Virus record (IMG/VR): IMGVR_UViG_3300017709_000019 | Coordinates: 1-30,973 of that record | DNA length: 30,973 nucleotides | From: a virus | Reading direction: 5' to 3' (one strand) | Shown here: piece after piece, positions 1-30,973 of the stretch | Layout of the letters: each line of letters opens with the position of its first letter | Position numbering within the stretch: the stretch's first letter is position 1 | The notes under the pieces: generated by a model | Database searches by the model: none | The model's input: the letters and a program-made list of their open reading frames with translations, nothing else | What the model was told of the DNA's origin: nothing | Translations under genes and position numbers: made by a program

Positions 1-123
1 CAATGAATTAACACAAGCATTTGCAAAAGAAGATGAAGCAAGCCAAAAGAAAGCATTTGAAGTAAATAAAGCAATAGGAATAGCCAACGCAATAATAAAT
101 ACTTCTGTTGGTGTTTCTAAAGC
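1..123. repeat. Terminal overlap, exact copy of 30851..30973 (circular assembly closure)
   Basis: Direct reading: caatgaattaacacaagcatttgcaaaagaagatgaagca...gtgtttctaaagc occurs at both window ends. Confidence 0.95.
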
Positions 124-442
124 ATTAGCAAGTTCAGCACCACCTCTAAATTTTATTAATGCAGCAATAGTAACTGCATCTGGTATTGCACAAGTAAAGA
201 ACATACAAAAAACACAATTTAATAGTAGTTCTTTTGATAGCACATCACCATCAACAAGTACTGGTGGAGCAAATACTTCACCAAGTCAATCTCCAAGTTT
301 CAATGTTGTAGGACAAAGCCAAGCAAATCAAGTATCTATGGCTTTAGCTAATCAACAACCAGTACAAGCATTTGTAGTTTCTGGAGATGTAACTACAGCA
401 CAACAACTACAAAACAATACAATTACACAAGCAACTTTTTAA
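1..442 (+). CDS. Tape-measure-like protein, C-terminal part (5'-truncated by the window start; continues from 29379..30973 across the circular junction)
   Basis: Open frame with codons starting at nt 2, ending at TAA 440-442. Nt 1-123 equal 30851-30973, and the frame of the ORF starting at ATG 29379 is preserved through that overlap. The tail is Ala/Ser/Gln/Gly-rich (..NFINAAIVTASGIAQV..SPSFNVVGQSQANQ..). Confidence 0.7.
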   Translation, partial: NELTQAFAKEDEASQKKAFEVNKAIGIANAIINTSVGVSKALASSAPPLNFINAAIVTASGIAQVKNIQKTQFNSSSFDSTSPSTSTGGANTSPSQSPSFNVVGQSQANQVSMALANQQPVQAFVVSGDVTTAQQLQNNTITQATF

Positions 443-453
443 AATAAAACACA

Positions 454-1659
454 ATGGATATAATAGAATTAATATTAGATGAAGAGAATGAAGAAATGGT
501 TGGAATAGATGCGGTTAGTATCGTAGAGAATCCAGCTATTGAATCAGATTTCATAACATTAGCAAGTGAAGAAATACAACTTGCAAAAATAGATGAAGAG
601 AAAAAATTGCTTCTTGGTGCAGCACTTATACCAAACAAGCCAATATTTAGAAAGCGTAATGATACTATGTTTTACGTTTACTTTTCTAAAGATACAGTTA
701 GAAGAGCAAGTGAATTGTTTTTTCAAAACAGTAATCAAAATAATGCAACCTTAGAACACCAAATGAGTGTTAATGGTTTAACTGTTGTAGAATCTTGGAT
801 AGTAGAAGATACTAAAATGGATAAATCAGCAAAGTATGGTTTAGAAATGCCTGAAGGTACTTGGATGATTTCAATGAAAGTAGAGAATGATGAAATCTGG
901 ACTGATTATGTAAAAACTGGCAAAGTAAAAGGTTTTAGTATTGAAGGTTATTTTGCAGATAAAGCACAAATTAAAAAACCCGATACAAAAGCAGAGATGC
1001 AAGCTATTGAAGAAGAAGAAGCTGAATATATGCTTAGTAATATTAAAGCACTAATTAAGAAAGATAAAAGAACTAAATCTGGTAAAAAGATAGAATTAGA
1101 AACTTATAACGATTATCCTCAAGCAGTTAGTAATAATGCTAAAAGAGGTATTGAACTAAATGAAAAAGTTAATAATAAATGTGCAACACAAGTTGGTAAA
1201 ATACGTGCGCAACAATTAGCACAAAAAGAAAACATTAGCTTACAAACTTTAAAAAGGATGTATTCATATTTAAGCAGAGCGCAAGAATATTATGATGAAG
1301 GAGATACAAAAGCTTGCGGTACTATTTCTTATTTATTGTGGGGTGGTAAAGCTGGTTTAAGATGGGCAGAAAGTAAGTTAAAAAAACTTGGAGAAATTAA
1401 TTTATCTTCTATGGTAGTAGATGAAACATTTGCAATTATAGATGATAGATTAGCTTATAGCACACAAGAGAAAGCTGAGGAGATGGCACAGAATATAGGT
1501 TGTGAAGGTTTTCACATTCACGAGTTTGAAGATAAAGAATGGTTTATGCCTTGTGAAAAACACACACAAATGAAAAAACCTTGCACAGCTGGTTATGAGC
1601 AATACGGAATGAAAATTAAGAATGGTAAAAAAGTACCTAATTGTGTGCCAATAAAATAA
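454..1659 (+). CDS. Prohead protease, XkdF-like N-terminal domain, with a long C-terminal extension
   Basis: N-terminus (VSIVENPAIESDFI..LLLGAALIPNKPI..FYVYFSKDTVRRASELF..GFSIEGYF) resembles the XkdF / Peptidase_S78_2 family as I remember it. It lies immediately upstream of the scaffold and major capsid genes. The C-terminal part carries a YPQAVSNNAKRGIEL..VGKIRAQQLA..LKRMYSYLSR..LLWGG module and an HxH..WFMP motif. Confidence 0.7.
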   Translation: MDIIELILDEENEEMVGIDAVSIVENPAIESDFITLASEEIQLAKIDEEKKLLLGAALIPNKPIFRKRNDTMFYVYFSKDTVRRASELFFQNSNQNNATLEHQMSVNGLTVVESWIVEDTKMDKSAKYGLEMPEGTWMISMKVENDEIWTDYVKTGKVKGFSIEGYFADKAQIKKPDTKAEMQAIEEEEAEYMLSNIKALIKKDKRTKSGKKIELETYNDYPQAVSNNAKRGIELNEKVNNKCATQVGKIRAQQLAQKENISLQTLKRMYSYLSRAQEYYDEGDTKACGTISYLLWGGKAGLRWAESKLKKLGEINLSSMVVDETFAIIDDRLAYSTQEKAEEMAQNIGCEGFHIHEFEDKEWFMPCEKHTQMKKPCTAGYEQYGMKIKNGKKVPNCVPIK

Positions 1660-1664
1660 ATAAT

Positions 1665-1805
1665 ATGAAAAGTAAAAAATTTGTAACACCAAGTAATACA
1701 TCACCAAAAAATACTAAGCGTGGATGCTTATGTCCTGATGGCAAAAGATACAGTAATAAGTGTTGTGATGGTAGCCTACAAGCACAAGGTATAGGTAAAG
1801 TATAA
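1665..1805 (+). CDS. Small basic Cys-rich peptide (46 aa), hypothetical
   Basis: ATG 1665 to TAA 1803-1805. Translation: MKSKKFVTPSNTSPKNTKRGCLCPDGKRYSNKCCDGSLQAQGIGKV. It fills most of an otherwise unexplained 210-nt gap. It is absent from the supplied track, which lists no ORF this short. Confidence 0.35.
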   Translation: MKSKKFVTPSNTSPKNTKRGCLCPDGKRYSNKCCDGSLQAQGIGKV

Positions 1806-1869
1806 AATAAAGTTAAAAAAAAATATAACAGTAAAGGTTTTTAAACGTTTATAGGTATATACTCAAATT

Positions 1870-2475
1870 ATGAAAGCAAACGAAATACTAAACAAAATAA
1901 AAAATATTGTTGGTGAAAAAGTTGAACTTTCTGAAGAAAAAATAGAAATGGCTGAAATTACATTAGAAAACGGAACTGTATTAGTTGCAGAATCTTTTGA
2001 AGCTGGTAAATCTGTATTTATTAAAACTGATGATGAGCAAATTGCTCTTCCTGTTGGTGAATATAAATTAGAAGAAGGCAAAGTTTTAGTTGTATCTGAA
2101 GAAGGTTTAATTGACAGTATTAAAGAAGCTGCTGAAGAAGCGGTTGAAGAAGAAGAATTATCTGAAGAATCTGAAGAAGTTAAAGAAACTGAATTAGAGG
2201 AAGAAGAAAAAGAAGAAATGAACTATGTTACTAAAGAAGAGTTTACATCTGCTGTTGAAGAAATCAAAGCAATGATTGACGAAAAACTTGGTAACAAAGA
2301 AGAAATGAAGGAAGAAGTAATAGAAGAGAAAGAAGAACTTTCTGCTGTTGCTCCTGAACCTGTAAAACATAATCCTGAAGCTGAAGTTGATAATAAAGTA
2401 AATTTTCATATTGCAAGCAATAGAACAGCTACAACTAAAGACAGGGTTTTTGATAAAATTTTTAACAATAATTAA
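1870..2475 (+). CDS. Putative scaffolding protein (highly acidic, Glu-rich)
   Basis: 201 aa, extremely E/K-rich and predicted helical. It sits between the protease and the major capsid gene. Confidence 0.55.
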   Translation: MKANEILNKIKNIVGEKVELSEEKIEMAEITLENGTVLVAESFEAGKSVFIKTDDEQIALPVGEYKLEEGKVLVVSEEGLIDSIKEAAEEAVEEEELSEESEEVKETELEEEEKEEMNYVTKEEFTSAVEEIKAMIDEKLGNKEEMKEEVIEEKEELSAVAPEPVKHNPEAEVDNKVNFHIASNRTATTKDRVFDKIFNNN

Positions 2476-2485
2476 ATAAAATAAA

Positions 2486-3421
2486 ATGGCGACAACAACA
2501 AGTATAACAAGTACTTACGCTGGAGAATTTGCTGGGAAATATATCTCTGCTGCTCTTTTAAGTGCTAACACAATTGATAAAGGCGGTATAGAAGTAATGC
2601 CTAATATCAAATATAAGTCTACTATGAAAAAAGTAGCTACTGATGCAAACGTAATTAAAAACGCTTCTTGCGATTTTGATGCAACTGCTACAGTAACATT
2701 AACCGAAAGATTACTACAACCAGAGGAGTTCCAAGTAAACTTACAATTTTGTAAGCAAGATTTCCAATCTGATTGGGAAGCTGCTCAAATGGGATATTCT
2801 GCATTTGATAAAATGCCACCTAAATTTTCAGATTTTATTATTGGCCACGTAGCTGGTTTAGTAGCTGAAAAGAACGAACAAAACATTTGGGAAGGTGTTA
2901 ATGCAAACGCTGGAGAATATGATGGTTTAGTAACTTTAGCTTTAGCTGATGCTGATGTAGTAGATGTAGCATCTCACGCTGCTGTAACTGCTGCTAACGT
3001 AATTGATAAATTAGGTTCTATTGTTGATGCAGTACCTTCTGCACTTTACAATAAAGAAGATTTACATATTTACGTATCACAAAACATTGCAAGAGCTTAT
3101 GTAAGAGCTTTAGGTGGTTTTGCTACTTCAATTGGTTCAAATGGTGTTAACGCACAGGGAACACAATGGTACAACGCTGGTGGACAACTATCTTTTGATG
3201 GTGTAAAAATCTTTGTTGCTAACGGTTTAGCTGACGATACTGCAATGGCTGCACAAAAATCTAACTTATACTTTGGTACTGGTTTATTAAATGACATGAA
3301 CGAAGTTAAGGTATTAGATATGGCTGACCTTGATGGTTCGCAGAATGTCAGAGTAATAATGCGTTACACAAGCGCAGTTAACTACGGAATAGGTTCTGAT
3401 ATAGTTTTATACCACGCCTAA
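2486..3421 (+). CDS. Major capsid protein (HK97-fold type)
   Basis: 311 aa with capsid-like composition (MATTTSITSTYAGEFAGKYISAALLSANTIDKGG..). Position after the protease and scaffold. A hairpin follows directly. Confidence 0.8.
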   Translation: MATTTSITSTYAGEFAGKYISAALLSANTIDKGGIEVMPNIKYKSTMKKVATDANVIKNASCDFDATATVTLTERLLQPEEFQVNLQFCKQDFQSDWEAAQMGYSAFDKMPPKFSDFIIGHVAGLVAEKNEQNIWEGVNANAGEYDGLVTLALADADVVDVASHAAVTAANVIDKLGSIVDAVPSALYNKEDLHIYVSQNIARAYVRALGGFATSIGSNGVNAQGTQWYNAGGQLSFDGVKIFVANGLADDTAMAAQKSNLYFGTGLLNDMNEVKVLDMADLDGSQNVRVIMRYTSAVNYGIGSDIVLYHA

Positions 3422-3436
3422 GAATTAATTAATAAC

Positions 3437-3458
3437 AAGGGAGTTGAAATGCTCCCTT
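3437..3458 (+). terminator. Hairpin after the capsid gene (attenuator or weak terminator)
   Basis: AAGGGAG (3437-3443), loop TTGAAATG, CTCCCTT (3452-3458), followed by an AT-rich sequence but no clean T-run. Confidence 0.35.
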
Positions 3459-3476
3459 AATTTAAATTTTAATAAT

Positions 3477-4025
3477 ATGGCTTGCGATTTAACAGCTGGT
3501 AGAAAAGTACCTTGTAAAGATGTAATTGGTGGTATTGTTAGAGCTTGGTTCATTGATTTTGGTGAATTAGGAACTGTAACAAAAACTGCTGATGAAATTA
3601 CAGATATGACAGGTACAATAACTGCCTTACAATATGATTTAAAAGGTACTAATAGTTTAGAAACTGCTATTACCTCAAGTAGAGAGAATGGAACAACATT
3701 CTTTGAAGAAACATTAACTTTAACACTACCTAAATTATCTAAAGAAGATAATAAGGAACTGAAGCTTATGGCTTACGGAAGACCTCATATCTGCGTAGAA
3801 GATAGAAACGGAAACTTTATGCTTTGTGGTTTAGAACACGGGATGGAAGTTACGGGAGGCAGTATAGCTACGGGAACAGCTTTCGGGGATTTAAGCGGTT
3901 ACTCATTAACTTTAACTGGTCAAGAATTAGAACCAGCTAACTTTATTGCTGGTGGAACTTCTGCTGACCCTCTTGCTGGAATGAGTTCAGCGACTGTAAC
4001 AGTTACGGTGGGAACCAATAGTTAA
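3477..4025 (+). CDS. Abundant virion protein, candidate major tail (tube) protein
   Basis: I prefer ATG 3477 over the track's TTG 3444, which lies inside the hairpin. 182 aa, MACDLTAGRKVPCKDVIGGIVRAWFIDFGELG..GDLSGYSLTLTGQELEPANF. It lies between the capsid gene and a strong terminator, which suggests high expression. Confidence 0.4.
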   Translation: MACDLTAGRKVPCKDVIGGIVRAWFIDFGELGTVTKTADEITDMTGTITALQYDLKGTNSLETAITSSRENGTTFFEETLTLTLPKLSKEDNKELKLMAYGRPHICVEDRNGNFMLCGLEHGMEVTGGSIATGTAFGDLSGYSLTLTGQELEPANFIAGGTSADPLAGMSSATVTVTVGTNS

Positions 4026-4077
4026 AAAATACGCGATTAATATAATTGTGTGATTCATAATATATAGTTTGATTGGA

Positions 4078-4107
4078 GGGGAGGGAGTGATTAACCTCCC
4101 CTTTTTT
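4078..4107 (+). terminator. Rho-independent terminator
   Basis: GGGGAGG (4078-4084) pairs with CCTCCCC (4095-4101) around a 10-nt loop, followed by TTTTTT (4102-4107). Confidence 0.8.
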
Positions 4108-4118
4108 ATTAAAAAAAT

Positions 4119-4472
4119 ATGCAAATATTAACTACAAGTGGCACACGAATTATTAACTTTATACCAAGAGAAACAATTTTAGGTACTAAAACTTATAAAT
4201 TAGTGATAAAGTCAGAAGCTCAAAATAAAGTTTTATTTACAGATGTTAATGCAACATTTGCTGAATTAGATTACTATTATCAATATTCAACTACTCAAGC
4301 ATTAGTTGAAAACAATTACTATACTATTACAATCACCAATACAACAGATAACGCAATAATTTTTAAAGACAAAATGTATTGTTCAGACCAAACACTTTCA
4401 GACTATGAAATTTCAAACGGTGTTTATATAGAACAAAGTACAGGAGACAATCAATTTATATATTATGGATAA
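4119..4472 (+). CDS. Hypothetical virion-module protein
   Basis: 117-aa ORF whose stop overlaps the portal start. Confidence 0.5.
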   Translation: MQILTTSGTRIINFIPRETILGTKTYKLVIKSEAQNKVLFTDVNATFAELDYYYQYSTTQALVENNYYTITITNTTDNAIIFKDKMYCSDQTLSDYEISNGVYIEQSTGDNQFIYYG

Positions 4473-6255
4473 TCTACATTTAATACAATTAGGCCAATAC
4501 GAAAGGCCAACAATCACAGAAGAACGCAATAAAGATTGGGTATCTATAGGTGATAACAATGATTATTACCAAAGTTTAATAGATGCTTATATGGATAGCA
4601 CAACAAACAATGCTGTTATAAATGGTGTTGTTAACCAGATATATGGTAAAGGATTAGATGCTACTGATTCTGCACAAAAGCCAGACCAGTATGCACAAAT
4701 GAAAAGTTTAGTAAAACCTCACGATTTAAGAAATGTTTGCCAAGATTTAAAACTATTAGGCGAAGCTGCTTTTCAAATAACTTACAATGGTTCTAAAATA
4801 TCAGCAATAACACATTTTCCAAGAGAAACGTTAAGAGCTGAAAAGATGAATGATAAAGGTGAAATAAAAAACTATTTTTATTCTGCTGATTGGAGTAAAG
4901 TAAAACACAATACTAAACTAAAAAAGTTTCCTGTTTTTGGTAGTGGCGCACAAAATGAAATATTTATTATAAAAAGATATGTAACAGGATTTTACTATTA
5001 TTCACCAGCAGATTATAATACTGCTTATGCTACACTTGAAGATGAAATAGCGTGTTACTTAATTAACGATACTCAGAATGGTTTTAGTGGTACTAAGGTT
5101 GTGAACTTTAATAATGGTGTACCAGATAGAGAAAAGCAATTAGCTATTAAGAATGATGTAATGCAAAAACTTACTGGTAGTTATGGCGAGAAAGTAATTG
5201 TTGCATTTAACAATAATGCAGAAAGTAAAACAACTATCGATGATGTACCACTAAACGATGCTCCAGCACATTACTCATATTTAAGTGAAGAATGTTCTAA
5301 GAAGATTATGCTAACTCATAGAGTGACATCACCCTTGCTCATTGGCTTAAGAGATGGTAGCGGCGGTGGTTTAGGTTCTAATGCAGATGAAATACAAAAC
5401 GCCTCAAGGCTTTTTAATAACGTAGTTATACAACCATACCAAAACCTTTTGATTGATTGCTTAAATACTTTATTATCGGTAAATGATATTAGTTTAAATC
5501 TTTACTTTAAAACTATTGAACCACTTGAGTTTATGGATTTAGAGAATGTTGAAGGTGAAGAAAACATTGAAGAGCAAACTGGTATTAAAGAAGAAGAAGA
5601 AGGCACAGAGCTTGAAATAATGGCTTCTAAGAGCGTTTCAAACAAAGATAGTGATGAACTACTAAAAAATGCTTTAGATTCGCTTAAAGGCATTAAAATG
5701 GATACTAAAGAGTTTGAAATAGTTGATATTAGAGATTTAGATGATGAAAATGAAAGTGTTGAGGATTGGGCTAAATCAATGATACAATTAAGTGATGTTG
5801 TAGATAGTAAAGAAGATGGTTTTTCTACTTTAGATAAATCAATGTATAAAGTAAGATACAAATATGCAAAAGGTAGTAGTAGAGGTGGAGAAAGCAGAGA
5901 ATTTTGCAAAGAGATGATGAACAGAACAAGTGCTGGTATTGTATATAGATTAGAAGATATTGATAAGGCAAGCAGAGATATGAACTTTAAAGCTGCTAAA
6001 TTACCAATGCACAAAGGCCAAAAGTATGATTTGTTTAAATTCAAAGGTGGTGTTTATTGTAGACACAAATGGCAACAGATTTTATACAAAATTAAAAAAG
6101 GAAAAGAAGCTGGTAGTGATGATTTAGATGATTACAAAAAAAGTAAAACTATTCCTAAAAGTTACGAACCAAAACCAAGAGGTAGAAAACAAGCAGTAAA
6201 AGCTCCAGTAAATATGCCTAATAATGGACACCACCCAAATTATAAAGGAAAATGA
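4465..6255 (+). CDS. Portal protein fused to a MuF/SPP1-gp7-like head-morphogenesis C-terminal domain
   Basis: 596 aa, and the only portal-sized candidate in the head module. The N-terminus (ERNKDWVSIGDNNDYYQSLIDAYMDSTTNNAVINGVVNQIYGKGLD) resembles portal N-termini as I remember them. An acidic linker spans about 5520-5640. The C-terminus has FCKEMMNRTS..VYRLEDI..KGGVYCRHKW, which recalls the MuF Cys..HPNCRC signature. Confidence 0.65.
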   Translation: MDNLHLIQLGQYERPTITEERNKDWVSIGDNNDYYQSLIDAYMDSTTNNAVINGVVNQIYGKGLDATDSAQKPDQYAQMKSLVKPHDLRNVCQDLKLLGEAAFQITYNGSKISAITHFPRETLRAEKMNDKGEIKNYFYSADWSKVKHNTKLKKFPVFGSGAQNEIFIIKRYVTGFYYYSPADYNTAYATLEDEIACYLINDTQNGFSGTKVVNFNNGVPDREKQLAIKNDVMQKLTGSYGEKVIVAFNNNAESKTTIDDVPLNDAPAHYSYLSEECSKKIMLTHRVTSPLLIGLRDGSGGGLGSNADEIQNASRLFNNVVIQPYQNLLIDCLNTLLSVNDISLNLYFKTIEPLEFMDLENVEGEENIEEQTGIKEEEEGTELEIMASKSVSNKDSDELLKNALDSLKGIKMDTKEFEIVDIRDLDDENESVEDWAKSMIQLSDVVDSKEDGFSTLDKSMYKVRYKYAKGSSRGGESREFCKEMMNRTSAGIVYRLEDIDKASRDMNFKAAKLPMHKGQKYDLFKFKGGVYCRHKWQQILYKIKKGKEAGSDDLDDYKKSKTIPKSYEPKPRGRKQAVKAPVNMPNNGHHPNYKGK

Positions 6256-6755
6256 GTAAAGCACTATTTGTAACAAGACACGATATTTCAGTATTTACTG
6301 CTGCTAATGGTAATATAGATAATGATAAAATTTTACCGTATATCAACCAAGCGCAAGATATTCACATACAGAATTATTTAGGTACTGAGTTATATGTTAA
6401 AATACAAAATGAAATAGTTGCTGGTACTTTAGCAAATCCTTACTTAGCTTTGTTGAATGATTATATAAAACCAATGCTACTACATTGGGCAATGGTAGAA
6501 TACTTACCTTTTGCTGGTGTTAATATTTCAAATGGTGGTATATATACTAAGAACCCTGAAAACAGCACAGCACTAACAAAAGAACACGTAGATAGCTTGA
6601 TTGAACGTTGTCGAAGTGTTTCTCAGTTTTACACTAACAGATTTATAGATTTTATGCAAAATAACGCAGCTGGATTAATACCTGAATACTATTCTAATAG
6701 TCAAGAGGATATGTATCCAGATGATGTTGCAGATTTTGGAGGTTGGGTACTTTAA
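6252..6755 (+). CDS. Putative head-tail connector/adaptor protein
   Basis: 167 aa directly after the portal (ATGA overlap). Helical, with an ILPYINQAQDIHIQNYLGTELY motif recalling gp6-like connector families. Confidence 0.4.
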   Translation: MSKALFVTRHDISVFTAANGNIDNDKILPYINQAQDIHIQNYLGTELYVKIQNEIVAGTLANPYLALLNDYIKPMLLHWAMVEYLPFAGVNISNGGIYTKNPENSTALTKEHVDSLIERCRSVSQFYTNRFIDFMQNNAAGLIPEYYSNSQEDMYPDDVADFGGWVL

Positions 6756-6764
6756 AAATATATT

Positions 6765-9305
6765 ATGCCAGATAATAACATAGAATGGGGACAAGCTGCA
6801 GTAAACAACAGCAATGATTTTGGTAAAGCAAAAGCTAATTCTACCAATAACTTTGGTGCTGTTTATGATAGTTCGCCAAGTGGTGATACTAATATTGCTG
6901 GAGGGCAACCTGTTGTGTCAATAACTTATTCTGCAAGTGCATTCTGTGCTGATGCAAGCGACCCTACGCCAACTATACAAAACAACGCTGGTGCTGGTAC
7001 ATTTAGCTCTACTACTGGATTAGTATTTATTAGCACAACAACTGGTGAAGTAGATATTGATGCTTCTACTGCTGGTAGTTATTTAATTACATATACAGAT
7101 ACAGATGCTGCAACTGCTACATTTAACTTAACTATTAATGCATTACCAACTGTTGTTGTAAGCGTTTCTGCTGGTACAATTTGTGATGGAGAAAGTACAA
7201 TATTAACCGCAAGTGGTGCTTCTACTTATGTATGGAATGATGGTAATACAGATAATCCAAGAACAGTATCACCAACTACTACAACTACATTTACTGCTAC
7301 AGGTACAGATTCTAATGGTTGTGTAAGTTCTGGTGGTACTACAATTACAGTTAATGCTTTACCAACTGTTGAAATATCTGGAACTTTAACTTATTGTGCT
7401 GGTAGTACAACAACATTGACTGCTACTGCTGGTTTATCTTCTTACTTATGGAGTACTGGAGCAACTACACAAGCTATAAATGTAACTGCTGGTAGTTATA
7501 CTGTAACTGGTACTGATAGCAATGGCTGTAGTGCTACTTCTTCTGCTTCTACAGTAACTGAAATTCCTTTAGATGTTGCAACAGTAACTTATTCAGCAAG
7601 TGCTTATTGTCAAATGCCTACTGGTGCTTTAGCTGTAGAGGGTTATTATCCACTATATTCTACTGAATCTGCTTCAAATGCAGTTAGTTCAGATGGTACA
7701 TCTCACAGTCACACATTGAGTGGAACTACTTACTATATGCCAAACGCTGGTATAATAGTTTATCACGGAACTTATTCTTTAACTGCTACTCCTACTATTA
7801 CAGGTGAAAGCGGAACATTTAACAGTCTTACAGGCTTAAGTATTGATGCTAATGGTGTTATTGACAAAAACGCTTCTACTGCTGGAACATATAGCGTAGA
7901 ATATACTACTACTGGTAGTTGTCCAATTACTGTAACTAATTCAATAACTATAACTGCTTTAGATAATGCAACGTTTAATTTTAGTTCAAGTGCTTACTGT
8001 GATAATGTTTCAGACCCAACACCAACTAAAAGTGCTTCAGGAATATTTAGTTCATCTACTGGTTTAAGTCTTAACACTTCTACAGGTGAGGTTAATTTAG
8101 ATGCTTCTACTGCTGGTACTTATGTTATTGGTTTTGTAACAAGTGGAAGCTGTCCAAATAGTTCTATTCAAACTTTAACTATTAATGCTGCTCCTACTGT
8201 AGCTATTAGTGGAACTCTTTCTTATTGTGCTGGCTCAAATACTACATTAACTGCTACTGCTGGATTAAGTAGTTATTTATGGTCAAGTGGTGAAACTACT
8301 CAAAGCATAACAGCTACTGCTGGAAGTTATACTGTTACTGGAACAGATAGTAATGGTTGTTCTACTACTTCATCGAGTGTAACAGTTACAGAAACACCTT
8401 TAGACAATGCTGCATTTAGTTACTCTGCAAGTAGTTATGCACCAACAGATGCAGACCCAACTCCAAGTATAACTGGTTTAACAGGTGGAACGTTTAGTGG
8501 AACTACTGGTTTAGTAATTAACTCAACTACTGGAGAGATTGATTTAAGTGCTTCTACTGTTGCTACTCATACTATTACTTATGATACTACTTCAAGTGGT
8601 TCAAGTGTTTGTCCAAATACATCTACACAAACTGTAGAAATAGCTGTAGCTGGAATTGCTAATAATTACAGTATGAGCTTTGATTCTGCCAGTTCAGATT
8701 ATATAGATGTTAGTACAATAGGAAGTACTTTACAAACATTAAATAGTGGTACATTATCTTTTTGGATAAAACCTACAACAATAAGCGGAACACAAACTGT
8801 GTTAGGATATGGAAATACTACAACTACCGCTGATTTCTTTTCAGTATCTACATTGACAGGTGGCAAATTAAGGTTATTATTTAGAAACGATTCAAGTGGT
8901 ACAGCTTGGCCTACTAACGGAGTAGATTTAAGAAGCAACGCAAGTGTTATTACTACTAATAATTGGTATCACATTTGTGTAATTAGTGATGGAAGTTCTT
9001 ATACTGTTTATTTGAATGGCTCTGCTATTAGTATGAATGTTGATGCTGGTTCTAATTCTGGAAAATGGTTTGGAGATATTTCAGGAGCTACAATGAATAA
9101 AACTTTTATAGGTGCAAAAGAAAGCAGTAGCTCAATTGATAGTTATTTTGATGGAAACATTGATGAGCTTGCAATCTGGAATACAGCTCTAACATCTACA
9201 CAAATACAAAGCATTTACGATGCAAAAGGAAATAACCTAACTAAAGACTTAACCACAGTATCAGGTTCAAACCTAATATATTGGAATCGTATGGGGGATA
9301 ATTAA
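6765..9305 (+). CDS. Tail fibre / receptor-binding protein: seven Ig-like repeats plus a C-terminal LamG (concanavalin-A-like lectin) domain
   Basis: 846 aa. Two alternating repeat types: type B, YSASA(F/Y)C..DPTPT..G.F(S/N)S.TGL....TGE(V/I)(D/N)(I/L)(D/S)ASTAG.Y; and type A, NA(L/A)PTV.ISGTL.YCAGS.TTLTATAGLSSYLWS.G.TTQ..TAGSYTVTGTDSNGCS. The C-terminus (about 8661-9305) has LamG_3-like features: NYSMSFD..LSFWIKP..NNWYHICV..DGNIDELAIWNTALTSTQIQSIYD. Confidence 0.75.
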   Translation: MPDNNIEWGQAAVNNSNDFGKAKANSTNNFGAVYDSSPSGDTNIAGGQPVVSITYSASAFCADASDPTPTIQNNAGAGTFSSTTGLVFISTTTGEVDIDASTAGSYLITYTDTDAATATFNLTINALPTVVVSVSAGTICDGESTILTASGASTYVWNDGNTDNPRTVSPTTTTTFTATGTDSNGCVSSGGTTITVNALPTVEISGTLTYCAGSTTTLTATAGLSSYLWSTGATTQAINVTAGSYTVTGTDSNGCSATSSASTVTEIPLDVATVTYSASAYCQMPTGALAVEGYYPLYSTESASNAVSSDGTSHSHTLSGTTYYMPNAGIIVYHGTYSLTATPTITGESGTFNSLTGLSIDANGVIDKNASTAGTYSVEYTTTGSCPITVTNSITITALDNATFNFSSSAYCDNVSDPTPTKSASGIFSSSTGLSLNTSTGEVNLDASTAGTYVIGFVTSGSCPNSSIQTLTINAAPTVAISGTLSYCAGSNTTLTATAGLSSYLWSSGETTQSITATAGSYTVTGTDSNGCSTTSSSVTVTETPLDNAAFSYSASSYAPTDADPTPSITGLTGGTFSGTTGLVINSTTGEIDLSASTVATHTITYDTTSSGSSVCPNTSTQTVEIAVAGIANNYSMSFDSASSDYIDVSTIGSTLQTLNSGTLSFWIKPTTISGTQTVLGYGNTTTTADFFSVSTLTGGKLRLLFRNDSSGTAWPTNGVDLRSNASVITTNNWYHICVISDGSSYTVYLNGSAISMNVDAGSNSGKWFGDISGATMNKTFIGAKESSSSIDSYFDGNIDELAIWNTALTSTQIQSIYDAKGNNLTKDLTTVSGSNLIYWNRMGDN
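7353..7574 (+). repeat. Intragenic Ig-like repeat A1 (paralogous to 8184..8405)
   Basis: 222-nt in-frame unit. By eye, protein identity to A2 is roughly 80%, with many synonymous differences at the DNA level. Confidence 0.85.
8184..8405 (+). repeat. Intragenic Ig-like repeat A2 (paralogous to 7353..7574)
   Basis: Same 222-nt length and frame as A1. The shared LSSY is encoded tta tct tct tac in A1 and tta agt agt tat in A2. Confidence 0.85.
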
Positions 9306-9313
9306 TTAAGAAT

Positions 9314-11509
9314 ATGAGTACACAGTTTACAAATAGACAATGGCGTTTGCCTAACAATGAGAATAAAGACAAGCAGAGTAACTATTCTATGGACTTTGAT
9401 GGTGGTGTAGGTAGTGCATTAATTAATTTAGGAAATGATAACACTCTAAATATTACAGGTTCTTTAAGTGTTTCTGCTTGGTTTAAAACTTTAAACAATA
9501 CAAGTTCAATAATGATTGCTACTAAGGATTCAGGTACAAATAGAGCTTGGCAGTTATATATGATTAGTACAGGTTGGATAAGATTTGCAATTAATGGAGT
9601 TGCGGCTTATGCTTCAAGTTCTGGAGTATATGATGATGGAAACTGGCATCACGTTGTGGCTTTGTATGAGCCAAGTAATTACGTAAAACTATATATAGAT
9701 GGAGTAGCCGATGGCGAAGATACTTCAAGTGTTCCAGCTTCTATAAATGATTTGCCTTCTCAAGATGTTGTGATAGGAGCTTATAGTGTTTATGATAATG
9801 GCACAAGATGGAATGGGCAAATAGACGGAGTAGCCATTTTTGACTACGCTCTTTCTTCAAGCCAAATAACAACTCTTTATGGTTCAAGCTCTACTGGTAT
9901 AGGTAACCCAATGAGTTTATCTCCAAAGCCAGTTGCTTACTATCCTTTAGGAGACCAAGATGCTTTTAACGGAGCAAATTATTTAGTGCCTAATAGTTCT
10001 TTGAAAGATTATGTTTTTGATTTTGATGCTAATAGTGGAGGTGATTTTATAGATTTAGGAAGTTCTGAAGTTTTATTTAATAGTACATCTGGTTTTTCTT
10101 TTTCTACTTGGTGTAAACTTGAAAACTATAGTGTTGTTTCTTTTCCAGCTTTTTGTAGGTTAAAAACAGACCAAGCGACTGGTTTTATAATAGGATTATC
10201 AGACCTTTCAGGTTATGAAGGTGTATTTATTGGCAGTAATAGTAATTTTTTAACAGCAAGAACTCAAGGAGACATTTCAAGTGATTTTATAGGTGTTTGG
10301 AAGCACGTAGTAGTTACTTTTGATGGTATTAACAGAACAACATTATCAAGTTATAAAATTTATGTAGATGGACAACCTGTTACGCTTACTAATGCTGGCA
10401 CGTTTGGTACAACTTTAAATGATAATAGATTAGGATATGGCAACAGTACAGGTACACCATTCAATGGATTGTTATCTAATTCACAAATATTCAATACAGC
10501 ACTACCAGCAACAGGTTCTAACTCAGTAGAAACTCTTTACAATAATGGTTCTCCACTTACTTCAATGTCAGGATTTACATCTTTACAAGGTTGGTGGAAA
10601 TTAGATGCTTCTGCTACTTATGATGGTTCTAACTGGTCTATCCCTGACTCAAGTTCTAATTCCAATACAGGCACAAGCTCAGGAATGACACAATCGGCAC
10701 TACAGCAATCAGATTTATCTTTCAAAACTTCTTATTCTCCCTTTGCATTAAATTTTGATGGAGCAAATGATTCTATAACTATACCTTCATTTATGAGTAA
10801 TTTACCATCTAATGATATTTACACTATTTCTACTTGGGTTAAAACAGATTCAGACACAAATTGCCTTTGGGGTAGTTCAAGCACTGCAAATCTACTTTAT
10901 GCCTATGTTACAAATGGAACTACACTTGGAATCGGAAGAGGTTCAGTAACAAGAGTTGATATTTCTAATTTATTAACTGTTGGAGAATGGGCAAATGTTG
11001 TAGCGGTTTTTGATTCATCAACTAATTTAAAAATATATATAAATAACGTTTTTATTCAAGATGTTACAGTAGGAAGTTTAGGAACTGTTACTGATGATTT
11101 TAAAATTAGCGGTGGTTTAAACGGTTATCATTTAGCTTGTTCGCAATCAAATGTATCTGTATGGAATACAGCTTTGACATCTGCACAAGTATCAGAAATT
11201 TATAATGAGGGTGTACCATCTAACCTAAATAACCATAGTGCATACTCAAACTTAGTAAGCTGGTGGCAGTTAGGAAGTAATAGCTCTTTCAATACTAACT
11301 GGACTGTATTAGATGAAAAAGGAAGCAATGATGGAACGTCTGTAAATATGACTGAGGCGGACATGGTGGATGGTGTTGGTAGTTATGCTAATGGTTTAAG
11401 TTCTGGAATGGGTGGAGATGAAGTTATAGGAGATGCACCTTACAGCACAGCAAATTCTCTAAGTGTGAATATGGACGTTTTAGACCGCGTAGAGGACACG
11501 CCGTCGTGA
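9314..11509 (+). CDS. Tail fibre / receptor-binding protein with three tandem LamG-like domains
   Basis: 731 aa with three units (about 9380-9890, 10007-10555, 10738-11220). Each starts (N/D/P)(Y/F)..(D/N)FDG/A and ends with a '..(W/F)(N/D)(T/Y)AL(T/S/P)..Q(I/V)..(L/I)Y' signature (DGVAIFDYALSSSQITTLY; SQIFNTALPATGSNSVETLY; VSVWNTALTSAQVSEIY). Confidence 0.7.
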   Translation: MSTQFTNRQWRLPNNENKDKQSNYSMDFDGGVGSALINLGNDNTLNITGSLSVSAWFKTLNNTSSIMIATKDSGTNRAWQLYMISTGWIRFAINGVAAYASSSGVYDDGNWHHVVALYEPSNYVKLYIDGVADGEDTSSVPASINDLPSQDVVIGAYSVYDNGTRWNGQIDGVAIFDYALSSSQITTLYGSSSTGIGNPMSLSPKPVAYYPLGDQDAFNGANYLVPNSSLKDYVFDFDANSGGDFIDLGSSEVLFNSTSGFSFSTWCKLENYSVVSFPAFCRLKTDQATGFIIGLSDLSGYEGVFIGSNSNFLTARTQGDISSDFIGVWKHVVVTFDGINRTTLSSYKIYVDGQPVTLTNAGTFGTTLNDNRLGYGNSTGTPFNGLLSNSQIFNTALPATGSNSVETLYNNGSPLTSMSGFTSLQGWWKLDASATYDGSNWSIPDSSSNSNTGTSSGMTQSALQQSDLSFKTSYSPFALNFDGANDSITIPSFMSNLPSNDIYTISTWVKTDSDTNCLWGSSSTANLLYAYVTNGTTLGIGRGSVTRVDISNLLTVGEWANVVAVFDSSTNLKIYINNVFIQDVTVGSLGTVTDDFKISGGLNGYHLACSQSNVSVWNTALTSAQVSEIYNEGVPSNLNNHSAYSNLVSWWQLGSNSSFNTNWTVLDEKGSNDGTSVNMTEADMVDGVGSYANGLSSGMGGDEVIGDAPYSTANSLSVNMDVLDRVEDTPS

Positions 11510-11534
11510 AGTTAAAATTTTAAAATAAATAAAA

Positions 11535-11786
11535 ATGAATAATAGAAGTTATATAGTAATTAGTTTAAGTTCAACGGATAGCGTGCTATGGTCGCAGGTT
11601 AATCAATCTTCTGCACAAAGTATGAGAAGAAACTTAGCAAACACTCAAGGTTTATTAAGCTATAGTGTTACACCAAGTTTTATAAGTGATGGTTCTGTAG
11701 TACCTGTTGGAGATATTATGAACCAAACAGAAGCACTTGAATTATTAGCAACCTCTGCTTGGAGTGAGCCAATGCCAGAAGAATGA
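11535..11786 (+). CDS. Hypothetical protein
   Basis: 83-aa ORF with an ATGA overlap to the next gene. Confidence 0.5.
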   Translation: MNNRSYIVISLSSTDSVLWSQVNQSSAQSMRRNLANTQGLLSYSVTPSFISDGSVVPVGDIMNQTEALELLATSAWSEPMPEE

Positions 11787-12106
11787 ACAATTTAAAAAGT
11801 GTAAGAATGGATGACCATAATTTATTATTAGCGTTAGCTGGTATTATATCAGCATTTGGAGTAAAAGAAATATGGGCAATTGTAAAGCAGAAGATTGACA
11901 TAGGTGCTAAGAAAGATGAACGCGAAGAAAGTTTATATACTAAACAAATTGAAGTTCTTACTAATAAAATTACACAGCTTGAAACAAAGATTGAATTACT
12001 TATTGAAGAAAATATTCAACTAAGGGTTAAAGTTGTTAAGATGGAAGCACGTTTAATAAATAGTGCTAAAAAAAAAGTAAATAAAAAAAGAGATGAGAAA
12101 GGTTAA
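11783..12106 (+). CDS. Membrane-anchored coiled-coil protein (candidate holin or i-spanin-like lysis protein)
   Basis: One N-terminal TM segment (LLLALAGIISAFGVKEIWAIV), a heptad-like coiled coil, and a basic C-terminus. It overlaps the amidase gene start. Confidence 0.45.
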   Translation: MNNLKSVRMDDHNLLLALAGIISAFGVKEIWAIVKQKIDIGAKKDEREESLYTKQIEVLTNKITQLETKIELLIEENIQLRVKVVKMEARLINSAKKKVNKKRDEKG

Positions 12107-12605
12107 TAAGATTGTAATACATTGTACAGCTACCAAAGAAGGTAACAATGTAAGTCCAGCCACTATAAAAAGATGGCATTTAAACAGAGGTTTTTCAGAT
12201 ATAGGTTATCATTATATCATAGGTATTGAAGGTAAAATAAATGCTGGTAGGCCTGTATCAAAACAAGGTGCTCACGTACGCTCTGGTAATAGTGATAGCA
12301 TCGGAATCTCATATGTTGGTGGCTTAGATTCTAATGGTAAAGCAAAAGATACAAGAACAGAAGCGCAAAAAGCATCATTAATTAAAATACTTAAAGTATT
12401 AAAAAACATTTATCCACAAGCAAGCATTCACGGCCATAGAGACTATTCACCTGACAGAGATGGCGATGGAGTTGAGGAACACGAATTTATGAAAATGTGC
12501 CCTTGTTTTTCAGCAGAAGTAGAATATTTAGAACTACAACCAAAATCTTTTAAACCAAAATCAAAAAAAGCAAAGGATAAATTAAATGGAAAAAAATCAA
12601 ACTAA
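12093..12605 (+). CDS. N-acetylmuramoyl-L-alanine amidase endolysin (Amidase_2 / PGRP / T7-lysozyme type)
   Basis: IVIHCTAT..IKRWHLNRGFSDIGYHYII..GAHV..NSDSIGISYVGG..IHGHRDY..CPCF matches the zinc-amidase signature. Confidence 0.9.
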   Translation: MRKVNKIVIHCTATKEGNNVSPATIKRWHLNRGFSDIGYHYIIGIEGKINAGRPVSKQGAHVRSGNSDSIGISYVGGLDSNGKAKDTRTEAQKASLIKILKVLKNIYPQASIHGHRDYSPDRDGDGVEEHEFMKMCPCFSAEVEYLELQPKSFKPKSKKAKDKLNGKKSN

Positions 12606-12699
12606 CTTAGAGGATTTAATTAAAAGAATGGAAAACTTGCCAGTACCTGAACGTACTTGTAATATAGATGATGAAACTTGTGAAAGCTGTTCTGGATGA
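12586..12699 (+). CDS. Small acidic Cys-containing peptide (37 aa), hypothetical
   Basis: ATG 12586 to TGA 12697-12699. Translation: MEKNQTNLEDLIKRMENLPVPERTCNIDDETCESCSG. ATGA overlap with the downstream holin-like gene. It bridges the gap between the amidase and 12696. Confidence 0.4.
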   Translation: MEKNQTNLEDLIKRMENLPVPERTCNIDDETCESCSG

Positions 12700-13139
12700 A
12701 ACAATTAAAAGATACTAAAATAGGAAAGTTTTTAGCAGAAAAAGCGCCTGATGTTTTAGATGTTGCTGGTGCTTTATTGCCTGATGCTGGTTTATTAGGT
12801 GTAGTTAAAAATTTAATTGACAAAGACCCTAACCTAACACCAGAAGATAAACAACAAATACACGAACAATTAGTTGAATTATATAAGTTAGAAGTAGAAG
12901 ATAGAAACTCAGCAAGACAACGTGAAGTTGAAATGGTTAAAGCTGGTAGTGAAGACTGGATGATGAACTTTACTGGTGTTGTTGGTTTAGGAGGTTTTGT
13001 ATTGTTGTTGGTTGCAATAGTGTTTATACAAGTACCAGAACACAACAAAGAACTAATGATTCACACAACAGGAATTGTTGAAGGAATAGTGCTTTCTATA
13101 GTTGGATATTACTTTGGTAGTATAGCTAAAAAAAAGTAA
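12696..13139 (+). CDS. Holin-like protein (resembles the GTA_holin_3TM family)
   Basis: About 90 aa of soluble N-terminus (LLPDAGLLG..DPNLTPEDKQQIHEQLVELYKLEVEDRNSARQRE), then two clear TM segments (FTGVVGLGGFVLLLVAIVFIQV; GIVEGIVLSIVGYYFGSI) and a KKK tail. Adjacent to the endolysin. Confidence 0.55.
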   Translation: MKQLKDTKIGKFLAEKAPDVLDVAGALLPDAGLLGVVKNLIDKDPNLTPEDKQQIHEQLVELYKLEVEDRNSARQREVEMVKAGSEDWMMNFTGVVGLGGFVLLLVAIVFIQVPEHNKELMIHTTGIVEGIVLSIVGYYFGSIAKKK

Positions 13140-13175
13140 ATTAAATTTTTTTATTATATTTAACAAAATTGTTAA

Positions 13176-14237
13176 ATGAAATCACACAAAAAAAGGTGGA
13201 AAGATTCAGGTAATCCACGTTACCGACTCAACACAGATGAGGCACAAATCATTAACGATTATAGAAGGTTAAAACAAGAAGCACAAGCAGAAGGTTTAAA
13301 CCCTAATGATATACATAGTGGTTGGATAAAAAACAAAAAAGCAAGTTTATATTTTAAGAATCCAAATTTTAAGAAAAACGATTTAAAGGAGTTTAAGCAA
13401 CAATTATTAAACGACCTTAAAGAATACTCTCCAAACTTTCAAAAGCTCGTTCAACCTAAAATAAACGATGGCCATTGCCTTTTAATATCACCAGCAGATA
13501 TACACATTGGTAAATTATGCAAATCTTTTGTTAGTGGTGAAGAATACAACAAGCAAATTGCAGTACAAAGAACTTTAGAAGCTGTTGATGGTATATTACA
13601 AAAGAGTAATGGTTTTAACATAGATAAATTAATCCTATGTATTGGTAATGATGTAATGCACATTGATACACCAAGTGGTGGTAAAACCACAAAAGGAACT
13701 GTTCAAGATGTTGATGGAATGTTTTTTGAGCATTTTCATATAGCTAAAAGATTATATATAAATATTATTGAAACATTAGTTAGTTTCTATCCTGATTTAC
13801 ACGTTGTTTATAATAGTAGTAACCACGATTATTTGACAGGTTTTGCATTGTCCGATGTTGTAGCAACATACTTTAGAAATAGTAAAAATATAACTTTTGA
13901 TATAAGTTTACAGCATAGAAAGTATTATACTTATTATAATAACTTAATTGGAAGTACTCACGGAGATGGTGCTAAATGGGATTTATTGCCTTTACTAATG
14001 GCAGATGAGTGTAAAGAATGGAGTGAAACTAAATACAGATATATGTTTGCACACCACGTTCACCACAAAGTAAGTAAAGATTTAATTGGTTGTAGTTTAG
14101 AAAGTTTACGTAGTCCATCACCAGCAGATTCTTGGCATCATAAAATGGGTTATACTTCTTCTAACAACCAAGCAATAGAAGGTTTTATCTTCTCTAAGAA
14201 TAATGGCCAAGTAGCCAGAATTACACATTTATTTTAG
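13176..14237 (+). CDS. Calcineurin-like metallophosphoesterase
   Basis: Ordered motifs ADIHIG (DxH), GNDVMH (GDxxH-like), SNHDY (GNHD-like), THGD and HHVHH. Confidence 0.7.
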   Translation: MKSHKKRWKDSGNPRYRLNTDEAQIINDYRRLKQEAQAEGLNPNDIHSGWIKNKKASLYFKNPNFKKNDLKEFKQQLLNDLKEYSPNFQKLVQPKINDGHCLLISPADIHIGKLCKSFVSGEEYNKQIAVQRTLEAVDGILQKSNGFNIDKLILCIGNDVMHIDTPSGGKTTKGTVQDVDGMFFEHFHIAKRLYINIIETLVSFYPDLHVVYNSSNHDYLTGFALSDVVATYFRNSKNITFDISLQHRKYYTYYNNLIGSTHGDGAKWDLLPLLMADECKEWSETKYRYMFAHHVHHKVSKDLIGCSLESLRSPSPADSWHHKMGYTSSNNQAIEGFIFSKNNGQVARITHLF

Positions 14238-14334
14238 AATTAACATTTAATTGTTAATAAAGTTTTTAGTGTGTTTTGTAATTTGTATTATAATTATATA
14301 TATATTTACAACCATAAACTATAAAACTATTATT

Positions 14335-14511
14335 ATGAAAAGTATAATTAATCACTTAGAAAACACTATAAGTGAATTACACGTAAAACACACTTTAGCA
14401 ATTAATGAAGTTGGTTTTAACGGATTAAAAGCCGAATCAATAAGACAATCAATGTTAGACATAAAAAATGAAATACAAAGAATTAAATGGCTAACAAGTA
14501 ATAACAAATAA
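14335..14511 (+). CDS. Hypothetical protein (58 aa from ATG 14335; the track's TTG 14251 start would add a hydrophobic 28-aa leader)
   Basis: In-frame ATG at 14335. The upstream 85 nt is very AT-rich and promoter-like. Confidence 0.45.
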   Translation: MKSIINHLENTISELHVKHTLAINEVGFNGLKAESIRQSMLDIKNEIQRIKWLTSNNK

Positions 14512-14524
14512 AAACTAAACAATT

Positions 14525-14680
14525 ATGAGTAGAGAAATATCATACACAACAAGAACCTTTTACGTACCAGCAGAGAAAATAGAAACGCTGGTAAAGTTTC
14601 AAGGCAAATGCAAAGAGAATGGACATAAATCTTATTCTGAAGTATTACTTAGTTTAATGGAGAAATATAATGAGCAATGA
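14525..14680 (+). CDS. Ribbon-helix-helix (Arc/CopG-like) putative transcriptional regulator, 51 aa
   Basis: MSREISYTTRTFYVPAEKIETLVKFQGKCKENGHKSYSEVLLSLMEKYNEQ fits a beta-strand, helix, helix pattern. ATGA overlap with 14677. Not in the supplied track. Confidence 0.5.
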   Translation: MSREISYTTRTFYVPAEKIETLVKFQGKCKENGHKSYSEVLLSLMEKYNEQ

Positions 14681-14994
14681 TACATTATCCACATCCCCAT
14701 AACGAGCAACACCACAACGATAATATTAATCATTGGTGGGCATACGAGACTAACAGATACTTGCAAGATAGATTACGCAACTTAGTAATAAGAGCTAATT
14801 GGAACAAACGTATTATCTGTAGAATACACCTAACAACAAATGATTTAGAAATACATCAACATAGGTTTGAAGGGTTTATTTCACAATTAGAAAACATTGA
14901 CAAGCAATTAAAAACAATTGCAATGCAATACAACGAACAAAGAATGAATAAATTAAAAACTATATTTACTAAAATTAAAAATTATGAAAATTAA
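14677..14994 (+). CDS. Hypothetical protein with a His-rich N-terminus
   Basis: 105-aa ORF, MIHYPHPHNEQHHNDNINHWW... Confidence 0.5.
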   Translation: MIHYPHPHNEQHHNDNINHWWAYETNRYLQDRLRNLVIRANWNKRIICRIHLTTNDLEIHQHRFEGFISQLENIDKQLKTIAMQYNEQRMNKLKTIFTKIKNYEN

Positions 14995-15358
14995 AGAAAT
15001 CGCACAAAAATATGATTTATCAAAAGATGACTTTTGGGAATTAAAAAGAGGTACAAGAAGTATGTGGATAATAACTCACGATGCTTGTGAAAAGATAGCA
15101 GCAAAAGAAAACATACAATTTGGCGCGCCAACTATATACAGAGATAGCAATACAGATGTTGCAATAGTAGGAGATGCAAAACGTGGCAATAAAATTATCT
15201 GGTCAACTGGTGAAGCATCACCTAAGAATTGTAAAGCTCCTTATCCTTTTGCAATGGCCGAAAAGAGACTGAAAGACAGACTCGTTTTAAAATTAATTAA
15301 CGCTTACGAATATGGTATTTATTCAGATTCAGAAGCAGATAACTTTAAGAAACAATGA
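14984..15358 (+). CDS. Conserved-looking phage protein, possible recombination partner of the downstream exonuclease
   Basis: 124 aa with GEASPKNCKAPYPFAMAEKRLKDRLVLKL. Positional argument only. Confidence 0.35.
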   Translation: MKIKEIAQKYDLSKDDFWELKRGTRSMWIITHDACEKIAAKENIQFGAPTIYRDSNTDVAIVGDAKRGNKIIWSTGEASPKNCKAPYPFAMAEKRLKDRLVLKLINAYEYGIYSDSEADNFKKQ

Positions 15359-15453
15359 TAGAAACAAACGCAGTAGAATTAGCAACGCTTATTATGACAA
15401 GCGTGTTTGGTGGAATCGTATTTGCTATGGCAATCGACCACTTTAAGAAATAA
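15355..15453 (+). CDS. 32-aa single-TM micro-protein
   Basis: ATG 15355 (ATGA overlap) to TAA 15451-15453. Translation: MIETNAVELATLIMTSVFGGIVFAMAIDHFKK. Confidence 0.4.
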   Translation: MIETNAVELATLIMTSVFGGIVFAMAIDHFKK

Positions 15454-15468
15454 ATCAAAAACTATATT

Positions 15469-16197
15469 ATGAAAAAGAATCACTTAAGTTACTCGGCTTT
15501 ATGCCAGTTTAAAAAATCTCCTAACCATTTATTAGCATACTGGAACAAAGAATTAAAAACTACAGATGCAATGCAGTTTGGAACTATAATACACAAGATG
15601 TTATTAGAACCAGATACATTTACAAAAGAGTTTGCAATTTTTGAAGGTGCAAGAAGAGCTGGTAAACAATGGCAAGAGTTTAAAGAACAGAACGAAGGTA
15701 AAACACTAATTAAGCAACAAGAATTAGATGATGCAAACAAGATAATTAACAATGCTATGTTGCATCCAGTACTTACTGAAATGATGCAAAACAAAGAAGC
15801 AACAGAAATTAAGTTAGAGTGGCAACATAAAGATGTTAATTTTAAAGGCTTTGCAGACCTTTTAACAACGTTTAACGGTAAGAAGTGCATAGTAGATATA
15901 AAAACTACTAATGATGCTGGAAAACGCTTTGAACGTGATTTATACTATAATGATTATAAAATGCAGTTAGCAATGTATCAAGACCAATATGATAAAGATA
16001 CTGATGTTTACATTGTAGCAATAGAAACTACTACACCATTTAATGTGCAGATATATAAATTAGATGATAGTCTATTATTTAAAGGTTGGATGGATTATGA
16101 TTATTATACAGATAAATTTAAAGAGTGGAACGGAAAAGCTCAAGGTTACTCAAGTGATATTGTAGAAGTAAAAACAGAAACAGAAGAAATATTATAA
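15469..16197 (+). CDS. PD-(D/E)XK exonuclease (RecE/Cas4-like, DUF3799-type)
   Basis: LSYSALCQFKKSP..FGTIIHKMLLEP..KGFADLL..CIVDIKTT..YKMQLAMYQD gives the D..(D/E)xK and QxxxY arrangement. Confidence 0.7.
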   Translation: MKKNHLSYSALCQFKKSPNHLLAYWNKELKTTDAMQFGTIIHKMLLEPDTFTKEFAIFEGARRAGKQWQEFKEQNEGKTLIKQQELDDANKIINNAMLHPVLTEMMQNKEATEIKLEWQHKDVNFKGFADLLTTFNGKKCIVDIKTTNDAGKRFERDLYYNDYKMQLAMYQDQYDKDTDVYIVAIETTTPFNVQIYKLDDSLLFKGWMDYDYYTDKFKEWNGKAQGYSSDIVEVKTETEEIL

Positions 16198-16518
16198 ATG
16201 TTAAAAAAAGAATGGCATTGGATGTCAGATTATAAACAACAAAAACAAATAACAATGAGTAAAAAAGAAGAAACAATATATTGTGGTAGTGGTAAAGTTA
16301 TGAATCCTAAATGGTTAAAAGTAACAATTAATCCTACTAAAATCGCTGATTACATACAAGAGTATAATGGTAACAAATTCATTAAACTAAATATTAATTT
16401 AAAAGATGAAGCTGACCAATATGGTAAAGATGTAAGTATTAGTGTAGATACTTGGAAGCCAGATGCAGAAGCACCTAAAGCTGAGGCAAGTAATACTTCA
16501 AACGATTTACCCTTTTAA
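16198..16518 (+). CDS. Small protein with an SSB-like C-terminal tip (..SNDLPF)
   Basis: The C-terminus PKAEASNTSNDLPF resembles the acidic D-(I/L)-P-F tip of bacterial SSB. An alternative start is ATG 16255. Confidence 0.45.
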   Translation: MLKKEWHWMSDYKQQKQITMSKKEETIYCGSGKVMNPKWLKVTINPTKIADYIQEYNGNKFIKLNINLKDEADQYGKDVSISVDTWKPDAEAPKAEASNTSNDLPF

Positions 16519-16523
16519 GTATT

Positions 16524-16841
16524 ATGAAACAATCAAAAATCTTAACCGCATTGGGTTTGAGTTCGTTAGATGTACAAAATATGTTAATGAACGGACTAAC
16601 AATGCCAGAGATAGCAAAGAAGTATAATATAACTTATATTTCATTGGTACAGGCATTTAAAATCCAAAAGAAAGATTTTAAGTATATTGATTATATACAA
16701 CCAAAAGAAGAAGTGAAGGACATTAAAAACGTGTCCTTCGCTTTTGATAAACTATATACAGAAGAATCACTTAATGAAGATGAATTATTAGCATATTACA
16801 AATACGAACAAAAAAATAAAGCATATTATGAACATACTTAA
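16524..16841 (+). CDS. Hypothetical protein with a possible HTH (GLTMPEIAKKYNITYISLVQAF)
   Basis: 105-aa ORF with a helix-turn-helix-like segment near the N-terminus. Confidence 0.4.
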   Translation: MKQSKILTALGLSSLDVQNMLMNGLTMPEIAKKYNITYISLVQAFKIQKKDFKYIDYIQPKEEVKDIKNVSFAFDKLYTEESLNEDELLAYYKYEQKNKAYYEHT

Positions 16842-17103
16842 AAAAGCAAATGAAATAGTAAATGAAAGGTCTGAAGAAAAATTTAGAGAATATGGAGACT
16901 TTGTTAAATGTATGAGCAAAACAGCTCGTATTGCATCAGAGATGAGTTCTAAGGAAATAACTACAGAAGATGCATATAATGTATTAATAGCGTTAAAATT
17001 ATCAAGACAAGCAAATGCGCACAAAGAAGATAATTTACTTGATGCAGTTGCTTATATAGGCTCTTTAAATAATTACAAACTAAATACGAATCAAAATGGA
17101 TAA
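16828..17103 (+). CDS. DUF6378-like phage protein
   Basis: ANEIVNERSEEKFREYGDF..VLIALKLSRQANAHKEDNLLDAVAYIG resembles the family as I remember it. Its function is unknown. Confidence 0.45.
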   Translation: MNILKKANEIVNERSEEKFREYGDFVKCMSKTARIASEMSSKEITTEDAYNVLIALKLSRQANAHKEDNLLDAVAYIGSLNNYKLNTNQNG

Positions 17104-17857
17104 TAATTTATTTGAATTAAATTATAAACAATTATTAATGAAATGTTTAATAAATGGTGAATTATGTAATAATAGAACAAAAGAAAAAACATATAAGTTA
17201 TTTAATCAATCATTTAATATTGATTTACAAAAAGGCTTCCCTATAGTTACTGGTAAAAAAATATTTTTTGAAAAAGCTTTAGCAGAGTTTAAATGGATTT
17301 ATGAAGGCCGTACAGATTTAAAATATTTACAAGATAATAATATAAATTGGTGGAATGAGTTTGCAATTAATAATAAACTTGGTAAAATATACGGTTATCA
17401 ATTAAGAAAATTTAATAATTCATTTGACCAAATTAAATATGTTATTAATGAAATAAAAAATAATTCAAGAAGAGCTTTAATAACTTTATGGAATCCAACT
17501 GATTTAAAAGAGCAAGCTCTTCCATGTTGTTATACACAAATGAATTTTGTACGAGTAAATAATAAATTAAATATGAGTATTAGTTTTAGAAGTTCAGATT
17601 TGTTTTTAGGTTTACCTTATGATATAATATTTGCAGCATTATTATTAAAAACAATTTCTTTACAATGTAATTTACAAGAACATTTTTTAGGTATTAATAT
17701 AGCTGATGCTCATGTATATGAATGCCATAAAGAAAATGTTAAAGAATATTATAATAATGTAAATTATGTTTTACCTAAACTTAAAGGCGATTATAATAAT
17801 TATACGCTTGAAAATTACAAACACAATAAATATATAAAATCAAAATTAGTATTATGA
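17096..17857 (+). CDS. Thymidylate-synthase-family enzyme with a pyrimidine-specificity Asn replaced by Asp (candidate dCMP hydroxymethylase or dCMP methyltransferase)
   Basis: By-eye alignment to E. coli ThyA: NRT (R21), AEFKWI (E58), IYGYQ (Y94), NSRRALITLWNP (R126/R127), ALPCC (C146), FRSSD (R166/S167/D169), DAHVY (H207/Y209). GLPFN (N177) reads GLPYD here. Confidence 0.8.
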   Translation: MDNNLFELNYKQLLMKCLINGELCNNRTKEKTYKLFNQSFNIDLQKGFPIVTGKKIFFEKALAEFKWIYEGRTDLKYLQDNNINWWNEFAINNKLGKIYGYQLRKFNNSFDQIKYVINEIKNNSRRALITLWNPTDLKEQALPCCYTQMNFVRVNNKLNMSISFRSSDLFLGLPYDIIFAALLLKTISLQCNLQEHFLGINIADAHVYECHKENVKEYYNNVNYVLPKLKGDYNNYTLENYKHNKYIKSKLVL

Positions 17858-18156
17858 AATTAAATAATGAATTTAAAACAATTAGAGAGTGGGCTAATAA
17901 AAAAGGAATATATCAAAAAGGCGATATTAAAACACAATATGTTAAATTACAAGAAGAAGCTGGTGAATTAGCTAAAGCAATAATTAATAATGATAATGAT
18001 GAAATAATTGATGCTATTGGCGATTGCGTAGTTGTTTTAACAAGTATTGCTTACTTTAACAATTGCACAATAGAGGATTGTATTAATACTGCTTACAATG
18101 TAATTAATAAAAGAAAAGGGCATATGGTAAATGGTTCTTTTGTAAAAAACAATTAA
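17854..18156 (+). CDS. MazG-like all-alpha nucleoside triphosphate pyrophosphohydrolase
   Basis: 100 aa with LQEEAGELAKAI..EIIDAIGDCVVVL (EExxE and DxxGD metal motifs) and INKRKG. ATGA overlap with the ThyA-like gene. Confidence 0.65.
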   Translation: MKLNNEFKTIREWANKKGIYQKGDIKTQYVKLQEEAGELAKAIINNDNDEIIDAIGDCVVVLTSIAYFNNCTIEDCINTAYNVINKRKGHMVNGSFVKNN

Positions 18157-18171
18157 ATAAATATATATATT

Positions 18172-18594
18172 ATGAGAAATTATAAATCAAAAATAATAAT
18201 ACCAGATAATTTATTAAATCAATCTATAGGTAAAATAGGTGAAGATATATTTGAAATATGGTATAAAAGAAACTTTGAAAATGAAGATTTACATAAACAA
18301 TTGCAAGACCGAGAATATGAGCAAATTGATTTTGCTGATTGCAAAGGTTATACATATCAAGTTAAAGCAACAACTGAAAAAACTTTTACTTTTAATTGTT
18401 TAATTGATAATTTAAATAAACATTTAAACGCTGATTATTATGTTTTTATACAAATAAATAAAAAAAATAATATTGCATATATTGAAGATATATATAATAA
18501 AGATTATGTAAAATTAAATATTAAAGCAAGTTTTAAATATAATAATTGCTTTATATGGAAAAAAGATTTAAAACAAAATAAACTAAAATTATGA
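18172..18594 (+). CDS. Putative PD-(D/E)XK-fold nuclease
   Basis: IGKIGEDIFEIWY..EQIDFAD..GYTYQVKAT fits an E..D..(E/Q)xK pattern. The gene is extremely AT-rich. Confidence 0.4.
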   Translation: MRNYKSKIIIPDNLLNQSIGKIGEDIFEIWYKRNFENEDLHKQLQDREYEQIDFADCKGYTYQVKATTEKTFTFNCLIDNLNKHLNADYYVFIQINKKNNIAYIEDIYNKDYVKLNIKASFKYNNCFIWKKDLKQNKLKL

Positions 18595-18974
18595 AAGAAT
18601 TACCATACTTTAAATTTTTTCCAAATCAATGGATTACAGGCAGTATATCATTTATGGATTTAGATGTTCAAGGTGCATTTATGAAAGTTTGCTGCTACTA
18701 CTGGAGCAAAGAATGTAAAGTTTCCAGAAAACAAATAGAAACATTAATACCTAAACAATGTAGTGTATTAGTTAATGCTGAGTTGTTTAAGATAGAAAAT
18801 GAAACTATTAGTATTAAATGGTTAGATGAACAGTATAAGCAACGTTTAGTAGAACACAAGCGAAATGTTATCAACGGAAAGAAGGGGGGCTTAAGCAGGG
18901 CTAAAGCATTAAGAAAAGATAATATAAAAAAAGATAATAAAGACCCTTATTTAACTACAAATTTTATAAGATGA
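18591..18974 (+). CDS. DUF1376-like protein (replication-initiation associated)
   Basis: LPYFKFFPNQWITGSISFMDLDVQGAFMKVCCYYW matches the YdaU/DUF1376 N-terminal signature. It lies directly upstream of the helicase. Confidence 0.5.
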   Translation: MKELPYFKFFPNQWITGSISFMDLDVQGAFMKVCCYYWSKECKVSRKQIETLIPKQCSVLVNAELFKIENETISIKWLDEQYKQRLVEHKRNVINGKKGGLSRAKALRKDNIKKDNKDPYLTTNFIR

Positions 18975-19828
18975 TAGTTAATAAAGAAGATAACTTAAAA
19001 TACTTATACGCTTTTAAAGAAGGTAAAATTAAACGTGGTTTAGGTATTGAAAACGAAATGGACAATTGGTATGTTCATAAGCGTGGTAGCTTTACTGTTA
19101 TTGTTGGACTTGATAATGTAGGTAAAACAAATTTTATGTTATGGTATTTTTTATGTTTAAGTATAAAACACAATGTTAAATGGTGTATTTGGTCAGGAGA
19201 AAATAGTTCTGGACAATTGACAAGAGATTTAATTCAAATGTATGCGCAATGTAAATTAAGCGAATTAACAAAACCTCAAATAGATAAATACAATAATAAA
19301 ATTTCAGAGTGGTTTACTTTTGTTAGTAATAAAAAAATGTACAATCATAAAGGCTTATTAAAAATATTTAAAGAAAGTAATTGTGACGCTTGTGCTATTG
19401 ACCCTTTTACAGGGTTAAACCACGACAGGCGCATTAATCAATACGAGCGTAACTATTTAATTTGCAATGACATAAGAGACTTTTGCAATACTACTGGTAA
19501 ATCAATTTATATGATGACTCACCCAATGACTGAATCAGCAAGAAGAGTATTTCCACCAAATCACGAATATGCTGGGTATATACAACCACCAAGAAAATCA
19601 GATGTTGAGGGTGGCCAAGTATTTGCGAATCGTTGCGATTCTTTTCTTTCAATACATAGATTTATTAATTCACCTGAAAGCTGGATGATGACACAAGTAA
19701 GAGTAGAAAAAATTAAAGACAAAGAAACTGGAGGAACACCAACTTTAGATAAGCCGTTGTGTTTTGATTACAATAGTGGATTAGGATTTACAATTGGTGG
19801 TAATAACGTATTAAAACAAAAAAAATGA
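18971..19828 (+). CDS. DnaB-like / RecA-fold replicative helicase (C-terminal ATPase domain only)
   Basis: Walker A VGLDNVGKTNF, Walker B-like CDACAIDPFTGL, followed by MTHP. Confidence 0.65.
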   Translation: MIVNKEDNLKYLYAFKEGKIKRGLGIENEMDNWYVHKRGSFTVIVGLDNVGKTNFMLWYFLCLSIKHNVKWCIWSGENSSGQLTRDLIQMYAQCKLSELTKPQIDKYNNKISEWFTFVSNKKMYNHKGLLKIFKESNCDACAIDPFTGLNHDRRINQYERNYLICNDIRDFCNTTGKSIYMMTHPMTESARRVFPPNHEYAGYIQPPRKSDVEGGQVFANRCDSFLSIHRFINSPESWMMTQVRVEKIKDKETGGTPTLDKPLCFDYNSGLGFTIGGNNVLKQKK

Positions 19829-20064
19829 ATTATAAATACAAAGACATAGAAAAGTTTATGCAGTTTACAAGCTGGACAACTAAACAAAAAATAGATGAAC
19901 TACTAAGAATAGATTGTTCATTATATGCACATCTTGGAACTGATTCAACTAAAGCTGAAAAAGAAGAAGTTAAAAAAAGAAGTATAGAAATATATAGAAC
20001 TATAAAAACATTAGATAAACAGCTTGGTGATGAATTACTTTACTCAGAAGATTTAAAACAATGA
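19825..20064 (+). CDS. Hypothetical protein
   Basis: 79-aa ORF with ATGA overlaps on both sides. Confidence 0.5.
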   Translation: MNYKYKDIEKFMQFTSWTTKQKIDELLRIDCSLYAHLGTDSTKAEKEEVKKRSIEIYRTIKTLDKQLGDELLYSEDLKQ

Positions 20065-20324
20065 CAGATTTAGATTATACAATTACAAAGAACAAATTAG
20101 AAATATTACTTTTAAAGGCACAAGAAGGTTTAAAAGTAGGTAAGGTAACGCAAAGTAAATTGGAAGCGGTAGAAACGTTGCAAGATAGTTTAAAATGTAT
20201 GTTAGAGCTGAGGTTAATAGTTGATGAAATGAAAAACAAACAAACATTATTAACAATGCAAAATGTAAAAGCATACAAAGAAACTGCTCAACTAAAGAAA
20301 AAATTTAATACATTTAAAAAATGA
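20061..20324 (+). CDS. Hypothetical coiled-coil protein
   Basis: 87-aa ORF. Confidence 0.5.
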   Translation: MTDLDYTITKNKLEILLLKAQEGLKVGKVTQSKLEAVETLQDSLKCMLELRLIVDEMKNKQTLLTMQNVKAYKETAQLKKKFNTFKK

Positions 20325-20419
20325 AAACTATATTATTAATGTTAATACTATCACACATAACCAGTTTTATCTCTGGTTCTTTAATTGTTATAATAATAAA
20401 AAGATATTTTGAAAAGTAA
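20321..20419 (+). CDS. 32-aa single-TM micro-protein
   Basis: ATG 20321 (ATGA overlap) to TAA 20417-20419. Translation: MKTILLMLILSHITSFISGSLIVIIIKRYFEK. Confidence 0.4.
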   Translation: MKTILLMLILSHITSFISGSLIVIIIKRYFEK

Positions 20420-20433
20420 AAAGAGAACATTAA

Positions 20434-20547
20434 ATGAATACAGACAAACAAAGGACTCTTACTATCGTAGTGATGATTCTCCTATTGAGTACAACATTGC
20501 TTTGTTGTGTAGAATATATTCTAATGATGCTGAGCTTGGAGCAATAA
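20434..20547 (+). CDS. 37-aa single-TM micro-protein
   Basis: ATG 20434 to TAA 20545-20547. Translation: MNTDKQRTLTIVVMILLLSTTLLCCVEYILMMLSLEQ. Confidence 0.35.
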   Translation: MNTDKQRTLTIVVMILLLSTTLLCCVEYILMMLSLEQ

Positions 20548-20569
20548 TTAGAAAACATTTTCAAAAGAT

Positions 20570-20920
20570 ATGAGTTTAAACGCAAATCAAAAGGGTAAAA
20601 GATTCGAATTAAAAATTGCAAAAGATTTAGCAAAGAAGTTTGATACTAATATAAGAAGAACACCAAACTCTGGTGGACTAAGTATTAAAGGAGATATTAT
20701 GACTACAAGTGGAATACTATCTGAATACAGCTGGGAATGTAAGAACCAAGAGAAATTAAATATCTGGAAAGCATTAGAACAAAGTGAAGGTGATGCAAGA
20801 GGCACACTAAAAACGCCAGTAGTTGTATTTACTAAGAACTTTGAAAAAGATTACATTGCTTTAAAATACGATGATTTTGTAAATATACTTCTTGAATTAG
20901 ATGAATACAGAAGTAAATAA
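20570..20920 (+). CDS. Putative Holliday-junction resolvase / PD-(D/E)XK nuclease
   Basis: NQKGKRFELKIAKDL..RRTPNSGG..KGDI..YSWECKNQEK fits the G-x-x-FE ... D ... ExK arrangement seen in small phage resolvases. Confidence 0.5.
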   Translation: MSLNANQKGKRFELKIAKDLAKKFDTNIRRTPNSGGLSIKGDIMTTSGILSEYSWECKNQEKLNIWKALEQSEGDARGTLKTPVVVFTKNFEKDYIALKYDDFVNILLELDEYRSK

Positions 20921-21407
20921 TATATTGCACCTCTTGGTAAGAGATGAAGAGACTTGGCTAAGTATGGCTGAGGAAATAAGCAGCAATAGTAAAATACCAG
21001 CAAAAGATTTATTACACGACTTCTACATAGCTTTACATAGTAAAATTGATAGTAAAAAAGTAAAAATTAGCCATATTCTATATAACGATTCTTTAAATAA
21101 AGCGTTTATATATAAGATGATGCGCAATATATTTTTAGACGATTTACGAAAAGATAAAGATATATTAATTGATAAAGACCTAAAAAACATTATAGAAGCA
21201 GACAATACAAAGTATGTAGATATAGAAAAAGTTGTTGATGATATTGTTAATGAATTTTATTGGTTTGATAGAAAGTTATTTAACTTATATAGAAAAAAAT
21301 TCCATAGCATTAGAAAACTATCTGCAGCAACTAACATATCACACGTAGTTGTATGGAGAACTATAAACAATTGTATTAAAGAAATTAAAAAAAAAATTAA
21401 TGACTAG
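20901..21407 (+). CDS. ECF-like sigma-70 family factor (candidate late-gene regulator)
   Basis: Region-2-like AKDLLHDFYIALHSKI ... NKAFIYKMMRNIFLDDLRKDKD. Region-4-like HTH FHSIRKLSAATNISHVVVWRTINNCIKEIKKKI. Confidence 0.55.
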   Translation: MNTEVNNILHLLVRDEETWLSMAEEISSNSKIPAKDLLHDFYIALHSKIDSKKVKISHILYNDSLNKAFIYKMMRNIFLDDLRKDKDILIDKDLKNIIEADNTKYVDIEKVVDDIVNEFYWFDRKLFNLYRKKFHSIRKLSAATNISHVVVWRTINNCIKEIKKKIND

Positions 21408-21780
21408 TAAAGGTTTAGGTGATACAGTAGAAAAGATAACAAAAGCCACAGGCATAAAACAAGCTACTGATTGGATATTTGACAAGATAGGTAAAGACTG
21501 CGGATGTGATACAAGAAAAGAAAAGTTAAATAAAATGTTTCCTTATAAGAATGTAGAATGTTTAAATGAAGATGAATACATATATCTAAAAGGTTTTTTC
21601 AACCAACAAAAGAATGTAGTAAATGCAAGCGAACAAAAAGGATTGCTAACAATACACAATAGAGTATTTAACACTAACAAAGAACAATCAAGTTGTGGTA
21701 GTTGCGTAAAAGGTTTAGTTGATACAATGAGAAGATTATATAATGAATATGAATATGAACGAGAAAGTAAAAGCAATTGA
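21400..21780 (+). CDS. Hypothetical protein with CGC and CGSC motifs
   Basis: 126 aa with GLGDTVEKITKATGIK..DCGCDTRKEKLNKMFP..SCGSCVKGL. The Cys pairs may bind zinc. Confidence 0.5.
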   Translation: MTSKGLGDTVEKITKATGIKQATDWIFDKIGKDCGCDTRKEKLNKMFPYKNVECLNEDEYIYLKGFFNQQKNVVNASEQKGLLTIHNRVFNTNKEQSSCGSCVKGLVDTMRRLYNEYEYERESKSN

Positions 21781-21808
21781 AAGAAAGTTAATTGTATTTT
21801 TAAATAAG

Positions 21809-21828
21809 TACAGAACAAATACAGAACA
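21809..21828 (+). repeat. Two direct copies of TACAGAACA spaced 11 bp apart, 6 nt upstream of the terS-like start
   Basis: TACAGAACA at 21809-21817 and at 21820-21828. Confidence 0.6.
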
Positions 21829-21833
21829 GAAAA

Positions 21834-22172
21834 ATGAGCAAAGCAGATTTAATACCATTCAAAAAAGGACAGTCAGGAAATCCTAAAGGTAGACCAAAAG
21901 GTAGTAAGAATAGAAGCACAATTTTAAAAGAAATAGCAGAGCTTAGAACAAAAGGCATACATCCAGTAACTGGTGAAGAAGTATGGATGACTAATGAATA
22001 TAGAATGGCTATGGCTGTTATTGAAAAGGTTATTGAAAAAGGAGACCATCAAGCACTTAATATGGTATTAGATAGTATCTATGGCAAGCAGAAAGATTCT
22101 GTTGATATACATACCTCAGAAGAAGTAAACCACGATTTCAGAAACATCATTGCAAGGATTAAAGCTCAATAA
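21834..22172 (+). CDS. terS: Putative terminase small subunit (DUF5681-like N-terminus)
   Basis: FKKGQSGNPKGRPKGSKNR motif. It lies directly upstream of, and overlaps, terL. Confidence 0.55.
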   Translation: MSKADLIPFKKGQSGNPKGRPKGSKNRSTILKEIAELRTKGIHPVTGEEVWMTNEYRMAMAVIEKVIEKGDHQALNMVLDSIYGKQKDSVDIHTSEEVNHDFRNIIARIKAQ

Positions 22173-23361
22173 AAAATATTTAGTATTAGATGAATCATTT
22201 GCAAGATACTTTATTGTAACTGGTGGTAGAGGCTCAGGTAAATCATTTGCTGTAAACTCGGTACTATTACTATTAACCTATCAAGCTGGACATACAATAT
22301 TATTTACAAGATATACGTTGAGAGCTGCTGGTATTTCAATCATACCTGAGTTCATAGAAAAGTTAGAACTGCTTGGAGTTATTGACAGATTTAAAATAAC
22401 AAAGGATGAAATAATAAATACAGGCAATGGCAGTAAGATAATATTTCGTGGTATTAAAACAAGCTCAGGCGACCAGACAGCAAATCTAAAATCGTTACAA
22501 GGTATAACTACTTGGGTAATGGATGAAGCAGAAGAATTAAATGATGAAGATATATTTGATAAGATTGATTTATCTGTAAGAAATAAAATACAAGAGAATA
22601 GAGTTATACTAATATTAAATCCAACAACTAAAGAACATTTCATTTATAAAAGATGGTTTGAAGATAGAGGTGTTGCTGCTGGTAGTAATATAACTAAAGA
22701 AGATACTACCTATATACACACTACATACTTAGATAACATTGACAACCTTTCAGAAAGCTATATTAAGCAGATAGAGACAATGAAGGTTAGAAGGCCAAAC
22801 AGATACAAGCATACTATAGAAGGTGCTTGGTTAGATAAAGCTGAGGGTGTTATATTTACTGATTGGAGTATAGGAGAATTTAAACAAGTAGGTAAAATTG
22901 TATTTGGCCAAGATTATGGATTTTCTCAGGATGCCTCGACGCTTGTAAAAACAAGCATAGATAAAGAAAATAAAATAATATACATTCAGTTATGTTTCTA
23001 TCAACCTAAGTTAACAACAAGCGAAATAGCAGTATTAAATAAAAAGTTTGCAGCAGATAATTTAATAGTAGGTGATTCAGCAGAACCAAGATTAATAACA
23101 GAACTAAGTAGAGAATGTAATGTTGTGCCAGCAATCAAAGGACAAGGTAGTATAACATTTGGTATTAGTTTATTACAAGATTATGATTTAGTAATAACTG
23201 AAGATAGTACAGAATTAATAAAAGAGTTAAATAACTATTGTTGGTTAGAGAAGAAATCACAAACGCCAGTAGATAATTTTAATCACGCTATTGATGCGTT
23301 GAGATATGCAGTTAGCTATCAATTACAGAATCCAAACTTAGGAGAATATCACATTTATTAA
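22150..23361 (+). CDS. terL: Terminase large subunit
   Basis: Walker A VTGGRGSGKSF, Walker B WVMDEAEE, and a C-terminal nuclease-like segment (FGQDYGFSQDAS .. GDSAEP .. HAIDALRYA). There is no in-frame ATG before the Walker A motif, so the start is probably TTG 22150. Confidence 0.9.
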   Translation: MQGLKLNKKYLVLDESFARYFIVTGGRGSGKSFAVNSVLLLLTYQAGHTILFTRYTLRAAGISIIPEFIEKLELLGVIDRFKITKDEIINTGNGSKIIFRGIKTSSGDQTANLKSLQGITTWVMDEAEELNDEDIFDKIDLSVRNKIQENRVILILNPTTKEHFIYKRWFEDRGVAAGSNITKEDTTYIHTTYLDNIDNLSESYIKQIETMKVRRPNRYKHTIEGAWLDKAEGVIFTDWSIGEFKQVGKIVFGQDYGFSQDASTLVKTSIDKENKIIYIQLCFYQPKLTTSEIAVLNKKFAADNLIVGDSAEPRLITELSRECNVVPAIKGQGSITFGISLLQDYDLVITEDSTELIKELNNYCWLEKKSQTPVDNFNHAIDALRYAVSYQLQNPNLGEYHIY

Positions 23362-23390
23362 AGCCACGCTTAAGCCACCCTTAAGCATTT
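23359..23390 (+). repeat. Three 11-bp phased direct repeats (T)TAAGCCAC / TTAAGCAT, containing the palindrome GCTTAAGC
   Basis: AGCCAC at 23362-23367 and 23373-23378, and AGCAT at 23384-23388. GCTTAAGC at 23368-23375. The array begins at the terL stop codon. Confidence 0.6.
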
Positions 23391-23447
23391 AGATAAGATA
23401 AGAAAAGAAAAGATATATAAGAAAAATAAAAAAAAGTTTAAAAAAGT

Positions 23448-23478
23448 TTTGTAGTTTATAAATATATTTATATATTTG
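23448..23478 (+). promoter_or_regulatory. Bacteroidota-type promoter (TTTG - 19 nt - TATATTTG)
   Basis: TTTG at 23448-23451 and TATATTTG at 23471-23478, with a 19-nt spacer. It lies 28 nt upstream of ATG 23506 and matches the published -33 TTTG / -7 TAnnTTTG consensus. Confidence 0.6.
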
Positions 23479-23505
23479 ACTAATTATTAATTAAAACCAA
23501 AACAA

Positions 23506-23679
23506 ATGAAAACATTTACTAATATCTTCGGAACAAAAATAACACATAAACCATTTTATCAAAGCTCTTTAGATACTTGGAGAATTGCAAGATATGAAAA
23601 CGATAAATTAGATATTGTTTTTGAAGATAAATACTTTCTAAATAAAAAAGATTGTATGGAATTTTTACAAAACAATTAA
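23506..23679 (+). CDS. Stand-alone 57-aa protein (moron-like cassette)
   Basis: ATG 23506 to TAA 23677-23679. Translation: MKTFTNIFGTKITHKPFYQSSLDTWRIARYENDKLDIVFEDKYFLNKKDCMEFLQNN. It has its own promoter and terminator. Confidence 0.5.
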   Translation: MKTFTNIFGTKITHKPFYQSSLDTWRIARYENDKLDIVFEDKYFLNKKDCMEFLQNN

Positions 23680-23729
23680 TTAAAATACCAAGAGGCAGCC
23701 GATTTATTAGCGTAAGTCCTCAGAAATTA

Positions 23730-23759
23730 AAAAGCTACTGTAATAGGTAGCTTTTTTTT
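23730..23759 (+). terminator. Rho-independent terminator
   Basis: AAAAGCTAC (23730-23738), loop TGTAATAG, GTAGCTTTT (23747-23755). The T-run extends to 23759. Confidence 0.8.
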
Positions 23760-23761
23760 AT

Positions 23762-23769
23762 TATATTTG
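23762..23769 (+). promoter_or_regulatory. -7 type promoter box TATATTTG (no clear -33 element)
   Basis: The same octamer as at 23471 and 23879, located immediately after the terminator. Confidence 0.4.
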
Positions 23770-23775
23770 ATTATA

Positions 23776-23880
23776 ATTTAAAAATAACTTTCTGAATACG
23801 TTTAGTAAAGTCTTGATTTAAAATTTATGTTTTGGTTTAAAGTAGGTAGTCGGCACAAGAGCGTTACCTACTTTTTTTTA
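23776..23880 (+). ncRNA. Candidate small RNA: an ORF-less unit between a promoter box and a terminator
   Basis: The TATATTTG box at 23762-23769 is followed by about 100 nt that ends in a strong terminator. The only ORF is a 24-codon one that runs through the terminator stem. Confidence 0.3.
23841..23880 (+). terminator. Rho-independent terminator
   Basis: AGTAGGTA (23841-23848) pairs with TACCTACT (23865-23872) around a 16-nt loop, followed by a T-run to 23879. Confidence 0.8.
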
Positions 23881-23923
23881 TATTTGTATATAACGATTCA
23901 CTAATTTAAACGTTTGTATATAA
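23879..23923 (+). promoter_or_regulatory. Candidate promoter of the virion (late) operon: a TATATTTG box plus two copies of TTTGTATATAA
   Basis: TATATTTG at 23879-23886. TTTGTATATAA at 23883-23893 and 23913-23923. Palindrome AAACGTTT at 23908-23915. Confidence 0.45.
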
Positions 23924-24595
23924 ATGAAACTAACTATTAACATACCAGAAACACTTAATGAAGTTACTTTAAAGCAATACCAAAAGTGGTTAAAGATTGC
24001 TGATGGTAAAGAACTGGATTCGTTTCTACAACAGAAGATGGTAGAAATATTTTGTAATATACCACTTAAGCAAGTATTACAAATAAAAGCTACTGATATC
24101 AACAACATCTGCGAAGAGCTATCAAAGCTATTTAATAACGAACCTAAGTTCATTGATAGGTTTACTTTAAACGATAAAGAGTTTGGATTCATACCAAAGC
24201 TGGATGATATTTCATTTGGTGAATATGTTGATTTAGATACTTACTTAGCTGATTGGGATTTAATGAATAAAGCTATTGGTGTTTTATATAGGCCAATAAC
24301 CTACAAGAAGAAGCAGCAGTATTTAATTGAAGAATATGAAAGTGCTGAAAAATACGATATGACTGAAGTAACTTTAGATATTGTATTTGGTGCTATTGTT
24401 TTTTTTTACAGTTTAAAGAACGAATTACAGAAAACTATCCTGAATTATTTAGCAACTCAGAAGGAGGTAGAGCTTCCTCAGCATCTGCGGGATTCTCTGC
24501 AAAGTGGGGCTGGTATCAATCTATCTACGGACTTACTAATGGAGACATTCTCAAATACAATCAAATTACCAAATCAAAACTACACACCTGTTTAA
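23924..24595 (+). CDS. Tail-assembly-chaperone-like protein, zero-frame product (223 aa)
   Basis: First gene after the regulatory hub. It contains a T9 slippery run at 24399-24407, with an overlapping start-less -1 ORF. Confidence 0.55.
   Translation: MKLTINIPETLNEVTLKQYQKWLKIADGKELDSFLQQKMVEIFCNIPLKQVLQIKATDINNICEELSKLFNNEPKFIDRFTLNDKEFGFIPKLDDISFGEYVDLDTYLADWDLMNKAIGVLYRPITYKKKQQYLIEEYESAEKYDMTEVTLDIVFGAIVFFYSLKNELQKTILNYLATQKEVELPQHLRDSLQSGAGINLSTDLLMETFSNTIKLPNQNYTPV
24399..24407 (+). promoter_or_regulatory. Candidate -1 ribosomal frameshift site (T9; GTT TTT TTT TAC in the zero frame)
   Basis: T TTT TTT fits the X XXY YYZ pattern. The -1 frame is open from 24367 to TGA 24661-24663, and its only ATG is near the end, at 24595. 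Confidence 0.5.
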
Positions 24596-24663
24596 TGCAC
24601 TTAGCATTTGAAAAAGATAAATATGAATTAGAACAACAAATATTAAAAAGAAGCCAACGATGA
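24406..24663 (+). CDS. -1 frame extension of the 23924 gene (fusion product about 246 aa)
   Basis: Translation: LQFKERITENYPELFSNSEGGRASSASAGFSAKWGWYQSIYGLTNGDILKYNQITKSKLHTCLMHLAFEKDKYELEQQILKRSQR. Its TGA overlaps ATG 24660 in the ATGA style used across this genome. Confidence 0.5.
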   Translation, partial: LQFKERITENYPELFSNSEGGRASSASAGFSAKWGWYQSIYGLTNGDILKYNQITKSKLHTCLMHLAFEKDKYELEQQILKRSQR

Positions 24664-24926
24664 CAAAGGATGATATATTAGAAGAATTAACAGAACGCAA
24701 TTTATTAATTGAGAATGAACACATAATTTTAGTTGATGGCTTTGAAGAAGCATTTTTAGGTATTACAGCTAACAATCCAGTACAAGCAATTTATGATTAT
24801 TGGATATGTTTAGATTTATTAATACAAAGAGATAATATGGATTTTGATAATGCGATTGATGACTTAGATGAATTTATTAATCAAGATTTAGGCCAACACA
24901 CACCAAGATATATAAAAGTAGTATGA
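24660..24926 (+). CDS. Small conserved-looking phage protein, unknown function
   Basis: 88 aa with FEEAFLGITANNPVQAIYDYWICLDLLIQRDNMDFDNAIDDLDEFI. Confidence 0.5.
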   Translation: MTKDDILEELTERNLLIENEHIILVDGFEEAFLGITANNPVQAIYDYWICLDLLIQRDNMDFDNAIDDLDEFINQDLGQHTPRYIKVV

Positions 24927-25378
24927 ACAGTTTTTACAATATAATAGATAAAATAAAAGAAGTAATTGTTGCAGAACCATTTAACAATGAAATAACATTT
25001 GGTGATATAGCTGATATTGATTTAAAGAAACAGAGCTTGTTTCCGTTGTCACATGTAATGGTTAACAATAGTACAATAAACAACAATTATATAACATTTA
25101 ATATTACAATCTTCTTTATGGATTTAGTAGATATTAGCAATGAGCAAGTAACAGATTTATATAGAGGTAATGACAACAGGCAAGATATATTAAACACTCA
25201 GTTAGCATTAGCAACAAGAGTAATACGAGTTTTACAAAAGAGTGATTTATACAAAGATAAATTTGAATTAATTAATCCAGCTACTTGTGAACCTTTTACA
25301 GAGCGTTTTGACAATATGCTTTGTGGTTGGGCTGTTACTTTTGATTGTGGTACTAATGATGAAATGACTTACTGCTAA
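24923..25378 (+). CDS. Putative neck / head-tail joining protein
   Basis: 151 aa. The call rests on position and on LFPLSHVMV..ITFNITIFFMD, which recalls DUF3168-type tail-completion proteins. Confidence 0.35.
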   Translation: MNSFYNIIDKIKEVIVAEPFNNEITFGDIADIDLKKQSLFPLSHVMVNNSTINNNYITFNITIFFMDLVDISNEQVTDLYRGNDNRQDILNTQLALATRVIRVLQKSDLYKDKFELINPATCEPFTERFDNMLCGWAVTFDCGTNDEMTYC

Positions 25379-25857
25379 TGAGTGAATTTAAAAAGGCATT
25401 AGAGAAATACGCTAAGTACGTTATACAACAGTCAAGGAGCAACCTAACTAAAAAGAAAAATAACGCTTCTAAGCAACTATATAATAGTTTAGAGTATAAA
25501 ATACAAGGAGATAAAGTTTCGTTTCTTAGCGAGGATTATGGGCAGTTTATAGATAGAGGGGTAAAAGGTTCTAAATCTACATATCCAGAAAGCTCAGCAA
25601 GTCCATTTAAATACACTACTAAACAACCACCAAGTTCAGTATTTGACAAGTGGAGTATTAGAAAGGGTATTGCACCAAGAGATAGTAAAGGTAGGTTTGT
25701 TAATAGGCAATCATTAAATTTCTTAATTGCAAGAAGTATTAAAAACAAAGGTATTAGAGCAACATTATTTTTTACTAAACCATTTGAACGTGGTTTAGAT
25801 TTATACGGAGATGAAATAGTTGCTGGTTATTTAGAAGATAAATTAGATTTACAATGA
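25378..25857 (+). CDS. Putative HK97-gp10-like head-tail adaptor
   Basis: 159 aa with LYNSLEYKIQGDKVSF..DYGQFIDRGVKG..FFTKPFE, resembling the gp10 family pattern. Confidence 0.4.
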   Translation: MSEFKKALEKYAKYVIQQSRSNLTKKKNNASKQLYNSLEYKIQGDKVSFLSEDYGQFIDRGVKGSKSTYPESSASPFKYTTKQPPSSVFDKWSIRKGIAPRDSKGRFVNRQSLNFLIARSIKNKGIRATLFFTKPFERGLDLYGDEIVAGYLEDKLDLQ

Positions 25858-26981
25858 GCACAATAATAAGAACAAGAAGCCCTTTCTTTATAAGAACACC
25901 ACAACAAACAAGTAGCAGTTTAAGTTACTTTCAAATTAACATAACTGTATTTGGTGGTATAGCTACATCATCAGAATTATGTGATGATTTATATGCAGCT
26001 TACTCATTACAGAAAAAACCATTAGGAGCAGAAGATTCTGTTACTGTTGATATAAGTAAAATAGTAAACGACCACATAGAGCAAATATTTACAGGAACTT
26101 ATGCAGCTGCTAAAAGTTCTATTTGGGTAACTGTATCAACTTCTGCAAGAGAATCAGATGGCACATTAATTGGTGTAATATCTTCAAATACTTACTTAGC
26201 TCAAGAAGGGTATAATAAATTTAAAGAAGGTGCTAACTACACAACTGAACCAACTGCTATGGTTAGTAGTACATATATACAATATCATTTAGGTAGTACA
26301 GTAACAATACCTGTTAACGTTGAAAGAGTTACATCTGTTCAATGGCGTTCTGGCACAAGTGTAAGAGAAACAGATAGTTTTTCAGATAATGGTAACCAAA
26401 ACCAAAAGATAGGTTATGCACAATTTACAGGCGGTACATTACTTGATAGTGCTTTAATAATTTATGATAGTGGAAGCACAACTACAATAACTTTAGAACA
26501 AGTAGAAGAATGTAAATTTCCAGTAAATAAAATAACATTTGTGAACAGGTGGGGAGCTTTACAAGATTTATTCTTTTTTAAGAAGTCTACAGAAAGCTTA
26601 GAAGCAACAAGAGAAAATTTTAATGCAAGTATATTTCAAGCAAGAAGTGTAGCACTATCACCACCTCAAACAGGCACAAATTGTGTTGAAACAATTACTT
26701 ATAATAGTTATTCAACAACAGCACATTCTAAGAAAACATTTAATGCTAACGCTACAGAATCAGTTGTTTTAAATACTGGTTTTGTTAACGAATTAATGAA
26801 TCCATATTTTGAAGAGTTAATGGTTAGTGAATACATCTGGCTAACAGATTTAAGTGCTAACATATTTCCAGTTAATTTAAAAGAAAGCTCCTTTGCTAAA
26901 AAAACAGGGTTAAACGATAGGTTAATTAATTACACAATGTCTTTTGATAAATCTTTTGCTTTAGTAAATAATATTAGATAG
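25854..26981 (+). CDS. Virion structural protein (tail component)
   Basis: 375-aa ORF in the tail module with a 4-nt overlap upstream. Confidence 0.45.
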   Translation: MSTIIRTRSPFFIRTPQQTSSSLSYFQINITVFGGIATSSELCDDLYAAYSLQKKPLGAEDSVTVDISKIVNDHIEQIFTGTYAAAKSSIWVTVSTSARESDGTLIGVISSNTYLAQEGYNKFKEGANYTTEPTAMVSSTYIQYHLGSTVTIPVNVERVTSVQWRSGTSVRETDSFSDNGNQNQKIGYAQFTGGTLLDSALIIYDSGSTTTITLEQVEECKFPVNKITFVNRWGALQDLFFFKKSTESLEATRENFNASIFQARSVALSPPQTGTNCVETITYNSYSTTAHSKKTFNANATESVVLNTGFVNELMNPYFEELMVSEYIWLTDLSANIFPVNLKESSFAKKTGLNDRLINYTMSFDKSFALVNNIR

Positions 26982-29242
26982 TGCAAAAAGTTATTCTATA
27001 CATACAGCCACAGTTAAGAAATACAACAACTACACAAGACTTTGTTAGAGTTGATTTAATGGAAGAAGAATTAATTTCATTAACTCAAGTTATTCAAGAT
27101 GTTAGTGATATAGATAAACTGTTTACTGATTACAGTAGAACATTTAATTTACCAGCAAGTAAAACTAATAACAAGATTTTTAAGCATTGGTATAACCCTG
27201 ACATAGAAGGATTTGATGCTAATGTCTTTTGTGAATCAAGAATTGAATTAAACCATTTACATTTTAGGTTTGGTAAAATACAGCTTAATGAAGTTGTAAT
27301 GAAGTTTGGTGAGCCATCAATGTATAAGGTAACATTCTTTGGTAATACAGTAGCTTTTAAAGATAAGATTAATGAAGACCAGCTTAGTGATTTAGTTTGG
27401 TTAAATAATTTTAATCACGATGCAGATGCTGATTATGTAAGAATAGCTTTAGAATATGGCAAAGATTTTACTATTGATTCCGTTGCTTATAACGATGCAA
27501 TTATATATCCGTTAATAGCACATTCACAAAGTTATATTTATGATGATACTGGTAATACTAATAATGGTTTAAATATATCTACACAATCAACACATCATCA
27601 ACAAAGGGGAGTAGTTCCAGAAGATTTAAAACCAGCTATACCAGTAAAGAATATTATTAAAGCAATTGAAGAACAGTATAATATAACTTTTAAAACAAGT
27701 GAGTTTTTAGATTCTGCTGCAATGACTAATTTGTATTTGTGGCTACATAGAGCAAAAGGAAGAATTACTGGAGATTTATTAACTGAATTAAGCAACACAA
27801 CCTTTAACTGTACTTCAAGCACTTCAAACTGTAACCATTATAATGGTGTTCTTTATCCATCTGTTCAATTTAGTAATGGTGATTACATATTTACACAAGC
27901 GTATACAAATGGTTATGAAGAAGGATTTAAATTTACTGCTACAATAACACCAGCTTCAAGCACAATACCTTATTCAATTGAAATAGTAGATAGTTTGACA
28001 GATACTATTGTTGCATCTGCTAATAATTTATTAGGCACTCAAAGCCATTCAATAGGCTATGGTAAATTACAAACTAACACACTATCATTAAATGAGTCTA
28101 AGAGATTATTTGCAAGAGTAAGAAGTGTTGACCCTTTAACATTTTCTGCTGCGCTTTCAATAGAACATTCTTATTTTGATTTAGCTTTAGGAAGGTATGA
28201 TTATAGTTTAACTGCTAATTACACAAGCTCATCTTCAAGTATTGTAACAAGTGCTACAATAATAATTACTGAACAAATACCAGAATTATCAATTAAAGAT
28301 TTTTTAAATGGCTTGTTTAGAGCTTTTAACTTGACTGCTTATGTTGATTTTAATGACCAGATAGTAGTTAAAACTTTAGATAGTTATTATGCCGCTGGTG
28401 ATACTTTTAATATTACAGAGTTTGTTAAAACAGATGAACATACTGTAGGAGAGGCATTGCCATTTTCAAACGTAGATTTAGAATATAGTGAACCTAAAAG
28501 CATACTTGCTCAAACCTTTAGAAGTATGAATAACAGAAGATATGGTGAACTAAACTACATTGGTGATGCAAGCAAGAAGAATGAATACAAAATTACTTTA
28601 CCATTTGAACATATGTTGTATGAAAGATTACAAGATAAAACAAGTAATGCGTTAACGTTAATACAAACTGGTAGTTTTTTAGATGATGATTTAAATCCAA
28701 GTATTGGGCAACCTTTGTTATTTTATGGTATTCAAAGGTCAAGTATTTATGCAAGTGCAATAAATTTTTTAGATAGTACAAGACCAGAAACTTACGGTGC
28801 TTTATGTCCAAATGGAACTAATTACACTTTAAACAACTATTGGATGCCACACAATGCTAATGAATTAGGCACATCAACAACAGCACCAACATACAACTTA
28901 AATTTTGGTAGTGAAATAGATAGTTATCAATTAACAGATTATGGTGGCAATAATAATAGTTTGTTTCAAACGTATTACGAAAATTATATAGTAAGAGTAT
29001 TTAACAAGAAAACAAGGATATTTAAGTTTAACGCAATACTACCACTTAAAGTATTATTAAATCTAACATTAGACGATTTGATTATAGTTGGCACAAGAGC
29101 TTATACAATAAATAAAATGTCTACTAAATTACAAAGTGGAGAAACAAATTTTGAACTATTAAATGAACCAGCAGCACTTGCTACAAGCTCAAGCAGTTCA
29201 GATAGTACAAGTGGTTCAAGCGGTTCAGATTCAGGGGGGTAA
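26981..29242 (+). CDS. Large virion structural protein (tail tip / baseplate-type), GTG start
   Basis: 753 aa. GTG 26981 overlaps the preceding TAG by 1 nt. It has a Ser/Gly-rich C-terminal tail (SSSSSDSTSGSSGSDSGG). Confidence 0.5.
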   Translation: MQKVILYIQPQLRNTTTTQDFVRVDLMEEELISLTQVIQDVSDIDKLFTDYSRTFNLPASKTNNKIFKHWYNPDIEGFDANVFCESRIELNHLHFRFGKIQLNEVVMKFGEPSMYKVTFFGNTVAFKDKINEDQLSDLVWLNNFNHDADADYVRIALEYGKDFTIDSVAYNDAIIYPLIAHSQSYIYDDTGNTNNGLNISTQSTHHQQRGVVPEDLKPAIPVKNIIKAIEEQYNITFKTSEFLDSAAMTNLYLWLHRAKGRITGDLLTELSNTTFNCTSSTSNCNHYNGVLYPSVQFSNGDYIFTQAYTNGYEEGFKFTATITPASSTIPYSIEIVDSLTDTIVASANNLLGTQSHSIGYGKLQTNTLSLNESKRLFARVRSVDPLTFSAALSIEHSYFDLALGRYDYSLTANYTSSSSSIVTSATIIITEQIPELSIKDFLNGLFRAFNLTAYVDFNDQIVVKTLDSYYAAGDTFNITEFVKTDEHTVGEALPFSNVDLEYSEPKSILAQTFRSMNNRRYGELNYIGDASKKNEYKITLPFEHMLYERLQDKTSNALTLIQTGSFLDDDLNPSIGQPLLFYGIQRSSIYASAINFLDSTRPETYGALCPNGTNYTLNNYWMPHNANELGTSTTAPTYNLNFGSEIDSYQLTDYGGNNNSLFQTYYENYIVRVFNKKTRIFKFNAILPLKVLLNLTLDDLIIVGTRAYTINKMSTKLQSGETNFELLNEPAALATSSSSSDSTSGSSGSDSGG

Positions 29243-29244
29243 TT

Positions 29245-29382
29245 ATGAAAACAATATTAGAAGCATTAGAATTTTGTAAAGAGAATAAATTGTATGATAA
29301 ACATATAAATATTGCATTAGGTATTAATAAAGTACCACTAACAATTAAAGAAGGGTTTAACCAATTAAGAATGAAGAAATGA
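29245..29382 (+). CDS. 45-aa hypothetical protein
   Basis: ATG 29245 to TGA 29380-29382. Translation: MKTILEALEFCKENKLYDKHINIALGINKVPLTIKEGFNQLRMKK. ATGA overlap with the tape-measure-like gene. Confidence 0.4.
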   Translation: MKTILEALEFCKENKLYDKHINIALGINKVPLTIKEGFNQLRMKK

Positions 29383-30973
29383 GTAAAGAAGTAATTGTAA
29401 CGGTAAAAGCAGACACAAAAAACGCTCAAACTAACGTAAAAGATTTAAACAAAGATTTAAAAGAAACTAAAGGTGATTTATCTGGTGTTGAGAATTTAGC
29501 AGATAAAGCTACTGGTGGGTTAATTAGCGGTTTTAAGGGTGTTACATCTACTATTGGTGGAGTTGTAAAAGGTTTTAAAACTATGCGAATGGCAATTATT
29601 GCTACAGGTATAGGTGCTTTGGTTATTGCTGTTTCATCATTAATGGCTGCATTTACATCAAGTGAAGAAGGTGCAAATAAGTTTAATAAAATACTTGGTG
29701 TTCTTGGTGCTGTAGTAGATAACTTTATTGATTTACTTGCAGATTTTGGAGAGGCAATAATATCAGCTTTTGAAAACCCAAAAGAAGCTTTAATGTCATT
29801 TGTTAACTTATTAAAAAATCAAGTAGTTAACAGAATTACTGGCTTAATGGAGTTAATACCTCAGCTTGGTAAAGCAGTTCAATTAGTTTTTGAAGGTGAA
29901 TTTTCTGAAGCTGGAAAAGTAGCAACAAACGCAGTTGGCAAAGTAGCATTAGGTGTTGAAGATGTTACTGAAAAAATACAAGCAGCAACACAAGCTACAA
30001 AAGAATTTATTGAAGAAAATATAAAAGATGCTGAAGGAGCAGCAAGGGTTGCTGATATGCGAGCAAAAGCAACTAAACTTGAAAGAGAATTATTGGTTGA
30101 ACGTTCTAAGTTAGAAAGTGAAATTGCAAACTTAAGATTAAAATCAAGACAGGAAGAAGAGTTTGGAGTAGCAGAAAGAAAACAAGCTTTATTAGATGCA
30201 CAAAAATTAGAAGACCAATTATTGCAAAAAGAAACAGAGGTTTTAAAATTAAGAAGAGATGCGCAAGTAGAAGAAAATACTTTTGCAAGAAGTAGTGTAG
30301 AAAATCTTGATAAAGAAGCACAAGCAATAGCAGCAGTTAACAGAATAGCAGCAACAAGGGCTAATCAACAAAGAACTACACAAAGAGAGTTAAACACTCT
30401 TAATAAACAAATACAAGCAGAAAACAAAAGAATTGCTAATGAGAAAAAAGCTCAAGATGATGCAGAATTAAAAAGAAAACAAGAAGCACTTGAAGCAGAT
30501 AGAAAAGCACTTGCAATTAAAAAAGCAGCAGAAGAAAAAGCAGAACAAGAAGAATTAGTTAGAAAAGAACAACAATTTAATTTATTACAAAAACTAACTA
30601 ATACAGCACAAGAGCAAGAGCTTTTTGAATTAGCGCAACAATATGATAAAAAGTTTGAATTAGCTGTTGGTAACGCAGAACTTGAAAAAGCTTTACAAGA
30701 ACAACAACAAAAAGATTTAACAGCTATTGATAAAAAGTATAGTGAGCAAAGAGCTAAAAACGAATCTGATGCAACACAAAAATCACAACAAGAAAGATTA
30801 GATGCTTTTGAACAAGGTGCAAGAACAACAATGAATGCTTTAATTGCTATCAATGAATTAACACAAGCATTTGCAAAAGAAGATGAAGCAAGCCAAAAGA
30901 AAGCATTTGAAGTAAATAAAGCAATAGGAATAGCCAACGCAATAATAAATACTTCTGTTGGTGTTTCTAAAGC
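29379..30973 (+). CDS. Tape-measure-like protein, N-terminal part (runs off the window end; the full gene is 1914 nt, 637 aa, on the circular map)
   Basis: ATG 29379. Hydrophobic segment MRMAIIATGIGALVIAVSSLMAAF, then several hundred residues of E/K/Q/A-rich coiled coil. There is no stop before the window end, and the frame continues into 2..442. Confidence 0.7.
   Translation, partial: MSKEVIVTVKADTKNAQTNVKDLNKDLKETKGDLSGVENLADKATGGLISGFKGVTSTIGGVVKGFKTMRMAIIATGIGALVIAVSSLMAAFTSSEEGANKFNKILGVLGAVVDNFIDLLADFGEAIISAFENPKEALMSFVNLLKNQVVNRITGLMELIPQLGKAVQLVFEGEFSEAGKVATNAVGKVALGVEDVTEKIQAATQATKEFIEENIKDAEGAARVADMRAKATKLERELLVERSKLESEIANLRLKSRQEEEFGVAERKQALLDAQKLEDQLLQKETEVLKLRRDAQVEENTFARSSVENLDKEAQAIAAVNRIAATRANQQRTTQRELNTLNKQIQAENKRIANEKKAQDDAELKRKQEALEADRKALAIKKAAEEKAEQEELVRKEQQFNLLQKLTNTAQEQELFELAQQYDKKFELAVGNAELEKALQEQQQKDLTAIDKKYSEQRAKNESDATQKSQQERLDAFEQGARTTMNALIAINELTQAFAKEDEASQKKAFEVNKAIGIANAIINTSVGVSK
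30851..30973. repeat. Terminal overlap, exact copy of 1..123
   Basis: Direct reading of both window ends. Confidence 0.95.

Follow-up and report, generated by a model that had tools for sequence, protein, structure and literature searches.

A linked gene trio as a probable nucleotide-level cytosine-modification cassette in a small marine phage

The adjacent genes DUF6378, ThyA(Asp) and MazG of the virus record IMGVR_UViG_3300017709_000019 probably form a nucleotide-level cytosine-modification cassette with 5-methylcytosine (5mC) as its product, a reading that draws on residue signatures, gene linkage and genomic context. By published residue rules, the ThyA-family enzyme is predicted to be a 5-methyl-dCMP synthase, rather than a hydroxymethylase or a 5-hydroxy-dCMP synthase. 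We analysed the whole 30,973-nt stretch of this record (the window), which is a complete phage genome of ~30.85 kb, and all four ORFs of the region described in an initial annotation were found at the coordinates given below. The phage is a small marine phage with a siphovirus-like genome. It shows distant kinship with Nonlabens (Flavobacteriia) phages, and its host is probably a low-GC member of the Flavobacteriia. Its terminase matched at least 600 stretches in IMG/VR, and no near-identical cultured phage was found in INPHARED.

The ThyA gene (17096..17857, + strand; 253 aa) encodes a member of the thymidylate synthase superfamily, with a full-length profile match and the catalytic and phosphate-binding residues of that group. 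ThyA residues 9-250 matched positions 2-263 of the 266 in PF00303 (8.3e-61), phmmer hits covered 120 thymidylate synthases of solved structure (best 3.7e-40), and BLASTP identity to E. coli ThyA was 32%. The motifs listed in the initial annotation (NRT, AEFKW, IYGYQ, SRRALITLWNP, ALPCC, FRSSD, DAHVY and GLPYDIIFA) are all present in the translation. In E. coli numbering, the enzyme keeps E58, W80, Y94, R126/127, R166, H207 and Y209, and Cys146, R21, R126, R127, R166, E58, Y94, H207 and Y209 are shared by the window ThyA and at least 119 of 120 homologues.

The residue that sets pyrimidine specificity differs from that of canonical dUMP-specific thymidylate synthase (EC 2.1.1.45), in which Asn177 reads the uracil O4/N3-H face. 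The E. coli segment GLPFNIASY aligns with GLPYDIIFA, as first described, and places Asp176 (GAT codon, 17621..17623, + strand) in the Asn177 column. HMMER alignments with solved thymidylate synthases (~37-40% identity, ungapped through this segment) and a MAFFT alignment with E. coli ThyA agree on this placement. Asp occupies the column in 120/120 homologues, which rules out a chance substitution, and is accompanied by Tyr or Phe at position 147. The full set of window residues, in E. coli numbering, is D177, L143, D169, C146, Y147, F83 and Y176. At the published methyl versus hydroxymethyl discriminator, E. coli Leu143, alignment places Leu142 (CTT codon, 17519..17521, + strand), and homologues have Leu (117 of 120) or Ile (3). 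Asp169 is kept in the window ThyA and in all 120 homologues. The C-terminal tail, IKSKLVL in the window, is conserved across the family (K259 in 120/120, L262 in 114/120), and one relative ends in IKAPLAI compared with IKAPVAI in E. coli.

Published rules connect these residues to the reaction product. N177D is assigned to dCMP, a hydrophobic residue at L143 to methyl, L143D/E to hydroxymethyl and D169N to 5-hydroxy-dCMP, with the Leu143 rule hedged by its authors, in whose words the bulky residue is only 'thought to' keep water out, hydride transfer then yielding methyl (PMC13326640). Mutagenesis cited in PMC8670742 and PMC13326640 indicates that Asp at 177 switches thymidylate synthase preference to dCMP. 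Among environmental phage contigs, N177D ranked first among residues in distinguishing cytosine-modified sequences from unmodified ones, and positions 177 and 147 separated them best (PMC8670742). In vivo assays that co-expressed the T4 gp1 kinase detected 5mdC from the Xp12 ThyA homologue and from five of seven metagenomic Asp-type homologues; the other two gave none (bioRxiv 10.1101/2024.12.05.627091). The window ThyA has the Asp177 and the bulky hydrophobic residue 143 of Xp12-type dCMP C5-methyltransferases. It has neither the acidic residue 143 nor the tail loss of T4 gp42/MilA-type dCMP hydroxymethylases, and it lacks the Asn for Asp169 of 5-hydroxy-dCMP synthases (RB69, DLP3, RL38J1 type). 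Leu143, Asp169 and the intact tail together point to 5-methyl-dCMP and argue against 5-hydroxymethyl-dCMP or a sugar derivative, and the predicted methylation of dCMP suggests that the phage DNA probably carries 5mC for C. Cytosine modification, as proposed in the initial annotation, is thus still the best reading, with 5mC now favoured over the 5-hydroxymethyl-C put forward alongside it.

Asp at the Asn177 position is also found in T4 gp42, and Tet/JBP proteins and TET-associated glycosyltransferases in sibling genomes indicate that hydroxymethyl-type chemistry exists in this lineage. Both fit a gp42-like dCMP hydroxymethylase and DNA with 5-hydroxymethylcytosine, possibly further decorated, a reading that we consider unlikely. 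Characterised hydroxymethylases have Asp or Glu where these homologues have Leu or Ile (PMC13326640). The window ThyA is 20% identical to gp42, lower than its identity to E. coli ThyA, and retains the C-terminal tail that gp42 lacks. We treat loss of this tail as a feature of the hydroxymethylase family, following the gp42 structure. A search of the complete genome found no glycosyltransferase, carbamoyltransferase or dedicated kinase, and Tet/TAGT and ThyA cassettes never occurred together among the loci examined.

Database names suggest instead a conventional thymidylate synthase raising the supply of dTMP, paired with a MazG acting as a generic house-cleaning NTPase or a dUTPase-like enzyme. 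The window ThyA scores 160.7 bits against NCBIfam TIGR03284 (cutoff 108.35), thymidylate synthase is its name in every protein-database source that gives it one, and its catalytic residues are canonical except at 147, 176 and 177. MazG and ThyA are also frequent auxiliary genes of marine phages, and N177D mutants of thymidylate synthase reportedly retained some dUMP activity in mutagenesis papers from 1992. We nonetheless regard this reading as quite improbable. The invariant Asp177 and the accompanying Tyr/Phe147 fall at the positions that best discriminate modified from unmodified contigs (PMC8670742), Asp mutants prefer dCMP, natural Asp-type enzymes yielded 5mdC (bioRxiv 10.1101/2024.12.05.627091), and the slot holding the cassette is filled elsewhere by DNA-modification genes. 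It is very unlikely that 5-methyl-dCMP serves only as a route to dTMP/dTTP through a host or unrecognised deaminase, leaving the DNA not substantially modified. Xp12-type phages do obtain dTTP by deamination of 5-methyl-dCTP, but in known cases this route coexists with full 5mC replacement and is no substitute for it (bioRxiv 10.1101/2024.12.05.627091). A dCMP-family deaminase occurs in the related MedDCM cassette, whereas the complete window genome has none, and making dTMP by way of 5-methyl-dCMP offers no obvious gain over using a normal ThyA.

The gene downstream of ThyA encodes a single-domain, 100-aa all-alpha NTP pyrophosphohydrolase of the MazG/PRA-PH type (17854..18156, + strand), whose start overlaps the ThyA stop as ATGA at 17854-17857. 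Its MazG-like identity, originally proposed by eye, is upheld by Pfam (PF03819, 2.7e-7; PRA-PH, PF01503, 9.4e-5; both above cutoffs), by PHROG MazG-like families (1e-31 and 1e-28) and by a profile match to PDB 1vmg (6e-9). Membership of the all-alpha NTP pyrophosphohydrolase superfamily follows from these profiles and the EXXE...EXXD motif. The metal-binding pattern reads E34/E35-x-x-E38 ... E50-x-x-D53 ... D57, with E34, E35, E38, D53 and D57 invariant in 15 homologues. The ATGA coupling and the presence of MazG beside ThyA in 55/56 loci confirm the tight linkage of the two genes. From its conserved adjacency to ThyA(Asp), we infer that this MazG may be a dCTP pyrophosphatase, perhaps acting on dUTP too. 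We note that the substrate of MazG cannot be read from its sequence. Homology to the T4 gp56 dCTPase was considered and rejected, as similarity was undetectable (hhalign probability 5%). In 27 loci, MazG is fused to a weakly matching T5orf172/MUG113 (GIY-YIG clan) domain.

The first gene of the trio encodes a 91-aa DUF6378 protein (16828..17103, + strand; PF19905, 7.6e-12), and its last 8 nt overlap the start of ThyA. DUF6378 is present in 54/56 ThyA loci and was never seen without ThyA in a wider set of 135 related loci plus the window. DUF6378, ThyA and MazG co-occur in 55/59 ThyA-positive sequences, despite varying flanking gene order. In unrelated phages, DUF6378 adjoins or is fused to DNA methyltransferases. 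Its AlphaFold model is a helical bundle (pLDDT 80), and no fold match was found in the PDB. Two roles for it were rejected, both with this lack of a fold match: a degenerate MazG-like domain, given an hhalign probability of 0.3% against MazG, and the missing kinase, given the absence of a P-loop.

Comparison with close relatives suggests that the trio occupies a DNA-modification hotspot. The variable slot is bordered on the left by the backbone gene orf105 (MKQSK...; 16524..16841, + strand), kept in both ThyA-plus and ThyA-minus relatives, and on the right by the conserved backbone gene orf127 (MKELPYFKF...; phrog_29280; 18591..18974, + strand). In close relatives, whose terminases are 77-96% identical, the slot is filled by N6_N4/MT-A70 methylases, Tet_JBP, TAGT or a PAPS-reductase/ParB pair, and this variety of DNA-modification genes is what marks it as a hotspot. 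Cargo of other kinds also occupies the slot among near-identical relatives. The cassette is present or absent among near-identical backbones, which supports its horizontal exchange, as the initial annotation had suspected.

The same slot holds ORF140 (18172..18594, + strand), which encodes a small nuclease-like protein with a PD-(D/E)XK fold and is a clade-specific accessory. The IDF..YQVK pattern noticed in the initial annotation is present, and the AlphaFold model (pLDDT 87) matches PD-(D/E)XK restriction enzymes, although no Pfam, PHROG or NCBIfam match was found. In Foldseek, the best matches were NhoI and the Eco15I N-terminal domain (E 1e-4 to 5e-4, probability 1.0, TM ~0.52, 123-141 aligned columns, 15-18% identity), followed by PvuII and Hjc. 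Across 30 homologues, D53, Q63, K65 and E105 are invariant and E24 is kept in at least 90%. The modelled alpha-beta-beta-beta-alpha-beta core, with an acidic residue and (D/E/Q)-x-K in the next strand, suggests membership of the PD-(D/E)XK superfamily; the Gln of Q63-x-K65 deviates from the usual Asp/Glu.

A nuclease had been proposed as a partner in the cassette, and as a conserved association this did not hold. ORF140 occurs in only 13/56 related loci, all in the closest clade (L001-L013), and so falls outside the core. In ThyA-minus relatives its position is held by small PD-(D/E)XK-like ORFs; sequence links between ORF140 and those of sibling cassettes are no more than marginal (E 0.03 or worse). 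The 15 loci with unfused MazG and without ORF140, comprising 13/18 of the RecE-like cluster plus L052 and L054, have a RecE-like exonuclease next, wherever the locus reaches far enough. A uniform nuclease partner is therefore excluded: ORF140, the T5orf172/MUG113 fusion or a RecE-like exonuclease is found, varying by locus. By the structural model, the nearest neighbours of ORF140 appear to be 5mC-dependent enzymes, not ones specific for unmodified C. Assignment to the BisI family was rejected, since there is fold likeness only (TM 0.52) and no profile match to NhoI/Eco15I. The window shows no avoidance of GCNGC, the BisI-family site, with 41 occurrences against 37.5 expected. In a phage with 5mC DNA, a nuclease that depends on 5mC would attack its own genome, so ORF140 probably does not share this specificity.

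The low G+C of ThyA and the restriction-site content of the genome are traits of the gene family and of the lineage or host, respectively. The initial annotation's hand counts of G+C in single 60-nt lines (7, 8, 7, 9, 22 and 22) were exact, and the AT-richness that it noted was evident in a G+C of 0.207 for ThyA and 0.184 for ORF140 versus 0.307 for the genome. These genes also have the lowest GC3 of the genome (0.09 and 0.07, respectively). In most of 55 loci compared, ThyA falls short of its flanks by 5-10 points of G+C, which indicates a long-standing trait of this family of genes. Low G+C thus does not serve as a mark of recent acquisition, as initially suggested, and recent horizontal transfer into the window genome cannot be argued from it. 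GATC (0 observed/66 expected), CTAG (1/78) and CATG (5/79) are nearly absent from the window, GGCC and GCGC are not avoided, and the Nonlabens phage P12024S, which lacks the module, has the opposite pattern. Fully 5mC-substituted Xp12 DNA is cut by MboI and TaqI and uncut by HpaII, MspI and HinP1I, so the avoidance at first looked complementary to 5mC protection. However, the profile is the same in ThyA-minus close relatives as in ThyA-plus ones, and avoidance is therefore not relaxed alongside the cassette, a point against the cassette reading. We ascribe the profile to the lineage or host and draw no indirect evidence of modification from it.

We propose that the MazG-like pyrophosphohydrolase would convert dCTP to dCMP, both depleting the canonical precursor and feeding the ThyA step. 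The ThyA homologue, judging from its residue signature, would then methylate dCMP at C5 with methylene-tetrahydrofolate as donor; Asp at the Asn177 position would select the cytosine face, and Leu143 and the closing C-terminal tail would favour hydride transfer to give methyl, not hydroxymethyl. No DNA polymerase, dNMP kinase or deaminase could be recognised in the complete genome, which bears out the initial annotation's remark that neither a dNMP kinase nor a glycosyltransferase was evident. Host kinases would consequently have to make the triphosphate of 5-methyl-dCMP, and the host replisome to incorporate it. That the phage has no dNMP kinase of its own speaks against the cassette reading, and acceptance of 5-methyl-dCMP by host kinases is an assumption. 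The resulting phage DNA would carry 5mC for C, wholly or partly, and would resist many restriction enzymes. DUF6378 would be the conserved third component, while ORF140, with its nuclease fold, would be an optional occupant of the variable slot. A stronger version, in which the 1.3-kb trio is a self-sufficient exchangeable plug-in that yields 5mC DNA with host kinases and replisome only, and DUF6378 is a required, previously unrecognised component, seems doubtful to us.

If 5mC is indeed carried, very abundant uncultured marine phages, probably on Flavobacteriia, replace a canonical base, with consequences for sequencing library preparation, restriction-based methods, methylation-aware analyses and escape from host restriction. 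Standard pipelines name the window ThyA "thymidylate synthase", as it passes the NCBIfam equivalog cutoff, and a single residue changes the predicted chemistry. The phages sharing this hotspot are nearly isogenic and differ chiefly in DNA-modification cargo, including predicted nucleotide-level 5mC, adenine methylases, Tet/JBP with glycosyltransferase, and the PAPS-reductase/ParB pair, so anti-restriction strategies could usefully be compared across this naturally occurring panel. Should the minimal cassette work alone, with no kinase, deaminase or polymerase of its own, it could offer a compact means of producing 5mC DNA in vivo.

The logic of the proposed cassette resembles that of T4 (gp42, gp56, gp1), which depletes dCTP, modifies dCMP with an Asp-type ThyA-family enzyme and incorporates the product. 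T4 gp42 differs from the window ThyA in having Asp at the Leu143 position, three residues before the catalytic Cys. The window phage also lacks the T4 kinase and glucosyltransferase, and T4 has the dC-specific nucleases EndoII/EndoIV, whereas ORF140 is not a conserved partner; its modelled fold, a small PD-(D/E)XK, appears nearest to BisI-family 5mC-dependent endonucleases (NhoI, Eco15I N-terminal domain).

Other parallels come from phages and metagenomic sequences with Asp-type ThyA enzymes. PaMx74 is grouped with Xp12 as a phage replacing C with 5mC (bioRxiv 10.1101/2024.12.05.627091). Its ThyA (gp52; Pamexvirus group) shares with the window enzyme the ThyA fold, Asp177, GLPYD, Phe at W83, Asp169 and a C-terminal extension, and it has an all-alpha PRA-PH/MazG-clan NTP pyrophosphohydrolase directly adjacent, as in the window. 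The predicted window product, 5-methyl-dCMP, is likewise that of the Xp12/Pamexvirus dCMP C5-methyltransferase. However, the two ThyA proteins are only 26% identical, PaMx74 encodes a dCMP-family deaminase, DHFR, ribonucleotide reductase and DNA polymerase, none of which was found in the window genome, and DUF6378 as a third conserved gene distinguishes the window cassette from Xp12/PaMx74. Hosts of the Xp12 group are high-GC Xanthomonas, Stenotrophomonas and Pseudomonas, compared with the low-GC host, probably Flavobacteriia, of the window phage. In the T7-like marine phage MedDCM-OCT-S28-C10, a ThyA(Asp) 49.6% identical to that of the window adjoins a PRA-PH/MazG-clan NTPase, together with a kinase, dCMP deaminase and DNA polymerase that the window cassette lacks. 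MetaGPA Asp-type homologues (eLife 2021; bioRxiv 2024) resemble the window ThyA in residues 177 and 147, in their environmental phage origin and in a PRA-PH/MazG neighbour, and their context adds co-located dCMP deaminase and DNA_pol_A; PRA-PH and thymidylate synthase are among the top five domains near deaminases of modified contigs (bioRxiv 10.1101/2024.12.05.627091). The initial annotation overstated novelty in this respect, as the use of ThyA N177D to mark phages with cytosine-modified DNA was already in the literature, with part of it validated by experiment. The window ThyA is a new example of that published principle (Xp12; MetaGPA 2021; 2024 preprint), not a new principle.

The product of 17096-17857 belongs to the thymidylate synthase family and carries aspartate at the position of Asn177 in E. 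coli ThyA. All four reading frames reported in the initial annotation were found: a DUF6378 gene (16828-17103), the ThyA homologue (17096-17857), a MazG gene (17854-18156) and ORF140 (18172-18594). Every motif it listed is present in the 253-aa ThyA-like product, which matched Pfam family PF00303 (8.3e-61) and, in phmmer searches, 120 solved thymidylate synthases (best 3.7e-40). In the phmmer alignments to these solved enzymes, SSDLFLGLPYDIIFAALLL of the phage protein aligned gap-free with SADVFLGVPFNIASYALLL, which therefore puts the phage Asp (Asp176, codon 17621-17623) on the Asn177 column. MAFFT alignment with E. coli ThyA taken from MG1655 gave the same placement, in agreement with the substitution first proposed. 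Identity by BLASTP was 32% to E. coli ThyA, 26% to the ThyA of phage PaMx74, and 20% to T4 gp42. We note that every source naming this protein calls it thymidylate synthase, and that it exceeds the NCBIfam equivalog cutoff for that name (TIGR03284; 160.7 vs 108.35 bits).

Aspartate at position 177 (E. coli numbering here and below) is a trait of the family to which the phage protein belongs. At E up to 1e-10, a large protein collection yielded 329 homologues; marine metagenomes (Tara, JGI, ENA) supplied most of them, and many sit on ~30-kb contigs. All 120 homologue sequences that were retrieved had Asp177. They also had Tyr or Phe at 147, Tyr176, Phe or Tyr at 83, Leu or Ile at 143, and Asp169 in common, and kept all canonical catalytic and phosphate-binding residues as well as a conserved C-terminal tail.

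Published residue rules, which rest on mutagenesis and tested natural enzymes in three papers, suggest which reaction this enzyme performs. Among Pfam domains, thymidylate synthase showed the strongest association with cytosine-modified environmental phage contigs, and the two residues that best discriminated modified contigs were 177 (Asn to Asp) and 147 (MetaGPA, PMC8670742). The N177D substitution confers preference for dCMP; at 143, a bulky hydrophobic side chain is thought to keep water out and so yield a methyl product, T4-type hydroxymethylases and MilA carry an acidic residue (Asp or Glu) at this site, and 5-hydroxy-dCMP synthases are recognized by D169N (2026 NAR, PMC13326640). Of seven metagenomic Asp-type enzymes tested, five produced 5mdC in vivo with T4 gp1 kinase co-expressed, as did the enzyme of Xp12 (bioRxiv 10.1101/2024.12.05.627091). 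The window ThyA carries Asp177, Leu143 and Asp169, and its C-terminal tail reads IKSKLVL (IKAPVAI in E. coli, IKAPLAI in one relative). In T4 gp42, an Asp sits three residues ahead of the catalytic Cys, and the sequence stops short of the ThyA tail. By these rules, the window ThyA is predicted to be a 5-methyl-dCMP synthase, a call based on the residue signature, not on clade membership. The earlier reading of cytosine modification, which had allowed 5-hydroxymethylcytosine, 5-methylcytosine or a derivative, would keep its core and be narrowed to 5-methylcytosine by the Asp177, Leu143, Asp169 and tail signature. Automated annotation will misname the enzyme class of this product. The window genome encodes no enzyme that would take 5-methyl-dCMP to the triphosphate.

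Comparison of 56 IMG/VR loci encoding ThyA relatives showed that the conserved unit is the trio of DUF6378, ThyA and MazG, with the nuclease ORF140 outside it. The MazG gene lies downstream of ThyA in 55 of these loci, the exception being truncated by the locus end, and DUF6378 lies directly upstream in 54, while gene order around the trio varies. In the window, the ThyA stop and MazG start share the ATGA overlap described initially, and the DUF6378 gene overlaps the start of ThyA. In a wider set of 135 related loci and the window itself, all three genes were found together in 55 sequences, and DUF6378 never occurred without ThyA. Only the 13 closest of the 56 loci carry ORF140, so its proposed role as a partner in the cassette was overstated. 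Another 27 loci encode a longer MazG, with an in-frame N-terminal domain of about 150 aa beginning YYIYHI..KIGCT..R (L014 5524-6270, L018 5702-6442, L034 10758-11516, L037 3133-3894, L043 8547-9296, and 22 further loci). The window MazG is without this domain, whose weak Pfam matches are to MUG113 and T5orf172, which we take to be GIY-YIG-clan families. The remaining 15 loci have the phage's own RecE-like exonuclease directly after MazG wherever the locus reaches far enough.

Profile matches identify the window MazG as a single-domain NTP pyrophosphohydrolase of the MazG/PRA-PH type, with five of its metal-binding acidic residues invariant. It has no detectable similarity to T4 gp56, so it is genomic context, not likeness to gp56, that points to a dCTPase role, and this context is strong. 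In PaMx74, listed with Xp12 as a phage replacing C by 5mC (bioRxiv 10.1101/2024.12.05.627091), the gene labelled "hydrolase" just upstream of that phage's ThyA(Asp) encodes a PRA-PH protein (1.2e-15). PRA-PH is also among the top five domains co-located with deaminases of modified contigs, beside thymidylate synthase (bioRxiv 10.1101/2024.12.05.627091). A fuller module is found at 5179-7200 of MedDCM-OCT-S28-C10 (L061), a T7-like marine phage (Votkovvirus), in the order PRA-PH, P-loop kinase, ThyA(Asp) and dCMP-family deaminase, with primase and DNA polymerase genes following it. Its ThyA(Asp) is 49.6% identical to that of the window, and the ThyA signature predicts 5mC DNA for this group too. 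The module was deposited under ordinary thymidylate-metabolism names.

DUF6378 has 1823 homologues. Its model, a helical bundle (pLDDT 80), matched none of the solved structures, and the protein showed no relationship to MazG. In unrelated phages, DUF6378 proteins adjoin DNA methyltransferases. In Gordonia phage Neville, the DUF6378 gene (L142 3995-4444) runs into the start of a methylase gene; in E. coli phage Oekolampad, it (L141 3980-4501) is located downstream of Dcm-like and Dam-like methylases, at a distance of no more than ~2.3 kb. The DUF6378 model also matches A0A8S5SUM2, a predicted viral structure of 348 aa annotated as N6-adenine methyltransferase, which may be a DUF6378-methyltransferase fusion. 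These neighborhoods hint at a general tie of DUF6378 to DNA modification.

For ORF140, 30 homologues were found; its model is confident (pLDDT 87), and the structural matches of the model support the PD-(D/E)XK fold proposed for it. The top two, NhoI and the N-terminal domain of Eco15I, are BisI-family 5mC-dependent restriction enzymes; PvuII and Hjc ranked next. However, ORF140 has no sequence-profile match to NhoI or Eco15I and GCNGC is not depleted in the window genome, so this likeness of fold gives no indication of specificity.

The window begins and ends with the same 123 nt (1-123 and 30851-30973, an exact repeat), so the assembly is complete and circular (or terminally redundant), at about 30,850 bp. 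It encodes terminase, portal, structural genes, amidase and a helicase-like protein. Nuclease genes include an Mre11-like exonuclease, a PD-(D/E)XK-type RecE-like exonuclease (15469-16197), and a gene (20570-20920) called RusA-like by PHROGs and PDDEXK_15, putative phage PD-(D/E)XK endonuclease, by Pfam (9e-21); together with ORF140, these two bring the PD-(D/E)XK-type proteins of the genome to at least three. No DNA polymerase, dNMP kinase, deaminase, glycosyltransferase or DNA methyltransferase was recognizable in the complete genome, which bears out the earlier failure to see a kinase or glycosyltransferase. Among cultured phages, Nonlabens (Persicivirga) P12024S and P12024L are nearest (terminase 52%, portal 31% identity), which makes a marine Flavobacteriia host likely. 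Their genomes are laid out in the same way, without the cassette.

The cassette occupies a variable slot between the conserved genes orf105 and orf127 (16841-18591), a hotspot for DNA-modification cargo. Among loci retrieved via terminase, 20 ThyA-minus relatives had terminases 77-96% identical to that of the window, and nearly all shared the backbone of RecE-like, helicase and RusA genes. Their slots held an N6_N4 DNA methylase with a UPF0102-like protein (L064), MT-A70 adenine methylases (L097, L116), a Tet_JBP dioxygenase (L086, 5e-23), a TET-associated glycosyltransferase (L087, 2e-31, with an FkbM methyltransferase; L122, 5e-41), PAPS-reductase/DUF3440 with a weak ParB_N-like protein (L102, L104, L114), or an ATPase-GNAT protein (L073), and in other relatives only a small nuclease-like ORF. 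These alternative, almost mutually exclusive cargoes support both a DNA-modification role and horizontal exchange of the ThyA cassette.

Horizontal acquisition had been suggested, and it is the cargo swaps among close relatives that argue for it. The six hand counts of G+C were exact, and the ThyA gene (G+C 0.207, GC3 0.09) and ORF140 (0.184, 0.07) are the most AT-rich of a genome averaging 0.307. However, most loci have a ThyA gene of low G+C, which is an old trait of the gene and no sign of recent arrival.

Restriction-site avoidance was considered as an indirect sign of DNA modification by the cassette and dropped. The window has no GATC (66 expected), one CTAG (78 expected), five CATG (79 expected) and no CCGG; GGCC, GCGC, AGCT and TGCA are not avoided. 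The 5mC-substituted DNA of Xp12 is cut by MboI and TaqI and uncut by HpaII, MspI and HinP1I. ThyA-minus siblings share the window's profile, so it reflects the lineage or its hosts and has no bearing on the cassette; it is probably a mark of the hosts' restriction systems. The more distant P12024S avoids GGCC, CCGG and CGCG instead.

Compared with known systems, the novelty initially claimed was overstated, as the Xp12-type pathway is already known. Some novelty remains in the role of DUF6378 and in the possible sufficiency of so small a cassette without a phage kinase or polymerase. Judged from its sequence, the window cassette would be a reduced, three-gene form of the Xp12-type nucleotide-level 5mC pathway, carried by an abundant uncultured marine phage lineage.

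What the first reader, a model, noticed from the sequence alone, without database searches (positions are those of the whole stretch)
24367..24663. Candidate -1 programmed frameshift on a T9 run in the first virion-operon gene (G/GT-like chaperone pair at a non-canonical position)
Seen in sequence:
- In the zero frame, gene 23924 reads GTT TTT TTT TAC at 24398-24409.
- The -1 frame is open from 24367 to TGA 24661-24663 and has no usable start codon. Its only ATG is at 24595.
- That frame encodes a protein-like sequence (..FSAKWGWYQSIYGLTNGDILKYNQITKSKLHTCLMHLAFEKDKYELEQQIL..).
- Its stop forms an ATGA overlap with the next gene (24660), which is the coupling style used at many junctions here.
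- The zero frame stops at 24595 and leaves a 64-nt gap, which is unusual in this compact genome.

Established knowledge: a conserved -1 frameshift produces the G and GT tail-assembly chaperones in most long-tailed phages, normally directly upstream of the tape measure gene.

Unusual point: the tape-measure-like gene here lies about 4.7 kb downstream (29379), with six genes in between.

Alternative: a one-base undercall in the homopolymer (true T10) would fuse the two frames into a single 246-aa ORF.
Basis: partly seen in the sequence, partly recalled or inferred. Interest (0 to 1): 0.65.

Follow-up and report, generated by a model that had tools for sequence, protein, structure and literature searches.

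The report
Conserved T9 frameshift site in phage gene
A run of nine T's inside a gene of unknown function is kept in hundreds of related marine phages, so that a one-base backward shift there makes a second version of the protein with a different tail end; this is real programmed recoding, not a sequencing error, but the gene is not shown to be a tail-assembly chaperone.

Summary
ORF 23924-24595 reads GTT TTT TTT TAC across a T9 run (24399-24407). The -1 frame is open to TGA 24661-24663, has no usable start, and its stop overlaps the next gene's ATG (ATGA).

Comparative data rule out a T10 undercall. In 322 homologous loci (249 unique contexts, N-domain identity down to about 29%, including the isolates Nonlabens phages P12024L and P12024S), the run is always T9 or T10 and never shorter. 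The conserved C-terminal domain (F[KR]xR..YPELF...KWGWY...FEKDK) always lies in the -1 frame.

Codon-position variation shows the -1 frame is coding from the first codon after the run. The zero-frame tail is also constrained for about 30 codons, so this stretch is dual-coding. No conserved RNA structure follows the site.

The gene therefore makes two isoforms, 223 aa and 246 aa. I favour RNA polymerase slippage on the T9 run (about 0.55) over purely ribosomal -1 slippage on U UUU UUU (about 0.33).

The "G/GT chaperone" label is unproven. There is no Pfam or PDB match, only weak tail-related hints, and the gene is not next to the tape-measure gene.

It is an unannotated, very widespread recoding site: a new variant of a known kind.

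The parts
23924..24595 (+). Zero-frame ORF giving the short isoform (223 aa): N-terminal alpha/beta domain plus a long helix and tail A. Member of PHROG 32199 (function unknown).
   Evidence: ORF list and translation. phrog_32199 E 1.4e-16. AlphaFold model pLDDT 89.3, pTM 0.79, with helix 151-194 running through the slip site.
24399..24407 (+). T9 slip site (zero frame G-TT TTT TTT T-AC), containing the heptamer U UUU UUU. It is the only T run of 9 or more in the window.
   Evidence: A run of at least 9 T is conserved at the homologous site in 322 of 322 loci.
24406..24663 (+). -1 frame extension (tail B, 85 codons, TTA 24406-24408 to TGA 24661-24663). It encodes LQFKERITENYPELF, a Gly/Ser linker, then KWGWYQSIYGL..GD..T..LH.CL..LAFEKDK. 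Read after the shift, it gives the long isoform (246 aa).
   Evidence: Conserved from the first codon after the run, with a coding pattern of variation. No start codon before ATG 24595.
24407..24595 (+). Zero-frame tail A (62 codons, YSLKNELQKTILNYLATQKEVELPQHLRDSLQSGAGI...), overlapping tail B. Roughly the first 30 codons are dual-coding.
   Evidence: The zero frame stays open 46-91 codons in most lineages of the family, though only 16-29 in the P12024 clade. Synonymous shuffles of the -1 frame give p 0.003-0.08 in most lineages tested. Tail A identity exceeds the +1-frame control. Codon-position entropies. Shared tail motif in representatives at or below 50% identity.
24660..24926 (+). Downstream 88-aa gene. 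Its ATG overlaps the stop of the -1 frame extension (ATGA), so it may be translationally coupled to the long isoform.
   Evidence: The ATGA junction is present in most homologous loci.

Best explanation
Gene 23924 carries a conserved programmed -1 recoding site on its T9 run and yields two proteins with the same 161-residue N-terminal part.

- The short isoform (223 aa) comes from standard decoding. It continues the long helix into tail A.
- The long isoform (246 aa) has a reading frame that moves back one base at the run. It then reads Leu-Gln-Phe-Lys-Glu-Arg..., a flexible Gly/Ser linker and a ~55-aa KWGWY...FEKDK domain. It ends on the ATGA that starts the next gene.

Probability that such recoding of either kind is real and functional: about 0.9.

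The mechanism I think most likely, and the one the confidence value refers to, is RNA polymerase slippage. On the A9 template the nascent U-tract realigns, so a fraction of mRNAs carry U10. Ordinary ribosomes then read these straight into tail B. Ribosomal -1 tandem slippage on U UUU UUU may add to the yield.

Shown: the anatomy, the conservation, the coding status of both tails and the absence of a stimulatory RNA structure.

Inferred: that the shift occurs, which polymerase or ribosome step makes it, the ratio of the isoforms, and the protein's role. The role is probably virion assembly, because the gene opens the block of small morphogenesis genes between the large terminase and the tape-measure-like gene.
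For: 1. Run and frame conservation. There are 322 loci, 249 unique contexts, and 115/65/25 clusters at 90/70/50% N-domain identity. All have T9 (300 loci) or T10 (22 loci), with tail B in the -1 frame. These include the isolate genomes P12024L and P12024S, where the two parts are annotated as separate genes gp40/gp41.
2. The synonymous sites inside the run never vary, and it never drops below 9. The Phe codons are never TTC, and the codon before them always ends in T.
3. Selection in the -1 frame starts at the first codon after the run. TTA and TTG are synonymous there, while the zero frame changes among Y, W and C. Entropy by -1 frame codon position is 0.72/0.34/0.70 over the first 16 codons and 0.51/0.40/1.07 over the KWGWY region.
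4. There is no start codon for tail B in the window.
5. Length rather than codon phase is kept. T9 occurs in all three phases relative to the zero frame (L099 and L307 in phase 0; L098 and L226 in phase 2). Several lineages have T10 that arose by substitution or by a one-codon insertion, and these still need -1. A heptamer alone would need only T7.
6. Nine A or T is the length at which transcriptional slippage becomes evident in many bacteria and is used for expression (PMC1088944; Shigella spa13 in PMC5009743).
7. There is no conserved downstream RNA structure. RNAalifold gives -0.64 kcal/mol with 0 compensatory pairs, and the window fold has z -0.09.
8. Contigs with the frames fused by a T10 exist but are rare, and one of the three examined is a long-read assembly with other broken genes.
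Against: - There is no RNA or protein data, so the shift itself is inferred.
- The first and ninth T could be held by coding alone. T1 is the second base of a Val/Leu/Ile codon. Changing T9 to A gives a stop in the -1 frame, as does changing it to G when the following base is A (TGG Trp otherwise); C gives Ser. T9 therefore does not prove selection on length.
- Any T9 contains a correctly phased U UUU UUU heptamer, so every observation also fits ribosomal slippage. Lambda G/GT also works without a stimulatory structure.
- Some AT-rich bacteria appear to tolerate 9-mers, possibly because their RNA polymerase slips less (PMC1088944). The host here is probably an AT-rich flavobacterium.
- The function of both isoforms is unknown.
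Confidence: 0.55

Rival explanations
1. Purely ribosomal -1 programmed frameshifting. The mRNA keeps U9. Ribosomes with tRNA-Phe in the P and A sites on UUU UUU slip back one base on U UUU UUU and continue in the -1 frame, as in lambda G/GT or P2 E/E'.
For: A perfect X XXY YYZ heptamer lies in the right phase in the window and in every phase variant, because T9 contains one in any phase. Phage chaperone frameshifts commonly need only a few per cent efficiency and no stimulator (PMC5009743; PMC3711429 reports 6-7%). The T1 and T9 positions can be explained by coding constraints.
Against: Only 7 T are needed, yet no lineage among 322 loci has fewer than 9, in three different phases and in the T10 variants. 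No conserved stimulatory structure was found. Runs of 9 T are known to make RNA polymerase slip in the bacteria tested, so some U10 mRNA is expected anyway.
Confidence: 0.33
2. Sequencing or assembly undercall. The true sequence is T10 and the gene is one plain 246-aa ORF.
For: T10 would fuse the frames. A few database contigs do carry T10 with fused frames (L083, L084, L085; L225).
Against: 300 of 322 independent loci from many samples and two isolate genomes have T9. 20 T10 loci belong to lineages where -1 is still required. The zero-frame tail stays open and is conserved. Fused clusters are tiny (1-5 members), against hundreds of members for the T9 forms. L085 and the MAG contigs L222/L225 show other frame breaks typical of long-read errors.
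Confidence: 0.01
3. Two separate genes. Tail B is made as an independent small protein by internal initiation or termination-reinitiation. This is how P12024 gp41 is annotated, and how gene callers treat lineages where the run is followed by G (TTG).
For: P12024L gp41 is annotated from an ATG that overlaps the gp40 stop (TAATG). The window has the same TAATG at 24593-24597. Gene finders-127-aa ORFs for tail B in 29 database clusters.
Against: In the window the -1 frame has no ATG, GTG or TTG before 24595, which would leave a 22-aa peptide lacking all conserved motifs. The position of the first ATG varies, and it is absent in several lineages. Conservation and the coding signature begin at the first codon after the run. 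About half the lineages have TTA rather than TTG after the run.
Confidence: 0.03
4. DNA-level phase variation. Replication slippage switches genomes between T9 and T10, and the population rather than each infection supplies the two isoforms.
For: Homopolymers of 9-10 are hypermutable, and rare T10 contigs exist.
Against: T10 fused forms are about 1% or less of observations and are partly attributable to assembly error. Both isoforms being conserved implies both are needed within one infection, which a rare genomic variant cannot supply. The T10 lineages keep the -1 requirement.
Confidence: 0.04

Closest known systems
Lambda gpG/gpGT (and P2 E/E') tail assembly chaperones made by -1 frameshifting
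   Same: A phage morphogenesis-region gene with two products that share an N-terminus. The longer one is made by a -1 shift on a slippery run without an obvious stimulator. The extra domain is attached through a linker. P2 also slips on a T-rich heptamer (my own knowledge; lambda is described in PMC5009743).
   Different: Not adjacent to the tape-measure gene: six genes and 4.7 kb lie between them. No sequence match to any chaperone family, and only sub-threshold structural similarity. The proteins are larger (223 and 246 aa). The zero frame continues about 60 codons past the site and is itself conserved, so the two isoforms have alternative C-termini rather than a short form and an extended form. 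The slip site is a strict T>=9 homopolymer.
Transcriptional slippage on 9T/9A runs: Shigella mxiE and spa13, Thermus dnaX, IS-element orfA-orfB fusions
   Same: A run of nine T or A in the sense strand at the junction of two overlapping frames. Insertion of one base in the mRNA joins them, and no RNA structure is required. In spa13 the extension's end overlaps the start of the next gene and affects its expression (PMC5009743; PMC1088944). This resembles the ATGA junction here.
   Different: Those cases are cellular or mobile-element genes with mRNA heterogeneity shown experimentally. Here nothing has been measured. The setting is a tailed-phage virion-module gene family, and the overlap is dual-coding.
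Structural-protein isoforms by frameshifting in phages (T7 10A/10B; Lactobacillus phage A2 head protein)
   Same: Two C-terminal variants of one virion-related protein arise from a -1 shift late in the gene (A2 is cited in PMC10274946; T7 is from my own knowledge).
   Different: Those are capsid proteins with known folds. This protein has no recognised fold, and it is not known whether it is present in the virion.

Membership tests
G/GT-type tail assembly chaperone | Two products sharing an N-terminus through a conserved -1 shift at a slippery sequence | tested here: met
   The frame arrangement and slip run are conserved in 322 of 322 loci. The products themselves were not observed.
G/GT-type tail assembly chaperone | Gene pair located between the major tail protein gene and the tape-measure gene, directly upstream of the latter | tested here: not met
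   The gene follows the large terminase (22150-23361). ORFs of 88, 151, 159, 375, 753 and 45 aa lie between it and the tape-measure-like ORF at 29379. P12024L has the same order.
G/GT-type tail assembly chaperone | Sequence or structural homology to a recognised chaperone family | tested here: inconclusive
   Pfam and NCBIfam give nothing. The PDB profile and fold searches give nothing. In BFVD, chaperone-labelled hits appear only at E 0.07-0.47 with TM about 0.3. In PHROGs, 1 of 120 members hits a chaperone family at E 0.014, and 8 of 120 hit phrog_166 'tail protein' at best E 8e-5.
G/GT-type tail assembly chaperone | Binds the tape-measure and tail-tube proteins, is absent from the virion, and has a fixed low long:short ratio | not testable with these tools
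   Needs biochemistry and proteomics.
Programmed transcriptional slippage at 9A/9T | Homopolymer of at least about 9 A or T in the sense strand at the frame junction, with its length conserved | tested here: met
   T9 in 300 loci and T10 in 22, never shorter. T9 is found in all three codon phases.
Programmed transcriptional slippage at 9A/9T | mRNA population heterogeneous in run length (U10 present) | not testable with these tools
   No transcript data. The origin of the T10 Logan contig (SRR19888832) could not be determined.
-1 programmed ribosomal frameshifting | X XXY YYZ heptamer in the zero-frame phase | tested here: met
   U UUU UUU at 24400-24406.
-1 programmed ribosomal frameshifting | Stimulatory element: a downstream stem-loop or pseudoknot (an upstream SD-like stimulator was not scanned for with a tool; read by eye only) | tested here: not met
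   RNAalifold on 31 diverse loci gives -0.64 kcal/mol with no covariation. The single-sequence fold has z -0.09. This feature is not obligatory for the family.
PHROG 32199 (function unknown) | Significant match to the family profile | tested here: met
   E 1.4e-16 over residues 1-174. 120 of 120 diverse members match.

The most novel reading that the evidence does not exclude
A very large family of marine and freshwater tailed phages (2,894 clusters at 50% identity) uses host RNA polymerase slippage on a strictly maintained T9/T10 run as its normal way of making a second isoform. The two alternative C-termini are written in overlapping frames for about 30-60 codons. The protein has a fold with no solved relative and is not a canonical tail assembly chaperone. 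This would be a conserved, obligate use of transcriptional recoding in virion morphogenesis of dsDNA phages.
Probability: 0.4. Interest if true: 0.72.

Novelty: new variant of a known kind. Interest (0 to 1): 0.6.

Why it matters
- **Annotation.** The site is unannotated. In the two isolate genomes the halves are filed as separate hypothetical genes, and in thousands of metagenomic contigs tail B is not called at all. A whole conserved protein domain is therefore missing from phage protein catalogues.
- **Scale.** The family is large: 4,597 clusters at 90% identity and 2,894 at 50%. This is one of the more widespread recoding sites outside the classical G/GT pair.
- **Mechanism.** It offers a clean natural test of transcriptional against ribosomal slippage. 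The run is a pure T9 with no stimulator, and a cultured phage-host pair exists.
- **Biology.** If transcriptional, it would show that tailed phages exploit host RNA polymerase infidelity to set the stoichiometry of morphogenesis proteins. The interleaved dual-coding overlap is a compact example of how two alternative C-termini can share DNA.

Tried and rejected
- blastn of the region against GenBank phages found no match. Only tblastn found the P12024 phages.
- The AlphaFold model of the fused isoform, built from a 7-sequence alignment, had pLDDT 47 and was not used for fold search.
- The PDB profile search, the Foldseek PDB search, Pfam on single proteins and on 120 members and NCBIfam gave nothing.
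- PDB sequence searches for the neighbouring 151-, 159-, 375- and 753-aa proteins gave nothing.
- The search of species-representative genomes found only five MAG-binned phage contigs (Parvibaculum, Flavobacteriales, Fonsibacter bins). It found no prophage in an isolate, so there is no reliable host.
- I tried to learn whether T10 contigs come from metatranscriptomes. The cluster look-up returned no accessions, so this was dropped.
- I considered whether the T9 run is part of an intrinsic terminator. No terminator-like site was found there.
- Tail B searched alone gave only 29 short ORF calls, with no other domain partners and no names.
- Literature searches for a prior description found none. 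The term sets were tail assembly chaperone with transcriptional slippage, programmed frameshift with flavobacteri*, and P12024.
- The meaning of phrog_166 could not be traced.

Full report
**1. The observation**

- ORF 23924-24595 (223 aa) reads GTT TTT TTT TAC at 24398-24409, with a T9 run at 24399-24407.
- The -1 frame is open from 24367 to TGA 24661-24663. It contains no ATG, GTG or TTG before ATG 24595.
- Its stop overlaps the ATG of the next gene (ATGA at 24660-24663).
- The zero frame ends at TAA 24593-24595, 64 nt before that gene.
- A -1 slip on the run and a tenth T give the same 246-aa protein.
- It is the only T run of 9 or more in the window.
- One such run in a 31% G+C window is not remarkable. 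A/T 9-mers on both strands number 5, against 10.4 +/- 4.9 in shuffles.

**2. Relatives**

DNA search against GenBank phages found nothing. tblastn with the fused protein hit Nonlabens (Persicivirga) phages P12024L and P12024S at about 31% identity, in two pieces.
- In those phages the gene also follows the large terminase.
- It is annotated as two hypothetical genes: gp40 (175 aa) and gp41 (55 aa, in the -1 frame).
- Their sequence has a T9 run at the homologous codons (CTT TTT TTT TAT).
- The -1 frame reads LSFRERLRDLYPELY...FSLKWGWY, matching LQFKERITENYPELF...FSAKWGWY in the window.

The protein database holds 4,597 clusters (90% identity) that match the query. Most are 223 aa and match only up to the run. 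A minority of 245-247 aa match throughout.

An exhaustive profile search found 2,894 clusters at 50% identity. Of the 148 best representatives, 129 are zero-frame forms and 19 contain the tail B motif.

**3. Census of the slip site**

I fetched DNA for homologues from IMG/VR with seven different queries, from a few contigs carrying fused proteins and from MAGs.

The census covers 322 loci, with 249 unique 129-nt contexts. These fall into 115, 65 and 25 clusters at 90, 70 and 50% N-domain identity.

| Run | Phase or frame relation | Loci |
|---|---|---|
| T9 | canonical phase (xTT TTT TTT Trn) | 296 |
| T9 | phase 0 (TTT TTT TTT cnn; L099, L307) | 2 |
| T9 | phase 2 (ggT TTT TTT TTg; L098, L226) | 2 |
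| T10 | C-terminal domain still needs a -1 shift | 20 |
| T10 | frames fused (L083, L084, fetched because their proteins were fused) | 2 |

- The 20 T10 loci that still need -1 arose either by a substitution after the run or by a one-codon insertion.
- No locus has fewer than nine T.
- Tail B lies in the -1 frame in every non-fused locus.
- A third fused contig, L085, also has T10 but is a pilon-polished long-read assembly with other broken genes, and the census script made no call for it.
- Two T10 contigs from one long-read MAG disagree with each other in frame.
- A few database proteins are fused through other indels: P0002, P0003, P0008 and P0123-P0125.
- All of these are singletons or tiny clusters, against clusters of up to 566 members for the T9 form.

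The undercall hypothesis is therefore excluded.

**4. Which frames are coding**

Right after the run, the -1 codon is TTA or TTG (both Leu), while the zero-frame residue changes among Tyr, Trp and Cys.

Codon-position entropy, given as positions 1/2/3:

| Region | Entropy | Source |
|---|---|---|
| N-domain | 0.68/0.43/1.16 | |
| Tail B codons 1-16, -1 frame | 0.64/0.33/0.68 | |
| Tail B codons 16-30 | 1.16/0.94/0.84 | |
| Tail B codons 30-46 (KWGWY region) | 0.51/0.40/1.07 | |
| Tail B codons 46-62 | 0.88/0.50/1.34 | |
| Tail B beyond the overlap | 0.75/0.49/0.99 | |

- In codons 1-16 the third position is suppressed.
- In codons 16-30 the least variable position is the zero frame's second position.
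- So tail B is coding from its first codon. For roughly the first 30 codons the zero frame is constrained as well.

Further support for a real tail A:
- The zero frame stays open 46-91 codons after the run in most lineages of the family, though only 16-29 in the P12024 clade.
- This is longer than in synonymous shuffles of the -1 frame. p is 0.003-0.08 in most lineages tested and 0.14 in P12024L.
- Tail A identity to the window lies between that of tail B and that of a +1-frame control.
- Representatives at or below 50% identity share a tail A pattern, FF[YW]xL[GS]x[ED]L...YL...NGDG...L.E.L..L, with L164, L168 and G197 conserved in at least 90%.
- Part of this is hitch-hiking. The G-x-G of tail A overlaps the TGG GGN TGG of WGW in tail B (read from the sequence).

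The AlphaFold model of the short isoform is confident (pLDDT 89.3, pTM 0.79). It shows an alpha/beta domain followed by a helix, residues 151-194, that runs through the slip site. Both isoforms therefore look functional.

**5. Mechanism**

There is no conserved RNA structure downstream.
- RNAalifold on 31 diverse loci gives -0.64 kcal/mol with no compensatory pair.
- The window sequence folds no better than shuffles.
- The run is not part of a terminator-like site.

Both routes give the same protein.

*For ribosomal slippage:*
- A perfectly phased U UUU UUU heptamer is present.
- Phage chaperone frameshifts work at a few per cent without stimulators.

*For RNA polymerase slippage:*
- The run is held at 9 or more in three codon phases and in the T10 variants, although seven T would suffice for the ribosome.
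- The -1 residue after the run can be Leu, Phe or Ser in different lineages, yet the Ser-giving T9-to-C change never appears in the canonical phase.
- Nine A or T is the length at which transcriptional slippage becomes evident in many bacteria, and it is exploited by IS elements, Thermus dnaX and Shigella type III genes.

*Caveats:*
- T1 and T9 can be explained by coding constraints.
- Some AT-rich bacteria seem to tolerate 9-mers.

I put transcriptional slippage as the main route at about 0.55 and purely ribosomal slippage at about 0.33. Recoding of either kind stands at about 0.9.

Independent initiation of tail B is unlikely.
- The window has no start codon before 24595.
- The first ATG varies in position or is absent among lineages.
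- About half the lineages have TTA rather than TTG after the run.

The conserved ATGA junction suggests that the next gene is coupled to translation of tail B. This recalls spa13/spa32.

**6. What the protein is**

The gene belongs to PHROG 32199, of unknown function.
- There is no Pfam, NCBIfam or PDB match.
- Foldseek against predicted viral structures gives 37 hits at E < 1e-3, all uncharacterised. They include P12024S gp38 and a protein of Flavobacterium phage 6H.
- Proteins labelled as tail assembly or tape-measure chaperones appear only at E 0.07-0.47.
- 8 of 120 family members also touch phrog_166 'tail protein' (best E 8e-5). One touches a chaperone PHROG at E 0.014.
- Tail B has no other domain partners.

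Context:
- A candidate small terminase (21834) and the large terminase (22150) lie upstream.
- Terminator-like hairpins precede the gene.
- Downstream are ORFs of 88, 151, 159, 375, 753 and 45 aa, all in PHROGs of unknown function.
- A coiled-coil ORF with hydrophobic Gly-rich segments follows. It looks like a tape measure and runs off the window.
- Head genes (XkdF-type protease, capsid-like protein, portal) and Laminin_G fibre-like proteins lie at the window start.

A role in virion, probably tail, assembly is plausible. Membership in the G/GT family is not shown, and its positional criterion is not met.

**7. Novelty**

I found no description of this site. The isolate genomes annotate the halves separately.

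The kind of element is known: a phage gene giving two isoforms by a -1 shift, or a 9T transcriptional slippage site.

The new aspects are the gene family, the strict homopolymer, the dual-coding alternative C-termini, the non-canonical position and the very wide distribution.

Verdict: real, conserved programmed recoding, and a new variant of a known kind. Interest 0.6.

Noticed in passing
L001 6001-6695 (P12024L gp40/gp41); L002 same coordinates (P12024S gp38/gp39): The isolate genomes annotate the two halves as separate hypothetical genes. gp41 starts at an ATG that overlaps the gp40 stop (TAATG). The -1 frame is conserved from the T9 run 28 codons upstream of that ATG, so the record probably needs a joined CDS.
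   Followed up: yes
L220 (Flavobacterium phage 6H) 10047-10927, minus strand: The remote homologue gp10 (191 aa, Foldseek E 5e-5) ends four codons after CFFY and has only T6 (TGT TTT TTC TAT). The unannotated 305-nt gap downstream holds a -1 frame ORF ending in a tail-B-like sequence (..KYPGLGMKG...TPLWEILIRMYDITKRSLDEE..). That ORF is separated from the run by a TAG stop and about 35 hydrophobic codons. How, or whether, it is expressed is unclear.
   Followed up: partly
window 1815-1823, 12068-12076, 21387-21396 (also A8 at 13128, 19818, 23428): The long A runs (A9, A9, A10) all sit in intergenic DNA or in the last few codons of a gene, just upstream of the next start codon. None is deep inside a gene. 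This fits A-rich initiation regions of Bacteroidota-type translation and avoidance of slippery runs inside coding sequence. The T9 run is the only long homopolymer far from a gene end.
   Followed up: partly
window 23729-23775 and 23841-23893: Between the terminase and gene 23924 there are two copies of a module: hairpin, T8, then ATATTTGTATATAA. The first hairpin is scored terminator-like. Each T8 run merges into TATATTTG, which matches the Bacteroidota -7 promoter motif TAnnTTTG. The motif is not enriched in the window overall (43 matches against 59 expected). This suggests the gene starts its own late transcription unit.
   Followed up: partly
proteins P0002, P0003, P0008, P0123-P0125, P0127, P0154, P0233: Rare database proteins join the N-domain to tail B in other ways. 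Some switch frame 15-30 codons after the run, one has an extra G before the run (GGG TTTTTTTTT), some read FFF[TV][QE]F, and P0154 reads GFFDYRKSVNKRYPELF with apparently no long T run. These could be assembly errors or natural in-frame fusions. Their DNA could not be fetched.
   Followed up: partly
window 1-13000 versus 21834-30973: The gene order is unusual. Terminase, the recoded gene, small unknown genes, the 375- and 753-aa proteins and the tape-measure-like ORF lie at the window's end. The protease, capsid-like protein, portal and two Laminin_G fibre-like proteins lie at its start, with the portal after the capsid gene. P12024L has the same layout.
   Followed up: partly
window 21834-22172: A 112-aa ORF overlaps the start of the large terminase and carries GNPKGRPKGSKN near its N-terminus. 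It is a likely small terminase subunit.
   Followed up: no
L221, L223, L224 (MAG contigs): Phage contigs carrying this gene are binned into MAGs named Parvibaculum sp. and Candidatus Fonsibacter lacus (freshwater SAR11). These are probably binning artefacts, but the family clearly extends to freshwater.
   Followed up: no
window 24407-24415 and homologous positions in the 81 loci of the window clade and P12024: The conserved TTTAA/TTTAG after the run gives Phe-Lys/Arg in the -1 frame and x-Leu in the zero frame. It also places a stop two codons into the +1 frame in each of those loci. An mRNA with one U too few (U8) would therefore end almost at once.
   Followed up: partly
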